A stretch of 64,000 nt of DNA from Candidatus Omnitrophota bacterium (lineage in GTDB: Bacteria > Omnitrophota > Gorgyraeia > Gygaellales > Profunditerraquicolaceae): the NCBI GenBank assembly GCA_030650425.1, contig JAUSED010000009.1, forward strand, positions 32,904 through 96,903, in the 5' to 3' direction. The translations under genes and the position numbers were made by a program. This document shows, in pieces, positions 1 through 64,000 of this stretch (positions are counted from its first letter, which is position 1; each line of letters begins with the position of its first letter). Under the pieces are notes generated by a model. It saw nothing but the letters and a program-made list of their open reading frames with translations. It ran no database searches and was not told the origin of the DNA.

Positions 1-247
1 CTTAATTTTAAAAGCCGATATAGTCAGGATAAAAACAGATAGCCAATTATTGGCGCGTCAGCTTAATAAAATCTATAAAGTTAAGCACGCGAATATCATC
101 GGGTTGTATAATCAGGCAGTGCAGTTATTGTCAGGATTTAAAGAATCTTCGATAATAAATATTCCGCGGGAAGAAAATTGCGGCGCGGATACATTAGCGA
201 CAATGGCGGTAAAAAAAGAATTAAAGAAAAATGTTCTTTCGAAATAG
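1..247 (+). CDS. Ribonuclease HI, C-terminal fragment; the gene starts upstream of the window.
   Basis: The reading frame is open from position 2 to the stop at 245-247. The C-terminal motif IPREENCGADTLA matches the RNase H family. Confidence 0.5.
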   Translation, partial: LILKADIVRIKTDSQLLARQLNKIYKVKHANIIGLYNQAVQLLSGFKESSIINIPREENCGADTLATMAVKKELKKNVLSK

Positions 248-727
248 GGCAGGTGGAATGTGGTCGCCCCGCTTTCGGCGGGGAGGAAAGTCCGGGCTCC
301 GGAGGATAGCGCAGTAGGGTAATGCCTACCCTTTGGTAACTAACCAAAGAGGATTATCCCGCAAGGTTAGCTTTTAAAAGCTAACCTTGCGGGATCATTG
401 CCTGAGATGTAAACGCAGGCAATGAGAGCCACAGAGACGAGTAGCCGTTGAAGATTGTGATGAGTAAGATCCTGAGCCGCCTATGGCGGCTCAGGATCAT
501 CTCGCAGTCTTCGACTGCGAGATGAAACGAGGCAATCTCTGCGTGGAGCAAGGCGAATAGGAGATAATCTACTAGGTATGTTGAGTGGAACGCGCTGGTC
601 CGGCGCGTCATTAATCTCGGGTATTAAGCTGCTTGAGCTTCGATGGTAACATCGGCGTCGAGAGGAATGATCACTAATCGATAGCGAAAAATCGCATCAA
701 GACAGAACCCGGCTTATTTCACCTGCT
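247..727 (+). ncRNA. rnpB: RNase P RNA, bacterial type A, with extra inserted hairpins (about 481 nt)
   Basis: The universally conserved GGAAAGTCCGGGCTCC is at 286-301. The 3' end ACAGAACCCGGCTTAT...TTCACCTGC resembles E. coli M1 RNA. The P1 helix pairs GCAGGTG (250-256) with CACCTGC (720-726). A T-run follows. Additional perfect hairpins lie at 350-400, 460-495 and 497-525. Confidence 0.85.
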
Positions 728-765
728 TTTTTTAATTTGAGCTAAACATAATAAGGAGGAATCAA

Positions 766-1518
766 ATGTCCGGTCATTCTAAATGGAAGACAAATAAGGG
801 AAAGAAAAGTATTGCTGACGCCAAAAAAGGGGCGACTTACACTAAGATAATTAAGGAGCTTACGGTGATTGCCCGCGAAGGCGGCGGTAACCCTGATACA
901 AACCCGCGGCTTAGGGCAGTGATGCAGAAGGCAAAAGAGGCGAATATGCCTTCTGATAACGTCAAGATGGCGATTAAACGCGGCACAGGCGAGTTGCCGG
1001 GCGTGGTTTATGAAACATGCATGTACGAAGCGTACGGCCCGGGAGGAGTAGCGATGATGATCGAGGTGCTTACTGATAATAAGAATCGGACCAGCGCCGA
1101 GATCCGTAATATTATGTCTAAAAAAAGCGGCAGTTTTGCCGGGGCAGGTTCAGTCAGCTGGATGTTTACGATGAAAGGTTATTTTCTGATTGAAAAGTCT
1201 CAGGCCAAAGAAGATGAATTGATGAATATAGTTTTAGATGCCGGCGCCGAAGACATGAAAGCGGATGAAAAGAATTTCGAAGTATTTACTTCGCCTCAGA
1301 ACTTTGAGAAGGTAAAACAGGCTATCGAGGCTAAAGGGATTAAACCTCAGGACGCGGAAATCACCATGGTGCCTTCTTCGACGATAAAATTAACCGGCAA
1401 TGACGCAAAGCAGTTACTTTCTTTGATTGATTCCTTAGAAGAGCATGACGATGTTCAGCATGTCTATGCTAATTTCGATATACCCGATGAGTTAATGGAT
1501 CAGTTGGCGGCAGAGTAA
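766..1518 (+). CDS. yebC: YebC/PmpR family transcriptional regulatory protein
   Basis: The N-terminus MSGHSKWKTNKGKK...AREGGGNPDTNPRLR is typical of YebC. An RBS (AGGAGG) lies 8 nt upstream. Confidence 0.9.
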   Translation: MSGHSKWKTNKGKKSIADAKKGATYTKIIKELTVIAREGGGNPDTNPRLRAVMQKAKEANMPSDNVKMAIKRGTGELPGVVYETCMYEAYGPGGVAMMIEVLTDNKNRTSAEIRNIMSKKSGSFAGAGSVSWMFTMKGYFLIEKSQAKEDELMNIVLDAGAEDMKADEKNFEVFTSPQNFEKVKQAIEAKGIKPQDAEITMVPSSTIKLTGNDAKQLLSLIDSLEEHDDVQHVYANFDIPDELMDQLAAE

Positions 1519-1521
1519 TCA

Positions 1522-2004
1522 ATGAGGATATTGGGGATTGATCCGGCATTAACCATCACTGGTTACGGTTTGATCGAAACTAGGAATAACAAGCTGGTGT
1601 TGGTCGAGGCAGGGATTATCTCAACATCCGCGAAAGAATTAGTAACCAGGCGCCTTGAGAAGATACATCGTGGAATAATCAAATTAATATCCGATACTGC
1701 CCCGGATGTTCTAGTTTTGGAAAAGATTTATGCGCATTACCGGCATCCCACAACTTCATATATTTTGGGACAGGCGCGAGGAGTAATTTGTTTAGCAGCA
1801 GCTACAAAAAATATTCCTTTAGCGGAATATGCGGCTACGCGGGTTAAGAAAGCAGTGGTAGGGAAAGGTTTAGCTTCTAAATTACAGGTGCAGAGAATGG
1901 TGGTAAGTTTGTTAGGCCTAACCAGCCTCCCTAAATATATTGATGTTACGGATGCCTTAGCCTTAGCCATCGCGCATAGTTATATTGTACGGACAAAGCT
2001 ATGA
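1522..2004 (+). CDS. ruvC: Holliday junction resolvase RuvC
   Basis: ILGIDPALTITGYGLIE and GQARGV match RuvC throughout. Confidence 0.9.
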   Translation: MRILGIDPALTITGYGLIETRNNKLVLVEAGIISTSAKELVTRRLEKIHRGIIKLISDTAPDVLVLEKIYAHYRHPTTSYILGQARGVICLAAATKNIPLAEYAATRVKKAVVGKGLASKLQVQRMVVSLLGLTSLPKYIDVTDALALAIAHSYIVRTKL

Positions 2005-2627
2005 TTTCGAAGATTACCGGTAAAGTAGTCGAGAGAGGGAATAATTATTTAGTTTTGGATCTAAGCGGCTTGAGCTATCAGGTTTATGTGCCGGCTACGG
2101 TGATGCAGAGGATTGATGATTGTTTAGGCGCCGATAATAAGATTTGCCTGCGGACCTTTCATTATCTGCAGTCTGATCAGGCCAAAAGCATCCCGGTTTT
2201 AATCGGTTTCTTAAACGATATAGAAAAAGATTTTTTTGAGATTTTTATAACTGTTTCGGGAATCGGGCCACGCGCCGCTTTAAAGGCTTTAAATAAACCG
2301 ATCTCCGAGATTGCCCGAGCCATCGACGAAGGAGATCTGGTTTTTCTAAAATCTCTTCCCGGCATAGGCGAGCAAAGAGCGAAAGAGATTATTGCCAAGC
2401 TGCAAAACAAAGTCGGTAGATTCGGGCTTATTCAGGATGGCCAGGTCAAAGAAACTTTAATTAAGGCCAAAGATATCGCGGAAGAGGCCTTGGCAGTGTT
2501 GATGCAGTTGGAATATAAAAGGACTGAAGCCCTGAGTATGATTAAAAAGTCACTGGAGCTAGCTCCGAGTACCGGGACTACGGAAGAATTATTAAATTTG
2601 GTTTATAAACAGAGGAAAGTAAGATAA
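2001..2627 (+). CDS. ruvA: Holliday junction branch-migration protein RuvA
   Basis: The N-terminus MISKITGKV has the RuvA OB fold, and helix-hairpin-helix motifs (GIGPRAALKAL, LPGIGEQRAKEII) follow. Its start overlaps the ruvC stop. Confidence 0.9.
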   Translation: MISKITGKVVERGNNYLVLDLSGLSYQVYVPATVMQRIDDCLGADNKICLRTFHYLQSDQAKSIPVLIGFLNDIEKDFFEIFITVSGIGPRAALKALNKPISEIARAIDEGDLVFLKSLPGIGEQRAKEIIAKLQNKVGRFGLIQDGQVKETLIKAKDIAEEALAVLMQLEYKRTEALSMIKKSLELAPSTGTTEELLNLVYKQRKVR

Positions 2628-2629
2628 CT

Positions 2630-3235
2630 ATGCAGGATAACCGGAAATCAGTGATAGAAGCATTATTGCTAGCTAGCGAAAAACCCTTGCCTTTAGAGCA
2701 AATAAGATTAGCCTTGGATGATCTCGATGCTAATGAAACACGCAAATTAATCGAGGAACTAAAATCTGAGTTTGAGCAGGCTGGCAGGGGTATTCGGATT
2801 GCCGAGATAGCCGGCGGTTTTCAGATGTCCACTGCCGCGGAATTCGCGCCTTTTTTAAAAAAACTCTTTAAGGGCCGGCATATTGAAAGATTATCCAAGC
2901 CCGCTTTAGAGACCTTGGCGATCATTGCTTACAAGCAGCCTTTGACTAGAAACGAAATCGAGCTATTGAGGAATGTTAATGTTGACGGAGTAATGAAGAG
3001 TCTGTTGGATAAAAACTTGATTAGGATCGCCGGAAGAAAGAAAGCTCCCGGAAGGCCCTGTGTCTATGGCACAACCCGGCAATTCCTGGAACACTTTGGG
3101 TTAAAGTCGTTGGAGGATCTTCCTAAGATAGAAGAATTTGCGGCGATGGCCCAGAAAAATGATCTTGTGGATATAGAACTGGAAGAAGAAAAGATAGCGG
3201 AGGGATCAAATGAGCTTGAAAAAACTGCGCAGTAA
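2630..3235 (+). CDS. scpB: Segregation and condensation protein B
   Basis: IEALLLASEKPL...IRIAEIAGGFQM...AYKQPLTRNEIE matches the ScpB winged-helix pattern. Confidence 0.85.
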   Translation: MQDNRKSVIEALLLASEKPLPLEQIRLALDDLDANETRKLIEELKSEFEQAGRGIRIAEIAGGFQMSTAAEFAPFLKKLFKGRHIERLSKPALETLAIIAYKQPLTRNEIELLRNVNVDGVMKSLLDKNLIRIAGRKKAPGRPCVYGTTRQFLEHFGLKSLEDLPKIEEFAAMAQKNDLVDIELEEEKIAEGSNELEKTAQ

Positions 3236-4271
3236 AATAGACAGTTTAGACAAACAAATAATCCAGCTGTTGAATATGCGCGCCAAGGTTACTTTGGATG
3301 TGGCTAAGGTTAAATATAAAAGCGGAAAGAGTATTTACGCTCCGGAGCGCGAAAGAGAGGTCTTAAGGAAAATATCTACTCTCAGCAAAGGCCCTTTAGG
3401 TTCAAAAGCCCTCGAGGCGGTCTATCGTGAGATTATGTCTTCTTCGTTGGCTTTGGAAAAGCCGTTAAAGATAGCCTATATGGGCCCGGAGGCGTCTTTT
3501 AGTAACTTAGCTGCCTTAAAAAGATTCGGTTCGCAAGTAGATTACCTTGCCTGCGGCAGTATTCCCGATGTTTTCTTGGAAGTGGAAAGAGATACCGCTG
3601 ATTATGGAGTTGTCCCGGTAGAGAATTCTATCGAGGGCGCGGTTACGCACACCCTTGATATGTTGGTTGACGCGGATTTAAAGATTTGCTCGCAGATAAT
3701 TTTGGATGTAGCGCATAATCTTCTGAGCAATTGCCCAAAGAATAAGATTAAGCGTGTATATTCCAACCCGCAGGTGCTTGGGCAATGCCGTATCTGGCTT
3801 CAGGAGAACTTGCCGCACGCAGAGCAGATTGAAGTTTCGAGTACGACGCGCGCGGCCCAGATTGCCGCCAAAGAGAAGAATAGCGCGGCCATCGCTTCAT
3901 TATTGGCAGGCGAAGTTTACAAACTAAATGCCCTCGCTCGTGACATCGAAGATTCACCGCACAATATTACCCGTTTTTTTGTGGTGGGGAAAACCGATGC
4001 TGGAAAGACCGGACATGATAAGACCTCCATTCTTTTTTCGATTAAAGATAAAGTTGGGGCTTTGCACGGCATGCTTTTACCGTTCAAAAAATACAAAATC
4101 AACCTGACTAAAATTGAATCCCGGCCATCCAAGAAAAAGGCCTGGGATTATTATTTCTTTGTGGATATAGAAGGGCATAAGCAAGAGCCCAGAGTCCAGA
4201 AAGCGCTGCAGGAATTAGAAAGTAAATGTAAATTCTTAAAAATTCTGGGTTCATATCCTGTCGGAGAATAA
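3210..4271 (+). CDS. pheA: Bifunctional chorismate mutase / prephenate dehydratase
   Basis: An N-terminal chorismate mutase helix (LRSKIDSLDKQIIQLLNMRA) is followed by a prephenate dehydratase domain (YMGPEASFSNLAA) and a C-terminal ACT domain. Confidence 0.85.
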   Translation: MSLKKLRSKIDSLDKQIIQLLNMRAKVTLDVAKVKYKSGKSIYAPEREREVLRKISTLSKGPLGSKALEAVYREIMSSSLALEKPLKIAYMGPEASFSNLAALKRFGSQVDYLACGSIPDVFLEVERDTADYGVVPVENSIEGAVTHTLDMLVDADLKICSQIILDVAHNLLSNCPKNKIKRVYSNPQVLGQCRIWLQENLPHAEQIEVSSTTRAAQIAAKEKNSAAIASLLAGEVYKLNALARDIEDSPHNITRFFVVGKTDAGKTGHDKTSILFSIKDKVGALHGMLLPFKKYKINLTKIESRPSKKKAWDYYFFVDIEGHKQEPRVQKALQELESKCKFLKILGSYPVGE

Positions 4272-5372
4272 ATGAAAGAGTTGGTGCGAAAAAATATCCT
4301 TAAGGTTAACGCCTATATCGCGGGTAAGCCGATTGAAGAGACCAAACGCCAATTGGGGCTAAAGGATGTGATCAAGTTGGCTTCCAATGAGAATCCTCTT
4401 GGGCCTTCTCCTAAGGCAGTGGCAGCCATCCGCAAAACTGCTTCCGGGGTAAACCGCTATCCGGATTCCCAGGGATTCTATTTAAAGAAGAAGCTGGCTA
4501 AAGCTTTGGAGATTAAGCCTGAAAATATCGTCTTAGGTAATGGCTCTGACGAGCTGATCGATATAATTATTAAAACCTTTGTGGAAGATGATGAAAATAT
4601 CGTTACCGCGGATACGACCTTTTTAGAGTATGAAATAATCGCCGGCGTAAATAACCGCAAAGTAACTAAAGTGCCTCTAAGATATTTTAAATATGACCTC
4701 GAATCAATTAAGAAAAATATCGATAAGCAGACCAAGCTGATTTTTATCGCTAATCCCAATAACCCTACGGGAACATATGTTACCAAATTTGAGCTGGATG
4801 ATTTCTTACGGGGTTTACCGGATCATTGCCTTGTGGTCTTAGACGAGGCGTATGATGCCTTTATTGACGTTAATGATTTTCCGAATATGTTTAATGGTTT
4901 TAAGAATAAAAAAATTATTCTCCTGAAGACCTTCTCTAAGTCGTATGGCTTGGCAGGATTACGTATTGGTTATGCCGTGTTGAATGAAGAATTAGCCGGC
5001 TATATGGAGAGAGTGAGGCAGCCTTTTAATACCAATCTTTTGGCACAGGCAGGCGCAATGGCTGCCATTGAAGATAGGGAATTTTTACGTAAGACCAGGA
5101 GAATAGTCTTGGAAGGTAAGGATTACCTTTATGGTAATTTGAAAAAGCTTGGCTTGGCCTATGTCCCAAGCGTAGCAAATTTTATCCTTATCGATGTTGG
5201 GCAAGACGGAGTAGAACTGTTTAACAAGATGTTAAGGTTCGGGGTGATTGTGCGCGAGATGAAACAGTATGGACTAAAGAATTTTATCCGGGTAACCATT
5301 GGAACAAAAAAAGAAAACGAAAGATTTGTCAAAGTGCTCAAAAAAATCCTTAGGGGGAAGGAGAGACCATGA
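4272..5372 (+). CDS. hisC: Histidinol-phosphate / aromatic aminotransferase (class II)
   Basis: LASNENPLGPSP, a PLP lysine region KTFSKSYGLAGLRIGY, and its position inside an aromatic amino-acid operon. Confidence 0.85.
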   Translation: MKELVRKNILKVNAYIAGKPIEETKRQLGLKDVIKLASNENPLGPSPKAVAAIRKTASGVNRYPDSQGFYLKKKLAKALEIKPENIVLGNGSDELIDIIIKTFVEDDENIVTADTTFLEYEIIAGVNNRKVTKVPLRYFKYDLESIKKNIDKQTKLIFIANPNNPTGTYVTKFELDDFLRGLPDHCLVVLDEAYDAFIDVNDFPNMFNGFKNKKIILLKTFSKSYGLAGLRIGYAVLNEELAGYMERVRQPFNTNLLAQAGAMAAIEDREFLRKTRRIVLEGKDYLYGNLKKLGLAYVPSVANFILIDVGQDGVELFNKMLRFGVIVREMKQYGLKNFIRVTIGTKKENERFVKVLKKILRGKERP

Positions 5373-6385
5373 TTATTGTCTTAAGGCCGGAGGCCACCGA
5401 GGCTCAAGTCAACCACATCATTGAAAAGGTAAAGAAACTGGGATTAACTCCGCATGTCTCTAAAGGGACTGAGCGCACGATTATCGGAGTGATCGGCCCG
5501 GAGGATATTCTGCGCGTTACTCCTTTGGAGGTTTTCCCCGGCGTAGAAAGGGTTATGCCGGTTTTGGCTCCTTATAAGCTTGTTTCGCGGGAGTTTAAAG
5601 CCGAAGATTCGATTATTGAATTGGGAAAAGGGGTTAATGTCGGAGGCAAGAAAATTACGGTGATGGCCGGACCATGCGCGATTGAAAATATAAATATGCT
5701 GCGCGCGATTGCCAGTGAAGTTAAAAAAGCAGGAGCGAGTGTCTTGCGCGGCGGAGCATTCAAACCGCGTACTTCTCCTTACAGTTTTCAAGGGTTGGGA
5801 GAGGAAGGCCTTAAAATACTCAAAGCAGTCGGGGATGAATTTAATCTGGTTACCGTAAGCGAAATAATGGATACCCGCGATGTAGAACTGATCAGCCGTT
5901 ATGTTGATGTGCTGCAGATCGGCGCCCGGAATATGCAGAATTTCAACCTCTTAAAAGAAGTGGGGATGACTAAAAAGCCCGTCTTGTTGAAGAGAGGTTT
6001 GGCCTCGACCGTAAAAGAAATGCTCATGTCCGCGGAATACATCTTAGCCGGAGGAAATTTTAATTTAATGCTTTGTGAGCGCGGCATCAGGACTTTCGAA
6101 GATTCCACGCGTAACACTTTGGATATCAGCGCGGTTCCGGTGATTAAGCAGTTATCGCATCTGCCTATCATCGTTGATCCTTCGCATGCAGCCGGAAAAT
6201 GGGGGCTGGTCGGACCCCTTTCTAAGGCCGCGGTTGCGGTGGGCTCTGACGGTTTGATTATCGAGGTGCACACCTCTCCGGAAGACGCGATGTCTGACGG
6301 CGCACAGTCATTAATACCTTCAAATTTCACCAGTTTGATGTGCGAGTTGAAGAATCTAGCCAAAGCCACAGGAAGAGAGATATAA
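5369..6385 (+). CDS. aroF: 3-deoxy-7-phosphoheptulonate (DAHP) synthase, Thermotoga-like class I-beta with an N-terminal regulatory domain
   Basis: A KDO8P synthase-like core (GPCAIEN, KPRTSPYSFQG, IVDPSH) follows an N-terminal ferredoxin-like domain of about 70 aa. Confidence 0.8.
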   Translation: MIIVLRPEATEAQVNHIIEKVKKLGLTPHVSKGTERTIIGVIGPEDILRVTPLEVFPGVERVMPVLAPYKLVSREFKAEDSIIELGKGVNVGGKKITVMAGPCAIENINMLRAIASEVKKAGASVLRGGAFKPRTSPYSFQGLGEEGLKILKAVGDEFNLVTVSEIMDTRDVELISRYVDVLQIGARNMQNFNLLKEVGMTKKPVLLKRGLASTVKEMLMSAEYILAGGNFNLMLCERGIRTFEDSTRNTLDISAVPVIKQLSHLPIIVDPSHAAGKWGLVGPLSKAAVAVGSDGLIIEVHTSPEDAMSDGAQSLIPSNFTSLMCELKNLAKATGREI

Positions 6386-7215
6386 TGCGCCTGTTCAATA
6401 AAGTAGCGATTATCGGAACAGGTTTAATTGGAGGCTCCCTTGGCCTGTTCATAAAAAAGCATAGGCTGGCCCAAGAAGTAGTGGGAGTGAGCCGGCATAA
6501 GAAGAGTTTAGGGTTAGCTTTAAAAATGAAGGCTATAGACCGCGGCTCGCTTTCGCTGGATATTATCAGAGGAGCGGATCTTTTGATTCTAGCTACACCA
6601 GTAGAGACGATCGTTAATTTAAGGAAACAAATTCTTAAGATCGCGGGTAAAGGTTGTTTAGTTACAGATACCGGAAGCACTAAGGTAAATATAGTTTCTT
6701 TTTTAGAAAAAACTTTTCCTAACTACATTGGCGCTCATCCTTTGGCAGGCTCGGAAAAATGTGGAATCGCCAATGCCTCTATAGGCCTATTTAAAAATTC
6801 TCTCTGTATATTGACTCCGACTAAAAAAACGCAAAAGAAAGCCTTGGATAAAATAAAAGCGCTTTGGGTTAAAGCCGGGGCCAGGGTTGTTTTACTTTCG
6901 CCTAAAGAACACGACAGGATCCTTTCTTTTACCAGTCATCTTCCGCATAGCGTTGCCTTTTCGCTTATTGACTCTATTCCGGATAAATTTTTAAAATTCG
7001 CTAGCGGCGGGCTTAAGGATACGACGCGCATTGCCGCATCCAGCCCGGAGCTTTGGCAAGGGATATTCTTAACGAACAAAATCAATCTGCTTGAGTCAAT
7101 AAGCTTATTCGAGGAGGGCTTAAATAAACTGAAATTCGCCATAAAAAATAACGATAAAAAATTACTTACGCATATTTTAACTCGGGCGCAGAAAAAAAGA
7201 ATTATCCTCGCATGA
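6385..7215 (+). CDS. tyrA: Prephenate dehydrogenase
   Basis: A Rossmann motif VAIIGTGLIGGSLG and the AHPLAG catalytic region. The ATG at 6385 overlaps the aroF stop, so the start is placed here rather than at the ORF-track start of 6340. Confidence 0.8.
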   Translation: MRLFNKVAIIGTGLIGGSLGLFIKKHRLAQEVVGVSRHKKSLGLALKMKAIDRGSLSLDIIRGADLLILATPVETIVNLRKQILKIAGKGCLVTDTGSTKVNIVSFLEKTFPNYIGAHPLAGSEKCGIANASIGLFKNSLCILTPTKKTQKKALDKIKALWVKAGARVVLLSPKEHDRILSFTSHLPHSVAFSLIDSIPDKFLKFASGGLKDTTRIAASSPELWQGIFLTNKINLLESISLFEEGLNKLKFAIKNNDKKLLTHILTRAQKKRIILA

Positions 7216-7862
7216 TTATCGCTATCGATGGCCCCGCAGGCGCAGGTAAAAGTACGGTCGCTAAACTACTCGCCAAAAAACTTAAATTTCTTTATATCGA
7301 TACCGGCGCGATGTATCGGGCGCTTACCTTAAAAGTGTTAGCCGAAAAAATTAATATAAAAGAGACTGATAAAATAATCAAGCTCGCTTCCCAGAGCAAT
7401 ATTAATCTGATCAATGATCCTGATGGTACGCTAAGGGTATTGTTGGATGGTCGTGATGTATCGAGCGCTATCCGCCAGCCAGTGATCACTCAGTTTGTTT
7501 CCGATATTGCCAAAATAGGGGATGTGCGTAAGGTTATGGTCGGGCTGCAAAGGAAACTCGGGGGCCAGGGAGATGCCGTGCTTGACGGCCGCGACATCGG
7601 CACAGTGGTTTTTCCGGATGCCCACAAAAAGTTTTACGTGGACGCGGATTTTAAAGAGAGAGTAAATCGAAGATACAAAGAAGCGCTGGGCTTGGGTCAA
7701 AACCTGACTTTTGAGGAAGTAGCCGAGGATCTTTCTAACCGCGATAATATAGATTCTAATCGTAAAGTCGCGCCGCTTAAACAAGCCGACGACGCAATCT
7801 ACGTGGATACGACGAATTTGAGCATAGAAGAAGTGGTTGATAAATTATTAAAAGAAATTTAA
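7212..7862 (+). CDS. cmk: Cytidylate kinase
   Basis: IAIDGPAGAGKST P-loop and a YIDTGAMYRA motif. Confidence 0.9.
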   Translation: MIIAIDGPAGAGKSTVAKLLAKKLKFLYIDTGAMYRALTLKVLAEKINIKETDKIIKLASQSNINLINDPDGTLRVLLDGRDVSSAIRQPVITQFVSDIAKIGDVRKVMVGLQRKLGGQGDAVLDGRDIGTVVFPDAHKKFYVDADFKERVNRRYKEALGLGQNLTFEEVAEDLSNRDNIDSNRKVAPLKQADDAIYVDTTNLSIEEVVDKLLKEI

Positions 7863-9658
7863 TGGATAAATCCCTTATTCGCAACTTTTCAATCATTGCC
7901 CATATTGACCATGGTAAATCCACCCTCGCCGACCGGATTTTGGAGATCACCGGCGCAGTGGATAAAAGGCATAAAGGCGCGCAGCTGCTGGATGATATGG
8001 ATTTAGAGCGTGAGCGCGGGATTACGATTAAAGCATCTATGGTCAGGTTGTCTTACACTGCCCGCGATGGAAAAGAGTATGTGCTGAATTTGATCGATAC
8101 TCCCGGCCACGTGGATTTTACTTATGAGGTCTCTAAATCTTTAGCTGCCTGTGAAGGGGCTGTTTTAGTGGTGGATGCGGGACAAGGTATCGAGGCGCAG
8201 ACAGTAGCCAATTACTATCTGGCTATGGAGAACAACCTTGAGATCGTGCCGGTGCTTAATAAGATAGATCTTGTTTCCATCGATATTCCGAAAGTGAAGA
8301 AACAGATTGTTAACGTGTTGGGCTTTAAGGAAGAGGATATTATCCCGGCTTCGGCAAAAGACGGTACCGGGGTTAGGGATATTTTAGAAAGGATAATTCA
8401 GGTTATCCCCAGCCCGAGTGGAGAAGATAGCCATCCTTTAAAAGCCCTGGTTTTTGACTGCCGTTTCGATGCTTATAAAGGAGTGGTAGTTTTCGTCAGG
8501 ATTGTGGATGGAAATATTACTCCGGCTACTCAGCTTAAAATGTTGCATTCTGGTACAGTTTATAAGATTGAAGAGCTGGGAGTATTTAAAAACTTAAAAT
8601 ATTCCGCGGTTACTTCTTTAACCTGTGGAGAAGTGGGGTATTTTACGGCAAACATCCGCCAGGCGCGAGAAATTATTATCGGCGATACGATCACTGATCC
8701 CAAGAATCCTTGCGCTTGCGCCTTACCCGGATACCGTACTCCCAAACCTTTGGTTTTTTGCGGGATATACACGGTGAATCCGGGAGATTTTCCGGAGTTA
8801 CGCGACGCTATGGATAAGTTAAAGCTATCCGATGCCTCATTTGTTTTTGAACCGGAGAATTCACAGTCTTTTGGTTCAGGATTCCGCTGCGGGTTTTTAG
8901 GGCTTTTGCATATGGAGATTGTTCAGGAGCGCCTGGAAAGAGAATATAATTTAAATTTAATCCTGACTGTCCCCAATGTAGTTTATCGGGTTATTCAAAC
9001 CAATGGAGAGATGCTCGAGGTAGATACGCCGGCAAAGTTGCCGGCTCAATCGGATATTCGTGAAGCGCAAGAGCCGTATGTGAGCCTGCTGATGATCATT
9101 CCGGTGGATTCCATTGAAGCGGTCTGTGATTTTACTAAATCCAGGAGAGGAATTTTTCAATCCAACGAGTATTTAAGCGAGGATAGGGTTAAATTGACTT
9201 TTAATATTCCGCTTTCGGAAATTATCGTGGATTTTTATGATCGCATAAAATCGTTAACCCGGGGTTATGGTTCTTTGGACTACGAGTTTAAGGATTATTT
9301 ACCGACGAAACTGGTAAAATTAGATATAATCTTAAACGGCCAGATTTGCGACGCCTTTTCTTCTTTAATGTGCAAAGATAAGGCGTATTCACGCGCGCAC
9401 GCCTTAGTCACTAAGCTTAAAGAACTGATTCCGCGTCAATTATTCGAGGTTGCTATACAAGCTTCCGTGGGTAATCAGATCCTTGCCTCTGAGAAGGTGC
9501 GTTCGGTCGGTAAGCATGTCACGGCTAAGTGTTATGGCGGTGATATTACCCGGAAGCGTAAACTTTGGGAGGAGCAGAAGAAAGGTAAAAAGCGGCTGAA
9601 ACAGTTCGGGAAAGTCGAGATCCCGCAGGAGGCTTTTTTGGAGGTATTAAAAATATGA
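7862..9658 (+). CDS. lepA: Elongation factor 4
   Basis: IRNFSIIAHIDHGKSTLADR and DTPGHVDF GTPase motifs, and a LepA-specific C-terminus. Confidence 0.95.
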   Translation: MDKSLIRNFSIIAHIDHGKSTLADRILEITGAVDKRHKGAQLLDDMDLERERGITIKASMVRLSYTARDGKEYVLNLIDTPGHVDFTYEVSKSLAACEGAVLVVDAGQGIEAQTVANYYLAMENNLEIVPVLNKIDLVSIDIPKVKKQIVNVLGFKEEDIIPASAKDGTGVRDILERIIQVIPSPSGEDSHPLKALVFDCRFDAYKGVVVFVRIVDGNITPATQLKMLHSGTVYKIEELGVFKNLKYSAVTSLTCGEVGYFTANIRQAREIIIGDTITDPKNPCACALPGYRTPKPLVFCGIYTVNPGDFPELRDAMDKLKLSDASFVFEPENSQSFGSGFRCGFLGLLHMEIVQERLEREYNLNLILTVPNVVYRVIQTNGEMLEVDTPAKLPAQSDIREAQEPYVSLLMIIPVDSIEAVCDFTKSRRGIFQSNEYLSEDRVKLTFNIPLSEIIVDFYDRIKSLTRGYGSLDYEFKDYLPTKLVKLDIILNGQICDAFSSLMCKDKAYSRAHALVTKLKELIPRQLFEVAIQASVGNQILASEKVRSVGKHVTAKCYGGDITRKRKLWEEQKKGKKRLKQFGKVEIPQEAFLEVLKI

Positions 9659-10233
9659 CGATAAAAAAGAAATCAGCTTTACGGGAATGGATAGAAGCAG
9701 CTCTTTTTGCGGCATTCCTCGCGTTTTGCGTTATCCGGCCATTTATTGTTCAGGCATTCAAAATTCCTACCGGCTCAATGCGTCCTACTCTCATTGAAGG
9801 TGATTTGATCTTGGTGAATAAATTTATTTACGGGGCAAAAGTTCCTTTTACGCATTTGCGCTTACCAGCGCTAAAAGAAATAAAAAGAGGGGATGTAGTT
9901 GTTTTTATCTATCCGGAAGACACCAAGAAGGATTTTATCAAACGCATGGTGGGTTTACCGGGAGATACGATTGAAATTAGGAGCGGGACGATTTATGTTA
10001 ATGGTAAAGCTTTATTGGAACCTGTTTTTAATCAGCGTTATTATTATAACCGGGGGGATTTTGCCAAGGAAGACGAGAAGTTGGTGGTTCCCGCGGATAG
10101 CTATTTTGTCTTAGGGGATAATTCAGGTTCTTCTAAGGATAGCCGTTATTGGGGTTTTGTTCCTAAAGATAATGTTCTTGGCCAAGCCATGGTTATTTAT
10201 TGGCCGCCGCAACGGATTAGAATAATTAAATAA
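9655..10233 (+). CDS. lepB: Signal peptidase I
   Basis: An N-terminal TM segment, catalytic GSMRPTL, and GDNSGSSKDSRYWG box E. Confidence 0.85.
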   Translation: MTIKKKSALREWIEAALFAAFLAFCVIRPFIVQAFKIPTGSMRPTLIEGDLILVNKFIYGAKVPFTHLRLPALKEIKRGDVVVFIYPEDTKKDFIKRMVGLPGDTIEIRSGTIYVNGKALLEPVFNQRYYYNRGDFAKEDEKLVVPADSYFVLGDNSGSSKDSRYWGFVPKDNVLGQAMVIYWPPQRIRIIK

Positions 10234-10235
10234 AT

Positions 10236-10799
10236 ATGAACATCGCGAATAAGATTTCTACTTTTAGGATATTAAGCGTCCCGTTTTTTATCGCCAGCCT
10301 GCTTTATTATGCCCCGCAAAGAGATTATTTGAGGTTTATAGCCTTGGGAATTTTTATTCTGGCAGCGCTTTCAGATGCTATTGACGGCTATGTGGCCAGA
10401 AAATCAAAACTGCTCTCCAAGGCCGGGTTGATCCTCGATCCTTTGGGGGATAAGCTATTATTGATGAGCGCTTTTATCTGCCTTTACGCCAACACTAATC
10501 TGGCCCCCAGATTTCCGCTTTGGGTAATTCTTATCGTGATCAGCCGCGATGTGATTATCATCTTGGGCGCGATTGTAGTCTATATCGTAAAACAAAGCAT
10601 CAATATTATCCCTACCCGCTGGGGAAAAATTTCAACCCTCTTTCAAATGTTGGCGGTAATCTCTGTCTTGCTGCAGTTAAAATTTTCTCCGCTATTTTGG
10701 TGGTTGGCAGCCATTTTTACGGTTGTATCGGGCGCTTTCTACATCAACAGGGGATTTGTGATACTCTATGCTTTGGACAGTTCTCGGAATAATCATTAG
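10236..10799 (+). CDS. pgsA: CDP-diacylglycerol--glycerol-3-phosphate 3-phosphatidyltransferase
   Basis: CDP-alcohol phosphatidyltransferase motif DAIDGYVARK...LDPLGDKLL on a multi-TM protein. Confidence 0.8.
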   Translation: MNIANKISTFRILSVPFFIASLLYYAPQRDYLRFIALGIFILAALSDAIDGYVARKSKLLSKAGLILDPLGDKLLLMSAFICLYANTNLAPRFPLWVILIVISRDVIIILGAIVVYIVKQSINIIPTRWGKISTLFQMLAVISVLLQLKFSPLFWWLAAIFTVVSGAFYINRGFVILYALDSSRNNH

Positions 10800-11385
10800 T
10801 TATTTTATAGGTTCAATTCCTACCGCCTACATCTTTGGCCGTTTGATTAAAGGCGTAGATATCCGTAAATTCGGCTCAGGAAATGTCGGAGCGACCAATG
10901 CCCTTAGGCTATTAGGTAAAGGCTGGGGGATAACGGTATTAGTTTTAGATATACTCAAAGGGTTTTTACCTGTAATATTCCTATATAATATTCTAGGTTC
11001 TAAGTCCAATCTATCATTGGAAACCTTCTGTATTCTTATCGGCGTAAGTTGTATCTGCGGCCATAACTGGACGATCTTCTTAAGGTTTAAAGGCGGCAAA
11101 GGTGTGGCTACCACATTAGGCGTATTTTTGGGGCTCTCCGTAATCATCCCCGGACTAAAGATTGTCCTGGGGTTAACTATCCTAGTCTGGTTAGTTACAT
11201 TCATGATTAGGAGAGTTATCTCTCTGGCATCAATATTGGCTGCTTTAAGTTTTCCTTTATTCGCGATATTATTCAGGCAATCCCCCGGCCTGACTTTTAT
11301 AAGTATACTACTGGCAGCATTCATTATCTTCCGTCACAAATCCAACATCAAAAGAATCCTCGCGGGGAAAGAAACTCGCCTTTAG
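10768..11385 (+). CDS. plsY: Glycerol-3-phosphate acyltransferase PlsY
   Basis: GSGNVGATNALR motif on a multi-TM protein. It overlaps the pgsA end. Confidence 0.85.
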   Translation: MLWTVLGIIISYFIGSIPTAYIFGRLIKGVDIRKFGSGNVGATNALRLLGKGWGITVLVLDILKGFLPVIFLYNILGSKSNLSLETFCILIGVSCICGHNWTIFLRFKGGKGVATTLGVFLGLSVIIPGLKIVLGLTILVWLVTFMIRRVISLASILAALSFPLFAILFRQSPGLTFISILLAAFIIFRHKSNIKRILAGKETRL

Positions 11386-11415
11386 AAACCGCTTTCTTTT
11401 TAACCCCAAATAGGC

Positions 11416-11444
11416 TTGAAAGCACCTTGGCAAGCCTTTATACT
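11416..11444 (+). promoter_or_regulatory. Sigma-70-like promoter (TTGAAA-17 nt-TATACT) upstream of the 110-aa ORF
   Basis: A near-consensus -35/-10 pair with a 17-nt spacer. An AAGGGG RBS sits before the ATG at 11468. Confidence 0.4.
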
Positions 11445-11467
11445 CTGTCTTGAAGGGGTGAATTAAA

Positions 11468-11800
11468 ATGCGCGACCTATTGTTTAAGAACTTGACTTCT
11501 GACGACCACAGGCGCAAGATAATCGCCAGCTCTGAAATTGTGGAAAAACAGGGCGTGCGCAGTATCATCCGCAGGCATTTTATCTGCATGGTTAAGGAAA
11601 TCAAAGATGAGCGTAATATCCAAAAACCGTTGCCGCATCTTTATATCCTTAAAGAACATAACACTAGAGAGCAAAAAGAAAAGTTTTTCTGCAAAATCAA
11701 AGGCAGCCTCTGTGCGGTACATAAAGGTAAATTATTATTAGTTATCTTTATGCATTCCCTCAAAATTGACCTCGTAACTCTTCCGCAGCAAGTAAACTGA
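11468..11800 (+). CDS. Hypothetical protein (110 aa), basic, no recognisable domain
   Basis: An ORF with its own promoter-like signal and RBS. No family recognised. It lies in an AT-rich accessory segment upstream of the PIN gene. Confidence 0.35.
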   Translation: MRDLLFKNLTSDDHRRKIIASSEIVEKQGVRSIIRRHFICMVKEIKDERNIQKPLPHLYILKEHNTREQKEKFFCKIKGSLCAVHKGKLLLVIFMHSLKIDLVTLPQQVN

Positions 11801-11855
11801 TTTTTCTTAAAGACTAGTTGCATATTACGGAAATACATGGTATAAGTTATTTGTT

Positions 11856-12329
11856 ATGAAGATACCCAAGTTTTATTTTGATACATCAATATTTAATTTT
11901 GCGCTTGCTGATGATGTTCCCACGGAAAGGGAAATTACTCTTAGGCTTCTTGAAGAAGTAAGAGGCGGCAAGTACGAGGTATTCATTTCGGAAGTAGTTT
12001 TAAGAGAAATAAACAGAGCCCCGCAAGAGAAAGCGGTAAAATTAAGAGACTGTATCAAGAAAATAAATCCAGAAGAGCTTATTTTGGATGAGAATACTCT
12101 ATCTTTAGCGAAAGAATACATAGACAAAGGGGTTATCCCGCCAAAATACGAAGACGATGCGTTGCACATTGCGGTAGCTTCGGTAAATAATTTGGATGCA
12201 ATAGTGAGTTGGAATTTTACCCATATCGTAAAATTAAAGACTAAGCGGGAAGTTTCAGGAATAAACACCCTCATGGGATACAAGCCTATAGAAATCTGTT
12301 CTCCTCAGGAGGTGATTGAAAATGCTTAA
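11856..12329 (+). CDS. PIN-domain protein (VapC-like ribonuclease fold)
   Basis: FYFDTS (first acidic residue), EV..E, DALHIAVA and a C-terminal SWNFTHI region match a PIN-domain variant. A promoter-like TTGCAT-17-TATAAG lies upstream. Confidence 0.7.
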   Translation: MKIPKFYFDTSIFNFALADDVPTEREITLRLLEEVRGGKYEVFISEVVLREINRAPQEKAVKLRDCIKKINPEELILDENTLSLAKEYIDKGVIPPKYEDDALHIAVASVNNLDAIVSWNFTHIVKLKTKREVSGINTLMGYKPIEICSPQEVIENA

Positions 12330-12492
12330 AGAATCAGGACCAATGAAAGAGATCCACGAAATTCAGGAAATACTTTACGAAGAGCATAAAAAAATGACAA
12401 ATAAAGAGAAGCTTGTTACGCTTCACCGTGAAGCGGAAGAGGCAGAAAGAAAATACGGCTTCACCCTAAGAAAGGTTTCTCATGTAAAATAA
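12322..12492 (+). CDS. Small charged helical ORF (56 aa), translationally coupled to the PIN gene
   Basis: The ATG at 12322 overlaps the PIN stop by 8 nt (ATGCTTAA). It encodes MLKESGPMKEIHEIQEILYEEHKKMTNKEKLVTLHREAEEAERKYGFTLRKVSHVK. It is absent from the ORF track because it is under 60 aa. Confidence 0.35.
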   Translation: MLKESGPMKEIHEIQEILYEEHKKMTNKEKLVTLHREAEEAERKYGFTLRKVSHVK

Positions 12493-12555
12493 CTTTTACC
12501 CCGCACGATCCGTGTGTGCGGTGGTAAAAAAAAGAAAGCGTAAGAAATTAAATTA

Positions 12556-12583
12556 TTGACAAGACCAAAAACTGATATATAAT
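12556..12583 (+). promoter_or_regulatory. Near-consensus sigma-70 promoter (TTGACA-16 nt-TATAAT)
   Basis: TTGACA at 12556-12561 and TATAAT at 12578-12583, about 10 nt upstream of the 12594 start. Confidence 0.5.
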
Positions 12584-12593
12584 ATTTTTAATT

Positions 12594-15377
12594 ATGAGTA
12601 GAAAATATTTCGTCTTGTCGCTGCTTTTGCTCCTGCTGTTTTTGTCTCTTCTCACCGAAAAATCTTTTGCTTCTGGCCCGGCCGCGGATTATCTATGCGA
12701 GCTGGGCGCTACTTTTTATAGCATGGGCAGGTATGACGATGCTCTTTCGGAATTCAATAAGGCGTTGATGCTTGATCCCGGGAGCGAAACCGCCAAAAAA
12801 TATATTAACGATATTTTTAAACAAAATCTTAATCCCCTTGGCACAACCAAGCCAATATCAGAAGAAAAACCAGCCCTAAAAAAAGTCTCGAAAGTGCTTT
12901 CGAAAGAAGAAATAATGAGCGAGGCTATGAATAACTTCGAGAATAAAACTCCAGAAGACAAGAGCTATTCTCGCCCTTATAAATCTCCTGAAAAAAAGCC
13001 ATCAGCGGTAACCGAAGAAAGGGGAACTAAGGTCGGCCCCTTTAAAATAAGTGGAGAAACCCAGCTTAGTTTTGGGGTTACTCCTGATGACTTTATTTGG
13101 AAGAGGGCAAACTTTAATTTAAATGAGCGTTTTAAGAGCTACCGGATGACCTCTGATGCCGCGTTTGACCGCAGGTTTAATACCTTTGACCCTGCGATTT
13201 ACGACTCGCTTAGCCTGAATGTAGATACCGAAAATAAAGAGGGATTTAATTTTCATACCAATCTTACGGTTGACCCCTGGAGTTTCACCGGTAAAAGCAG
13301 TAAGGTAACAATCCCTTCCGGAAATGATACTGCAGAAATACAGTTGCGTTACTGGTCAAATACCGGCTATGTGGTGAATAATACAGCTTATACCTTGCTT
13401 GCAGGTGATACGATTAATATTCCAGAGCTTAAAGTTAAAAATGGTAAAACTGACCCTTTTATCGTTACTTCTGATAGGTTAGGTAATAATTTCAATATTC
13501 CTTCTATGAAAATAAAGCGCGAATTCCAGCCTTTGCGCGAATTCTGGCTTGATTATACCAATGATCAGGCTAAATTCCGCGTTTTTCCTATGGGCTACCA
13601 AGACCAGGCTTATACTTCCGATGACCCTATGAACATAACTAATCATGGTATATGGTGGAAGGATAGTAAGTGGTTGCGTCAGTATACACCGGGTAATTTT
13701 AATCCTAATGATGCTCCTGTTTCGTTTGTTAAGGGCCGTTGGGATGATTCACTTTCTTTTCAGGTCAAGGATAGCACAGGTAAATATCTAACCGCCTTAA
13801 GAGGTTTTGCTTTTAATTTCCAACCGGAGGAAAACACTTCATTGGATATTACTGCCGCGACTCCCAAGCATCTTTGGCAGGATTATGCCGCGGTGGATAA
13901 CGCGATTTTAGCCACCCGGCTAAAGCATTATTTTGCCGATAACTTTATGCTCGGAGCTACCTTTACCAACCGTTCCGGTTTTATCACCCAAAAAAGCCAG
14001 AAGCTGGATAGCTTGAATTTCGTCACTGGCGTGGATTTAGGCTATGAAATAGCCGACGGCCTAAAAGCCCAGGCCGAAGTTTTAGCTTCCCAGTCAAAAT
14101 ACGATATGAGCAATGCCGGCTACGAGACCGATGCCAAAGGAAATGCCTATTATTTTTCTTTTATTACCCGCTACCCTTATAAGAAGATTATGGATTTAAA
14201 ATATGGATATGACGATATAGCTATAGATAAGGACGAGAGTTTCTTGGTAAAGGGAAAGTTTTACCTTAGCCGTATGGATTCAGGATTTGATTCGGCGCTT
14301 TCGGATTATCATAATACCCGGCAGGATGTCTTTTGGTCAAGGCATATCCATTTTCGCACGCCTTTGGATTATTATAGCGAAGGACTGGATAAGCCTGTTG
14401 ACCATTGGGGAGAGCTTAATTCTACGCGCATCGGAGACGGTATTGATTCCGGCAGGAGCACCATAGGGTTTCGGCTGGAAACTTTCTTTGAGGATAAATT
14501 TACCAATCTTTTTGATGTGCGTAATGTGCATAATCAACAAGGAAAATTTGTGGAAAACGTAGCGCGGGATGAAGCAACGTTAAAACTCACGGATAAACTT
14601 ACGGCCAAAGGTTTGGGTATTTATCATAAATTACCTAAAACTGTTGGCGGAATAGATCCGTTTGTCTATGATGGTAAGACCGGGAACTTCTTTATTAATA
14701 ACGATGTACCGGATGGAGTGAATCCTACGCTTAAAACCGGCTCTATTGGTTTAAATTACGATTTCTTTGACTGGTTGAGTTTAAATGGTATCTATGAACG
14801 TACGAATGATTACACCTTAGCTTACGGTGATTTTCCTCGTAATGTGCTAAGAAATGACACGACTTTAAACAGCGTAACCTTTCAGGATAGTAATCGTTAC
14901 CGTTCTGTCACACCTTTTCTTTTTAACCAAGGCGTCTTCCCTCAGGCCCCGTATGAATTTTATAATGTATTTAAATGTGGTTTAAAGATAATGCCTTTAG
15001 ATAATCTGGAGATTTATCTTGATTACACCAGAAATGAATTTGAAGCTGCTTCTATGATTTCTGATAGTATGAATCATGTGGGTATAGATATTGCCTATAT
15101 GCCGACTAAGAAGATGGGTATGTTTTTTAAATATACCTACTCTCGTTCTCAGGAACTACAGAGGTTACAAGATGGAATTACTGAACCCTTAGGCCACCAT
15201 AATTTCTTTGGCGAATTCAGGTATCTGCCTTCCAAGGATGACCAGCTAATTTTAGAGTATGGAGTGGGTGACTATACTAATATCGGTAATCTTGGCTCTA
15301 TGGATCCCTATGGTGGAGGCATGCTTACCTTAGACACGCAGCACATCATCCGCGCTTATTACCGCAGGAAATTTTAA
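12594..15377 (+). CDS. Large secreted protein: signal peptide, N-terminal TPR-like repeat, long beta-rich region ending in aromatic residues (...YYRRKF). It is a putative outer-membrane beta-barrel.
   Basis: A signal peptide (MSRKYFVLSLLLLLLFLSLLTEKSFA), a TPR-like helix pair, and about 750 aa rich in alternating aromatic and polar residues with a C-terminal Phe, as in Omp85-targeted beta-barrels. Confidence 0.45.
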   Translation: MSRKYFVLSLLLLLLFLSLLTEKSFASGPAADYLCELGATFYSMGRYDDALSEFNKALMLDPGSETAKKYINDIFKQNLNPLGTTKPISEEKPALKKVSKVLSKEEIMSEAMNNFENKTPEDKSYSRPYKSPEKKPSAVTEERGTKVGPFKISGETQLSFGVTPDDFIWKRANFNLNERFKSYRMTSDAAFDRRFNTFDPAIYDSLSLNVDTENKEGFNFHTNLTVDPWSFTGKSSKVTIPSGNDTAEIQLRYWSNTGYVVNNTAYTLLAGDTINIPELKVKNGKTDPFIVTSDRLGNNFNIPSMKIKREFQPLREFWLDYTNDQAKFRVFPMGYQDQAYTSDDPMNITNHGIWWKDSKWLRQYTPGNFNPNDAPVSFVKGRWDDSLSFQVKDSTGKYLTALRGFAFNFQPEENTSLDITAATPKHLWQDYAAVDNAILATRLKHYFADNFMLGATFTNRSGFITQKSQKLDSLNFVTGVDLGYEIADGLKAQAEVLASQSKYDMSNAGYETDAKGNAYYFSFITRYPYKKIMDLKYGYDDIAIDKDESFLVKGKFYLSRMDSGFDSALSDYHNTRQDVFWSRHIHFRTPLDYYSEGLDKPVDHWGELNSTRIGDGIDSGRSTIGFRLETFFEDKFTNLFDVRNVHNQQGKFVENVARDEATLKLTDKLTAKGLGIYHKLPKTVGGIDPFVYDGKTGNFFINNDVPDGVNPTLKTGSIGLNYDFFDWLSLNGIYERTNDYTLAYGDFPRNVLRNDTTLNSVTFQDSNRYRSVTPFLFNQGVFPQAPYEFYNVFKCGLKIMPLDNLEIYLDYTRNEFEAASMISDSMNHVGIDIAYMPTKKMGMFFKYTYSRSQELQRLQDGITEPLGHHNFFGEFRYLPSKDDQLILEYGVGDYTNIGNLGSMDPYGGGMLTLDTQHIIRAYYRRKF

Positions 15378-15381
15378 ATTT

Positions 15382-15458
15382 GTCATTGCGAGGGCACGAA
15401 GTGCCCGAAGCAATCTCTGAAACGGGATTGCTTCGTCGCTAGCGCTCCTCGCAATGAC
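15382..15458. terminator. Compound palindrome between convergent genes; likely a bidirectional terminator or structured element
   Basis: The outer 12-bp inverted repeat GTCATTGCGAGG...CCTCGCAATGAC encloses inner inverted repeats GCACGAAGTGC and CGAAGCAATC...GATTGCTTCG. Confidence 0.4.
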
Positions 15459-15467
15459 TACCGAGTT

Positions 15468-18400
15468 TTATACTAAGTAAATATCTATCTTACTGATCTG
15501 GCGTGATCTTATTGCTTCCGCGTATGGCGAGGGTATAAGCGAAGAATTAAATTCGATAGGCTTATCTTTATCCCAAAGGATAACTTTAATAATTTGCGCC
15601 GCATGCTTGCCAAAGGTATCTTTTCTTTTAGGGTTATGATAGGTAACGTTGATTTTGCCTAGGAAATTAAAACTGTAATTACCTCTTTTGTTAAATAGCC
15701 AGCCGTTAAGTTTAGGCTCAAACCTTAAAGCTAATTTATCATTTTCTAGGAAGAAAGGGTTCTTGCCGATATTCATTGTCAGCCATATTTGGAGGAATTC
15801 CGCGGTTGACCCTGAGAGCCGGGCGACAAATCCGTTTCCGTGCAGTTTTTTATCGGGAAAGGCGCTGCTCACTAAAAAAGAGGAGTTTTCTAAAATACTT
15901 CTTCCATAAACAGCGGGTTTCTGAAAAGGGATAAGCACATTTTTAAAATCCGCGTAGAACTCTTCATATAGCCCTGTCTTTAAAAGCTCCAAAAGGTATT
16001 TATATTCCATATGCAGCCAGATGGATTCATTTTCCAGCCAGCCCGGGGTAAAGATCCGGCATCTTCCGATATCTTCCGGCATATTTCCTAAAGCCGCGGT
16101 TACCTTATACATCTTAAGTTTTTGATCAAAGAGCCCGCTATTTTTTGTCCCCAAGTGAATCTTACGGGCTTTCTCCTGATTATCAGCGAGCCTAAGTCCG
16201 TGCATTTGCGTCTCAAGGAATAGCGGAAGCTTAATTTGCCTAAATTCAGTTGGTTTGATAAAATGCTCGTCGCCAGTTTTGTAGGTAATCACTTCGTTGA
16301 TAAAATAACCGCAATAGGTTTTTTTCTTTTCATCCCAAGCCTTATTTATCCCGGCATCGATTTGCTTGAGCAATGTATCGATAATTCCGATTATTTCGCG
16401 GGGAGAGATTTCTCTTTCATTTCCGCTAACACCCATTTTGGTTAAGAGGCGGTAATTTTCTTTAGCCGAGTGGGTTTGGTCCCACCAACTATAATCATCA
16501 ATCTTATTATTAGATAAATCCAGGGTGAGCTGGTTAAGCCCGCTTAAAAGCGCGTAAATCTCTTCGGTTATATTCAACCTACCAACGCCGGTTTTTTGCA
16601 GAGCGCCTTGAATGAAAAGGCAGAGCCGTTTTAACTCGAATGTCTCGCAAAGCGACGAACCAAAGAGGGCAGGAAGGCCGTTTAGCGAGTCAAACCAATT
16701 AGGTTTATCCGCCTCCATTTCTATTCCTATACCGAATGGATCAAGGGAAGCGAATTTATTAGCAACTAGACAGAGTAGCTTATTAATTAATACTGTTTCA
16801 TAGACTTGCTCTCCTTGGGACAAGGCTCTTACTAGATGGGGAGATTCACGCCGCTTATGGAGTGCCTCTTTTTTAAAGTTATCGTTAACAACCGAATGTA
16901 ATTGTCGGGGTTTACCATTATAAAGAAGGTATTTTTCACTGCGCGGCTTAACCACTTCGGAATTATCGAAAAAAGTGAATTTTCTCTCTTCAAAAACTAT
17001 TTTTTTAAGCTCTTCCGGATAAACTTTTAAATAACTTTCCAGGATATCAAGGTTATAATGCCAATGGTCGCTCCAAAATCCTTCTCCGTGTTCAGCTTCA
17101 TCAATTTTAAGCGAAGAAGCGATGACTAGGTCGAGCAATTCGTCATAAGTTGCGTTGAGCTTGATCTTGTTATCTTCAATGAAGAGAATAAGCTCGCCGG
17201 GAGTAAATTTCTTCTCAAGGAATGAAAGTATCCTGTCGATTTTATTTTCGGGAGCAATGTTATTTAGTTTGGCCCTAAGGTTTTCTTTATCTTTCAGGAT
17301 AAAAATTGATCCCTTTACGGTTAGGGGATTAAAACCGTCTAACTGGATTAAGTTAAAGAGGGTAGTAACATTTTCATCTTTTATTTCAGGATTAAACCAG
17401 ATGTCGTTCCTGCGGTTCTGGTTTAAATCGCGGTAGTTCCCGTTTCCCTGAGCGAAGTAGGTAGGGGCGATCTGGAATTTATTATAATCGCGCTCAGGAT
17501 CCCCGTGTTTACGCGCATAAAGGTAAAATGTTTTCCCTGATTTAAAAGTAAGAGGATAGCCGCCGCGCATCAGGTTATCCAGATAGGTTTGTTGAGCATA
17601 GAGATCGAATACTTTTGAGCTTGAGGAAGTATGGATATCGTTCATTAATTCTTCAATAATCCGCCTGTTTTCTGCTTTCTTTTTTTCGAGGTAACCGCTG
17701 GAGGTAATTTTAGGGATAGCCTTATTGAGCGCCTCAAGGCTGCGCATGTAGCCAATCACTGAGTATAGGGTTTTTTCTTCCTCTTTTGCTAATTTTAGAT
17801 TTAGAAAAGAGAAGGCGGAAGGAGTTTTAGCGTTGAGCTTTTTAGACGCGGAAGCGCCGAGCCCCTTATTTTTAATAAAATTAATCGGTAAGGAAAAATC
17901 GGTGATTTCGGCGAAAACATCTTCAGCATCAATTATTGGTTGGGTAAGTTTTATTTGATTGCCTTCCGAAGTAAAACCTAAGTAAAAATTACCCTCGTTA
18001 ATATGTATAACTTCCGGCCGGTCAACTGGATCGACCTTAAGCCGGTAAAAAGGTGCTTTATTTTTTAGATTTTCTACCTCCATCCACGCTTCGATGGTCC
18101 GGGACATTTTTTTCAAGAAAAAGTTGTTCGTTCCAAAAGGGATTATTTGAGGTAAACCATCAATCAGCTCGATCTTTTTATCGGTTCTAGAGGTATTTTC
18201 TATGGTTAAAATCCGGCTAAGGCCGGCGTAGTTATCCGACGGGATATTGAAATATTCAACCCTTACTTTCAACCCTAAGGTAGAATTGGTTTCTTCAAGC
18301 GATAGCCCCCATGGGCTGATGAGCATTTTATTATGAATATTATAGTTAAGATTGCTAAAGCCGTTGTGAAAAGGTTCGTAAAAAATAGTTTTAGCTTGGG

Positions 18401-18716
18401 TAGATATTTTAATGAAAGTGCGGAAGCCTTGGCTGCTAACGAGTTGCCAGGCTTTATTCGCCGGGAGGAATTCCAGGATGGCATGGTCTTTATCTTTGAT
18501 CCCAAAACTTGAGATAGCCTGACCGCGGTTGACATAAAAGGTCCACATTGGTATGCCGTATTTACCGGCTATACCGGGAAAGAAATTGGAAAAGGGCTTG
18601 GCGTAGTTATAGTTTTCGATAACGAACTGGCCAGCCTCATTCAGGTAATATTTAGGTGTTTGAGTGGATATTTTCATCTGAAGATATTTTAGCCGATTTA
18701 GGCCTTTTGTCCACAA
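15468..18716 (-). CDS. Large cytoplasmic protein (1082 aa) with a glycoside hydrolase/phosphorylase-like (GH94 / (alpha/alpha)6-barrel) appearance
   Basis: No signal peptide. The N-terminal region resembles cellobiose/chitobiose phosphorylase N-domains. Central NYRDLNQNRRND and WLHMEYKYLLELL segments resemble the catalytic barrel. The assignment is tentative. Confidence 0.35.
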   Translation of the reverse strand: MWTKGLNRLKYLQMKISTQTPKYYLNEAGQFVIENYNYAKPFSNFFPGIAGKYGIPMWTFYVNRGQAISSFGIKDKDHAILEFLPANKAWQLVSSQGFRTFIKISTQAKTIFYEPFHNGFSNLNYNIHNKMLISPWGLSLEETNSTLGLKVRVEYFNIPSDNYAGLSRILTIENTSRTDKKIELIDGLPQIIPFGTNNFFLKKMSRTIEAWMEVENLKNKAPFYRLKVDPVDRPEVIHINEGNFYLGFTSEGNQIKLTQPIIDAEDVFAEITDFSLPINFIKNKGLGASASKKLNAKTPSAFSFLNLKLAKEEEKTLYSVIGYMRSLEALNKAIPKITSSGYLEKKKAENRRIIEELMNDIHTSSSSKVFDLYAQQTYLDNLMRGGYPLTFKSGKTFYLYARKHGDPERDYNKFQIAPTYFAQGNGNYRDLNQNRRNDIWFNPEIKDENVTTLFNLIQLDGFNPLTVKGSIFILKDKENLRAKLNNIAPENKIDRILSFLEKKFTPGELILFIEDNKIKLNATYDELLDLVIASSLKIDEAEHGEGFWSDHWHYNLDILESYLKVYPEELKKIVFEERKFTFFDNSEVVKPRSEKYLLYNGKPRQLHSVVNDNFKKEALHKRRESPHLVRALSQGEQVYETVLINKLLCLVANKFASLDPFGIGIEMEADKPNWFDSLNGLPALFGSSLCETFELKRLCLFIQGALQKTGVGRLNITEEIYALLSGLNQLTLDLSNNKIDDYSWWDQTHSAKENYRLLTKMGVSGNEREISPREIIGIIDTLLKQIDAGINKAWDEKKKTYCGYFINEVITYKTGDEHFIKPTEFRQIKLPLFLETQMHGLRLADNQEKARKIHLGTKNSGLFDQKLKMYKVTAALGNMPEDIGRCRIFTPGWLENESIWLHMEYKYLLELLKTGLYEEFYADFKNVLIPFQKPAVYGRSILENSSFLVSSAFPDKKLHGNGFVARLSGSTAEFLQIWLTMNIGKNPFFLENDKLALRFEPKLNGWLFNKRGNYSFNFLGKINVTYHNPKRKDTFGKHAAQIIKVILWDKDKPIEFNSSLIPSPYAEAIRSRQISKIDIYLV

Positions 18717-18730
18717 ATTTTTCTAATGTA

Positions 18731-18823
18731 GGGGACACAAACTAGGGGACACTTTCCTTTTGAGGCTTTCATTAGAGCCCTGACGGAAAGTGTCCCCTAG
18801 TTGTGAGTTAGGAAAGTGTCCCC
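18731..18823. repeat. Cluster of GGGGACACTTTCC / GGAAAGTGTCCCC inverted-repeat elements (intergenic copy 1)
   Basis: A partial GGGGACAC sits at 18731. A full 13-bp inverted repeat pair at 18745-57 and 18785-97 has a 27-nt spacer. An extra right arm lies at 18811-23. The spacer tail AGAGCCCTGAC is shared with the copy at 28826. Confidence 0.8.
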
Positions 18824-18844
18824 TATCTTTGAATCCGATTGTGT

Positions 18845-18873
18845 TTGACTTTTGGCTCGAGGGATGTTAAGAT
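18845..18873 (+). promoter_or_regulatory. Putative promoter of gatCAB (TTGACT-17-TAAGAT)
   Basis: A -35/-10-like pair about 25 nt upstream of the GTG start of gatC. Confidence 0.3.
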
Positions 18874-18899
18874 AATTTTTTATAACTACAAGGAGCGCT

Positions 18900-19187
18900 G
18901 TGGGGATAGACAAAAAGACAGTTGAGGGTGTGGCACATCTGGCGCGCATTGAGCTGGAGCCAAAGGAGTTAGAGAAATTATCTCATCAATTAGAGCATAT
19001 ATTGGCTTTTATTGATAAATTAAGCGTTTTAAACACGGATAATGTCCCTCCCACAAGCCATATTCTTCCGCTAAATAATGTATTAAGGAAAGACGAAACT
19101 AAGCCCTCACTTTCTATTGAAAAGACCCTTGCCAACGCGCCTGCTAAGCAAGGAAATTTTTTTGTTGTACCCAAGGTGATTGAATAG
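18900..19187 (+). CDS. gatC: Asp/Glu-tRNA amidotransferase subunit C
   Basis: [31 protein letters not shown] is the GatC signature. It has a GTG start with an AGGAG RBS. Confidence 0.85.
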
Positions 19188-19189
19188 AA

Positions 19190-20644
19190 ATGGAACTTTA
19201 TAAATTAACTGCTCACGAACTCCTCGAAAAATTAAAGAATAAAGAAATAACCGCGGAAGAAATCTCCTCAAGTTTAGCTAAGAGAATTGAGGATGTGGAT
19301 GTTGAGGTTAAAGCATATGTGAGGACTCCAGAAAAATGGGGACAAAAAAGGGGACAGTCCCCAGAAAAAGGGGACAGTCCCCTTTTTTTCGAAACAAAAG
19401 GCATTCCTGTATCTATAAAAGATAATATCTGTACCGATGGTTATAGCACTGAATGCTGTTCAAAAATTCTCGAAGGTTTTAAGCCGCCCTATAATGCGAC
19501 GGTAATCAATAAAATAAACGAGGCTGGACATAGTTTTCTGGGTTTAAAGTGCAATATGGATGAATTCGCTTTTGGTTCATCCACCGAAAATTCCTGTTTT
19601 GGCCCGACGCGTAATCCTTGGAATTTAGAATCTGTTCCCGGCGGTTCTTCCGGAGGCTCAGCAGCGGCAGTGGCCGGGGATGAAGCAATTTGGGCCCTGG
19701 GTTCGGATACTGGCGGCTCTATCCGTCAACCTGCTTCTTTCTGCGGAGTGGTGGGATTAAAGCCGACCTATGGAAGGGTTTCGCGTTATGGTTTAATCGC
19801 TTTTGCCTCCAGCCTTGATCAAATCGGGCCGCTGACTAAAGATGCGCGGGACTCGGCGCTGCTAATGAATATAATTTCCGGCTTTGACCCGCTTGATTCC
19901 ACCTCGATCAATATTCCTGTTCCTGATTATACTAAGGATTTGATTAACGACGCCAAAGGTTTAAAGATCGGTATTCCCAAAGAATATTTTGTAGAGGGCC
20001 TTGATCCTGAAGTTAAATCAATAGTTGAAGAAGCGATTGATAAATTAAAGGGCTTGGGAGCGCAATTTAAAGAAGTTTCCCTGCCGCACACAGAATACGC
20101 TGTCCCAGTTTATTACATCATCGCTACTGCCGAAGCCAGTTCTAATTTAGCCCGTTTTGATGGCGTGCAATATGGTTTAAGGGCTAAGACGCAAGGGTTG
20201 ATTGATATGTATAAGAAAACGCGCCAACTCGGATTTGGCGACGAGGCTAAGCGCAGGATAATCTTAGGGACATTCGCGCTTTCACACGGCTATTACGACG
20301 CTTATTACCTGAGGGCATTAAAGGTACGCACGCTGATTAAACAGGATTTTGACAATGTATTTAAGGATTTTGATTGTATTGTTACGCCTACATCGCCTAC
20401 CGCGGCCTTTAAAATCGGTGACAAAGTAGATGATCCGCTTAAAATGTATTTATCGGATATCTACACCATCTCGGTAAATTTAGCCGGGATTCCGGCGATC
20501 TCCATTCCGTGCGGATTTACCAAAAAAGGATTACCGGTAGGCTTACAAATTTTAAGCAGGCATTTTAATGAAAGCGCGCTTTTTCGCTTAGCCTATACCT
20601 ACGAACAGAATACTGAGTGGCATAAAATGAAACCAAAATTATGA
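19190..20644 (+). CDS. gatA: Asp/Glu-tRNA amidotransferase subunit A
   Basis: Amidase signature [18 protein letters not shown] and [10 protein letters not shown]. It contains an in-frame palindromic repeat at 19337-19382. Confidence 0.9.
19337..19382. repeat. Tandem GGGGACA(A/G)... and GGGGACAGTCCCC palindromic units inside the gatA coding frame
   Basis: TGGGGACAAAAAAGGGGACAGTCCCCAGAAAAAGGGGACAGTCCCC. It encodes [15 protein letters not shown] in a variable N-terminal linker of GatA. Confidence 0.75.
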
Positions 20645-22077
20645 AATACGAACCGGTCATCGGATTAGAAGTGCATTTGCATTTAAATACTAAAACCAAG
20701 GCTTTTTGCGGCTGCTCTACGCAATTCGGCAGTGAACCCAATGCGCAAGTCTGTCCTGTATGCTTAGGTTTTCCCGGGTCACTCCCGGTTTATAACCAGA
20801 CTGCCCTGGATTATGCTATCAAAGTTGCCTTAGCCTTAAATTGCAAGGTTCAGGAACATACCAAGTTTGACCGGAAAAATTATTTTTATCCTGATTTGCC
20901 TAAAAATTACCAGATTTCACAATATGATTTGCCGCTTTCTATGCACGGGTTTCTGGATATCGAACTCGGCGGTCAAGAAAAACGCATTGGTATAACCCGG
21001 GTACATATGGAAGAGGACGCGGGAAAGCTCATTCATCAGGAAGATTGCAGCCTGGTAGATTTTAACCGCACCGGAATTCCGCTTTTAGAGATTGTCAGCG
21101 AACCGGATCTAAACTCTCCTGAGGAAGCTTATGAGTATTTATCCACCCTTAAGAGCGTCATTGAATACTTGGATGTCTCGGATTGCGATATGGAAAAAGG
21201 ATCGCTGCGCTGTGATGCCAATATATCCTTAAGGCCGGCAGGCTCAAAAACCTTAGGGGTAAAAACAGAGCTGAAGAACATGAATTCATTTAAGGGTGTA
21301 AAAGATGCCTTAGCTTTTGAGATAGGGCGTCAAAATAAATTATTGGAATCAGCAGAGACATTACTTCAAGAAACCCGGCTTTGGAATGCTAAATCTTCGG
21401 AAACACTTCCGATGCGCGTCAAAGAAGGAGCTAAGGATTACCGCTATTTTCCTGAGCCGGATTTACCCGCGCTTATAATCACGGAAAGTAAGATAGCGGA
21501 AATAAAAAATACGATTCCGGAATTACCTAAAGAAAAAATGAGACGTTTTATTAAAGATTATGGGCTGTCGGAATATGACGCGAAAGTATTAACCGCTTCC
21601 AAGTGGACAGCGCGATTCAGCGAAGAAACGATGCGTAAATTTAGCGCGGTTAATAAAAAACCGGTGGCGAATTGGATCATTGGGCCGTTAGCAGGCATAG
21701 CCGGAAATAAATCCTGTGAAATCTCCGCGCTGAGAATTTCGGCTGATCAGCTTGTGGATTTGATCGAATTAGTTGAGAAAAAACAGGTTATTTCAAACTT
21801 GACCGGCAAGGTTGTTTTGGAAGAGATGGCTAATACCGGTAAGCATCCCCAAAAAATAATCGAAGAAAAAAATTTGGCCCAGATTTCCGATTCAACCAGT
21901 TTGAATAGTGTTATTGCCGGGGTGATCAAGGAAAATCCCAAGTCTGTCGCGGATTATAAGACAGGAAAAGCGAATGCCCTGATGTTTCTGGTCGGACAGG
22001 CAATGCGTAAAAGCGCGGGAAAGGCCAACCCTAAAATGCTACAGACGTTATTAAAGGAGCGTTTGGATAGTGAATAA
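20641..22077 (+). CDS. gatB: Asp/Glu-tRNA amidotransferase subunit B
   Basis: [24 protein letters not shown] and a Zn-binding CPVC motif. Confidence 0.9.
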
Positions 22078-23269
22078 GAAAATTATCGCCTTATTAATGG
22101 TGATCATCGTGCTTTTAGCTTGTGCTACTTTGGCGATTTCCTTTGATAAGAAAAAGAGCAATGATTTGTACCGGCAGGTCGAACTTTTTTCGGATGTCTT
22201 GGCGGTTGTGGATACGGATTATGTGGATGAAGTAAAGCCAAAGGATCTGATTTATGGCGCTTTAAAAGGCATGCTCTCTTCCTTGGATCCGCACAGCCAG
22301 TTTATGGACGCGGATACTTACAATGAATTAAAATCGGATACCGAAGGGCAATTCGGCGGCTTAGGAATCGAGATCTCCTTGAAAGACGGGCTACTCACGA
22401 TCATTACGCCGATCGAGGATACTCCGGCTTGGCAGGCAGGGCTAAAAGCAGGAGACCGGATTGTGAAAGTTAATAATCAGTTAACCCGGGGAATAGACCT
22501 AAGCGAAGCGATGAAAAAGCTGCGCGGTAAACCGGGTGAAATAGTTAAGCTGACTATCTTGCGGGAGTCAGAGAAAAAGTTACTGGAGTTTTCGATTACC
22601 CGCGCAATCATCAAAATTAACGATATTAAAGAGGCGAAAGTATTGGAAGGAGGTATCGGTTATATCCGCATGTTGGAATTCAGGGATAACACTCCTAAGG
22701 ATTTTAATGCCGCGATTAAAAAGTTAGTTAAACTTAAAATGGACTCTCTGATATTGGATTTACGCAATAATCCGGGAGGAGTGCTGGAGAGCGCTTTAGA
22801 GATAACCGGAAAATTTATCCCCGAAGGGAAATTGATTGCTTATACTAAGGGCAGAAAAGAGAACCAAAATTTACAATTTAAGGCGCAAGCCAAGCATCCG
22901 ATGCTTAACTTGCCTATGGTGATATTAATCAATGAAGGGTCGGCTTCCGGAAGCGAGATTCTCGCCGGGGCATTGCAGGATTATAAACGAGCGGTAATTT
23001 TAGGGGAAAAATCTTTTGGTAAGGGCTCGGTGCAAACAGTTATACCTTTAAGCGACGGCTCGGCATTGAGATTGACGACCAGTAAATATTTTACTCCTTC
23101 GGGTAAAATTATCCATGGGAAAGGGGTTATCCCCGATCTAGTCGTAAGTAACGGGATTAAAAAAGAAAAAGATGAAGGGCCTTGGGAATACAAGTCGGAT
23201 TTACAGGTTATGGCGGCGGTCAATCTTATAAAGAAAGGGATTGCTTTGCCCCTTCGGGGCTCGCAATGA
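22070..23269 (+). CDS. ctpA: Carboxyl-terminal processing protease (S41) with a PDZ domain
   Basis: An N-terminal TM segment, a PDZ region (GLKAGDRIVKVN), and an S41 catalytic region GSASGSEIL...KGS. Confidence 0.85.
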   Translation: MNKKIIALLMVIIVLLACATLAISFDKKKSNDLYRQVELFSDVLAVVDTDYVDEVKPKDLIYGALKGMLSSLDPHSQFMDADTYNELKSDTEGQFGGLGIEISLKDGLLTIITPIEDTPAWQAGLKAGDRIVKVNNQLTRGIDLSEAMKKLRGKPGEIVKLTILRESEKKLLEFSITRAIIKINDIKEAKVLEGGIGYIRMLEFRDNTPKDFNAAIKKLVKLKMDSLILDLRNNPGGVLESALEITGKFIPEGKLIAYTKGRKENQNLQFKAQAKHPMLNLPMVILINEGSASGSEILAGALQDYKRAVILGEKSFGKGSVQTVIPLSDGSALRLTTSKYFTPSGKIIHGKGVIPDLVVSNGIKKEKDEGPWEYKSDLQVMAAVNLIKKGIALPLRGSQ

Positions 23270-23279
23270 CAGTTTTTTA

Positions 23280-24041
23280 ATGAAAAAACTTGCCACCATT
23301 ATTCTGATATTGGTTATTTTATTCGCACTAATCGCCTTTCTTACCAGAAAACCTCAGAAGGCAGTCAGCTTTAAGCCAGTGATCAAGGGAAGGATTGCTA
23401 TTGTCCTAGATGACTGGGGGTATAATTTAAATAATCTACGGAGTATAGAAGAAATAAAATATCCCCTTACCGCATCAATTTTACCTAATATTGCCTATAC
23501 CCGAAAAGTCGCTGAAGAATTACATTCGAGGGGTTTTGAAGTAATTTTACACCTGCCTATGGAGCCGGAAGAAAAGTTGAGCCTGGAAAAAAACACCATC
23601 AAAACCTCGATGGAGAAAACCCAAATTTTGAATATTCTGGATAGTGATTTGAGCAGCATTGCCTACGCTGACGGAGTATCAAATCATATGGGGTCTAAAG
23701 CGACAAGCGACTTAAAGACGATGGAAGTTATTTTTAAGGAATTAAAAAATCGGCATCTTTACTTTCTGGATAGTTTTGTAACCTCGAAGTCTGTCTGTTC
23801 GGATTTAGCGCGTAAAATTGGGCTGAGGTCATTTACGAGGGATGTATTTTTGGATAATCTGGAAGAGCGCGAGTATATCAAACAACAAATTTATAAACTT
23901 AAAGCTAAAGCAAGGGCAAAGGGATTTGCCATTGGGATAGGCCATGACCGTAAGGTTACCTTAGAGGTTTTAAGAGAGGTTATGCCGCAGATAGCCAAAG
24001 AAGGGTATAAATTTGTGTTTTTATCGGAGCTATCAAGATGA
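23280..24041 (+). CDS. Divergent polysaccharide deacetylase family protein (YibQ-like)
   Basis: A TM anchor followed by IAIVLDDWGYN and a polysaccharide deacetylase-like fold. The start is placed at the ATG at 23280, just after the ctpA stop. Confidence 0.6.
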   Translation: MKKLATIILILVILFALIAFLTRKPQKAVSFKPVIKGRIAIVLDDWGYNLNNLRSIEEIKYPLTASILPNIAYTRKVAEELHSRGFEVILHLPMEPEEKLSLEKNTIKTSMEKTQILNILDSDLSSIAYADGVSNHMGSKATSDLKTMEVIFKELKNRHLYFLDSFVTSKSVCSDLARKIGLRSFTRDVFLDNLEEREYIKQQIYKLKAKARAKGFAIGIGHDRKVTLEVLREVMPQIAKEGYKFVFLSELSR

Positions 24042-25027
24042 TTGTTCTAGGGCTTGAGACTTCCTGCGATGAGACCTCCGCGGCGGTGGTGAAAAACGGG
24101 AAGAAGATAATTTCTTGCGCGGTGGCCTCCAGCCTTGAATTCCATAAAAAATACGGAGGGGTAATTCCGGAGATTGCTTCGCGCGCTCAACTGGAAACAA
24201 TTACCGGAATCACGGATTGCGCGATACGGGAAGCGAAAATAAAATTAAGGGATATTAACTTGATTAGCGTAACCAGCGGCCCGGGGTTAATCGGTTCATT
24301 GTTAGTGGGCATTTCATTCGCCAAGGCCCTATCTTTAAGTTTAAATAAGCCATTATTGGGGATTAATCACGTCTATAGCCATTTTTACGCTAATTTCCTA
24401 AGCGGGGAAAAGATAAGATTACCATTTATGGCTTTAGTTGTTTCCGGCGGCCATACAAACTTATTTTTTGTCCGCGATTTTGATAAAATAGAGCTCCTCG
24501 GCCAGACTCAGGACGATGCCTGTGGAGAGGCCTTTGATAAAGTAGCTAAGATTCTAAATTTGGGTTACCCCGGGGGCCCAGCGATCGAGAAAATAGCCCT
24601 GCGCGGGAATCCCGATAAGATTAAATTTAATTGTTCCGGCACGAAGAATGAATTAGATTTTAGTTTTAGCGGAATTAAAACCGCCGTCTTGTATTATGTT
24701 AGAGATCGAAAGACAAAAGTCAGAAGACAGGATACTGCTGATCTTGCGGCGAGTTTTCAGGAAGCTGTCATTGATACGCTTGTGAGAAAGGCACTCTTAG
24801 CCTGCAAGTTAAAAAAAATAAACCGGTTGGTTATAGGTGGAGGGGTAGCGGCAAATAGCCGGTTAAGGGGTAAATTTAATCAAGCTGCCCGGAAATTTAA
24901 TTTAAACTGTTATTTCCCGCCAAGCTCTCTTTGTATGGATAACGCCGCGATGATCGCGGGCTTAGCATATCAACTATTTAAAAAAGGCCATTGCTCAGGC
25001 TTAGGCTTGAGCGCGGAATTAAACTAG
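24038..25027 (+). CDS. tsaD: tRNA N6-adenosine threonylcarbamoyltransferase
   Basis: LGLETSCDETSAAVV and a GGVAAN region match the Kae1/Gcp family. Confidence 0.9.
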   Translation: MIVLGLETSCDETSAAVVKNGKKIISCAVASSLEFHKKYGGVIPEIASRAQLETITGITDCAIREAKIKLRDINLISVTSGPGLIGSLLVGISFAKALSLSLNKPLLGINHVYSHFYANFLSGEKIRLPFMALVVSGGHTNLFFVRDFDKIELLGQTQDDACGEAFDKVAKILNLGYPGGPAIEKIALRGNPDKIKFNCSGTKNELDFSFSGIKTAVLYYVRDRKTKVRRQDTADLAASFQEAVIDTLVRKALLACKLKKINRLVIGGGVAANSRLRGKFNQAARKFNLNCYFPPSSLCMDNAAMIAGLAYQLFKKGHCSGLGLSAELN

Positions 25028-25047
25028 CCATTGACAAGGGGGTTAAA

Positions 25048-25497
25048 ATGCTTACAGACAGCCAAATTATTGTTCGTTTGGTACTAAGCGTAATTTTAAG
25101 CGGGTTGATTGGATTCGAAAGGCAACTGCACAAAAGGAATGCCGGGTTGCGCACGCATATTTTAGTTGCTTTGGGTTCTTGTCTTATAATGTTGACATCC
25201 ATCTATGTTTTTGATATATATAAAGATATAGCCAAGGCTGACCCGGCGCGGATTGCCGCGGGAGTAATCACCGGTATTGGGTTTTTAGGCGCGGGTACGA
25301 TTATTCGCGATAGAGAGGGAGTTAGAGGCCTTACTACCGCTGCCAGCCTTTGGGTTGTGGCAGGTATTGGTTTAGCTGCTGGATGCGGTTTTCTTAACGC
25401 GTCAGTTTACGCTACGGTTTTAGCTTTGATTGTCCTTTTCTTTTTAAGATACTTTGAGTCAATAGTTTTTAACGACGATAATGATAAGCAGCACTAA
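25048..25497 (+). CDS. MgtC/SapB family membrane protein
   Basis: VRLVLSVILSGLIGFERQ is the MgtC signature. The start is chosen at the ATG at 25048, which has an AAGGGGG RBS. Confidence 0.8.
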   Translation: MLTDSQIIVRLVLSVILSGLIGFERQLHKRNAGLRTHILVALGSCLIMLTSIYVFDIYKDIAKADPARIAAGVITGIGFLGAGTIIRDREGVRGLTTAASLWVVAGIGLAAGCGFLNASVYATVLALIVLFFLRYFESIVFNDDNDKQH

Positions 25498-25503
25498 ACA
25501 TTG

Positions 25504-25557
25504 ATACCGCACATAGTGCGGTATCAAACAAGCCATAAGCACCAGAGGTATGGCTTG
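25504..25557 (+). terminator. Two consecutive stem-loops after mgtC
   Basis: GATACCGCACATAGTGCGGTATC and CAAGCCATAAGCACCAGAGGTATGGCTTG. There is no strong U-tract, so the terminator call is tentative. Confidence 0.3.
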
Positions 25558-25573
25558 TTTGAGGAGGTGGGAT

Positions 25574-26077
25574 ATGGCTTTTAAGAAAAAGCTGGAAGAA
25601 AAGATTTTAGATGTCGATGCCTCCATGCAAGGGACATTAAGTTTTAAAGACGCGGTAAATTTACGGATTAACGGGAAATTTGAAGGCACTCTTGAAACTA
25701 AAGGGAATTTGACCATAGGCCCTACCGCGGTAGTAACCGCGGATATTAACGGTGATAATATTATTATCGGAGGCAGGGTCAGAGGGAGGATCACCGCCAG
25801 AGAGAGACTAACCATTTTACCTGCAGCTATGGTTGAGGGAGATATCTTTCCGGCTAAATTAAATATTGCTGAGGGCGCGATTTTAGAAGGCAGGTGCTGC
25901 ATGCTGCATGATTTTCTAAATGCCGAGGAGCTGGCCAGGTATCTGGAAGTTGATCTTAATTCTATCATGGAATGGGCAAATTCGGGTAAGGTCCCGGGCC
26001 ACAAAGAGGGCGATGCCTGGAAATTCGAGAGAAAGGCGATTGATTCTTGGGTAGGTTCGGGGAAGATCGATAAATAA
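25574..26077 (+). CDS. Bactofilin-domain protein fused to a C-terminal excisionase/MerR-type HTH
   Basis: Bactofilin beta-helix repeats (GNLTIGPTAVVTADINGDNIIIGGRVRGRITARERLTILPAAMVEGDI) are followed by LNAEELARYLEVDLNSIMEWANSGKVPGHKEGDAWKFERKAIDSW, an HTH_17-like domain. A GAGGAGG RBS precedes the start. Confidence 0.6.
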   Translation: MAFKKKLEEKILDVDASMQGTLSFKDAVNLRINGKFEGTLETKGNLTIGPTAVVTADINGDNIIIGGRVRGRITARERLTILPAAMVEGDIFPAKLNIAEGAILEGRCCMLHDFLNAEELARYLEVDLNSIMEWANSGKVPGHKEGDAWKFERKAIDSWVGSGKIDK

Positions 26078-26088
26078 AAAATTAAACT

Positions 26089-26397
26089 ATGAGCAATGAA
26101 AAACTTTTAACGGTAAGAGAAGTTTCCCTGCTATTAAGTATTTCGGAAAAAGAGGTGATCGATCTGGCAGAGACCGGGATTATACCGGCGTACAAGGTAG
26201 GAGGAGTTTACCTGCGTTTTAAGAGAGAACAGGTGCTGGGATACCAGAAGACACTGCGTCCGTTTACCGCTAAAGTTGAATCAGTCTCCAACAGCCCGCT
26301 CCAGGATAAAATAAGCGATTTTTTCTATTTCAACGATTTCTATATACTCTCCGCGGGCCTGATAGTTTTATTACTCGTAATCATCCTGGGGAGTTAA
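26089..26397 (+). CDS. HTH (excisionase-type) DNA-binding protein with a C-terminal transmembrane helix
   Basis: LTVREVSLLLSISEKEVIDLAETGIIPAYKVGGVYLRFKREQV is an HTH_17 domain. A hydrophobic segment LSAGLIVLLLVIILG lies at the C-terminus. Confidence 0.45.
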   Translation: MSNEKLLTVREVSLLLSISEKEVIDLAETGIIPAYKVGGVYLRFKREQVLGYQKTLRPFTAKVESVSNSPLQDKISDFFYFNDFYILSAGLIVLLLVIILGS

Positions 26398-26408
26398 ATC
26401 CAGATACA

Positions 26409-27077
26409 ATGTCTTCAAAATCCGGTTTTTGCGATTTAGGATTTGCCAAGGTGGATATAGATAGAAAGCAACGCCGTGGTTTTGCCGAAGCAATCTACTG
26501 CGCGGGTAAAACCCGGGAACATATTAAAAATATAGCCTGCCAATTGATCAAGAACAGGCAGGATGTATTGCTTACCAGATTAGATAAGCAAACCTTCGAT
26601 TATCTTAAAAAACAAATTCCCGGTTTAAAATATAATCTTTTAGCCAAGATTGGTTTTTTAACCAAGAGGCCTAGCTTAGCAAAAAAAGGATTAGTTTTAG
26701 TTATTTCAGCCGGCACGGCGGATCTGCCGGTAGCGGAAGAGGCGGCAGTAACCCTGGAGGTTATGGGTAATCGGGTAAAAAGATTGTATGATGTGGGTGT
26801 AGCGGGAGTGCATCGTATTATGCACCATGCCGGGCTTTTAAAAAAAGCTAAGGTGATTATTGTGGCTGCCGGAATGGAAGGAGCCTTAGCCAGCTTAGTC
26901 AGCGGATTGGTAAGCGTTCCTGTTGTCGCGGTTCCGACTAGTTGTGGATACGGCGCAAGTTTCGCCGGGCTTTCCGCGTTATTGACGATGCTCAATAGCT
27001 GTTCTCCGGGAATTGCTACGGTGAATATCGATAACGGTTTCGGCGCCGGATATTTTGCCAGTTTGGTAAATAAATGA
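26409..27077 (+). CDS. larB: LarB-like PurE-family carboxylase (nickel-pincer nucleotide cofactor biosynthesis)
   Basis: An N-terminal LGFAKVDIDRKQRRGFAEAIYCAGKT region plus a PurE-like domain ending NIDNGFGAGYFA, as in LarB. Confidence 0.6.
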   Translation: MSSKSGFCDLGFAKVDIDRKQRRGFAEAIYCAGKTREHIKNIACQLIKNRQDVLLTRLDKQTFDYLKKQIPGLKYNLLAKIGFLTKRPSLAKKGLVLVISAGTADLPVAEEAAVTLEVMGNRVKRLYDVGVAGVHRIMHHAGLLKKAKVIIVAAGMEGALASLVSGLVSVPVVAVPTSCGYGASFAGLSALLTMLNSCSPGIATVNIDNGFGAGYFASLVNK

Positions 27078-27475
27078 TTTCATTAAAAGAAGCTATAAAA
27101 TTTCATGGGCATCTTGGGCCATATTTAATTTTGGGGATTATAGCCGGAAATTTAGGCTTAAAGAAGTTAGGCGTTAAGAAATATTTTGATTTGCGGGTTT
27201 TGGTTTACGGAGCAAATAAAAAACCAAAATCTTGCCTGATTGACGGTTTGCAGTTATCCACCGGAGCTACCTATGGGAAGGGGAACATTCAAAAATACGC
27301 GGCTAAGGAAATAAAGATAGTCATCCGGAATTTAAAAAACAATAAGGCTGTTATTATCACTTTGGGAGAATTCTTAGAGGAAAGACTAGCTGCTTTAAAA
27401 GGCCATAGCGACTCGGAAAATTTCGCTAAGGGATTATTAAAATCAGATTATCGCGAAATATTTAGATTAAACTAA
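27074..27475 (+). CDS. FwdE/FmdE-domain protein (small, Cys-less variant)
   Basis: FHGHLGPYLILG corresponds to the FHGHxCPG motif of the formylmethanofuran dehydrogenase subunit E family, with Cys replaced by Leu. It overlaps the larB stop. Confidence 0.5.
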   Translation: MISLKEAIKFHGHLGPYLILGIIAGNLGLKKLGVKKYFDLRVLVYGANKKPKSCLIDGLQLSTGATYGKGNIQKYAAKEIKIVIRNLKNNKAVIITLGEFLEERLAALKGHSDSENFAKGLLKSDYREIFRLN

Positions 27476-27488
27476 GGAGAATATAACC

Positions 27489-28817
27489 ATGGCTTTGTCA
27501 GGTTTGGATATTTATAAGTTGCTTCCTAAAACAAATTGCCGCGAATGCGGTTTTGCTACTTGTTTAGCTTTCGCTATGCAACTGGCCAAGAAAGCTGTTG
27601 GTATTGATAAATGTCCGCATTTGACCTCTGAAGTAAAGGGAAAGTTAGAAGCGCAATCCCAGCCGCCGATAAAATTAATTACCATTGGCTCAGGAGAAAC
27701 GCGATTAGAGATCGGGAATGAAAATGTGATGTTCAGGCATGAAGAAAAATTTTTCCGGCCTGCCGGAATCGGTTTTATAGTTGAGGATAATTCTACGGAC
27801 GCCGAAATTAAAACCAAGATAGAAAAAATCAATGAACTAAAATTTGAGCGCGTCGGCCAGCGTTTAGAGGTTAATCTCGTAGCCATAAGGCAGAATAAGG
27901 ATGCCAAAAGATTTATTGACGTTGTTCAGCTTGTATCAGTAAACACTCCTTTAAGCCTGGTCTTGATGAGCCCTGATGCGCAAGCCTTAAAAGGGGCTTT
28001 GGAGATTTTAAAAGGCAGGAACCCTTTAATTTATCATGCTACCAAAGAAAATTTAACCGCGCTTACGCAGCTAGCCAAGGATTACAAGGTACCCTTAGTT
28101 GCTCAAGGTGACGATCTTGAGAAAGTCAGCGAATTAACAGCTGAGCTTTCGAAACAAGGTGTAAATGATTTAATTATAGAGACTGGTAAAAAGCCGATAT
28201 CCGAAAAGGTATGGGATCTGACTCAAATTAGAAGGCTTGCTTTAAAAAAATCTAACCGCGGCCTTGGCTATCCTTCTTTAGTTGTGGTTGAGCAGAATGA
28301 TGTTTACGCGGAGGCGCAAGAAGCGGCAACCTATATTACAAAATACGCCGGGATTGTTTTGCTTAAAGGAATCGAGTCTTGGGCTGTTTTGTCGCTTTTG
28401 ACCTTGCGGCAAAATATTTATACTGATCCGCAAAAACCGCTTCAGATCGAACCTAAGCTTTATCCGATAGGGCAGGTAAACGATAAGTCTCCGGTTTTAG
28501 TCACGACTAATTTTTCACTTTCATATTATACTGTTTTGGGGGAAGTGGAGGCAAGTAAGATTCCCGCGTATATTATCAGTATAGATACAGAAGGAATGTC
28601 AGTATTGACTGCTTGGGCTGCGGAAAAATTTACCCCTCAAAAGATTAACGAATCGATAAACAAATTCGGGGTAAAGGACGCGATTTCGCATAAGCGCTTG
28701 GTTATTCCCGGGTATGTCGCGGTAATGAGCGGAGAGTTGCAGGACGAATCAGGATTTGAAATTATCGTCGGGCCGAAAGAAGCGGCAGGAATACCATCAT
28801 TTTTGAAGAATTTATAA
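27489..28817 (+). CDS. acsC: Corrinoid iron-sulfur protein large subunit (acetyl-CoA decarbonylase/synthase gamma)
   Basis: The N-terminal [4Fe-4S] motif LPKTNCRECGFATCLAFAMQLA, TIM-barrel and corrinoid-binding regions. The length of 442 aa is typical. Confidence 0.85.
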   Translation: MALSGLDIYKLLPKTNCRECGFATCLAFAMQLAKKAVGIDKCPHLTSEVKGKLEAQSQPPIKLITIGSGETRLEIGNENVMFRHEEKFFRPAGIGFIVEDNSTDAEIKTKIEKINELKFERVGQRLEVNLVAIRQNKDAKRFIDVVQLVSVNTPLSLVLMSPDAQALKGALEILKGRNPLIYHATKENLTALTQLAKDYKVPLVAQGDDLEKVSELTAELSKQGVNDLIIETGKKPISEKVWDLTQIRRLALKKSNRGLGYPSLVVVEQNDVYAEAQEAATYITKYAGIVLLKGIESWAVLSLLTLRQNIYTDPQKPLQIEPKLYPIGQVNDKSPVLVTTNFSLSYYTVLGEVEASKIPAYIISIDTEGMSVLTAWAAEKFTPQKINESINKFGVKDAISHKRLVIPGYVAVMSGELQDESGFEIIVGPKEAAGIPSFLKNL

Positions 28818-28825
28818 CTACGCTA

Positions 28826-28877
28826 GGGGACACTTTCCTTTAGCAGCTTAGTAAGAGCCCTGACGGAAAGTGTCCCC
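28826..28877. repeat. GGGGACACTTTCC-26 nt-GGAAAGTGTCCCC inverted-repeat element (intergenic copy 2)
   Basis: It has the same 13-bp arms and the same AGAGCCCTGAC spacer tail as the copy at 18745-18797. It lies between acsC and the RACo gene. Confidence 0.8.
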
Positions 28878-28901
28878 TGATAGTGCCCTGTAGTGTGAGA
28901 T

Positions 28902-30806
28902 ATGAACAAATTTAAAGTTACCTTTCAACCGAATAATAAAACCGTCGAGGTACCCAAAGATACGACGGTTCTTTCGGCAGCGATCTCTTGCGGAGTGTCT
29001 ATAAAGTCGGATTGCGGAGGGGACGGGGTCTGCGGCAGGTGTAAGGTTGTGGTAAAGAAGGGTGAGGTTTTAACTCAGCCCACAGGAATGCTTAATGATG
29101 AAGAGAGAAAACGTAATATATACCTAGCTTGTATTACTACTATACATAGCGATTTGGAAGTAGAGGTTCTACCTGAATCAAGAATTGATCCAAGTTCCAG
29201 GCTTAAAGGTATTTATTCGAAATCCGAAGAGATAGAATCGAAAGAAGCAGTTTCAAGCGATAAAGTATTCAAACACTCGCCACTATCCACAAAATTATAT
29301 CTTGAGTTACCCCCGCCAAATTTGAATGATACAGCCAGCGACTTAGACAGGCTTTTTCGCGCTATTCGTAAAGCGCAGGACCTGCCGGTTATGCAAACAG
29401 GTTTAAGCAATATCCGGCAGCTCGGAGAATTATTACGCGGCTGCGAATGGAAAGTGACCGTTACTTTAGGCAAGAGAAATGATACGGTAGAGGTTGTCTT
29501 GGTTGAACCGCAGGATACCTCGAACAAAAATTTCGGGGTATGTTTTGACATCGGCACTACCACTATCTCCGGCCAGCTTGTGGATTTAAATTCCAAAAAG
29601 ATATTGGGGACTAAGGCGACCTATAATCAGCAAGCGAGCTTTGGTTCGGATGTAATCACGCGCATAATCTACGCGCGGCAGAACGAAGGAATCGAAAAAC
29701 TGCACAGCGCGGTAACCGGGACGATGAACCTGATGATTAAAGAGCTTACCGTTGAACATAAAGTGAATTTAAATGACCTGACTTGCGTTGTTTGTACCGG
29801 AAATACGACAATGATCCATTTATTGCTTCTGGTGGACCCTACTTATATAAGGCGTGAGCCGTATGTACCGACGGCGAATTTCCTGCCGGTTTTAAGGGCT
29901 TCCGAAGCAGGGATCATCATTAATCCTCGCGGGCTTTTAGCATGCGTACCGGGTGTATCAAGTTATGTCGGAGGAGACACTACCGCCGGGGTTCTTTCCA
30001 GCGGCCTCTACAATGAAACTGATCTGTGCATTCTGATTGATATAGGCACTAATGGAGAAATTGCCCTCGGGAATAAGGATTTTTTGGTTGCCTGCGCGGC
30101 TTCCGCCGGCCCGGCGTTTGAAGGAAGCGGAGTAAGCTGCGGTATGCGGGCCTCAAACGGCGCAATCCAAAAGGTTAAGATAAGCCCCAAAGACTTCTCA
30201 GTAACCTGTTCGACGATCGGTGAAGCTAAGCCTCGCGGCATATGCGGTTCCGGATATATCGATTTAATCGCCCAGATGCTTGAAACAGGCGTAATAGATA
30301 GAGGCGGGAAAATTAAATTGGAAAACCATAAACGCGTGCGTGATTCCGAATCCGGGAAAGAATTTGTGCTGGTTTTTAAAGAAGACTCGGCTTCTTCGAA
30401 AGATATAGTTATTAACGAAGCGGATATAGAAAACTTAAAACGCGCCAAGGCCGCGATTTATTCGGCTACCGCTGTTTTAGTCAAGCATATGAATTTTATG
30501 CTTGACGATGTTAAGAAGATCTTTATCGCCGGCGGATTTGGCACATCTTTGGATATAGAGAGCGCGATAAAGATAGGGCTGCTTCCCGATCTTGTAAGAA
30601 GCAAGTTTGTGTTTATCGGTAATAGCGCTTTAGCGGGTGCCCGTCAGATGCTTCTATCGGCAGAGGCAACAAAGTTGGCGGAGGAGATAGCGCGTAAGAT
30701 CACCTACTTTGAATTATCCGTTGATTCCGGATATATGGATGAATATATGGCGGCTTTGTTTTTCCCGCATACGGATTTAAATAGATTCAGGCCGCGGGAT
30801 AAATAA
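28902..30806 (+). CDS. Reductive activator of corrinoid iron-sulfur protein (RACo): 2Fe-2S ferredoxin plus ASKHA ATPase
   Basis: An N-terminal plant-type ferredoxin (CGGDGVCGRCKV) and a C-terminal ASKHA-fold domain (DIGTTTISGQL, DIGTNGEI). The length is 634 aa. Confidence 0.8.
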   Translation: MNKFKVTFQPNNKTVEVPKDTTVLSAAISCGVSIKSDCGGDGVCGRCKVVVKKGEVLTQPTGMLNDEERKRNIYLACITTIHSDLEVEVLPESRIDPSSRLKGIYSKSEEIESKEAVSSDKVFKHSPLSTKLYLELPPPNLNDTASDLDRLFRAIRKAQDLPVMQTGLSNIRQLGELLRGCEWKVTVTLGKRNDTVEVVLVEPQDTSNKNFGVCFDIGTTTISGQLVDLNSKKILGTKATYNQQASFGSDVITRIIYARQNEGIEKLHSAVTGTMNLMIKELTVEHKVNLNDLTCVVCTGNTTMIHLLLLVDPTYIRREPYVPTANFLPVLRASEAGIIINPRGLLACVPGVSSYVGGDTTAGVLSSGLYNETDLCILIDIGTNGEIALGNKDFLVACAASAGPAFEGSGVSCGMRASNGAIQKVKISPKDFSVTCSTIGEAKPRGICGSGYIDLIAQMLETGVIDRGGKIKLENHKRVRDSESGKEFVLVFKEDSASSKDIVINEADIENLKRAKAAIYSATAVLVKHMNFMLDDVKKIFIAGGFGTSLDIESAIKIGLLPDLVRSKFVFIGNSALAGARQMLLSAEATKLAEEIARKITYFELSVDSGYMDEYMAALFFPHTDLNRFRPRDK

Positions 30807-30807
30807 T

Positions 30808-31560
30808 ATGGGGTGGGTTATAGCGATGGCGGGTAAGGGTGGAACAGGTAAGACTACTGTCGCAGCCCTGCTTGTGCGTATAATTAAAGAAAATAATCTT
30901 GGCTCGATTCTAGCGGTTGATGCAGACCCAAATAGTAATCTTGGCGAATTATTGGGTTTGGAGGCAAAAGAAAGCATCGGCTGTATACTCGATGATATAG
31001 CCAGTAATCCGCAAATCGTTCCCGTTAATATGGGTAAGGACGCTTTTATCGAATACCGCGTTCAGCGCTCGATAATCGAGGCGGATGGCTTTGATCTTTT
31101 GACGATGGGCAGGCCTGAGGGCCCGGGCTGCTATTGTTATGTAAATAACTCCCTGCGTAATGTTATGGATAGGCTGATCAATGACTATGATTTTGTGGTC
31201 ATTGATAATGAAGCGGGGTTAGAACATTTATCCCGGCGCACTACCAGACGGGTGGATACTTTATTGGTTATTTCGGATGCCTCTATTATAGGCCTAAAAG
31301 CAGCGAAAAGAATCGTTGAGTTGACCAAAGAGCTGAAAATTAAAACTAAAAAAGAACTCTTAGTGGTTAACCGAAGCAACCCAAATATTGAACCGGATAA
31401 AATTAAAGGTTTAAACTTGGATTACTTGGGCCGCTTACCCATAGATTCTGAGGTTGAAAGTTTAAGTAAGTTGGGGGCATCGTTGGTGAATTTAAATAAA
31501 GATAGCGCGATGCTAAGTACTTTACGAAAACTAGGAGAAAAGATATGGCTTTGCAATTAA
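30808..31560 (+). CDS. cooC: CooC/AcsF-type nickel-insertion ATPase (MinD family)
   Basis: Deviant Walker A AMAGKGGTGKTT and the CooC-specific CYCYV motif. Confidence 0.8.
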   Translation: MGWVIAMAGKGGTGKTTVAALLVRIIKENNLGSILAVDADPNSNLGELLGLEAKESIGCILDDIASNPQIVPVNMGKDAFIEYRVQRSIIEADGFDLLTMGRPEGPGCYCYVNNSLRNVMDRLINDYDFVVIDNEAGLEHLSRRTTRRVDTLLVISDASIIGLKAAKRIVELTKELKIKTKKELLVVNRSNPNIEPDKIKGLNLDYLGRLPIDSEVESLSKLGASLVNLNKDSAMLSTLRKLGEKIWLCN

Positions 31561-32486
31561 TCACGGAAAAGTGGTCAGGCGAAGTTTCGGTAGTCACTAT
31601 CGGCGCGGCTAATCAGGAGGGTGGAACACGTTCCCACGCGGTAAAGATCGGTGGGGAGAAATCGCTTCCTTACTTGTTCAAAGAAGGAAGTCTTCCGAAT
31701 AAGCCTCAGATTGCCTTTGAAATTTTAGATATCATGCCTAGTGATTGGCCTAATGCAGTTAGCGCTCCCTATGGTAAAACTTTAAATGATCCTTTGGAAT
31801 GGGCGGATAAATGTGTGCGGGATTATCAAGCCGGTATTTTATGCGTTAGATTACTTGGATCTCATCCGGATTTCGGAAATAAATCTCCTGAAGAAGAAGC
31901 GCAGCTGATTAAGAAATTATTAAAAAAAGTGAGCGTACCTTTAGTTATTTTAGGAAGCGGAGATGACGCTAAAGACAATCTTGTTTTACCGGCTATATCC
32001 GAAGCAGCCAAAGGTGAGCGTTGTCTAATCGGTTCAGCGGTACAGGATAATTATAAAACTATTGTGGCCAGCGTTTTAGCCGACGGGCATAATATCATTG
32101 CCGAATCCCCGATAGATATTAATATCGCCAAGCAGTTGAATATTTTGATTTCGGATATGGGGCTGGCTTTGGAACGTATTGTGATGAATCCTACCATTGG
32201 GGCTTTAGGTTACGGGTTGGAATACGCCTATTCGATTATGGAGCGTTCCCGCCTTGCCGCGCTGGCAGGAGATAAGACTATGGCTTCTCCATTTATCTGT
32301 TTTGTGGGACAGGAGGCCTGGAGGGCTAAAGAAGCTAAGGCGGATGATTTGCCTGATCAGGGGATAATCTGGGAAACACTGACCGCGACGGCCTTAATTC
32401 AGGCAGGCGCTGATTTATTAGTTATGCGGCATCCTAAGGCGGTTGAAAAAGTAAAAGAATATATAGATAATTTATTCCGGAGTTAA
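31545..32486 (+). CDS. acsD: Corrinoid iron-sulfur protein small subunit (acetyl-CoA decarbonylase/synthase delta)
   Basis: It is about 310 aa with a TIM-barrel small-subunit pattern. It is adjacent to acsC and acsE. Confidence 0.75.
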   Translation: MALQLITEKWSGEVSVVTIGAANQEGGTRSHAVKIGGEKSLPYLFKEGSLPNKPQIAFEILDIMPSDWPNAVSAPYGKTLNDPLEWADKCVRDYQAGILCVRLLGSHPDFGNKSPEEEAQLIKKLLKKVSVPLVILGSGDDAKDNLVLPAISEAAKGERCLIGSAVQDNYKTIVASVLADGHNIIAESPIDINIAKQLNILISDMGLALERIVMNPTIGALGYGLEYAYSIMERSRLAALAGDKTMASPFICFVGQEAWRAKEAKADDLPDQGIIWETLTATALIQAGADLLVMRHPKAVEKVKEYIDNLFRS

Positions 32487-32489
32487 AAT

Positions 32490-33278
32490 ATGTTGATCAT
32501 CGGTGAGTTGATTAATGGGATGTACGCTAATATCGGTAAAGCGATTAAGGAGCGCGCTAAAGCCGAAATCCAGAAATGCGCCTTGGAGCAGATAGAAAGC
32601 GGAGCAGACGCTTTAGATATTAATTGCGGCCCGGCATCAAAGCAACCGCTTATCGATATGCCGTGGTTGGTTGAAAGCGTGCAAGAGGTGACGGATAAAC
32701 CGTTGTGCCTGGATTCAAGCAAGCCGCAGGTTATTGAAGTTGGCCTTGAGGCGGCAAGGAATAAAACGATTATTAATTCGGTTACAGCGGACCCGGAAAA
32801 GTTAGATGTGATTATTCCGTTAGCCAAGAAATATAATTCCCAGCTTATCGGGATTACCATCAGTAAAAAAGGTATCCCGCAGAATAAAGACCAGCGCCTC
32901 GAATTAGCCGCGGCGATTGTGGCCAGCTGCGCGGAAAAAGATTTTCCTGTTGACAACTTGTTCCTTGATCCGATAGTCCTTCCGGTGAATGTCGCTCAGG
33001 CGCAGCTAAAAGATATTTTAGAGTCAATCCGCGATTTTAAGATAATCTCCGAGCCTTCCCCTAAAACGACTTTAGGATTGAGCAATGTTTCGCAAGGCAC
33101 AAACGTCAGGAGCCTGATTAACCGGACCTTTCTTACAATGGCTATCGCCTATGGCTTGGATTCGGCTATATTAGACCCTAAAGATAAAGAGTTGATGGAT
33201 GCCTTGATTACCGCCGAGCTTATTTTGAATAAACACATTTATTGCGATTCGTATTTAGACGCTTATAAGAAAAAGTGA
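32490..33278 (+). CDS. acsE: Methyltetrahydrofolate:corrinoid/iron-sulfur protein methyltransferase
   Basis: A pterin-binding (DHPS-like) barrel with GADALDINCGP. The 262 aa length matches AcsE. Confidence 0.8.
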   Translation: MLIIGELINGMYANIGKAIKERAKAEIQKCALEQIESGADALDINCGPASKQPLIDMPWLVESVQEVTDKPLCLDSSKPQVIEVGLEAARNKTIINSVTADPEKLDVIIPLAKKYNSQLIGITISKKGIPQNKDQRLELAAAIVASCAEKDFPVDNLFLDPIVLPVNVAQAQLKDILESIRDFKIISEPSPKTTLGLSNVSQGTNVRSLINRTFLTMAIAYGLDSAILDPKDKELMDALITAELILNKHIYCDSYLDAYKKK

Positions 33279-33293
33279 ATTTGAGTTAGTTAT

Positions 33294-33370
33294 GGCGGCG
33301 TAACTCAGCCTGATAGAGTAGTCGGCTCATACCCGATTTGTCGCTGGTTTAAATCCAGCCGCCGCCACCA
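33294..33370 (+). tRNA. tRNA-Met or tRNA-Ile2 (anticodon CAT) with an encoded CCA; atypical D and T loops
   Basis: Acceptor stem GGCGGCG/CGCCGCC, anticodon loop CTCATAC. The D-loop lacks GG18-19 and the T-loop is TTTAAAT with no C56. The G1-C72 pair argues against an initiator tRNA. Confidence 0.7.
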
Positions 33371-33409
33371 AATTTTTTATATAAAATTTTAAACTAATCA
33401 GGATCCCGA

Positions 33410-34399
33410 ATGAATAAGAAAGGCGAGGCTAAAGAAGCCGGGTATGGTTTGGTTCTGCAGGAGCTGCAGGAAAACCCCTACAGGAAATTTAATCTCGCCT
33501 TTTCTTTAATGGTTATTTTGCCTTTCCTTGTATTTTTGTACATATTAGTAAGTAAGTTATTTACTTTAAACATACTTATCGGCAATATCGGCATCGTATT
33601 GCTTATCGCGCTTTTTATTTCAATTTGCGGATTTTTAATCGGCGTCAGAATTTTAAAGAATATTTTAAAAAAACTCATCGCGCTTGCCGCGCAAGCAAAG
33701 CATAGTGATCAGTTGAAATCGACTTTTGTGGCTACGGTATCGCACGAACTAAAAAACCCTCTTACTTCTATTAAAACTAATATTTATAATATCTCCGCGG
33801 GGTTTACCGGAGAGGTTAATCTAGAGCAAAAGAATATCCTTGGGCTTTGTCAGGATACAATTGATCGTATGAGCAGGCTGGTAAACGATTTGCTGGATTT
33901 ACATAAGATCGAAGCCGGAATGACCGATGTAAATAGAAAGCCTTGCAATGTCATAGAATTATCAGAGAAGCAGATTAGGGAGTTAGGGGTTGTAGCTGGG
34001 GCAAGGAATATCCAGATCGTTAAGGAATTTTCAGATACAAAGCTAACGGTATGGGCTGATGAAGACAAATTGGCGCGGGTAATTAATAACCTTTTGAGCA
34101 ATGCGATAAAATTTACTCCCGAAGCAGGAATTGTAACTTTAAAGGTTTATCCCGCTGATAATTTCGCCAGAATCGAATGTATAGACACCGGAACAGGAAT
34201 AGAAGCGGATAACCTGGAAAAGATTTTTAGTAAATTCGAGCGGTTAAATTCCGTAAAAGAAGGCACTGGATTGGGTTTGGCTATCTCCAAGGATATCGCG
34301 GAAATGCATAGGGGTAAAATTCTCGTAGAAAGCGAAATCGGGAAAGGAAGTAAGTTTATTCTGCTTTTACCCCGCGACCTTAGAGGAAGGGGCAGATAA
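33410..34399 (+). CDS. Sensor histidine kinase (2 TM, HisKA + HATPase_c)
   Basis: H-box VSHELKNPLTSI, and N/G1/G2 boxes (NLLSNAIKFT, DTGTGI, GTGLGLAI). Confidence 0.8.
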   Translation: MNKKGEAKEAGYGLVLQELQENPYRKFNLAFSLMVILPFLVFLYILVSKLFTLNILIGNIGIVLLIALFISICGFLIGVRILKNILKKLIALAAQAKHSDQLKSTFVATVSHELKNPLTSIKTNIYNISAGFTGEVNLEQKNILGLCQDTIDRMSRLVNDLLDLHKIEAGMTDVNRKPCNVIELSEKQIRELGVVAGARNIQIVKEFSDTKLTVWADEDKLARVINNLLSNAIKFTPEAGIVTLKVYPADNFARIECIDTGTGIEADNLEKIFSKFERLNSVKEGTGLGLAISKDIAEMHRGKILVESEIGKGSKFILLLPRDLRGRGR

Positions 34400-34401
34400 A
34401 T

Positions 34402-34785
34402 ATGACGAATGAAAGAAACGCTAAAAAAATCTTAATCGTGGAGGATGGGAAAGAATTGTTGTTAAGCTTGTCAATTTTGCTAAAATCCCAGGGTTATTTG
34501 ACTATTGGCGCGCCTGACGCCCTCTTCGGTATAAGCCTTGCTCACAAAGAAAGGCCGGATTTGATCATTCTGGATTTGGGCTTGCCCGCGGGAGGAGGAT
34601 TTTATGTTTTAGAGAGCATTAACGATTCTATTGAAACTAATGATATACCAGTCATGATTTTGACCGGACAGCAGGGAATAGAACTGGAAGAAAAAGCCCG
34701 GAAGATGGGGGTAGCGGCGTATCTGCATAAGCCTTTTGAGCCTAAAGAGCTGCTCAGCCGGGTTAAGGAAATTTTGGATAGATAG
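34402..34785 (+). CDS. Single-domain response regulator (CheY-like receiver)
   Basis: ILIVEDGKE...DLIILDLGLP and a KPF motif, with no output domain. Confidence 0.8.
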   Translation: MTNERNAKKILIVEDGKELLLSLSILLKSQGYLTIGAPDALFGISLAHKERPDLIILDLGLPAGGGFYVLESINDSIETNDIPVMILTGQQGIELEEKARKMGVAAYLHKPFEPKELLSRVKEILDR

Positions 34786-34804
34786 GGAAAAAATAGAACC
34801 GTCC

Positions 34805-36064
34805 CTATTGTTTTTTGGTAAGGGTGTAGAGTATCTGCGATGTTGAAATAAAGATAACTGCCTCTATGGTTATAGTCGCCGCCGCGGCGCCTAAAAAAGA
34901 GAAATAGTGAATAAAAATAAAGATTAAGGGTAATCCCAGGAAAGCCGCGAAGACGTGTATCCTTGAATAGATATCCGGCCTGCCGCAGACCAAGAGGAAT
35001 TGCACCTTAAAGGCATTGGCGCTGATGAAGAATAAAGAGAGAAGGAGCAGTCTTAAGCTTATGACGACTTCGGGAAATTCTGTTCCGCAGGCTAGCTTTA
35101 CGATCTGCGGAGAAATAAAGAAGATAAACGGAATAATTAATAAGTAAGCCAGAGTGGTAGAATGTTGGACTTTATGCATTAAATTCAGCGCCTGTTTCTT
35201 ACTTCTGGAAAAAATCCGGCTTAAGCGCGGGAAAATTGCCTGTGAAAGCGCGGCAAGCGGAAATGTCTGAATAATACCGGTAATTCTTTCGGCGATGGAG
35301 TAATATCCGGTGATTATATTATTGGTAAGCAGTCCAACGGCGAAAATGCGCGTTGTCGTGTAGGTATTTATAGCGACGATGGAGATAAATACTTCCCAAC
35401 CGGTTTTTAATTCCTGCCTTATGCCGCTATAGCTTGGGAAAAGAAATTCAAGATCAAATTCTTTAAAGGCTACATATAGCCCTAAAAGCCCGGTGATTAT
35501 AAAAAACAAAGAATTCAATAGAGGAACAAGCAGGTAATCGCTAGCGCTCTTTACAAAGATAAAAATAGAAATCGCGTAGATTACTCCACCAATTATGTTG
35601 ATGATGGTTATGTAGCGCATTTTTTCCGTCCCCTGAAATAGCCAGACCGGAAAAAGGGTATTACCGATCACCGCGCCAAAGCTGAATAAATAGAGAAGCC
35701 AGTCAGTCTTGAATTTTGGGACGAGATTAATTAGCAGCAATAAAATCAGATAACTTAAAAACGCGAGAATAAACTTTACGCTCATCACCGTTGAGAATAT
35801 CGTGCTGGCCTGTTTATATTCATTGCATAAAGATATCTTTCTGGTCGCGGTCAGGCTAAACCCATAGTCTGTAATAATCATAAAGTATTGGATGAGCGCC
35901 TGAGCAAAGGCGATTAAGCCGAATTTCTCCGGGCCGATGATCCTGATTAAGTATGGTAACACCAGAAGCGGCAGGAGGTAGTTGATGCATTGAAGGGTAG
36001 AAAGCGAGGCAAAATTCTCTAAAACAACTTTCTTGTCTTTCGCGCTTATAGCTTTATGCTGCAT
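34805..36064 (-). CDS. Polysaccharide biosynthesis protein / Wzx-type flippase (MOP superfamily)
   Basis: It is about 12-TM. The N-terminal FASLSTLQCINYLLPLLVLPYLIRIIGPEKFG is typical of O-antigen and polysaccharide flippases. Confidence 0.7.
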   Translation of the reverse strand: MQHKAISAKDKKVVLENFASLSTLQCINYLLPLLVLPYLIRIIGPEKFGLIAFAQALIQYFMIITDYGFSLTATRKISLCNEYKQASTIFSTVMSVKFILAFLSYLILLLLINLVPKFKTDWLLYLFSFGAVIGNTLFPVWLFQGTEKMRYITIINIIGGVIYAISIFIFVKSASDYLLVPLLNSLFFIITGLLGLYVAFKEFDLEFLFPSYSGIRQELKTGWEVFISIVAINTYTTTRIFAVGLLTNNIITGYYSIAERITGIIQTFPLAALSQAIFPRLSRIFSRSKKQALNLMHKVQHSTTLAYLLIIPFIFFISPQIVKLACGTEFPEVVISLRLLLLSLFFISANAFKVQFLLVCGRPDIYSRIHVFAAFLGLPLIFIFIHYFSFLGAAAATITIEAVIFISTSQILYTLTKKQ

Positions 36065-36119
36065 AAGATTAATTTACACTTCGGGAAGCTAAAAGTCAAA
36101 CATAATAAAAGATGCGCTC

Positions 36120-36166
36120 AGGGGACACTTTCCTACGCGCGTTTACTATCTGTTGGAAAGTGTCCC
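36120..36166. repeat. GGGGACACTTTCC-21 nt-GGAAAGTGTCCCC inverted-repeat element (intergenic copy 3)
   Basis: It has the same 13-bp arms as the copies at 18745 and 28826. It sits in the divergent region between the flippase and tilS. A further GATTTTCC...GGAAAATC inverted repeat follows. Confidence 0.8.
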
Positions 36167-36306
36167 CTGCTAGGGAAAAAACAGATTTTCCTCGCAGGGG
36201 AAAATCAAGCGGTGCTCACTCGAATCAAGCCAAGCCCCCCCCTAAGCCGTAATAAGCTTATAATGTAATCATTGAAAAGCAGTCTAGTTATGCTAATATA
36301 AAAAGT

Positions 36307-37281
36307 ATGCGTAGGAAAATTTTGGATAAAGTTCGGGATACGATTGAAAGGTATGGCTTAATCGCCAAGGGCGACTTGGTGCTCGTCGGTGTATCAGGCG
36401 GCCCGGATTCTGTTTGTTTGCTCTATTTGTTAAAGGCTTTAAGCAAATCTTTGGGATTTAGCCTTGAGATCGCCCATTTAGACCATATGCTGCGTAAAGA
36501 TTCACCTCAAGACACTGAGTTTGTGAGATCTTTAGCTGTAAAATTAGCTATCCCGGCAACTATTGGCAGGATAGACATAAAGAAATCGGCAGCTAAGGGT
36601 TCGCTTGAGGAGATTGCCCGCAATAAACGTTTGGAGTTTTTTATTAGAACAGCTAAAGATGTAGGGGCAAAAAAAATAGCCCTGGCGCATAATCTCGATG
36701 ATCAGGCGGAAACTGTCTTGATGCGTATCCTAAGAGGGACAGGGCTTTACGGTTTATCCGGCATACTGCCTAAAAGAAATCTCTACGGATTTGAAGTTAT
36801 CCGGCCATTGATCAGGGTACAGCGGCGAGAAATCGAAGATTTCTTAAGCAGGAAGAAGGTAAGGGCGTGCCTTGATCAAACAAATAAAAATGAAATTTTC
36901 TTTAGAAATAAGATCCGTAATAAGTTAATTCCTTTATTGGAAAAGGAATATAACCCTAGTATAAAAAACACCTTAAGCAATATGGCGGAAACCAGCGCTT
37001 TAGACTACGATTATTTAAACCAGTTGGCCTTACGCAAGATTAAAGGAACGCGAGGTAAAATTAGATTGAGTTCTTTCTTACGGTTTCATTCTGCGCTGCA
37101 AAGGCTTATTTTACGTTTGACTATCAGTCATCTGCAAGGTTCGACCCGGCGCATTAGTTTCGCACACATCAAGGAAATCGAGGATTTAATTCTTAAGCGC
37201 CCGGTTAATTCCATCGTTGACCTGCCTAAAGGTATATCGGTTGCCAAGAAGGTAAAATCCATTATTTTTTATCGTAGGTAA
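36307..37281 (+). CDS. tilS: tRNA(Ile)-lysidine synthetase
   Basis: PP-loop LVGVSGGPDSVCL and a TilS fold. Confidence 0.85.
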   Translation: MRRKILDKVRDTIERYGLIAKGDLVLVGVSGGPDSVCLLYLLKALSKSLGFSLEIAHLDHMLRKDSPQDTEFVRSLAVKLAIPATIGRIDIKKSAAKGSLEEIARNKRLEFFIRTAKDVGAKKIALAHNLDDQAETVLMRILRGTGLYGLSGILPKRNLYGFEVIRPLIRVQRREIEDFLSRKKVRACLDQTNKNEIFFRNKIRNKLIPLLEKEYNPSIKNTLSNMAETSALDYDYLNQLALRKIKGTRGKIRLSSFLRFHSALQRLILRLTISHLQGSTRRISFAHIKEIEDLILKRPVNSIVDLPKGISVAKKVKSIIFYRR

Positions 37282-37360
37282 CTCTATAAAATACTTGATT
37301 TTATGACTGTTTAAGGATATAATTAATTCTCTTAAAAACAACAGCTCTAGAAAGGTAAAT

Positions 37361-39190
37361 ATGGCTAAGAAAAATGGTTTCAAACGTTCTCAGTTTGGTT
37401 GGATACTAGGGATTATTATTTTTTTTGTGATTATAAATTCCTTGAGTATTCCCGCGGGTGGAATACCCAAGGAAACTACTTACGGTAATTTTTATTCCAT
37501 CCTGAAGAATAATCCGGAAAAAATCAAATCCGTAACCAAAGTCGAAGCCGTGCTGCAAGGTGAATTTACGGATAATTCCAAATTTTTGGTGAATATTCCG
37601 GAGAATGACACTGAGTTGCTCAATCTTTTACGTCAGAATGTGAGGGCTTTTGATGTTAAGCCTCAGCGCACCTTCTGGACATCTTTACTTTTTAACCTGG
37701 GCCCAATACTGCTTCTTATATTTTTCTGGTGGATGATGGCTGCCCGGGGAGAGCAGCTGGGTAATAAGATTATGACTTTTGGTAAAGCTGTCCCTAAGAT
37801 ACACAGCGGCACGGAAAAGGTAACTTTTAACGACGTGGCCGGTGTGGATGAAGCCAAGGAAGAGTTAAAAGAAGTAATCGAATTTTTAAAAGATCCTAAA
37901 AGATTCCAAAAACTGGGAGGGAAAATCCCTAAGGGAGTGCTGCTGGTGGGGCCGCCGGGCTGCGGGAAAACCTTGATTGCCAAGGCTGTAGCCGGAGAAG
38001 CGGGAGTTCCCTTTTTCTCAATTAGCGGCTCGGATTTTGTCGAAATGTTTGTGGGCGTAGGCGCCAGCCGCGTCCGGGATTTATTTGATCAGGGAAGGCG
38101 CGCGTCCAAGGTATCGGGTAAAGGCGCGATTATTTTTATCGACGAGATTGACGCGGTCGGCCGCCTGCGTTTTTCCGGCATCGGCGGAGGCCATGATGAA
38201 CGCGAACAGACATTGAACGCGCTTTTAGTGGAGATGGATGGTTTTGACAGTTTAAAAGGGTTAATTCTGATTGCCGCGACTAACCGGCCGGATACTTTAG
38301 ATCCGGCTTTACTGCGTCCGGGAAGATTTGACCGCACGATTATTGTAAGCTTCCCTGATATCAAAGGGAGGGAAGAAATTCTTAGAGTCCACACCCGTAA
38401 GATTAAGCTTGATCCGTCCGTTGACCTAAAATCAATCGCCTCGCAGACTCCCGGTTTTTCCGGAGCGGACTTGGCAAACTTATGCAACGAAGCCGCGCTG
38501 CTTGCCGCCAGAAACAGCAAAGAAATGGTTGAGGAATCTGATCTCGATAAGTCGGTTGAGCGGGTATTGATGGGGCCTGAAAAGAAGAGCCATATTATCT
38601 CTAAAAAAGAGAAAGAGATCACTGCTTTCCATGAGTCAGGGCACGCGTTACTATCGTTAATCTTGCCCGAAGTAAACCCTTTAAAAAAGGTTTCCATTAT
38701 TCCCAGGGGCTTAGCCGGCGGTTATACTTTTACCCCGCCGCTGGAAGACAGGCATTATTGGACAAAGAGAGAGTTAATCGCTGAAATCACCATGATGCTG
38801 GGAGGCCGCGCTTCCGAAGAGGTTAATTTGACGGAAGTAACTACCGGCGCGCAGAATGATCTTGAAATGGCCACCGGAATGGCTCGACGCATGGTTACTC
38901 AATTTGGGATGTCGGAAAAATTAGGGAATATAACTTTGGGACGCAGGGAAGGCCTGGTTTTTCTGGGTAAAGACATTATGGAAGAAAAAAATTACAGCGA
39001 TGAGACCGCGCGCTTAATCGATGAAGAGGTAAGGCAAATAGTTGAAGGTGCTTACGTAAAGGCGAAGAACCTGTTGCAACAGAACGCGGGTAAGTTAAAA
39101 ATATTAGCCGGTACTCTTATTGAAAAAGAAGTGATGAGCGGAGATGACGTCAAGCGCCTGTTGGGGATAGAAAAATCCGACCTTGCCTAA
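37361..39190 (+). CDS. ftsH: ATP-dependent zinc metalloprotease FtsH
   Basis: Two TM segments, an AAA domain ([23 protein letters not shown]), and zinc motif HESGHAL. Confidence 0.95.
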
Positions 39191-40407
39191 TGCGTATTTT
39201 AAGCTTATCAAAAGAAAAGGATTTAAAACAGCTTATGCGGGATATCCATGTGGATACCTATGGCATAAAGATTATGCTGCCTAAGGCCCAAGGGTATCTG
39301 CTTAAGGTCAATGCCTTGAATAACATTTCGGCCAATATCCTGAAACAGGAGATGCTTTCTTTGGGCGGAGATGTGGCGGTAGCGCGCGGAGCCTTAACCG
39401 GTAAAGTTAAAAAAACAGACTGCCTGATTATGGGAAGCCTTGCCCAATTAGACAGGCTAAGCGATAAATTACGCAAACAGCCTTTCGGCCTGAATACAAT
39501 GGGACGAGAGATTGGCCAAGTCTTAGAAAATTATCAGAGAGAAAATCTTAGTTTAGTTTTGGGAGGGCATAAATTTAATTTTGGAACGCGTTCTTATATT
39601 ATGGGAATTGTGAATCTAACCCCAGATTCATTCAGTGGAGATGGTTTGTATGCGGGAAAGGATGGAAAAAACTACGGACTACGGACTACCGACTACGGAC
39701 TTATTTGTAATTACGCGGAGCAATTAGTAAAGGATGGCGCGGATATCATCGATATCGGCGGCGAATCAACTCGTCCGGGAGCAAAACCCGTTTCTTTAGA
39801 GGAGGAACTTTCGAGGGTAATTCCGGTAATCAAGGCCGCGGCCAAAAAAATAAAAGCGCCTATATCCGTAGATACTTATAAACCCGAAGTAGCCAGGCAG
39901 GCTTTGGATAACGGCGCAAGCATGGTTAACGATATCACTGCTTTAAAAAACAGTAAGATGTCCAAAGCGGCCAGTCATTATAAAGCGGGTGTGGCGATTA
40001 TGCATATGCGGGGAAATCCACGCTTGATGCAGAAAAATCCGCGCTACGTATCTTTAATCGATGAGATTATCGAATATTTGTCCGCCGCGCTTACCCGTGG
40101 CGTGGAAGCCGGAATAGCTAAGGAAAAGATCGTTATTGATCCGGGGATAGGCTTTGGAAAAACTCCGGAACATAATTTTGAAATACTAAAGAGGCTAAAA
40201 GAATTTAAGGTTTTAGGCCGGCCGATTTTAGTAGGGGTTTCGCGCAAGGCATTCATTGGTAAAATTTTGAATGTCGGTGCTGAGGATAGGATTTTTGGCT
40301 CGGTTGCTTCTTGCGTATTAGCGGCGAAAAATGGCGCGAATATTTTTAGGGTTCATGATGTTAAAGCCGTTAAACAAGCGCTCTTAATCGAGGATAAGAT
40401 CGGATGA
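39190..40407 (+). CDS. folP: Dihydropteroate synthase with an extra N-terminal domain of about 120 aa
   Basis: The DHPS core starts around residue 125 (IMGIVNLTPDSFSGDG...DIIDIGGESTRPGA). The N-terminal domain was not recognised. An internal heptamer tandem repeat lies at 39668-39697. Confidence 0.85.
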   Translation: MRILSLSKEKDLKQLMRDIHVDTYGIKIMLPKAQGYLLKVNALNNISANILKQEMLSLGGDVAVARGALTGKVKKTDCLIMGSLAQLDRLSDKLRKQPFGLNTMGREIGQVLENYQRENLSLVLGGHKFNFGTRSYIMGIVNLTPDSFSGDGLYAGKDGKNYGLRTTDYGLICNYAEQLVKDGADIIDIGGESTRPGAKPVSLEEELSRVIPVIKAAAKKIKAPISVDTYKPEVARQALDNGASMVNDITALKNSKMSKAASHYKAGVAIMHMRGNPRLMQKNPRYVSLIDEIIEYLSAALTRGVEAGIAKEKIVIDPGIGFGKTPEHNFEILKRLKEFKVLGRPILVGVSRKAFIGKILNVGAEDRIFGSVASCVLAAKNGANIFRVHDVKAVKQALLIEDKIG

Positions 40408-41168
40408 TAGACTTAACGCATGTCTTGATATACTGGAAGGCTATCCTGGAGATAATAATTTTATGGATTGTTATTTATCAGGTTATGCTTTTCTTCGAAG
40501 GGACTCGCGCCATACAGGTCGTGCGCGGGATTGCCTTAGTTCTAGTCGCTTTTTTCCTTTTCCAGAAGCTGGGCTTGGAGAGGCTAGACTGGCTCTTCAG
40601 GAATTTTTTCGCTACCTCGGTTATCGCGCTGTTGATTATCTTTCATCCTGAAATAAGGCAAGGACTGGCGCGCCTAGGCCGCAGAAATATTTTTGTTAAC
40701 TCTATGGACGAAGAAGAGCTGGATCAGATGCTTAAGGAAATCAGTAAAGCAGTAGCGGATCTATCCGGATATAAGATCGGCGCGTTAATCGCGATTGAAA
40801 AAAATGACCCGCTCTCCGGTTATGTAGAAAGCGGGATTAGGGTGGACGCAAAAGTATCTTCAGAATTAATTCAGGCAATCTTTACTCCCAATAACCCCTT
40901 GCATGACGGAGGAATGATTATTCAGCGCAATAGAATAGTAAGCGCGGGCGCGCTCTTTCCTTTGGCCCAAAGGCTCGATATTGACCGTATCTTTGGAACG
41001 CGGCACAGGGCAGCTTTAGGCTTAAGCGAAGAATCGGACGCGTTAATTGTCGTTGTCTCAGAAGAAAGGCAGGATATTTCCTTGGTTTATCAGGGAAGGT
41101 TATATAATAATCTGACCCACGAAGATTTATTCCTCAAGGCCAAAGAAATAATCAAAGTGAGGAAATAA
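40404..41168 (+). CDS. cdaA: Diadenylate cyclase (c-di-AMP synthase)
   Basis: N-terminal TM helices and DAC domain motifs DGGMII and RHRAALG. Confidence 0.85.
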   Translation: MIDLTHVLIYWKAILEIIILWIVIYQVMLFFEGTRAIQVVRGIALVLVAFFLFQKLGLERLDWLFRNFFATSVIALLIIFHPEIRQGLARLGRRNIFVNSMDEEELDQMLKEISKAVADLSGYKIGALIAIEKNDPLSGYVESGIRVDAKVSSELIQAIFTPNNPLHDGGMIIQRNRIVSAGALFPLAQRLDIDRIFGTRHRAALGLSEESDALIVVVSEERQDISLVYQGRLYNNLTHEDLFLKAKEIIKVRK

Positions 41169-41306
41169 ATGCGTAAAAAGGCCTTTAATTTTATTGACCG
41201 AATACTCCATCTGTTTACCTATCACCCGTGGCTTAAGCTCATCTCTCTGGTTCTAGCCATTATTGTTTGGCTCTATATCAAAGAAGAGATGTCTCTTGGA
41301 CAGTAA
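41169..41306 (+). pseudogene. Truncated YbbR/CdaR-like N-terminal remnant (45 aa, TM helix only)
   Basis: MRKKAFNFIDRILHLFTYHPWLKLISLVLAIIVWLYIKEE resembles the N-terminal TM anchor of CdaR (YbbR). The frame stops after 45 codons, overlapping the pdxJ start (TAATG). Confidence 0.35.
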
Positions 41307-42016
41307 TGCGTTTAGGCGTAAACATAGATCATGTCGCAACCTTGAGAGAGGCTAGGGGTGGGTTGGATCCCGAACCCGTGTTTGCCGCTTTGATCGCGGA
41401 AGCAAGCGGAGCCGACGCGATTGTCGCGCATTTAAGGGAAGACCGCCGGCACATCAATGATGAGGACCTTTTTTTATTAAAAGGAGTAATTAGGACAAGG
41501 CTTAACCTTGAAATGTCGATTGCGCCTGAGATTGTAGAGATCGCTTGCAGGATTAAACCTGATCAGGCGACGCTGGTTCCTGAGAAGCGGCAGGAGCTAA
41601 CCACTGAAGGCGGCTTAGATATCGTTTTCCATCAACAAAAAATAAAAAAAGTCGTAAAAAAGTTAAATGAATCTGGAATTGAGGTCAGTCTGTTTATTGA
41701 CCCTTCTAAAAAACAGATTAATGCTAGTCAAAAAACCGGGGCAAAGATGCTTGAGTTGCATACCGGCGCCTACGCCAACGCTAAAAATAAGACAGAAGAA
41801 GATAAGTATTTTAAAGAATTGAAATCCGCGGTTCGCTTTGCAGGAAAACTTGGCTTTCAGGTTTTTGCCGGCCATGGTTTAAATTATACCAATACCGCAA
41901 GAATTGCCGCAATCGACGGAATCGAAGAATTGAATATCGGCCACTCCATCATCTCACGGGCAGTTTTTACCGGTTTAGGCAACGCGATCAAAGAAATGAA
42001 GGAATTAATGAGATGA
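41306..42016 (+). CDS. pdxJ: Pyridoxine 5'-phosphate synthase
   Basis: RLGVNIDHVATLREARGG and HLREDRRHI motifs. The start is chosen at the ATG at 41306. Confidence 0.9.
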   Translation: MRLGVNIDHVATLREARGGLDPEPVFAALIAEASGADAIVAHLREDRRHINDEDLFLLKGVIRTRLNLEMSIAPEIVEIACRIKPDQATLVPEKRQELTTEGGLDIVFHQQKIKKVVKKLNESGIEVSLFIDPSKKQINASQKTGAKMLELHTGAYANAKNKTEEDKYFKELKSAVRFAGKLGFQVFAGHGLNYTNTARIAAIDGIEELNIGHSIISRAVFTGLGNAIKEMKELMR

Positions 42017-42369
42017 TTTTAGGGTCAGGGGTAGATATAACCGAAGTGAACCGGATAAAAAAAGCGATTGAGAAATGGGGGGAATCATTTTTAAACCGCG
42101 TATTTACCGCGGGCGAATTAATTAACGCCAAGACCCGGGGTAGTTTATATCAGCACCTTGCCGGAAGATTCGCTGCTAAAGAAGCGGTATTTAAGGCTTT
42201 AGGGGATGCGGATTTGAACTGGCAAGACGTTGAGATTTTGAATGACCGGCAAGGAAAACCATCCTGCAAGTTTCTGAATGCCAAGGGCCAAGGAGTGGAT
42301 GTGATTGTTTCCATCTCTCATGTAAAGAACTATGCGGTTGCCAACGCGATTATTACGAAGAAAGGCTGA
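42013..42369 (+). CDS. acpS: Holo-[acyl-carrier-protein] synthase
   Basis: ILGSGVDITEVNRI and FAAKEAVFKAL are the AcpS pattern. It sits in the classic pdxJ-acpS arrangement. Confidence 0.85.
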   Translation: MILGSGVDITEVNRIKKAIEKWGESFLNRVFTAGELINAKTRGSLYQHLAGRFAAKEAVFKALGDADLNWQDVEILNDRQGKPSCKFLNAKGQGVDVIVSISHVKNYAVANAIITKKG

Positions 42370-43198
42370 TAGCAGTAAAGGCGATTACGGCCATATCTTT
42401 ATCTTAGCCGGTTGCGCGCGCTATGCGGGAGCAGCTGTCCTTTGCGCGGAAGCAATAATGCGCAGCGGCGCGGGATTAGTTACCTTAGGTATTCCTAAAA
42501 GTATAAACAGCGCCATAATCAAAATAAAACCTAAAGAAGTAATGACTCTGCCTCTGCCGGAAACAGCCAGCGGTTCATTAAGCGCTAAGGCGTTTAAAAA
42601 AATTAAAGATTTTGCAAGAAAAATTGATCTATTAGTTATTGGTCCGGGATTGGGCCGGGATAAATCTACGCAAAGTTTGGCGCGTAAGGTTGCGCGCAAT
42701 ATAAATAAGCCGACGGTTATTGACGCTGATGGTTTGAATGCTTTGGCAGGCCATCTTGATTTATTAGCTAAAACCTATAACCTAACACCTGAAACCATAA
42801 TCTTGACGCCGCATCCGGGTGAGATGAGCCGGCTTTTGGGAATTAGTGTGAATAAAATCCAAAATAATAGAAGAGAGATCGCCAATAAATTTGTTAAAGA
42901 TTATCCGGTAACTTTGGTTCTAAAAGGCCATAATACTATAGTCGCGGAGTATAAGGATAAAATATATGTAAATAAAACGGGTAATCCGGGAATGAGCTCC
43001 GCCGGCAGCGGAGACGTCTTAAGCGGAATGATTGCCGCGTTTTTGGGGCAAGGTTTAGATGCCTTTAATGCTGCTAAATACGGAGTGTATCTGCACGGAT
43101 TAGCCGGAGATCTGGCGGCAAAAGAAAAAACGCAAATTTCCTTGATTGCCTCGGATATTATTGCTAAAATCCCAGAGGCGATTAAAAAGTCTAGTTAA
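42332..43198 (+). CDS. nnrD: ADP-dependent NAD(P)H-hydrate dehydratase (YjeF C-terminal domain)
   Basis: GDYGHIFILAGCARYAGAAVLCAEA, GPGLG and SAGSGDVLSGMIAAF motifs. The exact start is uncertain; the ORF-track ATG overlaps acpS by 38 nt. Confidence 0.75.
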   Translation: MRLPTRLLRRKADSSKGDYGHIFILAGCARYAGAAVLCAEAIMRSGAGLVTLGIPKSINSAIIKIKPKEVMTLPLPETASGSLSAKAFKKIKDFARKIDLLVIGPGLGRDKSTQSLARKVARNINKPTVIDADGLNALAGHLDLLAKTYNLTPETIILTPHPGEMSRLLGISVNKIQNNRREIANKFVKDYPVTLVLKGHNTIVAEYKDKIYVNKTGNPGMSSAGSGDVLSGMIAAFLGQGLDAFNAAKYGVYLHGLAGDLAAKEKTQISLIASDIIAKIPEAIKKSS

Positions 43199-43199
43199 C

Positions 43200-43272
43200 G
43201 CCGGCGTAGCTCAGTTGGTAGAGCGTCTGTTTTGTAAACAGATGGTCGGGGGTTCGATTCCTCTCGCCGGCT
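43200..43272 (+). tRNA. tRNA-Thr (anticodon TGT)
   Basis: Acceptor GCCGGCG/CGCCGGC, D-arm GCTC-AGTTGGTA-GAGC, anticodon loop TTTGTAA, T-loop TTCGATT. Confidence 0.85.
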
Positions 43273-43290
43273 TTTGAAAATATAAATAAA

Positions 43291-43578
43291 GGGTAGGTAC
43301 CCAAGTGGCCAAAGGGGGCAGACTGTGTAAACGCAGCGTCATGTCGAAAGGCGTGATGGAAAAGTAGGTGAATTCAGGGAACCCCTTAGTATATCTTTAC
43401 TGAGGGCAATCCTGAGCCAAGCCCGCCAATTTTATACGGCGGGAAGGTGCAGAGACTAAGCGCCTACCACCTAAAGCTTACAGCTATGGTGATGAGATAG
43501 TCCAAGCCTCAAGGTAACTTGAGGGCTCTTGAAATCTGCTGCACTTGTGCTTCAGAGGTTCGAATCCTCTCCTGCCCA
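43291..43578 (+). tRNA. tRNA-Tyr (anticodon GTA) interrupted in the anticodon loop by a group I intron
   Basis: Exon 1 at 43291-43326 gives acceptor GGGTAGG, a class-II 3-bp D-stem, and anticodon stem GCAGA plus CTGT. Exon 2 at 43532-43578 gives AAA, TCTGC, a long variable arm hairpin, T-arm AGAGG-TTCGAAT-CCTCT, and acceptor CCTGCCC. The spliced loop is CTGTAAA. Confidence 0.8.
43327..43531 (+). ncRNA. Group I intron (subgroup IC3-like, 205 nt) inside the tRNA-Tyr anticodon loop
   Basis: P1 pairs exon CTGT with internal guide sequence GCAG, giving a U·G wobble at the 5' splice site. It ends in G before exon 2. The core GGAAGGTGCAGAGACTAAGCGCCTACCACCTAAAGC...CTATGG...GATAGTCC closely resembles the R and S (P7) elements and 3' core of the Azoarcus tRNA-Ile intron. 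No ORF is present. Confidence 0.8.
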
Positions 43579-43607
43579 TTAAAATTTTCCGACAAGGAAA
43601 ATTTTAA
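43579..43607 (+). other. Perfect 12-bp stem-loop immediately 3' of tRNA-Tyr
   Basis: TTAAAATTTTCC-GACAA-GGAAAATTTTAA. A second hairpin with the same GACAA loop, CAGCCC-GACAA-GGGCTG, lies at 43641-43657. Confidence 0.5.
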
Positions 43608-43672
43608 TGGCACTAAAGCGAGCGTAAACAGCCCGACAAGGGCTGTAGCGAGCGTAGTGCCTAGAGTGAAAT

Positions 43673-43746
43673 GCGGGTGTAGTTCAATGGTAGAACAATA
43701 GCCTTCCAAGCTATATATGTCGGTTCGATTCCGATCACCCGCTCCA
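43673..43746 (+). tRNA. tRNA-Gly (anticodon TCC) with an encoded CCA
   Basis: Acceptor GCGGGTG/CACCCGC, D-arm GTTC-AATGGTA-GAAC, anticodon loop CTTCCAA, T-loop TTCGATT. Confidence 0.85.
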
Positions 43747-43755
43747 AGAAGGAAA

Positions 43756-45222
43756 ATGAATCCTGACTGCCAGAAAACTATTCCTAAGATCATTAATGAT
43801 GCCAGCGTAATTATGTTTTATCTGGATCTTAAGGGTAATATTTCTATGTGCAATAAAAAAGCGGAAGAAATGTTAAATCGATCTAGAGAGGAACTATCCG
43901 GTAAAAATATGTTAGATATTTTGTATCCTGACGCCTCCGCGCTCATCAAGCTGCAAATGTTTAAAGCTGTGTTGGATGATTCGGTTACTTACAAGAGGTC
44001 AAGTATTTTTGAGGGGACCATTCGTGACTCCGCGAAGATAGAGCATGTTATATCCTGGAATATAACCCCGATGCTCGATGAATCCAGTGTTTTGGAAGGC
44101 ATCCTGCTTTTAGGTAACGACGTAACCCTGCTTAAAGAAAGAGAAGCATCAGTCAAAAAGATTGATGATACCCTTAGAAATATCTTATCCAGTATTAAAG
44201 AATACGCCCTATACGCGGCCAACCTGGAAGGAAATATAACTTACTATGGTATGGGCTTTGAGTCTATGTTCGGGTGGCAAAAGAGCGAGATTGTCTTCAA
44301 GCATGTCGGCTTACTGCATACGTTTGATGACGTAACGCATAAACTTCCTTTTATTCTGGAGCAGGTAAGGAGCTTGGGCCAGTATGAACTTGAGATTTAC
44401 CTTGTTAAAAAGAATGGAGAATCTTTTCCGGTCAAACTAAGCGTAAGCCAGTTCCTCGACGCGGACGCCAAGCCCGTCGGTTATATTTTTATAGCTAAAG
44501 ATATCACCGAAGAGAAGAAGCTTGAGTATCAGATTTTCCAGTCTGAAAAAATGTCAGCGGTAGGAAAGCTTGCCGCTGGTATGGCCCATGAAATCAATAA
44601 CCCGCTTTTTGTTATCTCCGGGACATTAGAGATGCTTTTTGAAAATAAAAAACTCGGTAAGGAGTTGAGAAAAAAATTAACTACCATCGATAATCAGGCA
44701 GAGAGGATTCGTAAACTTGTAGACCGTTTTCTGGCATTTGCCCGTAAAACTTCGCCTAACCAGGAAAATTTAGACATCAATAAAATAATAAAAAATGTCT
44801 TGCCGCTTCTTTCGTACCATAAGATGCCATCGCATAAAATACGCATAGTCAAGGAATTTGCCAAGAAACTTTCGTTGGTTAAAGGCGATGCGCATCAATT
44901 ACAGGAAGTCTTTATAAATTTATTCATCAATGCCTGCCAGGCAATGCCTGAAGGAGGAAAACTTTCAATAAAGACCAGTGGTTCCTCCGGGGAATTCGCC
45001 CAAATTAATATTACCGATACAGGCAGCGGGATAACGGCTGAGAATTTAAAAAATTTATTCCTCCCTTTTTTCTCGACCAAAAACGAAGGAACTGGTTTGG
45101 GGTTATCTATTTGCTACAATATAATTAAAAATCATCACGGCACTATCGAGGTAGAGAGTCAAATCGGTAAAGGTACGACTTTTATTATAAGAATTCCCTT
45201 TATCAAAGACACCCCGCGCTAA
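43756..45222 (+). CDS. PAS/PAC sensor histidine kinase (cytoplasmic)
   Basis: Two PAS-like regions, an H-box GMAHEINNPL, and an HATPase_c domain (DTGSGI, GTGLGLSI). The start is placed at the ATG at 43756, after tRNA-Gly. Confidence 0.8.
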   Translation: MNPDCQKTIPKIINDASVIMFYLDLKGNISMCNKKAEEMLNRSREELSGKNMLDILYPDASALIKLQMFKAVLDDSVTYKRSSIFEGTIRDSAKIEHVISWNITPMLDESSVLEGILLLGNDVTLLKEREASVKKIDDTLRNILSSIKEYALYAANLEGNITYYGMGFESMFGWQKSEIVFKHVGLLHTFDDVTHKLPFILEQVRSLGQYELEIYLVKKNGESFPVKLSVSQFLDADAKPVGYIFIAKDITEEKKLEYQIFQSEKMSAVGKLAAGMAHEINNPLFVISGTLEMLFENKKLGKELRKKLTTIDNQAERIRKLVDRFLAFARKTSPNQENLDINKIIKNVLPLLSYHKMPSHKIRIVKEFAKKLSLVKGDAHQLQEVFINLFINACQAMPEGGKLSIKTSGSSGEFAQINITDTGSGITAENLKNLFLPFFSTKNEGTGLGLSICYNIIKNHHGTIEVESQIGKGTTFIIRIPFIKDTPR

Positions 45223-45309
45223 GGCACCTGGCGCTTATTGGAATTGCGCCAGTGTTCCCTTGCGGGAAGAATCGCGTGGGTGTTTCGCATTCTGCGAAAG
45301 GAGCATGAG

Positions 45310-45696
45310 ATGTCCTCTAAAATTTTAGTAGTGGATGATGAAGCGCCTGTTCGGGATATGTTCAAAGAGTTACTTAAGAAACAAGGTTACCAGGTTTTTA
45401 CAGTCGCAACCGGAGAGGAAGCGCTGGAGGCTGTCGCTAAAGAAGACTTTGATGCTGTTCTGTTGGATGTAAAACTAACCGGAATAAGCGGGCTGGAGAC
45501 ATTAAAAATAATTAAAGAAAGAAAACCGGAGTTGATAGTTATTATGATTACCGGATTTGGCTATGATGATGAGTTGGTTACCAAATCCAATGAATACGGT
45601 TGTTCCGGTTATATCGGTAAGAATGCTGATATTTCGCAAATCATACACTGTTTTAAGTGTTTTATTAAAGAGGCTAAAGAAAAAAACAATAAGTAA
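45310..45696 (+). CDS. Single-domain response regulator (receiver)
   Basis: KILVVDDEAPVRDM...LLDVKLTGISGLE. An AAAGGAG RBS precedes the ATG at 45310. Confidence 0.8.
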   Translation: MSSKILVVDDEAPVRDMFKELLKKQGYQVFTVATGEEALEAVAKEDFDAVLLDVKLTGISGLETLKIIKERKPELIVIMITGFGYDDELVTKSNEYGCSGYIGKNADISQIIHCFKCFIKEAKEKNNK

Positions 45697-45717
45697 TATT
45701 CTGGGGTTAATGAACAT

Positions 45718-46467
45718 ATGAGTGAAGAATTATTAAAACCGGTTTTTATAGATGCCTTTGATTTGGATGATGCCTGGTTTCAGTGTCTATCCGAAATACT
45801 CGATCACGGGCATGTTTATACCATTACCAAGGGGAGCTACGAAGGCCAAAAGCGCCTGGAATTTGATTATGCGGTTGTGCGCGTAAAAAAACCCGCTCAT
45901 CAGATTATTCCCATCATCCCGGAAGGGATGAGCATACCCGCGCCAACGGATATGGATTATATCCAAGGGTATCTAAGTTATCTTATGACGGGGACCAAGA
46001 CCGCGACCGAAGATTATACTTACGGAGAAAGGCTGGTCAGCCCCACAGTTAAATTGAAGCAGAAAATAGAAGGCAAAGAAATGGTGCAGAATATGCCGCT
46101 GGAGGTTAACCAAATAGAAGAGGTAATCAAGCTCTACAAAGAAAAAGGGTTTGGAACGAATCAGGCGATCATGGAGATTGGAATGCCGTCAGATATAAAA
46201 TTAGTTGACCCGCCCTGTTTAAGGCTGATCGATACAAGGATTAGATATGGCAAACTGCATTTTATGCTCTATTTTCGCTCTTGGGATTTATGGGGCGGTT
46301 TCCCTTCGAATCTTGGCGGACTGCAATTAGTCAAGCAGTATATGGCGGAAGAAATAGGGGTCCAAGACGGTGAGATTATCGCCGCCAGTAAGGGCCTGCA
46401 TCTTTATGATTATGCCTGGGATCTGGCTAAACTCAGGACTAATAAAAACAGTTTGGTTATAAAATAA
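45718..46467 (+). CDS. Thymidylate synthase family protein (divergent ThyA/dUMP-dCMP hydroxymethylase-like)
   Basis: DPPCLRL (the nucleophile region) and LHFMLYFRSWDLWGGFPSNLGGLQL...GLHLYDY align with the ThyA core [23 protein letters not shown]...GDTHLY. The N-terminus is divergent. Confidence 0.55.
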   Translation: MSEELLKPVFIDAFDLDDAWFQCLSEILDHGHVYTITKGSYEGQKRLEFDYAVVRVKKPAHQIIPIIPEGMSIPAPTDMDYIQGYLSYLMTGTKTATEDYTYGERLVSPTVKLKQKIEGKEMVQNMPLEVNQIEEVIKLYKEKGFGTNQAIMEIGMPSDIKLVDPPCLRLIDTRIRYGKLHFMLYFRSWDLWGGFPSNLGGLQLVKQYMAEEIGVQDGEIIAASKGLHLYDYAWDLAKLRTNKNSLVIK

Positions 46468-47469
46468 ATGCAGAATAAACTTAAGATAGCTGTTTTGGGC
46501 GATGGCGGTTGGGGAACTACCTTGGCGATACTGCTTTCAAAAAAAGGATTTCGCGTTACTCTCTGGGGCGCGTTCGCGGAAAATATAGCCAGTATGAATA
46601 AAAAAAGGCTAAACCAAAAGTTTCTGCCTGGGATTAAAATTCCTAAAGAAATAATTTTAACCAGCGATTTAAAAGCCAGCCTGCAGAATAAGGAGATTAT
46701 TGTTTTAGCCATACCTTCGCAATTTATGCGGCAGGTCCTCAAAAAGATCAAACTGGCAGGTTATCCGTCCGAGGCTGTATATTTAAGCGTAACCAAAGGC
46801 ATAGAGATGGGAACGCTTAAGAGAATATCGGAAGTGATCCACGATGAATTGGGAAGGGTACAATTAGCGGTTCTTTCCGGGCCGACGATCGCCCTCGAGA
46901 TTGCTCAGGGCAAACCCGCGGTCGCGGTAATTGCCAGCCATAATCAGGAAGTAAATAATCTTTTACAAAGTATTTTTATAACGGATAGGTTTAGAATATA
47001 CACCAATGACGATGTCATCGGAGTCGAATTAGGGGGAAGCCTGAAAAATATCATTGCGATTGCCTGCGGTATATCCGACGGCCTGGGTTTCGGGGCAAAT
47101 ACCAAAGCCGCGATACTGGCGCGGGGGCTGGCTGAAATTTCAAGATTAGGCGTAGCCATGGGCGCTAAGGCGCATACTTTTAGCGGGATAAGCGGGCTAG
47201 GTGATTTAGTGACTACTTGTATTAGCGAACATAGCCGGAATAGGTTTGTCGGTGAAAAAATTGGCAGAGGGAAAACCCTTAAAGAAGTAATAAATCATAT
47301 GCAAATGATTGCCGAAGGGGTGCCTACGGCAAAATCAGCTTACGCTTTAAGCTTAAGTCATAAAGTGGATATGCCGATTACTAAAGAAGTCTACAATGTT
47401 CTTTACAGGAATAAAACCGCGCTTAAGGCGTTTAAAGATTTGATGGCGCGCGAAAGAAAAAAAGAGTAG
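46468..47469 (+). CDS. gpsA: NAD(P)H-dependent glycerol-3-phosphate dehydrogenase
   Basis: KIAVLGDGGWGTTLA Rossmann motif and GLKN/GxE motifs. Confidence 0.9.
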   Translation: MQNKLKIAVLGDGGWGTTLAILLSKKGFRVTLWGAFAENIASMNKKRLNQKFLPGIKIPKEIILTSDLKASLQNKEIIVLAIPSQFMRQVLKKIKLAGYPSEAVYLSVTKGIEMGTLKRISEVIHDELGRVQLAVLSGPTIALEIAQGKPAVAVIASHNQEVNNLLQSIFITDRFRIYTNDDVIGVELGGSLKNIIAIACGISDGLGFGANTKAAILARGLAEISRLGVAMGAKAHTFSGISGLGDLVTTCISEHSRNRFVGEKIGRGKTLKEVINHMQMIAEGVPTAKSAYALSLSHKVDMPITKEVYNVLYRNKTALKAFKDLMARERKKE

Positions 47470-47613
47470 CTTAGAAATCCCGCGCCTTTCGAAATTAAAC
47501 TTATGAAGGCACGGGATGATTTAGAGGTAGGAATAGTGGGTATTTGAAGAAGGTACCGCTAAACAACTAAGAGACAGCGGTACCGTTTTGCCGATAACTG
47601 ATAGATTGCAAAA

Positions 47614-47688
47614 CGGGGGATGGCGCAGTTTGGCTAGCGCGCTTGAATGGGGTTCAAGAGGCCGAGAGTTCAAATCTCTCTCCCCCGA
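47614..47688 (+). tRNA. tRNA-Pro (anticodon GGG)
   Basis: Acceptor CGGGGGA/TCCCCCG, with the C1-G72 pair typical of tRNA-Pro. D-arm GCGC-AGTTTGGCTA-GCGC, anticodon loop ATGGGGT, T-loop TTCAAAT. Confidence 0.85.
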
Positions 47689-47695
47689 CTAAAAT

Positions 47696-48094
47696 ATGAC
47701 CGATAAAAGCACCGGAAAAGAAAAAAGAGAGGCAGAGCGCGTACACAAACATTTAATTATACAATTCTCCGCGGATGCCGGGCCTCTCCCCCGGAAATGG
47801 GACATATCTACGGTAGAAGATATAGGAGAAAAAGGGGTAAGCTTTTTAGCGAAAGGCGAATTTACCTTAGGAGAAACTTTTCATATGCTTATGAGGATAC
47901 CACTCAGGCCTTTTGAGTGGTTTGAAGTGACGGGAAAGCTTGTTGGTATCGAGGATGCTAAGATCAAAGATGACGATCCGGACCTGAAGACTTTTCTACT
48001 GAGGATTTCATTTTTAGACTTACAGGAGGAGCAAAAAAAGTTAATCCATAGCTATGTTTCCTGCTGCCTGTTAAAACAAGGAGGTATTAAATGA
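47696..48094 (+). CDS. PilZ-domain protein
   Basis: RxxxR (EKREAERVHK) and DxSxxG (DISTVEDIGEKG) c-di-GMP-binding motifs. Confidence 0.6.
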   Translation: MTDKSTGKEKREAERVHKHLIIQFSADAGPLPRKWDISTVEDIGEKGVSFLAKGEFTLGETFHMLMRIPLRPFEWFEVTGKLVGIEDAKIKDDDPDLKTFLLRISFLDLQEEQKKLIHSYVSCCLLKQGGIK

Positions 48095-48453
48095 GTTATG
48101 CTGGTCCGGAAAGAAGAAGGCATCCGAGAGTAAAGGGCCGCTTCATCGTTTCTTACCGCATAATAAGTGACAGCAATAATATCGATATAACCCAAACTAA
48201 AAATATTTCTATGGGTGGGATGCTCCTGACCACCAATAGAAGTTTTAATCTCGGAGTGAATCTTGCTTTAGAGATCAGGCTTCCTTTTGACCCGCATCCG
48301 ATTATGCTTATCGGCCGGGTAGTTGAATCCCGCGAAATCATGAAAGATATGATTTATGACACCCGCATTGAATTTCTGGCGGTTGACGAAAGGCATAGGA
48401 AAATCATAGGTGAAACCGTAGGCTACTATGTTAAGAAAGAAAAGGAAGGCTAA
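48091..48453 (+). CDS. PilZ-domain protein
   Basis: ERRRHPR and NISMGGM motifs. Confidence 0.65.
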   Translation: MSYAGPERRRHPRVKGRFIVSYRIISDSNNIDITQTKNISMGGMLLTTNRSFNLGVNLALEIRLPFDPHPIMLIGRVVESREIMKDMIYDTRIEFLAVDERHRKIIGETVGYYVKKEKEG

Positions 48454-49748
48454 TGAAAAAGATCAATGTAGGCTTGGTTGGATTCGGCAATATCGGCTCA
48501 GGGGTGGTTAAGATCTTACGCGAAAGAAAGTCCTTGCTAAGCGAAAAAATCGGCCTTGAGATAAATATTAAAAAGGTCTGTGATCTAGATATATCGAGGC
48601 AGCGTAACGTGAATTTAGCTAAGGATATGCTTACGCGCGACGTAAAAGATATTATTAATGACCCGCAGATAGATATCTTGGTCGAATTGATCGGAGGTGT
48701 GCATCCGGCAAAGGAGTTTATCCTGGAAGCCTTAAAAAAAGGTAAAAATGTGGTTACGGCGAACAAAGCCCTGCTTGCGCAAGCCGGGCAGGAATTATTC
48801 TCTGAAGCCGCTGACCGCGGAAAGAATATTTATTTTGAAGCATCCGTCGGAGCGGGGATACCGATCATCAAATCCCTGCGCGAAGGTTTAGTAGCCAACA
48901 GGTTCTATAGTATATTCGGTATCGTCAACGGCACGTCTAATTATATCTTATCATCTATGTCTAAAAATAATTGCTCTTTCCAAGAAGCCCTGAAAGTGGC
49001 TCGCTCCAAGGGTTTCGCCGAAAAAGACCCTACCCTGGACATCGAGGGGATGGATTCCGCTCATAAATTAATTCTGCTTACTTATTTGGGATTTGGAAAG
49101 TTTGTCGGCTTAAAAGACGTTTTTGTGGAAGGAATATCCCATATTGCTTTGGCAGATATAAATTATGCCAAAGAGCTGGGTTTTGCCATAAAATTATTGG
49201 CTATCGCTAAAAAAGACGGTGAGGATCTGGAGGTAAAGGTGCATCCTACGCTTTTACCGGAAAATCATCTATTGTCTTCGGTAGACGGAGTTTTTAACGC
49301 TATTTATGTTGCCAGTGATCTGGCAGGCGATTTATTATTCTACGGCCCGGGAGCAGGGCAATTATCCGCGGCTTCCGCGGTAGTTTCGGACTTGGTAGAC
49401 TTAACTCAGGATATTAAGGCAGGGCTTTTTAGGCCTACTTTAAACATAATCGAAGATAAAACCGTTAAAAAATTACGTAAAGTTGACGATTTTAAAAGCC
49501 GCTACTATATCCGTTTTATGGTTTTGGATAAGCCGGGGGTGTTAGCTAGGATATCAGGAGTCCTCGCTAAATTCGGCATCAGTATCGGTTCGGTCAGTCA
49601 AAAGGAACGGAACAAGACTCAATTTATCCCGGTAGTCATGCTCATTCATGAAGCAAAAGAAAAAGATATGCGTAATGCTTTAAGCGTAATTAACCGTATG
49701 GATGTGATCAAAGAAAAACCGGTAGTCATAAGGATGGAAGAGGCGTGA
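48453..49748 (+). CDS. hom: Homoserine dehydrogenase
   Basis: [13 protein letters not shown] Rossmann motif, a catalytic region, and a C-terminal ACT domain. Confidence 0.9.
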
Positions 49749-50806
49749 GGTACCTTGGGTTAATCGATAAATACAAACAATACCTGCCGGTAACGGATAA
49801 GACTCCGGTGGTTACGTTAAATGAAGGTAATACCCCTTTAATTCATTCCGCCAACCTTAGTAAGATTTTAGGAAGCGGCTTCGAAGTCTATCTGAAATAT
49901 GAAGGCTTAAATCCTACCGGTTCTTTCAAGGATAGAGGTATGACTATGGCTATTTCCAAGGCTTGCGAAGAAGGCGCAAACGCGGTGATCTGCGCCTCAA
50001 CCGGAAATACCTCTGCTTCCGCGGCAGCTTACGCGGCGCGAGCCGGAATAAAATGCATCGTGCTTATTCCCAGCGGCGCGATTGCTTTAGGTAAGTTAAG
50101 CCAAGCGCTTATTCACGGAGCGGTGGTTTTAGCGGTAAAAGGCAATTTCGATGACGCCTTGAATTTAGTGCGAGAAATTAGCGCCAAATATCCGATTACT
50201 CTGGTAAATTCACTTAACCCTTTTCGCATTGAAGGCCAGAAAACCGCGAGTTTTGAAATTTGCGATTTTCTGGGCGATGCCCCGGATTTCCAAATTATGC
50301 CTGTGGGCAATGCCGGAAATATTACCGCGTATTGGAAAGGATATAAAGAGTATCGGCAAGCAGGAATATCTAAAAGACTGCCGAAGATGCTGGGTTTTCA
50401 GGCAGAAGGGGCTGCTCCTATAGTAAAAGGCCATGCAATTAAGAATCCCGAAACCATCGCTACAGCTATACGCATTGGAAATCCAGCAAGCTGGAAACAA
50501 GCAAAAGAGGCAAGGGATGATTCGGGCGGGTTAATCGATATGGTTTCCGATAGCCAAATACTAGAAGCCTATAAACTTCTGGCTGCTGCTGATGGGGTAT
50601 TTGTCGAGCCGGCTTCCGCGGCCTCAGTCGCAGGGTTACTTAAACTTAATCAAAGTGGTTACTTTAAAGATAAGTCTCCGGCAAAATTGGTATGTATCTT
50701 AACCGGCCATGGATTAAAAGACCCTGACAGGGCGATCAAGAGCGTAAAAAAGCCCAAGGTGATTAAGCCGGAAATGAAAGCGATATTAAAAGAGATTGGC
50801 TACTAA
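49745..50806 (+). CDS. thrC: Threonine synthase
   Basis: PLP motif GSFKDRGM and a fold-type II pattern. Confidence 0.9.
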
Positions 50807-51443
50807 TTTAAAAGGAAAAAAAGTTTTAATTACCGCCGGCCCAACCTGGGTTCCGATAGATAGTGTCAGGGTAATTAGCAATACTGCCACCGGAAAAACC
50901 GGTATTTTATTAGCTGACAGTTTAGCGCGGCAGGGAGCAAAAGTTACCTTGTTACTTGGGCCTGTTGGCGCCTATTCTGTAAATAAAAAAGTAAAAATTA
51001 TAGATTTTAAGTTTTTTGATGAACTAAATTATCGATTAAAAGGCGAGCTGAAGAAAAGAAAATACGCGGCCGTAATTCATGCTGCCGCGGTTTCGGATTA
51101 TAAATTAAATGCGGCCAGCAGGAAAAAAATAAGTTCACATAAACAATGTTTAAACTTAACCCTCAAACAGACGCCTAAGATTATTAATGCGCTGCGCAAG
51201 CTAAGCCCGGGATCTTTTCTAGTTGGTTTTAAATTTGAGCCGGATTTAGCCGGAAAGAAGCTTATTTTGAAAGCGCGCGGCCTTTTTAAGCGGGCGCGGC
51301 TGGATTTGGTAGCGGCTAACAGTAGATATAAAAAACATTATATCGCGTATTTAGTAAGCGCTAAAAATGAATGCGGCCCATTTTTATCAAAAGAAAAGAT
51401 GGTTAAGGGGTTGGCCGGTTTAATTGGAGAAGGATGCGCATAA
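50796..51443 (+). CDS. coaB: Phosphopantothenate--cysteine ligase (CoaB domain, standalone)
   Basis: [27 protein letters not shown] is the DFP/CoaB signature. No CoaC flavoprotein domain is present. Confidence 0.7.
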
Positions 51444-52642
51444 AGTATATTGTTTTAGTTTGTGACGGAATGGCTGATTACCCAATTAAAGAATTGGGTG
51501 AACGTACCCCTATGGAGGCGGCTAAAACACCGAATATGAATTTTATTGCCAAGCACGGAAGGCTGGGCCGGGTAAAGACTATTCCTGACGGTTTTACCCC
51601 GGGTTCGGACGTGGCCCAAATTAGTATTTTCGGTTATGATCCAAAAAAATATTATACCGGAAGAGGCCCGCTGGAAGCGGCGAATCTCGGAGTTGAACTT
51701 GAAGATGATGACGTGGCTTTTCGCTGTAATCTGGTTACGGTTTCAGGTGGGAAACTCACGGATTACAGCGCAGGCCATATAAGTTCAAAAGAGGCGGGGA
51801 TTCTTATCAAGTTTATTGACGAACATTTAGGGACTAATCGGATTAAATTCTATCCCGGAATAAGTTACCGGCATTTGATGGTAGCTAAAAGGGGAGCCGA
51901 CGCGCATCTTGAAAATATACAATGCAAGCCCCCGCACGACATAACTGGACAGGAGATCGCGCTAAATTTACCCAAAGGGGATTCCTCAGGTACGTTGATT
52001 AAATTAATGGAAGAGTCGCGCGAAATATTGGCTAAACATGAGATTAATCTGGTGCGCCTTGATTTAAAAGAAAACCCCGCGAATATGATCTGGCTCTGGG
52101 GACAAGGGAAACGGCCAAATATGCCGAAGTTTAGCGAAAAATATGATTTAACCGGGAGCGTTATCTCCGCGGTAGATTTGATTAAAGGATTAGGCAGGCT
52201 TTTGGGCTTAGAGGTGATTAATGTTCCCGGGGCTACCGGTTATTACGACACTAATTACGAGGGCAAAGCCAAGGCCGCGCTAAAATCGTTAGAAAAAAAT
52301 GATTTTGTTTTTGTGCATGTAGAGGCAGCTGATGAAGCCGGACACAACGGAGATTTAAGGGAAAAGATTACCGCCATCGAAAGGTTTGACCATCTGGTTT
52401 TGGGCAATATACTTAAGGCGTTTAAACACAAGCATAATTTCAGGATTTTAGTTTTACCGGACCACGCTACTCCGGTTTCGCGTAAAACGCACGCTAGCGA
52501 CCCTGTGCCTTTCGGCATATTCGGGCAGGATGTGGTGGCCAGAGGTTTTTTGAATTATAGCGAAAAGGAAGCCCTAAAATCAGATCTCTATTTTGAAAAA
52601 GGGCATGAGTTAATGGATTATTTCATTAAGCAAGCCGATTAA
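51434..52642 (+). CDS. apgM: Cofactor-independent phosphoglycerate mutase, archaeal-type (ApgM family); possible non-orthologous homoserine kinase in the thr operon
   Basis: A metalloenzyme-superfamily pattern matching ApgM: VCDGMADYPI, DVAFRCNLVTV, EAADEAGH, LPDHATP. It sits between thrC/coaB and lysC, and there is no thrB in the block. Confidence 0.7.
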   Translation: MRIKYIVLVCDGMADYPIKELGERTPMEAAKTPNMNFIAKHGRLGRVKTIPDGFTPGSDVAQISIFGYDPKKYYTGRGPLEAANLGVELEDDDVAFRCNLVTVSGGKLTDYSAGHISSKEAGILIKFIDEHLGTNRIKFYPGISYRHLMVAKRGADAHLENIQCKPPHDITGQEIALNLPKGDSSGTLIKLMEESREILAKHEINLVRLDLKENPANMIWLWGQGKRPNMPKFSEKYDLTGSVISAVDLIKGLGRLLGLEVINVPGATGYYDTNYEGKAKAALKSLEKNDFVFVHVEAADEAGHNGDLREKITAIERFDHLVLGNILKAFKHKHNFRILVLPDHATPVSRKTHASDPVPFGIFGQDVVARGFLNYSEKEALKSDLYFEKGHELMDYFIKQAD

Positions 52643-52661
52643 TTCACCGGGGAGAAAATTA

Positions 52662-53888
52662 ATGAAAATGGGAAATAAGCTGATTGTCCAGAAATTCGGT
52701 GGTTCATCCGTCGCGAATGTGGAAAGGATACAACGTGTGGCCGACAGGGTTGTGAGTTATCGAAAAAAAGGCCGGGATTTAGTGGTGGTAGTTTCGGCAT
52801 TAGGGGATACTACCGATGAATTGATCGAGTTAGCCGCGAAAATTAACAGTGAACCCAGCGAACGCGAGATGGACATGCTCCTGTCTACCGGAGAACAAAT
52901 TTCTGTCGCGCTTCTGGCAATGGCGATACACAAATTAGGCTTTGAGGCGATATCATTTACCGGCGCCCAGGTGGGTATCATTACGGATTCGAGTCATACC
53001 CGCGCCAGAATCATCAAAATCAACGCGGATAAAATAAAAGAAGCGCTTAAGGAAGGAAAGATTGTTATTGTTGCCGGATTCCAAGGTATGACTTTAAATC
53101 AAGATATTACTACGCTTGGCCGCGGAGGTTCAGATCTAACCGCGGTTGCCTTGGCTAAAGAATTAAAGGCCGATGAATGCGAAATATATACCGACGTGGA
53201 AGGAATCTATACGACCGACCCAAGAATAGAAAAAAAGGCAAAAAAAATCGAAGCAATTACTTACGATGAAATGCTGGAGATGGCTTCTTTGGGCGCCCAA
53301 GTTATGCAGGCCCGCTCCATTGAAGTAGCCAAAAAATTTAATGTACCTATACATGTGCGTTCGTCGTTTTCGCAAAAAACCGGCACCAAGATTATTAAGG
53401 AGGTCAGTAAAATGGAGGAAGTAGTTGTCAGTGCGGTTACCTTAAATCGAAACGAAGCTAAGATTACTATCTGTAATGTCCCGGACCGTCCGGGAGTCGC
53501 TGCCACGATATTCAAAACTCTCGCCGAGGCAGGAGTGAATGTGGATATGATCGTGCAAAACGTAAGTCATGTCCGGCAGACAGATATATCTTTTACGGTA
53601 TCCAAGGCCGAGGCAAGCCGGGCAATCAAAATTACCCGTAAAATCGCGCTTGCTTTGGGCGTGGAAGAAGTCTTGGAAGACGAGGATATCGCGCGCGTTT
53701 CCATAGTCGGCGTAGGGATGAAATCGCATCCGGGTGTCGCCGCCCAAATGTTCGATACGCTGGCCAAAAATAAAATAAATATTGAGATGATCTCTACTTC
53801 GGATATCAGTATTTCTTGTATTATTAAAAATAGGTTTGCCGAAACCGCGGTTAAGTCTTTGCATGCTAAATTTGATTTAGGAAAATAG
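52662..53888 (+). CDS. lysC: Aspartate kinase
   Basis: VQKFGGSSVA motif and two C-terminal ACT domains. Confidence 0.9.
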   Translation: MKMGNKLIVQKFGGSSVANVERIQRVADRVVSYRKKGRDLVVVVSALGDTTDELIELAAKINSEPSEREMDMLLSTGEQISVALLAMAIHKLGFEAISFTGAQVGIITDSSHTRARIIKINADKIKEALKEGKIVIVAGFQGMTLNQDITTLGRGGSDLTAVALAKELKADECEIYTDVEGIYTTDPRIEKKAKKIEAITYDEMLEMASLGAQVMQARSIEVAKKFNVPIHVRSSFSQKTGTKIIKEVSKMEEVVVSAVTLNRNEAKITICNVPDRPGVAATIFKTLAEAGVNVDMIVQNVSHVRQTDISFTVSKAEASRAIKITRKIALALGVEEVLEDEDIARVSIVGVGMKSHPGVAAQMFDTLAKNKINIEMISTSDISISCIIKNRFAETAVKSLHAKFDLGK

Positions 53889-53898
53889 CGAGGTTTAA

Positions 53899-55467
53899 AT
53901 GTTGAAAGTAAAAATTTATGATACGACTTTACGCGACGGCGCTCAAGGCGAAGGCATCTCTTATTCGGTAATGGATAAGATCAGTATTGCTAAAGAATTG
54001 GATCTATTGGGTATTCAATACATTGAAGGCGGCTGGCCGGGATCAAACCCCAAGGATATGGAATTTTTCCTTAAGATGTCCAAGGTCAGCTTGCAGAATA
54101 GCGGCCTTTGCGCTTTTAGCATGACCCGCAGGCTGAATACTAAAGCCGAAGATGACCCTAACATAAAATCCCTGCTTAAATCCCAGGTTAAGATTATCAC
54201 GATTGTCGGAAAAACCTGGGACCTGCATGTGACAGACGTTTTAAAAACTAGCCCGGAAGAAAATCTGGAAATGGTCAAGGATACGATAAGTTTCTTGGTT
54301 TCCAAAGGCCTGACTGTATTCTATGACGCCGAACATTTCTTTGATGCATATAAAGCAAACCAAGATTACGCCTTAAAGACACTCATTGTCGCCCAAGAAG
54401 CAGGCGCGCAGGCAATTTGTCTCTGTGATACTAATGGAGGAGCGTTAACCTCTGAGATTTCCAGAATAGTGCCGGAAATTAAAAAAAGTGTAAAGATAAG
54501 TTTAGGCATTCACTGTCATAATGATGGGGGGCTGGCCGTGGCCAATTCTCTTGCCGCGGTTGAAGCCGGATGCGATTTAGTCCAAGGGACAATCAACGGT
54601 ATTGGAGAGCGCTGTGGAAACGCGGATTTAATCCCGATTATCGCCAATCTAAAACTGAAAATGAAAATTGATTGCATCCCCGATGATAAATTAAAAGAAT
54701 TAACTCATCTATCGCATTTTGTAAGCGAAATCAGCAATATGAAACAACGCCCTGATCAGCCTTATGTCGGCGATTCCAGCTTCGCGCACAAAGGCGGAAT
54801 GCATATTAACGCGATTATGAAAAATCCGAAAACCTATGAGCATATTGATCCCGAATTAGTGGGTAACCACAGGAGGATTTTAGTTTCGGAATTAGCGGGA
54901 AAGACCGGTGTATTAATCCGCGCCAAAGATTTGGATTTAGATTTGAAGAAAGATGACCCTAAGACTAAAAAAATCCTCCAGCTCGTGCAGAAACTTGAAC
55001 ACGAAGGATATCACTTTGAGGCGGCTGAGGCCTCTTTTGAGCTATTGATGAAACGGGCCCTGAATAAATATAAGAAATTTTTTGAGTTGGAGGGTTTTCG
55101 GGTGGTAATTGAAAAGAAATCAGATAAAGAGCTCACTACCGAAGCGATTATCAAAATCAAGGTTAAAGGCGTAAAAGAACATACTGCCGCGGATGGCGAC
55201 GGGCCGGTGAATGCCTTGGATAACGCCTTGCGTAAAGCCCTAAAAGATTTTTATCCTACGCTTTCTAAGATGCGCCTTTCAGATTTTAAAGTGCGGGTAT
55301 TGGATGAAAAAGCAGGTACAGCCGCCAAGGTGAGGGTGCTTATTCAATCGCAAGATGAGACAACAAGTTGGAACACTATCGGAGTATCAGAAAACATTAT
55401 TGAAGCCAGCTGGCAGGCCCTCACCGACAGTATTGAGTACAAACTGCTAAAAGATAACGTCAAATGA
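53899..55467 (+). CDS. 2-isopropylmalate synthase / (R)-citramalate synthase family protein (likely CimA)
   Basis: LRDGAQGEG...GGWPGSNPKD, HxH motif (HCHNDGG), and a LeuA-type C-terminal regulatory domain. Confidence 0.75.
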   Translation: MLKVKIYDTTLRDGAQGEGISYSVMDKISIAKELDLLGIQYIEGGWPGSNPKDMEFFLKMSKVSLQNSGLCAFSMTRRLNTKAEDDPNIKSLLKSQVKIITIVGKTWDLHVTDVLKTSPEENLEMVKDTISFLVSKGLTVFYDAEHFFDAYKANQDYALKTLIVAQEAGAQAICLCDTNGGALTSEISRIVPEIKKSVKISLGIHCHNDGGLAVANSLAAVEAGCDLVQGTINGIGERCGNADLIPIIANLKLKMKIDCIPDDKLKELTHLSHFVSEISNMKQRPDQPYVGDSSFAHKGGMHINAIMKNPKTYEHIDPELVGNHRRILVSELAGKTGVLIRAKDLDLDLKKDDPKTKKILQLVQKLEHEGYHFEAAEASFELLMKRALNKYKKFFELEGFRVVIEKKSDKELTTEAIIKIKVKGVKEHTAADGDGPVNALDNALRKALKDFYPTLSKMRLSDFKVRVLDEKAGTAAKVRVLIQSQDETTSWNTIGVSENIIEASWQALTDSIEYKLLKDNVK

Positions 55468-58241
55468 TCGATGAAATTCCCAAACAATACAATCCTAAAG
55501 AAACCGAAGATAAATGGTATAAAGCTTGGGAAGATAATAACCTATTTTCCGCCAAACCAAATCCTCAGAAGAAACCTTTCACTATAGTTATTCCTCCGCC
55601 TAATGTAACCGGAATTTTACATATGGGCCATGCTTTAAATAACACCATTCAGGACATCCTTATCCGCTACCAGCGGATGAAGGGTAAAGAAGCGCTTTGG
55701 ATGCCCGGGACTGATCACGCCGGGATCGCTACACAAAACGTCGTCGAGAAGGCTATTGCCAAAGAGGGATTAAAACGGCAGGATTTAGGCCGCCAAAATT
55801 TTATTGAACGCGTTTGGGTTTGGAAAGAGCAATACGGCTCGACGATCATCCGCCAACTTAAAAAATTAGGGGCTTCCTGCGATTGGCAACGCGAGCGTTT
55901 TACTATGGATGAGGAATACTCTAAGGCGGTAGTGGAAGTTTTTGTCAGGCTATATGAAAAAAATTTAATTTACCGGGGAAGCTATATTATTAACTGGTGC
56001 CCGCGCTGCCAAACCGCTTTATCCGATGAAGAAGCCCCGCACAAAGAACTGCAAGGGAATCTCTATTATTTAAAATACCCGCTTAAAGATAATCCGGATG
56101 AATACGTAATTGTGGCAACTACCCGGCCTGAGACGATGCTGGGTGACACCGCGGTTGCGGTTAACCCTAAAGACAAACGTTATAAGGAATTAATCGGTAA
56201 AACTTTAATCTTGCCATTGGTTAACCGGGAAATAAAAATTATTGCCGATACTCTGGTTGATTTGAAATTTGGCACCGGCGCGGTTAAAGTTACTCCTGCC
56301 CATGACCCTAATGATTACGCTATGGGAAAGAAGCATAAGCTTGAATTTATCAACGTTATGCGCGCTAATGGAACCTTAAATCAGAATGCCGGTGAATATA
56401 GCGGAATGGACAGGTTTGAGGCCAGAGAAGTAATTTTAGAGGATTTAAAAGAAAAAGGATTGTTGGAGAAAATCGAGCCACATAACTTATCTGCCGGGCA
56501 CTGCTATCGCTGTCACACGATCATCGAGCCTTATTTGTCCAAACAGTGGTTTGTGAAGATGAAACCTCTTGCCAAACCCGCATTGGAAGCGGTAAAAAAA
56601 GGTAAGATTAAATTTTATCCTACGCGTTGGGCCAAAGTTTATTTAAATTGGATGGAAAATATCCAAGATTGGTGCATCTCGCGCCAGATTTGGTGGGGGC
56701 ACCGTTTGCCTGTTTATTATTGCAGAGAATGTTCTGAACAAAACACCAAAAACCTAACACCTAACACCAAAGATGGCGTTATAGTTGCTAGAACTAAACC
56801 CGACAAATGTCCTTATTGCGGCTCTATTGATATTTACCAAGATGAAGACGTCCTGGATACTTGGTTTTCCTCCTGGCTCTGGCCATTTGCCACTTTTTAT
56901 TGGCCAGAAACTAATGGACAGTCCCCTCCCCTTCGGGGACAAGTTTCGGGGACAGTCCCTTCCGAAGATCTTAAATATTTTTATCCTACTTCAACCTTGG
57001 TAACTGCTCCGGAAATAATCTTTTTCTGGGTTGCCCGGATGATTATGGCCGGATTAGAATTCATGAAGGAGATACCCTTTAAAGACGTCTATATCCACGG
57101 GACAGTGCGCGACGTTGAAGGCAAAAAAATGTCCAAGTCTTTGGGTAATATCATTGACCCCCTGGAGATTATCAATGAATACGGCACCGATGCCCTGCGT
57201 TTCAGCCTAATCTCAATAACAGCGCAGGGGCAGGATGTATTTTTATCTAAAGAGAGGTTTGAGCAGGGAAGAAATTTTGCCAATAAAATCTGGAATGCTT
57301 CAAGATTTATTTTAATGAATTTAGAACAGGGACAGTCCCCTTCGGGGACAGTCCCTGTTCTAACTGACCTCTGCGTATTTTTTAAAAAAGAAGGCCTAAG
57401 TTTAGTCAATCGCTGGATATTAAGCAGATTTTATTCTACGCTTAGAGAAGTGGAGAAAAATCTGGAAAATTATCAGTTTAATGAAGCAGCAAATACCCTC
57501 TATGGGTTCTTCTGGCATGAATTCTGCGATTGGTACCTTGAGATAATCAAGCCGGATATTAAGAGCGTTCATAATCAGGTAGTGATGTATAAGATACTTG
57601 AGAAATTCCTAAGAGTTTTACATCCTTTTATGCCTTTTATCAGCGAAGAGATCTGGCAAAGACTTATCGAACAGGGACAGTCCCCTTCGGGGACTGTCCC
57701 TGTCAAGACTAGTATAATGATACAACTCTGGCCGCATATCCAAGAGAATATTATCGACCATAAAGCTGAAAAAACAATGCAAGAAGCTCTTGAGATTATT
57801 ACGAGCATCAGGAATATGCGCCTGGAATTAGATATCCCTCCTCAAGCCCAAAACATAGAAGTCAAGATTTCAACATCAAGTAAGAGTAAAAAGGCGGCCT
57901 TGGAGGCGCTTTCCGGCCAAATCAAGAACTTATCCAGGTTAAATAAACTGGAGATTCTTGACGAATACAGGAGAGGCTTGGGAGAATTTACCAGCGTGCT
58001 AAAGGATGCGCATATTACTATTTTTTTATCAGGGGTGATCGATATAGAAAAACATAAGGAAAAAATCAACCAAAAGATTCAGAGGACTGAGAGTGAGATT
58101 AATTTAAAAGAAAAGATGCTCTCGGATAAGAATTTCTTACAGCGGGCGCCTTCGGAGATCGTGGAAATCGAGAGGGAGAAATTAAAGAACCTAAAGGATG
58201 AAGCGCAAAAACTAAAAGGAGTAAAAGATGGCCTTAGGTAA
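55464..58241 (+). CDS. valS: Valyl-tRNA synthetase
   Basis: HMGH and KMSKS motifs, and a C-terminal coiled coil. It carries three in-frame palindromic element insertions (see the repeat features). Confidence 0.95.
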   Translation: MIDEIPKQYNPKETEDKWYKAWEDNNLFSAKPNPQKKPFTIVIPPPNVTGILHMGHALNNTIQDILIRYQRMKGKEALWMPGTDHAGIATQNVVEKAIAKEGLKRQDLGRQNFIERVWVWKEQYGSTIIRQLKKLGASCDWQRERFTMDEEYSKAVVEVFVRLYEKNLIYRGSYIINWCPRCQTALSDEEAPHKELQGNLYYLKYPLKDNPDEYVIVATTRPETMLGDTAVAVNPKDKRYKELIGKTLILPLVNREIKIIADTLVDLKFGTGAVKVTPAHDPNDYAMGKKHKLEFINVMRANGTLNQNAGEYSGMDRFEAREVILEDLKEKGLLEKIEPHNLSAGHCYRCHTIIEPYLSKQWFVKMKPLAKPALEAVKKGKIKFYPTRWAKVYLNWMENIQDWCISRQIWWGHRLPVYYCRECSEQNTKNLTPNTKDGVIVARTKPDKCPYCGSIDIYQDEDVLDTWFSSWLWPFATFYWPETNGQSPPLRGQVSGTVPSEDLKYFYPTSTLVTAPEIIFFWVARMIMAGLEFMKEIPFKDVYIHGTVRDVEGKKMSKSLGNIIDPLEIINEYGTDALRFSLISITAQGQDVFLSKERFEQGRNFANKIWNASRFILMNLEQGQSPSGTVPVLTDLCVFFKKEGLSLVNRWILSRFYSTLREVEKNLENYQFNEAANTLYGFFWHEFCDWYLEIIKPDIKSVHNQVVMYKILEKFLRVLHPFMPFISEEIWQRLIEQGQSPSGTVPVKTSIMIQLWPHIQENIIDHKAEKTMQEALEIITSIRNMRLELDIPPQAQNIEVKISTSSKSKKAALEALSGQIKNLSRLNKLEILDEYRRGLGEFTSVLKDAHITIFLSGVIDIEKHKEKINQKIQRTESEINLKEKMLSDKNFLQRAPSEIVEIEREKLKNLKDEAQKLKGVKDGLR
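56916..56967. repeat. Compound GGGGACAGTCCC palindromic element inserted in-frame in valS (copy 1)
   Basis: GGACAGTCCCCTCCCCTTCGGGGACAAGTTTCGGGGACAGTCCCTTCCGAAG. It encodes GQSPPLRGQVSGTVPS, a 16-aa insertion relative to the conserved ValS WPE...FHPTS spacing. Confidence 0.8.
57324..57360. repeat. 37-bp palindromic element inserted in-frame in valS (copy 2)
   Basis: GAACAGGGACAGTCCCC-TTC-GGGGACAGTCCCTGTTC, 17-bp arms. It encodes EQGQSPSGTVPV. Confidence 0.85.
57670..57702. repeat. 33-bp perfect palindromic element inserted in-frame in valS (copy 3)
   Basis: ACAGGGACAGTCCCC-TTC-GGGGACTGTCCCTGT. It encodes EQGQSPSGTVPV inside the conserved anticodon-binding IWQR...region. Confidence 0.85.
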
Positions 58242-59109
58242 ATATTTTCTTTCTGAAGCAGAGCCGAAACTTGATCAAGAAAAGCTGGATTACATTGTCC
58301 GTCACGCCTTAATCGAAGATATAGGCAGGGGAGATATAACCACGCAATTGACTATCCCTAAACAAAAAAAGATCGACGCGCAGATATTAGTTAAAGAAAA
58401 TTCCGTAATCTGCGGTTTAGGAGTAGCAGAAAAGGTTTTTAAGTCCATTGATGATTCGGTGAAATTCAAACCAGTGGCCAAAGAGGGCAAAGAGATAAAA
58501 GCCGGTAAAATTATTGCCAAAGTTTCGGGAAAAGCCTCAAGCATATTAAGTTCAGAGAGAGTTGCCCTAAACCTCTTAAGCATGCTTTCAGGGATAGCGA
58601 CTAAAACCAGGGAATACGTTGAGCATATTGAACCCTATAAAACTAAAATCACGGATACCCGTAAGACCTTTCCGGGGTTAAGGGAATTACAGAAATACGC
58701 TGTGCGCGTCGGAGGCGGGCATAATCATCGCATGGGTTTGGATGAGATGATCTTGATCAAAGATAACCATATCAAAGTTACTGAAGGGTATGAGAAACTC
58801 CCCAGCATACCTAAGGGGTTTAAAATTGAAATAGAAGTACAGAATCTTGACGAATTTAAGCACGCCCTGTATTTTAAGCCGGATGTGATTATGCTCGATA
58901 ATATGAGCCTCGAAGATATGAAAGAGGCGGTGAAAATCCGGAACAATACCGAATTTACCAGCCATCATCCGCCTACTATGCTTGAAGCAAGCGGCGGAGT
59001 AGGCTTTGATTCGGTTAAAAAAATCGCCGCGTTGGGAGTAGATATCATCTCTATCGGCGAGCTGACCCATTCGGTGAAAGCCATTGATATGAGCTTAGAG
59101 GTGACCTAA
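58228..59109 (+). CDS. nadC: Nicotinate-nucleotide pyrophosphorylase (quinolinate phosphoribosyltransferase)
   Basis: QPRTase fold motifs TRKTFPGLR, MILIKDNH and LDN. Confidence 0.85.
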   Translation: MALGKYFLSEAEPKLDQEKLDYIVRHALIEDIGRGDITTQLTIPKQKKIDAQILVKENSVICGLGVAEKVFKSIDDSVKFKPVAKEGKEIKAGKIIAKVSGKASSILSSERVALNLLSMLSGIATKTREYVEHIEPYKTKITDTRKTFPGLRELQKYAVRVGGGHNHRMGLDEMILIKDNHIKVTEGYEKLPSIPKGFKIEIEVQNLDEFKHALYFKPDVIMLDNMSLEDMKEAVKIRNNTEFTSHHPPTMLEASGGVGFDSVKKIAALGVDIISIGELTHSVKAIDMSLEVT

Positions 59110-59110
59110 T

Positions 59111-61084
59111 TTGTCCGGGTTTAAGCTTATTTCAAGTTATCAACCTTGCGGCGATCAGCCGGAAGCAATAAAAAAATTAACCGCGAGCATCCTTTCAGGA
59201 CATCCGGCATCCACGCTCCTCGGAGTAACCGGCTCAGGGAAAACTTTTACCCTCGCTAATGTTATAGCCGCAATAAAACTTCCCACGCTGATTATTTCGC
59301 ATAACAAAACCTTAGCCGCGCAGCTATACTCCGAATTTAAGGAATTTTTTCCGCATAACGCGGTCGAGTATTTTGTAAGTTACTACGATTATTATCAGCC
59401 GGAAGCCTACATTCCTTCCACAGATACCTATATCGAAAAAGATTCGTCTATAAATGAGCGGCTTGACCGTTTACGCTTATCAGCGACTACTTCCTTGATC
59501 AGCCGTAAAGACGTAATTATTGTCGCTTCGGTCTCTTGCATTTATAACCTGGGAGATCCGGAAAGTTATCGGGAGTTGTTAGTGCTATTGGAGAATGGCC
59601 AAGAGATTAGCCGGGATGAACTGATTGCAAAATTCATCCAGATACAATATGAAAGAAATGATTATGAATTTATCCGGGGAAGATTAAGGGTAAGGGGAGA
59701 CACCTTGGAGATTTTTCCTTCTTATCAGGAAAAGGCGATTCGTTTACAGTTAAACGGAGATAAAATTGAGAAAATCTCGGAATTTAACCCGGTTTCCGGA
59801 GAGCTTATTAGTCAATTGGATAAAATAGCGATTTATCCGGCTAAGCATTTTATTGTTTCGCAAGATAAGATCGACTCAAGCCTGCGCTCCATAAATCTAG
59901 AGCTTCAAGAGCAACTTGAGTCCTTGAGATCCAAAAATAAATTACTCGAGGCGCAGAGGCTGGAATCCCGGACTAAGTACGACTTGGAGATGTTAAAAGA
60001 AATCGGCTATTGTCACGGAATTGAGAATTATTCCCGCCATCTATCCGGCAGGCCGAGCGCTTTGCGGCCGTATTCTTTAATTGATTATTTTCAAGGGGAT
60101 TTTCTGACGGTAATCGATGAATCCCATGCCACCCTGCCTCAGATACGAGGAATGTATGAAGGAGATAAGGCCAGAAAAAAAGTACTGGTGGAATATGGTT
60201 TTCGTTTGCCTTCATGCCTGGATAACCGGCCGTTAAAATTCGAAGAGTTCAAACATTTAGTCAAGCAGGTAGTCTTTGTCTCTGCTACGCCTGATGAATA
60301 CGAGATTAAAGAGAGCGCTGGAGAGGTAATCCAACAAATTATCCGGCCGACGGGTTTAGTTGATCCTGAGATTGTTATCCGGCCGAGTCAGAATCAAGTC
60401 GAGGACCTTATCGTTGAGGTTAAAGAGCGGGCTAAGGCCAGTGAGCGCACCCTGGTTACTACGCTGACCAAACGCACTGCCGAAGATTTAACTACCTATT
60501 TAGAAGAGAAAGGCCTGAAAGTCAAATACCTGCATTCGGAGATCCAGACTATTGAGCGCTCTGCCATACTCAGGGATTTAAGAAAGAAGAAATTCGACTG
60601 TCTTGTGGGAATCAATCTACTAAGAGAAGGCCTGGACCTTCCGGAAGTATCATTAGTAGCGATTTTAGACGCGGACAAAGAAGGATTTTTACGTTCAGCG
60701 ACCAGCTTAATCCAGGTTTCAGGGAGGGCAGCGCGCAATATTAACGGAAAGGTAATTATGTACGCGGATACAATTACCGGCTCGATGAAAAAAGCTATTC
60801 TAGAGAGCAGCCGGAGAAGAAAATTGCAGTTGGAATTTAATGCTAAAAATAACATTACCGCGCGTTCAATCCAAAAATCCATCAAAGAAGGTATTGAAGG
60901 CTTAGCCCGCTCGGAAGAATTTGTAATTAACCTTACCGGAGAAGCCCGGGATGAATTTGAGTTGCGTAAATATATTTCTGAGTTAGAATATGAGATGGAA
61001 TTAGCCAGCCGTAACCTGCAATTTGAAAAAGCAGCTGTGATAAGAGATAAGCTAAAGGAACTCAAAGATGCTACTGGCCGCTGA
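59111..61084 (+). CDS. uvrB: Excinuclease ABC subunit B
   Basis: GVTGSGKTFT Walker A, helicase motifs, and a C-terminal UVR domain. Confidence 0.95.
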   Translation: MSGFKLISSYQPCGDQPEAIKKLTASILSGHPASTLLGVTGSGKTFTLANVIAAIKLPTLIISHNKTLAAQLYSEFKEFFPHNAVEYFVSYYDYYQPEAYIPSTDTYIEKDSSINERLDRLRLSATTSLISRKDVIIVASVSCIYNLGDPESYRELLVLLENGQEISRDELIAKFIQIQYERNDYEFIRGRLRVRGDTLEIFPSYQEKAIRLQLNGDKIEKISEFNPVSGELISQLDKIAIYPAKHFIVSQDKIDSSLRSINLELQEQLESLRSKNKLLEAQRLESRTKYDLEMLKEIGYCHGIENYSRHLSGRPSALRPYSLIDYFQGDFLTVIDESHATLPQIRGMYEGDKARKKVLVEYGFRLPSCLDNRPLKFEEFKHLVKQVVFVSATPDEYEIKESAGEVIQQIIRPTGLVDPEIVIRPSQNQVEDLIVEVKERAKASERTLVTTLTKRTAEDLTTYLEEKGLKVKYLHSEIQTIERSAILRDLRKKKFDCLVGINLLREGLDLPEVSLVAILDADKEGFLRSATSLIQVSGRAARNINGKVIMYADTITGSMKKAILESSRRRKLQLEFNAKNNITARSIQKSIKEGIEGLARSEEFVINLTGEARDEFELRKYISELEYEMELASRNLQFEKAAVIRDKLKELKDATGR

Positions 61085-61811
61085 CATAGGTAATACCAAC
61101 ATCTCCCTGGCTTTATTTAAAGGGAGCAAAATAAGTAAAATCCGAGATATCCCGCTCAAAGAATATACTCAATCCAAGCTGTTTAAATATATAGGTAAAG
61201 AAAGTCTTGATACCGCGCTTATCTGCAGTGTGGTACCATCAATGGCCAAAAGGCTGGCTAATGATCTAAAAAAGATATCCGGAATCAGCCCTAGGCTAAT
61301 TGGCAAAGACATATCGGTTCCGCTTAAAAATCTTTACCAAAACCCAAAGCAGCTCGGCCAAGACCGTTTGGTTAATGCCTATGCCGCAAGTAAAATTTAC
61401 TCAGCGCCGGTAATCGTGGTGAGTTGCGGCACCGCGCTCACCATTGACGCAGTTTCTAAAAATAGGGAGTTCCTTGGAGGTTTTATCCTCCCGGGATTAC
61501 GTTCTTCTTTATCCAGCCTAAACGCGGATACCGCTCTTTTACCGAAACTAAAATTAAAGCCGGCGTCCGGACTTATTGGTAGAAATACGCAAACCGGGAT
61601 TTTGAATGGCGTAATCGCAGGAAGCGCGGGGTCAATAGACTCGCTTATTGAAAAAATCCTGCTTAAAATCAGTAAGCACGCTAAAGTGATCGGAACCGGA
61701 GGAGATATATATTTGATTAAAAGGTTTTCCAGGTATATAATAAAGGTAAATAAAGAGCTTACCTTAAAAGGGATTTTTTTGGTCTACAAAAATACGCTTG
61801 AAAATGCTTAA
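61068..61811 (+). CDS. coaX: Type III pantothenate kinase
   Basis: LLAADIGNTNISLALF and a GTGGD region. Confidence 0.85.
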   Translation: MLLAADIGNTNISLALFKGSKISKIRDIPLKEYTQSKLFKYIGKESLDTALICSVVPSMAKRLANDLKKISGISPRLIGKDISVPLKNLYQNPKQLGQDRLVNAYAASKIYSAPVIVVSCGTALTIDAVSKNREFLGGFILPGLRSSLSSLNADTALLPKLKLKPASGLIGRNTQTGILNGVIAGSAGSIDSLIEKILLKISKHAKVIGTGGDIYLIKRFSRYIIKVNKELTLKGIFLVYKNTLENA

Positions 61812-62418
61812 ATTCATATTTTATTTATTTTTGCTTAGCCTTTGCTGCGTAAGAGATATTTTTGGCGCGGAAACTTCCACTAATTCCGCTCAAGCCTCTG
61901 AGGCCGGGGCCGCCTTTGAACAGGCATTAAAAAACGTTGAGGCGCAAAAAGCCGAAGAGCGAAAAGCCTTAACCTTAAAATGCAAAACAAAATTAGCCCA
62001 GTTGATTGATAATTGGCTCTCTGAAAAAGAAGCGCAAAAGAAGCCTCAGCTCAATCAGGTAATTGATCAAAACTGGGAAAAGCTTCCGTATGAATACAAC
62101 TTCACTACGCTTCATTACGATTATTACCTAAGAGGCTTTGATTATAATATTCTAAGTAGCGAAATAAAGGAGACTGAATCACTTACCGCGCCGATTAAGG
62201 CCCAGTCCGTAATTATTGAAAAAGTCTACGCGGAGAAATACCATACCCCTGACATAAGCAACGTTGATCCGTACTTCTTTACGGTGACAACGGTGATAAC
62301 CCTGAATCTGGAATTCCGTCAGGATAATTTTGTGATAATCGGTGTGGATAATAAAATAACAAAAATCGAAAATGACTGTCCGGATAGAATCAAAAGATTT
62401 GGCCGAAATTTATTTTAA
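61798..62418 (+). CDS. Hypothetical secreted protein (signal peptide)
   Basis: N-terminal MKMLKFIFYLFLLSLCC...A. No recognisable domain. Confidence 0.4.
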   Translation: MKMLKFIFYLFLLSLCCVRDIFGAETSTNSAQASEAGAAFEQALKNVEAQKAEERKALTLKCKTKLAQLIDNWLSEKEAQKKPQLNQVIDQNWEKLPYEYNFTTLHYDYYLRGFDYNILSSEIKETESLTAPIKAQSVIIEKVYAEKYHTPDISNVDPYFFTVTTVITLNLEFRQDNFVIIGVDNKITKIENDCPDRIKRFGRNLF

Positions 62419-62424
62419 AAATGC

Positions 62425-62452
62425 TTGACAAATATTTTTTTTTGATTATAAT
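62425..62452 (+). promoter_or_regulatory. Consensus sigma-70 promoter of groESL (TTGACA-16 nt-TATAAT)
   Basis: TTGACA at 62425-62430 and TATAAT at 62447-62452. Confidence 0.6.
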
Positions 62453-62478
62453 TAGCACTCTTAGAGAGCAAGTGCTAA
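62452..62478 (+). promoter_or_regulatory. CIRCE operator (HrcA binding site)
   Basis: TTAGCACTC-N9-AAGTGCTAA closely matches the CIRCE consensus TTAGCACTC-N9-GAGTGCTAA. It overlaps the -10 box. Confidence 0.8.
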
Positions 62479-62503
62479 AAGTAAACCAACAATAGAAGGA
62501 GGT

Positions 62504-62800
62504 GTGTCTATGGAAATCAAACCATTAGGCGATCGCGTTGTAGTTAAGGCTCTAGAGGCAGAATCAAAAACAAAAGGCGGTATAGTACTGCCTGATACAG
62601 CAAAAGAAAAGCCTCAAGAGGGTAAAGTTGTGGCAGTAGGCAAAGGAAAGGTTCTAGAAAACGGATCAACCCAAACGCCGGAAGTTAAAGTAGGCGATAA
62701 GGTTTTATACGGAAAATATTCCGGTAATGAAATTACCACTAAAGAAGGCGAAGAATTATTGATCATGCGCGAAGAGGATATATTAGCAATCATTAAATAA
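62504..62800 (+). CDS. groES: Co-chaperonin GroES
   Basis: [42 protein letters not shown]. Confidence 0.95.
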
Positions 62801-62820
62801 TTATAGGGACGGTTCGAAAA

Positions 62821-62852
62821 TTCGTAGCGGACATTTAAATGTCCGCTACGAA
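62821..62852 (+). other. 13-bp inverted-repeat stem-loop in the groES-groEL intergenic region
   Basis: TTCGTAGCGGACA-TTTAAA-TGTCCGCTACGAA. Confidence 0.5.
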
Positions 62853-62860
62853 TTGAATAG

Positions 62861-64000
<1,140 letters not shown>

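Follow-up and report, generated by a model that had tools for sequence, protein, structure and literature searches.

The acsC-acsE module of this Candidatus Omnitrophota metagenome-assembled genome (MAG) is very probably one half, the corrinoid and methyl-transfer part, of a Wood-Ljungdahl gene set whose two parts have come to lie apart in one clade of the phylum. The window, a stretch of 64,000 nucleotides whose proteins are MDO8662564-8662624 at NCBI, carries at 26409-33278 seven genes, all on the forward strand, in the order larB, FmdE-domain gene, acsC, acsV (RACo), cooC-type gene, acsD and acsE (Table 1). Profile and structure-sequence matches confirmed the identities and coordinates originally predicted for these genes, and the module does run straight into a tRNA and a two-component system, here a tRNA-Met followed by a kinase/regulator pair. 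The named relatives place the locus in class Velamenicoccia (GTDB Koll11), order Gygaellales (GIF10).

Table 1. Features of the module, its downstream boundary and the palindromic copies in the window.
Feature	Coordinates	Strand	Support and remarks
palindromic element, second copy	18745..18823	.	extra arm
larB	26409..27077	+	NF033503 286.6 bits (cut-off 175); LarB at NCBI (MDO8662591.1)
single-domain FmdE-family protein, 133 aa	27074..27475	+	PF02663, 64 bits
acsC, CFeSP large subunit	27489..28817	+	NF003195 568 bits; PF04060 and PF03599
palindromic element	28826..28877	.	13-bp arms, 26-nt loop; in acsC-acsV spacer
acsV/RACo, ATP-dependent reductive activator	28902..30806	+	Fer2, RACo_linker, Raco_middle and RACo_C_ter all found
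CooC/AcsF-type P-loop ATPase, nickel-insertion accessory	30808..31560	+	GKGGTGKTT Walker A; GPGCYC motif
acsD, CFeSP small subunit	31545..32486	+	NF003376 405.8 bits (cut-off 280); PF03599
acsE, methyltetrahydrofolate:corrinoid/iron-sulfur protein methyltransferase	32490..33278	+	NF005719 308.9 bits (cut-off 259); PF00809
tRNA-Met (CAT)	33294..33370	+	ARAGORN, Rfam; downstream boundary of module
histidine kinase and response regulator	33410-34785		two-component pair 3' of tRNA-Met
palindromic element, third copy	36121..36167	.	same arms, different loop

AcsC possesses the 4Fe-4S, TIM barrel and B12 domains and aligns over its full length to 2h9a, the CFeSP of Carboxydothermus hydrogenoformans (E 3e-134), while RACo scores 675 bits against NF040756, under the 800-bit 'exception' cut-off of that model. 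The CooC-type ATPase passes no curated family model; among solved structures it comes closest to CooC1 (3kje, E 5e-21), and the CxC motifs of the two line up. All 37 of 37 orthologues retain both this motif and the Walker A; selection on such a nickel-insertion ATPase implies a CODH or ACS target. The AcsE product is labelled dihydropteroate synthase at NCBI, a mislabel.

The catalytic genes are missing from the window, as had been predicted of acsA/cooS and acsB. Among 57 long ORFs of the window scanned with Pfam there was no acsB, cooS, larC, fhs, folD or metF, nor, judged by Pfam families, anything suggestive of LarE. Directly upstream of 26409, where acsA and acsB would have spoken against the original prediction, lie 26 kb of housekeeping genes. 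The module itself is embedded in a co-directional array of unrelated genes (19190-34785, about 15 kb) whose intergenic distances run from -37 to +84 bp.

This setting is clade-wide. In 51 loci from GTDB species representatives, acsC lies in a housekeeping context with HTH17 and/or larB directly upstream, and many of these loci read gatA-gatB-ctpA-...-HTH17-(larB)-(fmdE)-acsC-RACo-(cooC)-acsD-acsE-(tilS-ftsH). No AcsB or CooS was found within 10 kb in the flanks of the 51 loci, 35 of which offered at least 8 kb of upstream sequence. The canonical Omnitrophota operon, exemplified by five loci, one of them on the complete chromosome CP070780.1, is cooC-cooS-cooF-FNOR-acsB-acsC-acsV-cooC-acsD-acsE. 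The acetogen operon of Moorella thermoacetica and C. hydrogenoformans (cooC-acsA-acsB-acsC-acsV-acsF-acsD-acsE) shares with the present locus the five downstream genes and their order; AcsC matches the C. hydrogenoformans structure 2h9a over its full length, and CooC is nearest to CooC1 (3kje). Unlike the acetogen operon, the present locus is cut between acsB and acsC, with the catalytic half elsewhere in the relatives, and has larB, the FmdE-like gene and a housekeeping array as upstream neighbours.

The complementary half is found among metagenome AcsB loci: 17 of the 41 with at least 3 kb of downstream sequence have no acsC there. The AcsB proteins of these orphan loci form a clade of 726 residues in length, in which members share about 75% identity among themselves and at most 72% with canonical AcsB. 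Two of the clusters read, in the NCBI annotation, fhs-fchA-folD-metF-cooS-cooF-FNOR-acsB-(TPR)-polA, and in four others the visible downstream part is cooS/FNOR-acsB-(TPR)-polA; the orphan-acsB clusters are without acsCDE, and this second site adjoins trmD-rplS and polA. One of the two longer clusters belongs to SM23_72, a member of the Profunditerraquicolaceae (UBA6249), the same family as UBA1562, whose module is of the larB-fmdE-acsC type. SM23_72 is a heavily contaminated bin. Because the orphan-acsB clusters complement the larB-type acsC modules within the same family, the acs operon appears to have been cut exactly between acsB and acsC. The module is thus largely ordinary, since same-family genomes have the catalytic genes absent here at another site, in a cluster of their own. 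The two half-clusters were never found together in one assembly, this MAG included, in a comparison that extended to NCBI protein accession numbers.

In the probable ancestral operon, acsC-acsV-cooC-acsD-acsE came directly after acsB. The clade instead has these five genes inside a long co-directional housekeeping run, with an HTH gene and larB on one side and tilS-ftsH on the other, while fhs-fchA-folD-metF-cooS-cooF-FNOR-acsB remain together at the second site beside trmD-rplS and polA. From what is established for these protein families, AcsE would transfer the methyl group between CH3-THF and the corrinoid of AcsCD in its Co(I) state, and corrinoid in the Co(II) state would be reduced again by RACo, which consumes ATP. 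AcsCD would exchange the methyl group with the A-cluster of an AcsB whose gene lies at another site, and CooC would serve in nickel-site maturation of ACS, CODH or both. That this MAG also has the second (acsB) cluster is an inference, as is the direction in which carbon flows.

The original prediction had offered two possibilities, catalytic genes at another site or a different methyl-transfer role for the CFeSP. In the latter case AcsCD, AcsE and RACo would be a free-standing shuttle carrying the methyl group between methyl-THF and another methyltransferase or acceptor, in a genome with no acetyl-CoA synthase. The emptiness of the flanks, which for acsB and cooS extends over 26 kb upstream and 30 kb downstream in the window and over 10 kb in the 51 related loci, would fit such a shuttle, as would the loss of cooC in seven species. 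This loss also counts against the split. However, cooC is present with intact motifs in 37 of the 44 related loci spanning the RACo-acsD junction, the full-length AcsC closely resembles CFeSP structures from ACS-coupled systems, the neighbourhood of the module encodes no alternative methyltransferase and acsB clusters lacking acsCDE exist in the same family. Moreover, PMC10066038 reports AcsB-E, with or without CooS, for the Omnitrophota families concerned. A CFeSP acting without ACS is therefore highly improbable, and the comparative evidence (the acsB clusters of the relatives and PMC10066038) favours catalytic genes located elsewhere; as regards this MAG itself, the point is carried over from its relatives. 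That paper (Seymour et al. 2023), which describes partial or complete Wood-Ljungdahl pathways of the same phylum in Velamenicoccia and Gorgyraia, covers the class and families of the window's named relatives (Profunditerraquicolaceae, UBA12090) and already gives AcsB-E with or without CooS/F; the passages and tables searched in it deal with gene presence and mention neither the two-cluster arrangement, nor the larB/FmdE neighbours, nor the breakpoint. For an acs/CFeSP set without the full pathway there is a precedent in Dehalococcoides mccartyi. The Wood-Ljungdahl pathway of this organism, as described by Zhuang et al. in 2014, is reportedly incomplete: acetyl-CoA is said to be cleaved to supply methyl-THF, and CODH and MetF to be missing from the genome. 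Unlike D. mccartyi, the clusters related to the present locus carry cooS and metF, and the pathway therefore appears complete apart from formate dehydrogenase.

LarB is pyridinium-3,5-biscarboxylic acid mononucleotide synthase, which performs the first step of nickel-pincer cofactor synthesis on a well-defined substrate, NaAD. Residues 9-222 of the window's LarB align to L. plantarum LarB (7mj0/8soq, E about 1e-68), and its LNSC motif retains the catalytic Cys221; judged by sequence, the 26409 product is a bona fide LarB orthologue and its gene a genuine nickel-pincer cofactor gene. The locus resembles known lar clusters (larB-larC-larE with larA or other users; PMC13524815) in this orthologue with its catalytic Cys and in that larB-larC is seen in two related loci. 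It differs from them in that larB stands alone beside unrelated genes, the window having no larC, larA homologue or AKR-type nickel-pincer user. The 3' end of larB overlaps the FmdE-like gene by 4 bp, 13 bp separate the latter from acsC, and in several related species larB abuts acsC with 1-2 bp. larB adjoins the acsC module in 49 of the 51 related loci and is absent in two species. The slot between them holds an FmdE gene in 29 loci and LarC in two, never both, and is empty in about 17; at about 40% of the loci (about 20) the FmdE gene is absent from the site. The pairing of larB with an FwdE-like gene, originally singled out as unusual, is real and conserved clade-wide, but less telling than suggested: since the whole 19190-34785 stretch consists of tightly packed unrelated genes, larB-acs adjacency carries little information, and the juxtaposition of larB and acsC is most likely positional, not functional. 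Since larB-larC stands at the site in two species, larB was probably there before the acs genes. Against an accidental co-location, the larB-fmdE-acsC junctions, close or overlapping as they are, could likewise reflect co-expression of genes that act together.

The AF2 model of the FmdE-like protein (pLDDT 91.9) matches FmdE-family folds only (Foldseek against 2glz/2gvi/3d00-type folds, probability 1.00, TM 0.75-0.78), and phmmer matches the protein to 2gvi and 2glz. One detail of the original prediction did not hold up. The protein is not Cys-less, as the second metal-ligand Cys (C54, in SCLIDGLQ) is retained, and Gly, not Leu, stands in place of the motif Cys: FHGHLGP stands against FHGHKCP in 2gvi, and the Leu occupies the 'x' position. 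By sequence comparison, the Cys-to-Gly change is a hallmark of a large FmdE subfamily and not peculiar to the 27074 gene, FHGHxG being found in 133 of the best 150 representatives; none of 120 homologues departs from H11, H13, G15, C54, D57 and Q60. Compared with the family at large (PF02663; 2glz, 2gvi, 3d00; PMC2954224), the protein has the same fold, is single-domain like 2glz and keeps the His, His, second Cys and Asp/Gln motif, but has Gly in place of the first Cys ligand and lacks both a zinc finger and any link to formylmethanofuran dehydrogenase. A metal- or ligand-binding role of the protein is likely. An unknown ligand sits on the equivalent Cys of 2gvi, and 2glz shows mixed Zn/Ni occupancy (PMC2954224). 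Within the FHGHLGP subfamily there are fusions to a nucleoside hydrolase domain and to ECF/ABC transporter parts.

One possibility is that CFeSP/ACS depends on LarB and the FmdE-like protein as accessory factors, for instance as part of a nickel route feeding CooC and the A-cluster. This would explain their fixed place at the module head, and the tight junctions, the adjacency in 49 loci, the Zn/Ni seen at the His-His-Cys-Cys site of FmdE-family crystal structures (PMC2954224) and the presence of three nickel-related genes (larB, fmdE-like and cooC) within one array all agree with it. Such a role is nevertheless very unlikely, given that the array is made up entirely of unrelated genes, that canonical acs operons, in Omnitrophota and elsewhere, are without larB or fmdE, that either gene may be missing from the related loci, and that the LarB substrate is unrelated. 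It is also possible, if unlikely, that the FmdE-like protein is a partner of LarB, taking LarC's slot and binding nickel or the cofactor in nickel-pincer nucleotide biosynthesis or delivery. The mutual exclusion of FmdE and LarC, the frequent stop/start overlap with larB, the invariant His11, His13 and Cys54, the ligands of 2gvi and 2glz and the subfamily fusions point that way; however, this link is seen within Omnitrophota loci, the LarC cases are two only, larB faces an empty slot in about 17 loci, and a literature search gave no paper naming both FmdE and LarB.

The acsC-acsV spacer contains a 13-bp perfect inverted repeat (GGGGACACTTTCC / GGAAAGTGTCCCC), predicted to fold as RNA at -38.1 kcal/mol (z = -5.8) and without a U tract. 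The copy at 18745 shares its loop, AGAGCCCTGAC, and the arm matches the window seven times against 1.06 expected, a number reached in none of 100 shuffles. None of 175 related loci contains the motif, and the acsC-RACo gap, 84 bp here, is at most 12 bp in 25 of 46 related loci. The hairpin is therefore a species-specific dispersed palindromic insertion, in agreement with the proposal that it had inserted between acsC and the RACo gene.

The seven genes of the module under study lie on the same strand, and curated and Pfam models, motifs and structure alignments bear out the gene content originally predicted for it: both subunits of the corrinoid iron-sulfur protein (CFeSP), its activator RACo (AcsV), the methyltransferase AcsE, a CooC-type ATPase and LarB. 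AcsC carries PF04060 and PF03599, scores 568 against NF003195 (cut-off 306) and is full length, its residues 1–441 aligning to residues 1–441 of the C. hydrogenoformans CFeSP structure (2h9a). AcsD scores 406 against NF003376 (cut-off 280). Together they have the make-up of CFeSP, that is, a large subunit with 4Fe-4S, TIM-barrel and C-terminal corrinoid domains and a small TIM-barrel subunit. RACo displays all four expected Pfam domains (2Fe-2S ferredoxin, linker, middle and ASKHA ATPase, with E values from 1e-13 to 1e-101) and scores 675 against the NCBIfam 'exception' model NF040756, which is under the cut-off of 800. AcsE matches PF00809 and the MeTr-specific model NF005719 (308.9, cut-off 259); its public record is named 'dihydropteroate synthase', the true FolP being encoded by a separate gene of the window. 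The CooC-type ATPase gave generic P-loop matches only with curated models, under or near their cut-offs. It contains the deviant Walker A motif GKGGTGKTT and a GPGCYC motif whose CxC lines up with the CxC of CooC1 (3kje), and the target enzyme of CooC, CODH/ACS, is encoded in family-level relatives. As a CFeSP/RACo/CooC/MeTr module, the locus is ordinary and well conserved.

The catalytic genes are another matter. As the original prediction stated, acsA/cooS and acsB are absent from the window: a Pfam scan of 57 long ORFs across the 64 kb found no PF03598, PF19436 or PF03063 domain, and the same ORFs include no larC, fhs, folD or metF. The tRNA-Met gene after the module is followed by a histidine kinase/response regulator pair, and the window neighbours are housekeeping genes: gatAB, ctpA, tsaD, mgtC, tilS, ftsH, folP, aromatic amino-acid genes and tRNA synthetases. 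No riboswitch or known RNA was detected by Rfam in or near the module. Scanning 24.9–34.9 kb for promoters and terminators gave sites no more numerous than in shuffled sequence, and hence no operon boundaries.

Positions of the module and other features of the window
Feature	Position	Remarks
RNase P RNA	249-730	bacterial class A; 124.9 bits
Large ORF	12594-15377 (+)	927 aa; TPR match only
Large ORF	15468-18716 (-)	1082 aa; no Pfam match
Copy of palindromic element	18745-18823	same 13-bp arms; intergenic spacer
CFeSP module	26409-33278	seven same-strand genes
Palindromic element	28826-28877	13-bp stem of GGGGACACTTTCC + complement; 26-nt loop
acsE	32490-33278	MDO8662597.1
tRNA-Met	33294-33370	directly after module
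Copy of palindromic element	36121-36167	same 13-bp arms; intergenic spacer
folP	39190-40407	
tRNA-Tyr(GUA)-like gene	43290-43600	long variable arm; between tRNA-Thr and tRNA-Gly
Group I intron	43333-43524	RF00028; 89.9 bits

The same situation prevails in related genomes. One genome per GTDB species was scanned for AcsC, which yielded 80 loci whose ORFs were called and then matched to the window proteins. A common housekeeping context, with HTH17 and/or larB directly upstream of acsC, characterizes 51 of them, hereafter the larB-type loci. Given enough flank, the gene order is gatA-gatB-ctpA-deacetylase-tsaD-mgtC-bactofilin/HTH-HTH17-(larB)-(fmdE)-acsC-RACo-(cooC)-acsD-acsE-(tilS-ftsH), and two independently annotated examples display this same order. 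Neither AcsB nor CooS is encoded in the flanks of any of the 51 loci, 35 of which extend at least 8 kb upstream of acsC. A complete acs operon, with acsB and cooS/acsA adjoining acsCDE, was thus found neither in the window nor in these loci. Related loci come from the class Velamenicoccia (GTDB Koll11) and the order Gygaellales (GIF10); among the named genomes, UBA1562 belongs to Profunditerraquicolaceae/UBA6249 and GWF2_43_52 to UBA12090. CooC is encoded in 37 of the loci, and its Walker A and CxC motifs are kept in all 37.

Elsewhere in the Omnitrophota, for instance on the complete chromosome CP070780.1, the canonical operon reads cooC-cooS-cooF-FNOR-acsB-acsC-RACo-cooC-acsD-acsE. Metagenome contigs were scanned with an AcsB query from this operon, and the AcsB contexts fell into two classes: among the 41 with at least 3 kb of downstream sequence, acsC comes next in 24 and is lacking in 17. 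The AcsB proteins whose genes have no acsC downstream constitute a 726-aa clade, with about 75% identity within the clade and at most 72% to canonical AcsB. In the examples that cover the whole region (L167, L168 and L172, from NCBI and JGI), the gene order is trmD-rplS-rnhB-UPF0102-fhs-fchA-folD-(208 aa)-metF-cooS-cooF-FNOR-acsB-(TPR)-polA-glgA-coaE-rho-rpmE-prfA; shorter examples (L169–L171 and L173) contain the cooS/FNOR-acsB-(TPR)-polA part. The two locus classes are therefore complementary, since one stops at acsB and the other starts at acsC. SM23_72 (GCA_001304135.1), which has the split-type acsB cluster, belongs to the family Profunditerraquicolaceae, as does UBA1562, which has larB-fmdE-acsC. 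In Seymour et al. (PMC10066038), AcsB-E, with or without CooS/F, are described in these very families.

The simplest reading is that the acs operon of this clade was split once, ancestrally, between acsB and acsC, and that the CFeSP half now resides among the housekeeping genes of the window. The halves are seen in separate assemblies: 10 AcsB proteins, five of which carried accessions, and 10 FmdE proteins were compared by accession number and gave no match to a common assembly, and the split-type AcsB contexts (JAQTTO, JAQTUM, JAQUPI, JBDRAV, JBGGHK, LJUU and one JGI record) share no assembly with the larB-type list. In this Omnitrophota clade, a single constant breakpoint appears to divide the Wood-Ljungdahl genes, and the CFeSP module seems orphaned probably because the operon to which it belonged is now two clusters. 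A pathway devoid of CODH is rejected for the split-cluster relatives that were read, as cooS is part of their second cluster. An origin from Dehalococcoides was also considered, and rejected. An 'orphan' CFeSP module should accordingly prompt a search for a second cluster in the genome before the pathway is called incomplete or repurposed; in fragmented MAGs, module-based annotation could wrongly score the Wood-Ljungdahl pathway as partial.

Variations on these arrangements were also encountered. In L033 (2528-5476) and L050 (9315-11332), trpC-trpF precedes acsC-acsV-cooC-acsD-acsE, and no larB or acsB lies upstream; the module thus seems to have changed place more than once. The cooC gene has been lost between acsV and acsD in seven species of the larB-type clade (L008, L011, L028, L030, L032, L045 and L051), leaving residual gaps of 14–325 bp; most split-type catalytic clusters likewise have no cooC upstream of cooS. 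Several Omnitrophota and an Aerophobetes MAG encode an AcsB with a LAGLIDADG intein (PF14890 and PF14528), which brings the protein to 1170–1275 aa, versus 725 (L054:6164-9991, from CP070780.1; L056; L081; P0139, P0140, P0143, P0146, P0147, P0201, P0219 and P0226).

The presence of larB upstream of acsC raises the question of what the adjacency means. The window LarB is a genuine orthologue: it scores 286.6 against the equivalog model NF033503 (cut-off 175), its residues 9–222 align to L. plantarum LarB (7mj0/8soq) with an E value of about 1e-68, and the catalytic Cys221 is kept, in LNSC. The adjacency of larB and acsC is clade-wide, LarB being encoded in 49 of the 51 loci, while in two species the site holds the acs module but no larB. 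However, positions 19190-34785 form an unbroken array of functionally unrelated genes with spacings of −37 to +84 bp, and in an array so poor in gaps adjacency, even start/stop overlap, is weak evidence of a common function. Neither larB nor fmdE is part of canonical acs operons. The slot between larB and acsC is occupied by an FmdE gene in 29 loci and by LarC (PF01969) in two (L055 and L062), and is empty in the others, in several of which larB and acsC lie as close as 1–2 bp. From the larB-larC pair of L055 and L062, it would seem that lar genes held the site independently of the acs module. In the window, the ORFs scanned with Pfam contain no family suggestive of LarE (the models used being general ones, none LarE-specific) and no LarA homologue or AKR-type user of the nickel-pincer cofactor, so that larB is not part of a lar gene cluster comprising larC, larE and a cofactor-using enzyme among these ORFs.

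The FmdE-like protein encoded next to LarB (133 aa; PF02663, 64.1, cut-off 22.9) has an identical counterpart in a MAG of Candidatus Omnitrophota; MDO8662564 to MDO8662624 are the accessions of the window proteins as a whole. Its AF2 model (pLDDT 91.9) matches structures of the FmdE family only (2gvi, 2glz and 3d00). In these structures, a His-His-Cys-Cys site binds Zn or Ni, and an unidentified ligand sits on the Cys equivalent to the one retained here (PMC2954224). The original prediction described the protein as Cys-less, with Leu in place of the motif Cys. Neither description survives alignment with 2gvi: FHGH-L-G-P faces FHGH-K-C-P, which puts Gly at the position of the metal-ligand Cys and Leu at the variable position, and C54, the other Cys ligand, is still present. 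The four-ligand site His-x-His-x-Cys...Cys (FHGHxC) is thus incomplete, with the two His and C54 kept. All of the 120 close homologues compared share F10, H11, G12, H13, G15, P16, C54, D57, Q60 and further residues, and 116 also have H111; judged by this conservation, strong constraint acts on the family. When 1.84 billion representatives were searched with a profile, 1103 relatives came out, of which 397 reached E ≤1e-10. Since FHGHxG is present in 133 of the 150 best representatives, the Cys-to-Gly change marks a large subfamily rather than decay of the window gene. Some FHGHxG members bear C-terminal fusions, to inosine-uridine nucleoside hydrolase (P0441, P0450, P0505, P0514 and P0464), to an ABC ATPase (P0426) or to an ECF S component (P0416).

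The wider interest of the locus lies in the pairing of larB with fmdE, conserved and often overlapping, for the FmdE subfamily is large and uncharacterised, keeps a putative three-ligand metal site, and stands beside a gene of nickel-pincer cofactor synthesis, a pathway for which new associated proteins are actively sought and dependent enzymes are being discovered through lar gene neighbourhoods (PMC13524815). No fmd/fwd genes (formylmethanofuran dehydrogenase) are present in the window or the related loci, and no paper in the literature searched deals with both FmdE and LarB. I regard as a long shot the idea that LarB has, in the FHGHLGP subfamily, a partner for nickel-pincer nucleotide metabolism that has so far gone unnoticed. 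Were it so, the protein could be a small carrier or chaperone, holding nickel or the thiocarboxylated pyridinium intermediate on the invariant His-His-Cys site, and would fill the larB-adjacent place that LarC has in sister species; the nucleoside hydrolase and ECF/ABC fusions would in that case suggest that a pyridinium nucleoside is salvaged or taken up. A role of the subfamily alongside LarB is a legitimate, if weakly supported, lead.

The claim that a hairpin repeat has inserted between acsC and the RACo gene stands. The gap between the two genes is 84 bp in the window, whereas in 25 of 46 related loci they overlap or lie at most 12 bp apart, and the palindromic motif is absent from the 175 related loci compared. 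The wide gap and the missing motif argue for a recent, species-specific event, and by this comparison the hairpin appears to be an insertion of a small dispersed palindromic element, REP/MITE-like. Two copies of the element have a common loop sequence. The RNA fold of the acsC-acsV copy is predicted at −38.1 kcal/mol (z = −5.8) and is not followed by a U tract, for which reason an intrinsic terminator was rejected.

Apart from the module, the window contains an RNase P RNA gene and, missed by ARAGORN, a tRNA-Tyr(GUA)-like gene whose anticodon loop is interrupted by a group I intron. The two large ORFs listed in the table lie just upstream of gatA, and relatives also have a large unannotated gene at the corresponding place, encoding 1102 aa in L002 and 1069 aa in L003.

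Follow-up and report, generated by a model that had tools for sequence, protein, structure and literature searches.

How is tRNA-Tyr supplied from a gene cluster in which a standard tRNA search finds no gene for it? The question is raised by a stretch of 64,000 nucleotides from Candidatus Omnitrophota bacterium (GCA_030650425.1, JAUSED010000009.1:32904–96903), here called the window, in which ARAGORN, when run without introns, reports nothing between a tRNA-Thr and a tRNA-Gly gene. A prediction made from the sequence alone (hereafter the original prediction) had placed a tRNA-Tyr(GUA) gene at this point and proposed that it is split by a group I intron. Our analysis leads to the conclusion that, in all probability, a compact group I intron without an endonuclease interrupts a working tRNA-Tyr(GUA) gene between U35 and A36, and that this intron is old in its clade, where it has passed on mainly by vertical descent and has now and then been lost precisely.

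The interrupted tRNA-Tyr gene

The gene forms part of a Thr-Tyr-Gly cluster, an order common to many of the homologous loci described below. The first gene of the cluster is tRNA-Thr(UGU) (43200–43272, plus strand; found by ARAGORN and by the Rfam tRNA model with 71.7 bits) and the third is tRNA-Gly(UCC) (43673–43746, plus strand; found by both ARAGORN and Rfam). When introns were allowed, ARAGORN called tRNA-Tyr(gta) i(37,205) between them. This corresponds to a class II tRNA-Tyr(GUA) at positions 43291–43578 on the plus strand, which is interrupted between U35 and A36 by an intron of 205 nt at 43327–43531. That the gene is missed without introns reflects the default settings of the tool, and we dismissed this as an argument against the gene.

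Both exons were delimited by the intron-aware ARAGORN call and by in-silico splicing. The 5′ exon (43291–43326, plus strand; GGGTAGGTACCCAAGTGGCCAAAGGGGGCAGACTGT) comprises the 5′ strand of the acceptor stem, the D arm, the 5′ strand of the anticodon stem and C32-U33-G34-U35. The 3′ exon (43532–43578, plus strand; AAATCTGC...CCTGCCCA) continues with A36-A37-A38, the 3′ strand of the anticodon stem, a long variable arm, the T arm, the 3′ strand of the acceptor stem and the discriminator A. CCA is not encoded in the gene; position 43578 is followed by TTAAAA. Splicing in silico yields a class II tRNA-Tyr of 83 nt with the anticodon loop CTGTAAA, a GTA anticodon and a long variable arm, and in the ARAGORN structure the acceptor stem is followed by a 3′-terminal A (A73). 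A73 and a long variable arm are features of bacterial tRNA-Tyr.

We also tried alternative junctions, displacing each side by as much as 4 nt in all combinations. Within this range, only the proposed pair of junctions restores the canonical 83-nt tRNA-Tyr; the shifted junctions result in odd loops, in other anticodons or, in two combinations, in a Tyr call that retains four extra intron bases. The predicted spliced junction reads CUGU|AAAUCUGC or, over a longer span, GGCAGACTGT|AAATCTGCTGC.

The original prediction had described this as apparently the only tRNA-Tyr gene of the cluster, and indeed neither a second tRNA-Tyr nor an intact Tyr anticodon loop (GACTGTAAATC) is present elsewhere in the 64-kb window. 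Likewise, no second intact tRNA-Tyr was called in any of the homologous loci that we fetched. The motif GACTGTAAATC does occur once in these 8-kb loci, namely in the spacer between tRNA-Gly and tRNA-Thr of L047, but since ARAGORN calls no tRNA there, it does not represent a second intact gene. The interrupted gene seems to serve the organism as its working tRNA-Tyr(GUA) and, judged from the 64 kb of its genome that are visible, may be its sole tRNA-Tyr.

Synteny between the window and the homologous Omnitrophota loci extends to both flanks of the tRNA cluster; with one of these loci (L026), nucleotide identity is 73–80%. The window is thus derived from an Omnitrophota bacterium, one whose own species is not represented in the collection scanned. 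An identical contig of 5.6 kb is contained in SRR13727527. The window also holds the gene for a bacterial class A RNase P RNA (249–730, plus strand; Rfam RF00010, 124.9 bits), the enzyme that would presumably process the tRNA-Tyr at its 5′ end.

Anatomy of the intron

The intron (43327–43531, plus strand) ends in G and is matched by the Rfam family RF00028 (Intron_gpI) at positions 43333–43524. The original prediction had named this family as a check; the score is 89.9 bits, above the gathering score of 50, and the match extends over the full model (positions 1–253). With E = 1.1e-21, it lies far beyond chance. All helices from P1 to P9 are present, all of them on the plus strand.

P1 (43323–43336) is formed by the exon sequence CUGU together with intron nucleotide G+1 (43323–43327), which pair with CGCAG (43332–43336) across the loop UAAA (43328–43331). 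It is seen both in the sequence and in the minimum free energy (MFE) fold, and it places a wobble pair, U43326·G43333, at the 5′ splice site. The pairing of a GCAG guide with CTGT had been predicted correctly, but the intron had been said to begin with the guide, which really occupies 43333–43336, 7–10 nt into the intron and after the short P1 loop. The coordinates of the gene and intron, the length of 205 nt, the quoted motifs, the terminal G and the U·G wobble at the splice site had all been given exactly.

P2, as found by RNAalifold, pairs 43337–43345 with 43350–43358 and is closed by a GAAA tetraloop, L2 (43346–43349). In P3, placed by the Rfam alignment, the 5′ strand GUAGGUG (43364–43370) pairs with the 3′ strand CGCCUAC (43461–43467). 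P4 (43374–43379 with 43410–43415) encloses P5 (43383–43389 with 43400–43406) and L5. P6 consists of GCC (43416–43418) paired with GGU (43446–43448), its register being set by the Rfam alignment, from which P6a (43422–43427 with 43438–43443) was also taken. The 5′ strand of P7, G-A(bulge)-GACUA (43452–43458), pairs with the 3′ strand UAGUCC (43498–43503), which directly follows J8/7 (AUGAGA); by analogy with the established structure of group I introns, P7 would be the guanosine-binding helix. P8 (CACC, 43468–43471, with GGUG, 43488–43491) holds the sequence CCUAAA...CUAUGG, which differs little from the 11-nt GAAA receptor. P9 (43507–43513 with 43518–43524) carries a GUAA tetraloop, L9 (43514–43517), and the terminal guanosine, or omega-G, is found at 43531 at the 3′ splice site. 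The core quoted in the original prediction, GGAAGGTGCAGAGACTAAGCGCCTACCACCTAAAGC..CTATGG..GATAGTCC, is present at 43443–43503.

The MFE fold of the single sequence yields P1, P2, P4, P5, P6a, P8 and P9 with a z-score of −5.6. P2.1, P5abc, P7.1 and P7.2 are absent, and the 3′ strand of P3 starts 2 nt after P7. There is no homing endonuclease ORF in the 205-nt intron, nor is there room for one; two short ORFs of 94 aa (minus strand) and 60 aa (plus strand) touch only its last ~20 bases and extend across the tRNA genes. A search by eye for P10, in which the 3′ exon would pair with the P1 loop, turned up nothing convincing; P10 is dispensable in some group I introns.

Homologous introns and selection on the fold

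We scanned one genome per species for homologues, using a pattern composed of the end of the Tyr 5′ exon and the intron core. This pattern is specific, with one match in the window and none in 100 shuffles. The scan returned 51 loci, and in 39 of these, from 38 metagenome-assembled genomes (MAGs), a tRNA-Tyr(GUA) gene is split at the same point by an intron of 197–267 nt. According to their labels, 33 are from Omnitrophota, 5 are Planctomycetes-type and 1 is from Anaerolineales. All 39 introns have a terminal G and can be spliced in silico to tRNA-Tyr(gta), making 40 out of 40 with the window, and the exons form a perfect tRNA-Tyr in each of the 40 genes. The longest members of the family (247–267 nt) have an extra 3′ hairpin only.

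With the 40 introns aligned by MAFFT, RNAalifold independently recovered P2, P3, P4, P5, P6, P6a, P8 and P9, with changes on both sides in 38 of the 51 pairs of its consensus. A further proposed pairing of GC (alignment columns 14–15) with GC (columns 265–266) was dropped, being near-invariant, free of covariation and not part of any canonical helix. We then scored a supplied structure of 54 pairs, consisting of the RNAalifold-type helices and P7 as a pseudoknot, against the 40 sequences. In this structure 97.9% of the cells are paired, versus 36–47% when the partners are slid by 1–3 columns, a control that corrects for the relatedness of the sequences. Compensatory changes are seen in 38 of the 54 pairs, and not one of 500 shuffles, which ignore relatedness, equalled any of the observed measures.

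These changes are spread over most of the helices. Both sides have changed in 8 of the 9 pairs of P2, and compensatory changes are found in 6 of 7 pairs of P3, which is 100% paired, as well as in 3 of 6 pairs of P4, 5 of 6 of P5, all 6 of P6a and 6 of 7 of P9. The L9 loop is GUAA in 37 of the 40 introns and GCAA in 2. P6 is invariant across the homologues, which puts its register beyond a covariation test; RNAalifold picked a neighbouring register. The P7 pseudoknot is 99.2% paired, with five of its six pairs invariant and a single compensatory change from A-U to U-A in the Anaerolineales intron (L021). Covariation is only weakly informative on P6 and P7 because both are almost invariant. The intron fold as a whole is maintained by selection.

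The elements at the splice sites are conserved as well. The GCAG guide is invariant in all 40 introns, and U-1, the strands of P7 and the terminal G are invariant or nearly so. The four P1 pairs that involve the exon have no freedom to vary. The nucleotide at +1 and the one immediately 5′ of GCAG, which together extend P1, form a GC pair in 20 introns, AU in 9, UA in 2 and CG, GU and UG in 1 each, and are unpaired in 6. This extension pair is kept in 34 of 40 introns through six standard pair types, and its covariation supports the proposed 5′ splice site.

A second kind of joint change connects L2 with P8. Of the 31 sequences with a GAAA loop in L2, 29 have an 11-nt-type receptor in P8, and of the 9 with other L2 loops, 7 have a plain UCC/GGA helix there (Fisher p 6e-5, in a test that ignores phylogeny). 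Joint change of this kind is what a tertiary contact leaves behind and suggests that L2 and P8 touch in three dimensions, in what we take to be the type of contact found in the Azoarcus intron structure.

Empty sites and evolutionary history

We also scanned metagenomes for intron-less genes; the matches came mostly from gut bacteria that are unrelated but share this anticodon arm. Among the matches listed (120 loci), three (L076, L117 and L132) are syntenic relatives with an uninterrupted tRNA-Tyr. Their gene order, PdxJ-AcpS-NnrD-tRNA-Thr-tRNA-Tyr-tRNA-Gly-HK-RR-ThyX-GpsA, is that of the window, and amino acid identities are 51–86%. The uninterrupted gene is found at the same locus and not at a second one, and it is continuous across the junction, where it reads CTGT|AAATCTG, the sequence predicted to result from splicing. 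The junction is thereby confirmed without recourse to tRNA-finding software, and the existence of intron-less syntenic relatives means that the intron is polymorphic among relatives. That splicing restores CTGTAAA, as the original prediction held, is now supported by the in-silico product as well as by the junction in these three loci, and its central claim of a group I intron splitting tRNA-Tyr(GUA) is upheld by the RF00028 match, the intron-aware tRNA call, the covariation among 40 introns and the intron-less orthologues.

In a neighbour-joining tree of the neighbouring protein NnrD, the three intron-less loci fall into three different subclades among intron-bearing loci. Intron-bearing loci dominate every subclade; they were taken from species-representative genomes and the intron-less ones from the metagenome matches listed, so that a relative frequency is not derivable from these numbers. 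Among the 40 homologues, NnrD differs at up to 59% of positions, and the pairwise distances between introns are correlated with those between the NnrD proteins (Mantel r = 0.59, p ≤ 2e-4, based on this one neighbouring protein and the MAFFT alignment). Since the divergence of the intron tracks that of the host, inheritance looks mostly vertical, with sporadic loss. A check for carriage by phage gave no support for it: none of 23 IMG/VR viral-contig matches to the pattern has tRNA-Tyr as its host.

Earlier records of introns in tRNA-Tyr

The original prediction regarded a tRNA-Tyr host as unusual. This view does not stand: such hosts are listed by Williams 2020 (bioRxiv 10.1101/2020.01.27.920355) and by Nakagawa et al. 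2026 (mSystems, PMC13011429), and both the Tyr host and the 35/36 site are therefore already known. Williams described 17 new settings, including Tyr.4Ug, for a total of 21; the seed of this setting, Mba143.Tyr.4Ug, is a tRNA-Tyr from a metagenomic bacterium that is split at CUGU|AAA. Table 1 of Nakagawa et al. contains a Tyr(GUA) 35/36 intron in Patescibacteria GCA_016699995.1. These authors describe 35/36 introns as enriched in Patescibacteria and rare elsewhere, with 28 cases in 4,934 complete genomes and none in Omnitrophota, and the single Omnitrophota genome of the set carries an fMet intron at 33/34. A 2017 paper on cyanobacterial tRNAs claimed new 'group I introns' that are inserts of 22–49 nt, and Tyr is not among their hosts. 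A full-text literature search found no report of a group I intron in an Omnitrophota tRNA-Tyr. What is new here is a conserved Omnitrophota family at Tyr 35/36, from a phylum that is absent from the published 35/36 lists; neither of the two papers describes this family.

The window intron has the host tRNA, the insertion at CUGU|AAA, the U at −1 and the terminal G in common with Mba143.Tyr.4Ug and the Patescibacteria Tyr 35/36 intron. However, Mba143 is only 68.5% identical to the window intron, its alignment score is among the lowest of all those compared, and its core junctions differ from the window's (GGGAUAACGGUGAAAGC and GCGCCGUAGAGACUAGAUACC). We rejected the notion that the two belong to the same lineage, Mba143 being among the most distant sequences in the comparison. 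The Tyr intron of the Anaerolineales MAG (L021) has an identity of 60% to that of the window. As both Mba143 and L021 are distant from the window intron, at least three intron lineages occupy the Tyr 35/36 site.

Proposed splicing pathway and alternative explanations

All elements of the standard group I pathway are present and under selection, which makes self-splicing the mechanism best supported by the sequences. That the RNA itself is catalytic we infer from these elements, and the efficient self-splicing postulated in the original prediction is a reasonable inference. The Thr-Tyr-Gly precursor would be transcribed first, and the intron would fold into P1–P9, braced by the contact between L2 (GAAA) and the P8 receptor and by contacts of L9 (GUAA). 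The guide CGCAG (43332–43336), bound to exon nucleotides C32–U35 and G+1, would put U43326·G43333 at the active site, where a free guanosine held in P7 would attack after U43326. The terminal G43531 would then occupy the same guanosine site, and the 3′-OH of U35 would attack after G43531, joining U35 to A36 and restoring the loop CUGUAAA. The tRNA would be completed by RNase P, 3′ trimming and CCA addition.

Could the intron instead be dead or nearly so, with this copy of tRNA-Tyr a pseudogene and a functional, uninterrupted gene located elsewhere? The visible part of the genome amounts to 64 kb, and intron-less alleles do occur in relatives, but these relatives have their uninterrupted gene at the very same locus. 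Moreover, compensatory changes have kept the fold over 40 sequences whose NnrD proteins differ at up to 59% of positions, there is little or no variation in the U at −1, the GCAG guide, either strand of P7 or the terminal G, the exons are those of a perfect tRNA-Tyr in 40 of 40 cases, and the gene retains its place in the conserved Thr-Tyr-Gly cluster. In the light of these observations, we consider a pseudogene extremely improbable. A dependence on proteins has a precedent, since some group I introns require them, CYT-18 being an example; a genuine group I intron that needs a protein cofactor or RNA chaperone in the cell, rather than acting autonomously, is nevertheless a very improbable explanation here. 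Two tetraloop contacts form part of its compact, Azoarcus-like architecture, a kind that is typical of robust self-splicers, and the contact between L2 and P8 is backed by covariation. The intron also encodes no protein, ORFs overlapping only the last ~20 of its 205 nt, and related introns, namely the Asn class at 35/36, self-splice in vitro free of protein (PMC13011429).

The remaining alternatives concern the history of the intron. It might have entered Omnitrophota tRNA-Tyr genes recently and horizontally, many times independently and by reverse splicing at CUGU sites. Against this, a homing endonuclease is absent, intron divergence tracks the host gene (the Mantel correlation given above), and the viral-contig matches include none in tRNA-Tyr. 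Since intron-bearing loci dominate every NnrD subclade, a few losses are simpler than dozens of gains. We therefore judge such repeated entry to be unlikely, even though it would be in keeping with the patchy distribution and the intron-less syntenic relatives, with the three or more unrelated lineages at Tyr 35/36 (the window family, L021 and Mba143), and with the occurrence of related compact introns in tRNA-Asn(GUU), which has the CUGU 5′ context, in Omnitrophota, DPANN archaea and viral contigs. A more far-reaching proposal, which we regard as possible but doubtful, is that the intron, like that of cyanobacterial tRNA-Leu, has been fixed since ancient times at the level of the phylum in what is the sole tRNA-Tyr gene, and belongs to a compact lineage that targets CUGU| in tRNAs with GUN anticodons (Tyr, Asn, Asp and His) and hops between hosts and domains. 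The hopping is suggested by the nearest relatives outside the family, which include tRNA-Asn introns on DPANN archaeal contigs. If this proposal is true, 35/36 would be a general landing site and no peculiarity of Patescibacteria, and archaeal tRNA genes would for the first time be credible hosts of group I introns.

The reading that we prefer, an old, mainly vertically inherited intron in a working tRNA-Tyr gene, leaves the current view of how group I introns work unchanged, and its added value is modest. Still, a well-conserved and structurally validated 35/36 lineage in Omnitrophota qualifies the description of this site as rare outside Patescibacteria. Furthermore, 40 natural variants of an intron of about 200 nt, the size of that of Azoarcus, together with natural empty sites, provide material for studies of folding and splicing. 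Because standard tRNA finders miss the gene, intron-bearing Omnitrophota genomes will look as though they lack tRNA-Tyr and will be scored as less complete, an annotation problem of missed tRNAs that was raised for Patescibacteria in PMC13011429.

Comparison with known introns

The intron of Azoarcus pre-tRNA-Ile(CAU) (IC3, 205 nt; Aol6.Ile2.5Ug) has the same length as that of the window and the same minimal set of helices P1–P9 without peripheral extensions. In both, a GAAA loop in L2 is combined with an 11-nt-type receptor in P8 (CCUAAG/UAUGG in Azoarcus, CCUAAA/UAUGG in the window) and L9 is a GNRA loop, and there is hardly any difference in the P6-J6/7-P7 core (GAAGGUG[U/C]AGAGACUA). The host and site differ, being Ile2 and 36/37 in Azoarcus and Tyr and 35/36 in the window. 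So do J3/4 (AAU in the window, AAA in Azoarcus), the 3′ strand of P3 (AAGCGCC versus GACGGCA) and J8/7 (AUGAGAU versus AAGGCAU). Overall identity to the Azoarcus type is 68%, and all tRNA-intron seeds lie between 62% and 72%. The designation 'Azoarcus-like, IC3' in the original prediction thus describes the architecture well; as a subgroup, IC3 is one candidate beside IA1, given an overall identity of only 68% and junctions that match those of the 35/36 Asn introns classed as IA1 rather than those of the classical IC3 seeds.

These Asn(GUU) 35/36 introns (Asn.4Ug of Williams 2020) are inserted at the same position as the window intron and behind the same CUGU of the 5′ exon, and they accordingly have the same GCAG guide. 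The junction signatures GGGUGAAUUCAGGGAA, AGCGCC and GAUGAGAUAGUCC are also common to both, and the identity of the Nitrospirota Asn 35/36 introns to that of the window is 75%. In PMC13011429, the Asn(GUU) 35/36 introns of Patescibacteria and Nitrospirota are classed as IA1. The introns of this class contain a P7.1/P7.2-type insertion of ~33 nt between P7 and the 3′ strand of P3, where the window intron, aligned to one of them, has a single clean gap of 33 nt. Its closest relatives outside the family are compact Asn 35/36 introns without this insertion (L022, L023, L031, L035 and L036; 73–77% identity). Measured against the two classes, the window intron is 75% identical to introns classed as IA1 and 70–75% identical to those classed as IC3. 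Related tRNA-Asn introns lie on DPANN archaeal contigs.

The tRNA-Leu(UAA) intron of cyanobacteria and plastids is likewise small, of group I and inserted into an anticodon loop, though it resides in another host and at another site, 34/35, and its identity to the window intron is 71–75%. It has been studied experimentally, whereas the window intron is known from its sequence. The tRNA-Leu(UAA) intron mostly lacks an endonuclease, is old in one phylum and has been inherited mostly vertically, with sporadic loss, and it is this pattern of history that the family of the window intron resembles.

Introns at the anticodon of tRNA-Tyr and tRNA-Asn

The intron inserted between nucleotides 35 and 36 of tRNA-Tyr at locus L021 of an Anaerolineales MAG (5447-5667, + strand) forms a distinct lineage at 60% identity to the window intron, in which the junctions are of the classical IC3-like type and one P7 pair is compensated. 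In three Omnitrophota loci (L025, L027 and L045; introns of 247-267 nt), an additional hairpin of about 50 nt is found just ahead of the terminal CACUUG. The MAG JAZDFW01 (MEGAHIT-group-0.225) carries an intron-containing tRNA-Tyr on two separate contigs, L006 and L011, with introns of 222 and 206 nt, respectively; both loci are syntenic with the window, and the bin is probably a mixture of two related organisms.

Position 35/36 is also occupied in tRNA-Asn(GUU). Such introns sit within tRNA clusters on a 697-kb contig of an Omnitrophota MAG (L035, 6137-6320, + strand) and on three IMG/VR viral contigs (L062, L063 and L074), of which the viral ones constitute a separate group with 75-82% mutual identity and 62-74% identity to the others. 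Four further contigs, labelled as Woesearchaeota, Nanoarchaeota or simply 'archaeon' (DPANN), contain a split tRNA-Asn(GUU) as well: L022 (3432-3611, + strand), L023 (2561-2739, - strand), L031 (3660-3845, - strand) and L036 (1421-1614, - strand). Here, group I introns of 200-215 nt interrupt the gene at 35/36, as in the tRNA-Tyr of the window, and share 83-87% identity among themselves and 73-77% with the window intron. Assembly chimeras aside, these four contigs look truly archaeal, because the adjoining ORFs match MCM with its MCM lid, deoxyhypusine synthase, a KRR1/PNO1-type KH and an RPA-like OB fold.

Intron cores at other sites

Seven other matches to the scan pattern lie outside tRNA-Tyr and tRNA-Asn (L004, L017, L005, L008, L018, L038 and L046). 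Among them are a tRNA-Met(CAU) intron in a Nitrospira MAG and a tRNA-Leu(UAA) intron in an Acidobacteriaceae MAG; at five of the seven, in Bradyrhizobium, Chloroflexota, Parachlamydia, Saccharibacteria and Acidobacteriaceae, no tRNA was called at the match. Since L008 and L038 have the upstream sequence ATGCAGTTAGACTGT in common, their sequences suggest one shared insertion site other than a tRNA. The same core is present in 15 IMG/VR contigs (L053-L055, L059-L061, L065-L067, L069-L073 and L075), inserted 3' of a conserved, coding-looking sequence ending in GAGCAGATCGAAGATTTGCTCAACAACACGACTGT, with the would-be reading EQIEDLLNNTTV, and is probably a group I intron within a phage protein-coding gene.

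Other RNAs of the window with predicted structure

The spacer between tRNA-Tyr and tRNA-Gly (43579-43660) is predicted to form a pair of strong hairpins, with a folding energy of -41.6 kcal/mol and a z-score of -8.3. CCGACAAGG spans the loop in both, a 9-mer found at no other place in the window, and the direct repeat AGCGAGCGTA lies on either side of the second hairpin, after which the window sequence shows no terminator-like T-run. The hairpins may act as a processing signal or else represent a small repeat element. The window also encodes a bacterial class A RNase P RNA (249-730, 124.9 bits), which measures 482 nt versus 367 model positions and carries large insertions at several points, such as a stretch of 89 nt corresponding to 13 in the model.

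Relation to reported archaeal introns

Nawrocki et al. (2018) reported archaeal group I introns in rRNA genes only and put their IC3 hits aside as possible contamination. Williams (2020; bioRxiv 10.1101/2020.01.27.920355) discounted a tRNA intron case in Pacearchaeota as mis-binned.

Follow-up and report, generated by a model that had tools for sequence, protein, structure and literature searches.

Palindromic inserts in the valyl-tRNA synthetase gene of an Omnitrophota bacterium as probable REPIN-type elements

Results

The valS locus and its palindromic inserts

The window, i.e. the whole 64-kb stretch of DNA analysed here, carries the gene valS (55464..58241) on its forward strand. It encodes a valine-tRNA ligase of 925 aa with the Pfam domains tRNA-synt_1, Anticodon_1 and Val_tRNA-synt_C, which matches the ValRS structure 1GAX at E = 2e-226 and is 100% identical to the protein of an Omnitrophota MAG at NCBI (924-aa version). 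As reported in the initial annotation, valS hosts three in-frame copies of a palindromic repeat, a GGGGACWGTCCCC double palindrome, and the encoded peptides are those given there. A fourth copy lies in gatA (19190-20644). The reading frames of both genes are intact despite the inserts. An assembly artefact could be ruled out, since the same inserts are found in independent NCBI, JGI and ENA assemblies and the motif is also present in isolate genomes. With at most one mismatch allowed, GGGACAGTCCC gives 15 strand matches in the 64-kb window against 0.36 expected, a number reached in 0 of 100 shuffles. With eight units at four loci per 64 kb the element is multi-copy, as expected for REP/REPIN sequences.

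The first insert, site A (56916..56960, forward strand), reads GGACAGTCCCC-TCCCCTTCGGGGACAAGTTTC-GGGGACAGTCCCT and encodes GQSPPLRGQVSGTVP, where the alignment to 1GAX has a gap of 16 aa. Two GGACAGTCCCC / GGGGACAGTCCC units make up this degenerate composite, whose 21-nt loop contains a nested CCCCTTCGGGGAC fragment and whose fold is weak (z = -1.4). Relatives have a simple 27-33-nt form at this site, or other repeats. Site B, on the same strand (core 57324-57360, palindrome 57321..57363, inverted repeat I4), consists of GAACAGGGACAGTCCCC-TTC-GGGGACAGTCCCTGTTC with an A.A mismatch in the centre of the element and encodes QGQSPSGTVPV. Here the palindrome reaches into the host codons (TTAGAACAG...CTGTTCTAA), the fold has -33.6 kcal/mol (z = -7.3) and the protein is 7 aa longer than that of the relative L120, whose site is empty. 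Site C (57669..57705, forward strand, inverted repeat I12), GAACAGGGACAGTCCCC-TTC-GGGGACTGTCCCTGTCA, encodes EQGQSPSGTVPV and forms a perfect 15-bp stem at 57671-57703 (-34.3 kcal/mol, z = -6.7). It adds 11 aa compared to 1GAX and 10 aa compared to L120, where it is empty; it is present in L119 and L245. The palindromes had been described as multiples of 3 nt, but with lengths of 37 or 43 nt and 33 nt this does not hold for all of them; the reading frame is kept by the net insertions.

The gatA copy (19344..19388, forward strand) reads AAAAAAGGGGACAGTCCCC-AGAAAAA-GGGGACAGTCCCCTTTTTT, encodes a 14-residue peptide and falls in a variable linker according to the alignment to GatA (3H0L, 2DF4). 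Its fold reaches -31.3 kcal/mol (z = -5.9). By its appearance, this copy resembles an intrinsic terminator. Doublets that fold as hairpins are represented in the window by the inverted repeats I4, I5 and I12 (-31 to -35 kcal/mol, z of -6 to -7). Between sites B and C, 34 of 37 nt are identical, loop and non-core flanks included, and the same core recurs in gatA, so that copying and pasting from a shared source is needed to explain them. The core of the element is free of stop codons in all six frames.

All four copies of the GGGGACWGTCCCC family in the window are intragenic, which differs from the mainly extragenic location of REPs. Hairpins overall are found at 7.5 per 10 kb in intergenic DNA versus 0.22-0.79 per 10 kb in coding DNA. 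A sister hairpin family, GGGGACACTTTCC...GGAAAGTGTCCCC, occupies intergenic positions (18740..18825, also 28825-28878 and 36119-36169, given without strand), and its core fits the motif GGGGWSAS (PMC3733652).

An additional repeat in valS is the heptamer array (AACACCT) x 3.9 (56742..56768, forward strand), which was detected by TRF, encodes QNTKNLTPNT and coincides with an 8-aa gap relative to 1GAX, in a hot spot at alignment columns 490-515. The array is a small repeat of another type and occupies a place where relatives bear hairpin inserts.

Distribution among Omnitrophota ValS

The inserts are absent from the ValRS of T. thermophilus, where they correspond to gaps in 1GAX, and their distribution over 120 Omnitrophota ValS is patchy. 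In the comparison with L120, a relative of 82-87% identity, the sites of L120 are empty, and B and C are filled only in L119. On the ValS tree, inserts are scattered, occur in both orientations and include nested copies. The initial view of an insertion, as opposed to an ancestral ValS feature, is supported by the absence from T. thermophilus and the closest relatives and by the patchy distribution. The positions themselves, however, are not gap-free and conserved as had been assumed, but indel hot spots in Omnitrophota ValS: the same sites are occupied by both orientations and by entirely different repeat families, and valS is repeatedly hit by hairpins of many families. Many Omnitrophota ValS carry similar peptides at these three positions, always in the phase GQSP/GLSP-x-GTVP. 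That either orientation yields a similar peptide, as predicted, is illustrated by GQSPxGTVP and GLSPKGTVP, both found at site A in relatives.

Inserts in the valS genes of relatives are often GTC repeats with a period of 7 nt. Within the relatives' loci of 16-23 kb, the copies of the GGGAC family are located in valS in 4/4 cases for L242, 4/4 for L243, 4/5 for L246 and 3/3 for L119. The density of strict hairpins in valS is 3.6 times that of other CDS, in a set of loci chosen partly because of their ValS inserts. Decay in situ is exemplified by an eroded remnant in L247 compared to an intact copy in L248. This filled/empty pair is the closest one, but its synonymous sites are already saturated, so that neither a target-site duplication nor an excision footprint could be made out. 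The patchy presence among relatives, both orientations at one site and the nested copies would fit mobility, but no pair is close enough for a clean empty site or a target duplication to be seen.

In a predicted structure model, sites B and C are coil with pLDDT < 50 between confident helices, and both are thus predicted to sit in flexible loops. The model is poor in the catalytic half (mean pLDDT 60.6). The proposal of tolerated surface loops is consistent with these predictions for B and C, while the quality of the model does not permit a judgement on site A.

Nucleotide conservation and symmetry

The element at site B has a DNA identity of about 97% in L242, L243 and L244, including all nine 4-fold codon positions, whereas the 4-fold sites of valS in the genomes compared are saturated, with 24-51% identity. 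The junctions at site B are also identical across genomes with saturated synonymous sites. Random transposition does not readily predict these observations, and re-targeting, gene conversion or selection is required. Compensated changes in the arms were detected in L119 at site B and in L242 and L243 at site A. At site B, valS of the window has CTA (Leu) in place of the AAA or AAG (Lys) of relatives, by which the stem is lengthened.

Occurrence in other phyla and association with RAYT genes

The family is not confined to this lineage; the same core is multi-copy in more than 15 phyla, and housekeeping genes often carry it in frame. The GGGGACWGTCCCC doublet was detected at at least 118 loci, with several genomes contributing two to six. 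In-frame copies elsewhere were observed in genes for a GT4 glycosyltransferase, a MiaB-like enzyme, MetRS, UvrC, a CobQ fusion, a class-I aaRS (two copies), Mfd and a ROK kinase. About 62 of 139 copies across phyla lie within long ORFs, and in many phyla the element is also present in intergenic DNA and in other frames in other genes. Insertion also occurs in RNase P RNA, as it does with the STRR heptamers of cyanobacteria. Spacers range from 1 to 12 nt across 147 doublets, of which 104 have the same two centre bases and 43 have different ones. The loops of the A strand are of the YKC type, and this polarity is common across phyla.

The composition-matched control doublet GGGTCWGACCC was found at 26 loci in viral contigs versus 13 for the real doublet, while a second control, GGGCAWTGCCC, is rare. 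Uniqueness of the core was hence ruled out, with one control at least as frequent in viral contigs, and part of the spread across phyla may reflect a broad class of palindromes and not one family.

On two unrelated contigs, L092 and L202, GGGGACTGTCCCC units flank the gene of a RAYT (REP-associated tyrosine transposase) on either side; the units occur 12 times in 8 kb and 21 times in 4 kb, respectively. The RAYT-like ORFs score 83.8 and 79.7 bits with NCBIfam NF047646, against a cutoff of 80, and lie above the cutoff for Pfam Y1_Tnp (PF01797). Altogether, five motif-selected loci have a RAYT-like ORF, and in three of these five the gene is not flanked by the motif, which lies at a distance of 1-4 kb. 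In control loci totalling 1.29 Mb, a single RAYT-like ORF was detected, and the motif is not present in its vicinity. Syntenic RAYT genes with a sister GGGGAC-GTC REP on their flanks also occur in Omnitrophota. All-vs-all clustering of the ORFs of the at least 118 loci returned only ABC ATPases, histidine kinases and PBP2 as recurrent linked genes, apart from a small cluster of three members that was later identified as RAYT; at most loci, no mobility gene linked to the motif was found. The core GGGGACAG fits the GGGGWSAS motif published for repeats flanking RAYT-like genes. The RAYT association in these other genomes would place the element among the REP/REPIN type. The 64-kb window itself contains no RAYT gene, and mobilisation in this genome is therefore something that we infer.

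Discussion

We regard it as probable (roughly 70%) that the palindromes in valS and the copy in gatA are miniature REPIN-type elements, mobilised by a RAYT, that survive only in permissive loops of proteins. Each element comprises two self-palindromic REP-like units of 12-13 nt (GGGGAC-W-GTCCCC), a spacer of 3-7 nt and a few complementary outer bases, and can fold as one long hairpin or as two small ones. By analogy to REP/REPIN systems, the doublets would be non-autonomous, and a single-copy RAYT (Y1/HUH, related to IS200/IS605) elsewhere in the genome would recognise and copy the hairpins as single-stranded DNA. The core encodes turns rich in Gly, Pro, Ser and Thr (GQSP, GTVP, GDSP, GLSP, GDCP). 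With these turns and without stop codons, in-frame copies in flexible surface loops would probably be translated and tolerated, and copies outside such loops would be removed by purifying selection. ValRS offers several suitable loops, and those of Omnitrophota are repeatedly filled by whichever hairpin family is active in the respective genome. Hairpin-templated correction could keep the palindrome symmetrical and lengthen it into the host codons, and new copies are probably attracted by old ones.

The conservation of element DNA at site B leads to a further, more tentative proposal, to which we give a low probability: the GGGGACWGTCCCC doublet may be a cross-phylum REPIN lineage shaped for intragenic life that homes to the same loops of proteins or is renewed in them, either by self-targeting of new copies into old ones or because the hairpins have acquired a role in the expression or folding of ValS. 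If true, this would explain both the near-identical element DNA at orthologous valS sites and the presence of three to four copies per genome. Conservation at orthologous sites beyond the neutral expectation provides a testable handle to separate re-targeting of REPINs from a gained function.

The same conservation, extending to the 4-fold positions, could also be taken to mean that the hairpins are selected cis-elements of valS and gatA, conserved and not merely tolerated, which act on ribosome pausing for co-translational folding, on mRNA stability or on transcription attenuation. The stable folds, the pairing preserved by compensatory changes in the arms, the near confinement of the relatives' GGGAC-family copies to valS, the 3.6-fold density of strict hairpins in this gene and the terminator-like gatA copy are in line with such a role. 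However, close relatives do without any insert, the same sites hold both orientations and unrelated repeat families, copies decay in situ, and the same element is found in unrelated genes, in intergenic DNA, in many phyla and beside RAYT genes. Moreover, templated correction alone can preserve the symmetry of the arms with no selection needed, and the enrichment in valS derives from loci that were partly picked for inserts in ValS. We therefore judge a cis-regulatory origin improbable.

A host mutational process that needs no transposase, namely snap-back or template-switch synthesis or gene conversion between GC-rich quasi-palindromes, is a quite improbable source in our view. Here, the recurrence of GGG-NN-W-NN-CCC would mirror the limited space of stable mini-hairpins. 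It would agree with the control doublet, which in viral contigs equals or exceeds the real one in frequency (the other control being rare), with the extension of the site-B palindrome into host codons and the compensated arm changes, and with most loci having yielded no linked mobility gene. Nostoc and Xanthomonas are rich in related repeats of unknown origin, either heptamers or hairpins (PMC4692102), and REPs of the CGTC type were reported without a dedicated transposase (PMC3733652). On the other hand, a unit shared at 34 of 37 nt by two valS sites, with its core in gatA, implies a shared source, the polarity conserved across phyla (A.A centre, YKC loop) points to a related family, and RAYT genes are bracketed by exactly GGGGACTGTCCCC units in L092 and L202.

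An ancestral or adaptive peptide feature of ValRS, with selection on GQSPxGTVP loops at the protein level and an incidental DNA palindrome, would account for similar peptides in a constant reading phase at the same three positions of many Omnitrophota ValS, but is largely refuted by the sequence comparisons, given its absence from T. thermophilus and the nearest relatives, the same DNA in other genes, other frames and non-coding DNA, and third-codon positions that are invariant while synonymous sites are saturated, which indicates a constraint on the DNA and not on the protein. Mimicry of the tRNA-Val anticodon arm for autoregulation, suggested by the GAC triplet, was ruled out, as this triplet is part of the stem and unrelated genes carry the element as well.

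Selfish palindromes in essential genes, so far known from the RPEs of Rickettsia and from intragenic REPs of Opitutus and Xanthomonas, would with the REPIN-type reading now extend to Omnitrophota and, via the common core, to many phyla including Patescibacteria, Planctomycetota and Actinomycetota. The doublet is a very small candidate substrate of a RAYT (27-37 nt), marked by the A.A mismatch, the YKC loop and a core that is stop-free in every frame. Mobile hairpins of this kind can cause the aminoacyl-tRNA synthetases of uncultured lineages to vary in length. In practice, the inserts make proteins longer, interfere with alignments and phylogenomic markers, and may pass for lineage-specific domains.

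Comparison with known systems

Mitochondria have GC-cluster, double-hairpin and 'byp' elements, which are short GC-rich hairpins that spread in an AT-rich background and may be located in coding regions. These are organellar and some of them are skipped by translational bypassing; the inserts described here are in frame and stop-free, so that nothing suggests bypassing. The RHEs of sponge mitochondria can serve for comparison (PMC2800124). Classification as a MITE was ruled out, because the element is too small (MITEs having 70-300 bp, terminal inverted repeats and target-site duplications), is entirely palindromic and has no direct repeats at its junctions.

The half-unit AGTCCCC/GGGGACT equals a tandem heptamer of Nostoc, one of the STRRs, and for GGGAATC repeats of Xanthomonas convergent inverted pairs were reported (PMC4692102). 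STRRs, however, are long tandem arrays in mostly intergenic positions, whereas only inverted doublets were seen here and TRF detected no tandem array of AGTCCCC in the window. The relationship is one of resemblance only.

Closer in behaviour are the RPEs (Ogata 2000, 2002; summarised in PMC10969869 and PMC3733652), to which the elements had initially been compared: selfish palindromes inserted in frame in housekeeping genes, with an extra peptide compatible with the fold, are found here as well. A membership does not follow, as RPE-1 to RPE-10 are specific for Rickettsia, are unrelated in sequence and measure about 100-150 bp, compared to 27-45 nt in an Omnitrophota host; short RPE types end in CGTC (Di Nocera, PMC3733652). 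Besides, RPEs are confined to one genus with no transposase linked, while the core of the present element is cross-phylum and RAYT-linked.

The best correspondence is with REPs and REPINs, which are moved by RAYTs (Nunvar 2010; Bertels & Rainey 2011, PMC3116915). Common features are the two self-palindromic units with a short spacer that form one long hairpin or a 'clover', the dispersed multi-copy occurrence with compensatory arm changes, tandem arrays, nested copies and decayed singlets (PMC3116915), and the RAYT gene bracketed by the same units in L092 and L202. The GGGGWSAS motif is that of repeats flanking the RAYT-like 'TIRYT' genes (Di Nocera 2013, PMC3733652). Differences are the size, with 13-nt units and 27-37-nt doublets instead of about 20-40 nt for REPs and 70-110 nt for REPINs, the absence of a GTAG (canonical) or CGTC end tag from the units, the exclusively intragenic copies in the window with strong clustering in valS, and a host phylum for which such elements had not been reported; literature searches with the motif string returned only eukaryotic primers or oligonucleotides, and nothing relevant on palindromic elements of Omnitrophota. 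Intragenic REPs are a documented minority, and in-frame REP dimers within genes, sometimes two per ORF and also in tRNA-synthetase genes, have already been described (PMC3733652). The hairpins in valS are most likely a striking new example of the known REP/REPIN type of selfish palindrome and not a new kind of element.

Palindromic elements in valS

The three palindromes in valS (55464-58241, plus strand) are best explained as selfish hairpins of the REPIN type (REP doublets), associated with REP-associated tyrosine transposases (RAYTs) and tolerated in frame in loops of the valyl-tRNA synthetase. The mobilisation of the elements in this genome and the translation of the inserts are presumed in this reading. 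The gene encodes a valine-tRNA ligase of 925 aa with the Pfam domains tRNA-synt_1, Anticodon_1 and Val_tRNA-synt_C; the protein matches ValRS of T. thermophilus (1GAX, E = 2e-226) and is 100% identical to an NCBI protein of a Candidatus Omnitrophota MAG. An element comprises two units (GGGGACWGTCCCC) with a core of the GGGACWGTCCC type and a spacer, and a peptide predicted from the inserts is EQGQSPSGTVPV.

Site A (56916-60) is a composite palindrome, site B (57324-60) has the form GAACAGGGACAGTCCCC-TTC-GGGGACAGTCCCTGTTC with pairing out to 57321-63, and site C (57671-57703) is a perfect 15-bp stem. The initial annotation of three GC-rich palindromes is borne out by the inverted-repeat coordinates, by the folds and by the 11-mer GGGACAGTCCC, for which 15 strand hits with at most one mismatch were found in the window versus 0.36 expected. 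Folding energies of -33.6 (site B) and -34.3 kcal/mol (site C) correspond to z-scores of about -7 on both strands; site A is degenerate (z = -1.4). Sites B and C match at 34 of 37 nt, with agreement in the loop and in the flanks outside the core, and are therefore copies of one source sequence. Contrary to what had been assumed, the palindromes are not all multiples of three nucleotides in length; the reading frame is preserved by the net insertions.

The AlphaFold model of the protein is weak overall (mean pLDDT 60.6) with a good C-terminal half, in which sites B (aa 621-632) and C (aa 736-747) are predicted as coils with pLDDT below 50, flanked by confident helices. The proposal that the insert peptide is a tolerated surface loop thus agrees with the model for these two sites, while site A falls within a poorly modelled region.

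Insertion and distribution among Omnitrophota

The comparison with orthologs indicates that the palindromes are insertions and not an ancestral feature of ValS, as was initially proposed. The alignment to 1GAX leaves a clean 16-aa gap at site A and an 11-aa gap at site C. Of the two syntenic nearest relatives, L120 (87% amino acid identity outside the elements) carries none of the three inserts, and L119 has B and C with A absent. In an alignment of 120 Omnitrophota ValS proteins, with a neighbour-joining tree made without the insert columns, GQSPxGTVP and GLSPKGTVP peptides at A, B and C are spread across the whole tree, and their presence differs even between close sisters. At site A the element is found in both orientations, with nested copies in two proteins (P0084 and P0033).

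The insert sites had been described as gap-free and conserved in other ValS sequences; instead, they are indel hot spots. About eight such hot spots were found in the 32 Omnitrophota valS genes compared, where the inserts are mostly DNA hairpins or 7-nt-periodic 'GTC' repeats. Each genome has its own repeat family at several valS sites, as in L144 with (CAGTCCA)n...(TGTCGAC)n at three sites. Another hot spot, in which relatives have 7-nt-periodic hairpin inserts, is occupied in the window by an (AACACCT) x 3.9 heptamer array (56742-56768), encoding QNTKNLTPNT at an 8-aa gap versus 1GAX. In relatives that have the GGGAC family, nearly all of its copies fall within valS: 4/4 in L242, 4/4 in L243, 4/5 in L246, 2/2 in L245 and 3/3 in L119, counted in loci of 16-23 kb, and 3/4 in the window. 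A strict hairpin census gave 7.5 per 10 kb in intergenic regions, 0.79 in valS and 0.22 in other coding sequences, an enrichment in valS that is partly due to ascertainment because some loci were picked for their inserts. That valS is a hot spot for hairpin inserts in Omnitrophota is one of three secondary points of interest.

Conservation of the site-B element

Between the compared genomes, four-fold degenerate positions in valS have reached saturation (24-53% identity). Despite this, the window, L242, L243 and L244 share the element at site B with about 97% identity and with identical junctions. Judged from sequence comparison, this conservation beyond neutrality, another of the interesting secondary points, would not be predicted by simple random transposition; it could reflect renewal by new insertions into existing copies, gene conversion, or selection acting on the hairpin. 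Compensated arm changes occur at site B of L119 (GGAAC...GTTCC) and at site A of L242 and L243 (GGGTC...GACCC). Furthermore, the site-B palindrome of the window runs into host codons, with CTA (Leu) in place of the Lys codon of relatives pairing with an upstream TAG. Both observations are best explained by hairpin-templated correction. Element copies also decay, as seen between L247 and L248.

Further hairpins in the window

The motif is not confined to valS, in line with the expectation that it would be found elsewhere: gatA contains a fourth copy (19344-19388), which occupies a variable linker immediately ahead of the GIPxxIKDNI motif. Laid out as A6-stem-loop-stem-T7, this copy resembles a bidirectional intrinsic terminator in shape and is positioned about 50 codons from the start of an essential ORF. 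A sister hairpin family, GGGGACACTTTCC...GGAAAGTGTCCCC, with loops of 15-27 nt, is present at 18740-18825, 28825-28878 and 36119-36169; all three copies are intergenic and have GGGGACA in common with the valS family. A single perfect 36-nt intergenic palindrome, AATTCGTAGCGGACATTTAAATGTCCGCTACGAATT (62819-62854), has the same GTAG...CTAC shape as a canonical GTAG-tagged REP.

Two RNA genes deserve mention. The RNase P RNA gene (249-730) measures 482 nt versus 367 nt of the model and has an 89-nt insertion (approx. 330-419) in place of the model's 13 nt. The insertion holds a perfect 46-nt palindrome, ATTATCCCGCAAGGTTAGCTTTT / AAAAGCTAACCTTGCGGGAT (353-398), and has the appearance of a hairpin element inserted into an RNA gene, equivalent there to the inserts in valS. 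Between tRNA-Thr and tRNA-Gly, a tRNA-Tyr(GUA)-like gene (approx. 43292-43578), for which ARAGORN gave no call, appears to carry a group I intron (RF00028, 43333-43524) that splits the anticodon loop. Its 5' half ends with ...GGCAGACTGT and its 3' half reads AAATCTGC...GGTTCGAATCC...CCCA.

Spread of the core across phyla

The element is not private to this lineage. Scanning species-representative genomes for GGGACWGTCCC-N(1-12)-GGGACWGTCCC revealed at least 118 loci in more than 15 phyla, with 2-6 loci in several genomes. Among the matches listed, about 62 of 139 doublet occurrences are inside long ORFs, and a Pfam check of ten ORF-internal doublets gave recognisable families in eight. In-frame copies occur in a GT4 glycosyltransferase, a MiaB-like enzyme, MetRS, UvrC, a CobQ fusion, a class-I aminoacyl-tRNA synthetase (two copies), Mfd and a ROK kinase. 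The core is free of stop codons in all six frames (GDSP, GTVP, GQSP, GDCP, GTVP, GLSP), and this stop-free core found across phyla is likewise of secondary interest.

The centre bases of the doublets are identical in 104 and unlike in 43 cases among the matches listed, and A-strand loops are chiefly YKC; this common polarity speaks for a related family, one with some strand specificity. In viral contigs, the real doublet was found at 13 loci, the control GGGCAWTGCCC at 2 and the control GGGTCWGACCC at 26, and the motif is therefore one member of a broader GGG-NN-W-NN-CCC doublet class. GGGTCWGACCC is multi-copy in many viral contigs (L216-L241), with at least six loci in the giant-virus MAG IMGVR_UViG_GVMAG-S-404869-41_000001, and seems to represent a hairpin-repeat family of its own, not yet described.

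Link to RAYT transposases

A search of the retrieved sequences with E. coli RayT, followed by an HMM from the resulting matches, detected RAYT-like ORFs in L028, L031, L092, L117 and L202, five loci obtained through the DNA motif alone. The valS-centred control loci (1.29 Mb) contained a single RAYT-like ORF, without the motif close by. NCBIfam NF047646 (REP-associated tyrosine transposase) scored 83.8 and 79.7 bits at a cutoff of 80, and Pfam Y1_Tnp scored over its cutoff in all four ORFs scanned. In L092 (Planctomycetota) and in the IMG/VR contig L202, which carries 21 core units within 4 kb, the RAYT-like gene has GGGGACTGTCCCC units on both sides. Beside this gene in L092 (3930-3990), the units shade into short stretches of CTGTCCCCAAAA in tandem (x 3-4), a hint that palindromic doublets and STRR-like tandem repeats may be connected.

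No RAYT gene was found in the 64-kb window; RAYT homologues are encoded by Omnitrophota. In two genomes of this phylum (L250 and L251, 9940-10760), the RAYT gene is flanked by inverted copies of AAATAGGGACGTCACCYATTT, a sister unit, and its place in the gene order is conserved, downstream of a ComM/Mg-chelatase-like gene; this would fit a domesticated RAYT passed on by vertical descent.

Comparison with known systems

Rickettsia palindromic elements (RPEs), to which the inserts had been likened, are about 150 bp long and restricted to Rickettsia (PMC10969869). The analogy is therefore right for the behaviour, in-frame insertion of hairpins, and not for family membership. GGGGACT, the half-unit of the element, is also an abundant heptamer in Nostoc (PMC4692102), a resemblance only.

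REPINs are hairpin-forming REP doublets for which compensatory changes, tandem arrays, nesting, decayed singlets and RAYT-proximal clusters have been published (PMC3116915); all of these features are also present here, in miniature. The bracketing of the gene by repeats in L092 and L202 is the arrangement that defines a REPtron. The kind of element is known already: in-frame intragenic REP dimers are on record, with the highest frequency in Opitutus terrae and R. conorii; some ORFs hold two of them, and tRNA-synthetase genes are among the hosts (PMC3733652, Di Nocera et al. 2013). In the same work, the repeats flanking RAYT-like 'TIRYT' genes have GGGGWSAS in common (PMC3733652), a pattern that fits both the core of the window elements, GGGGACAG, and GGGGACAC of the intergenic sister family.
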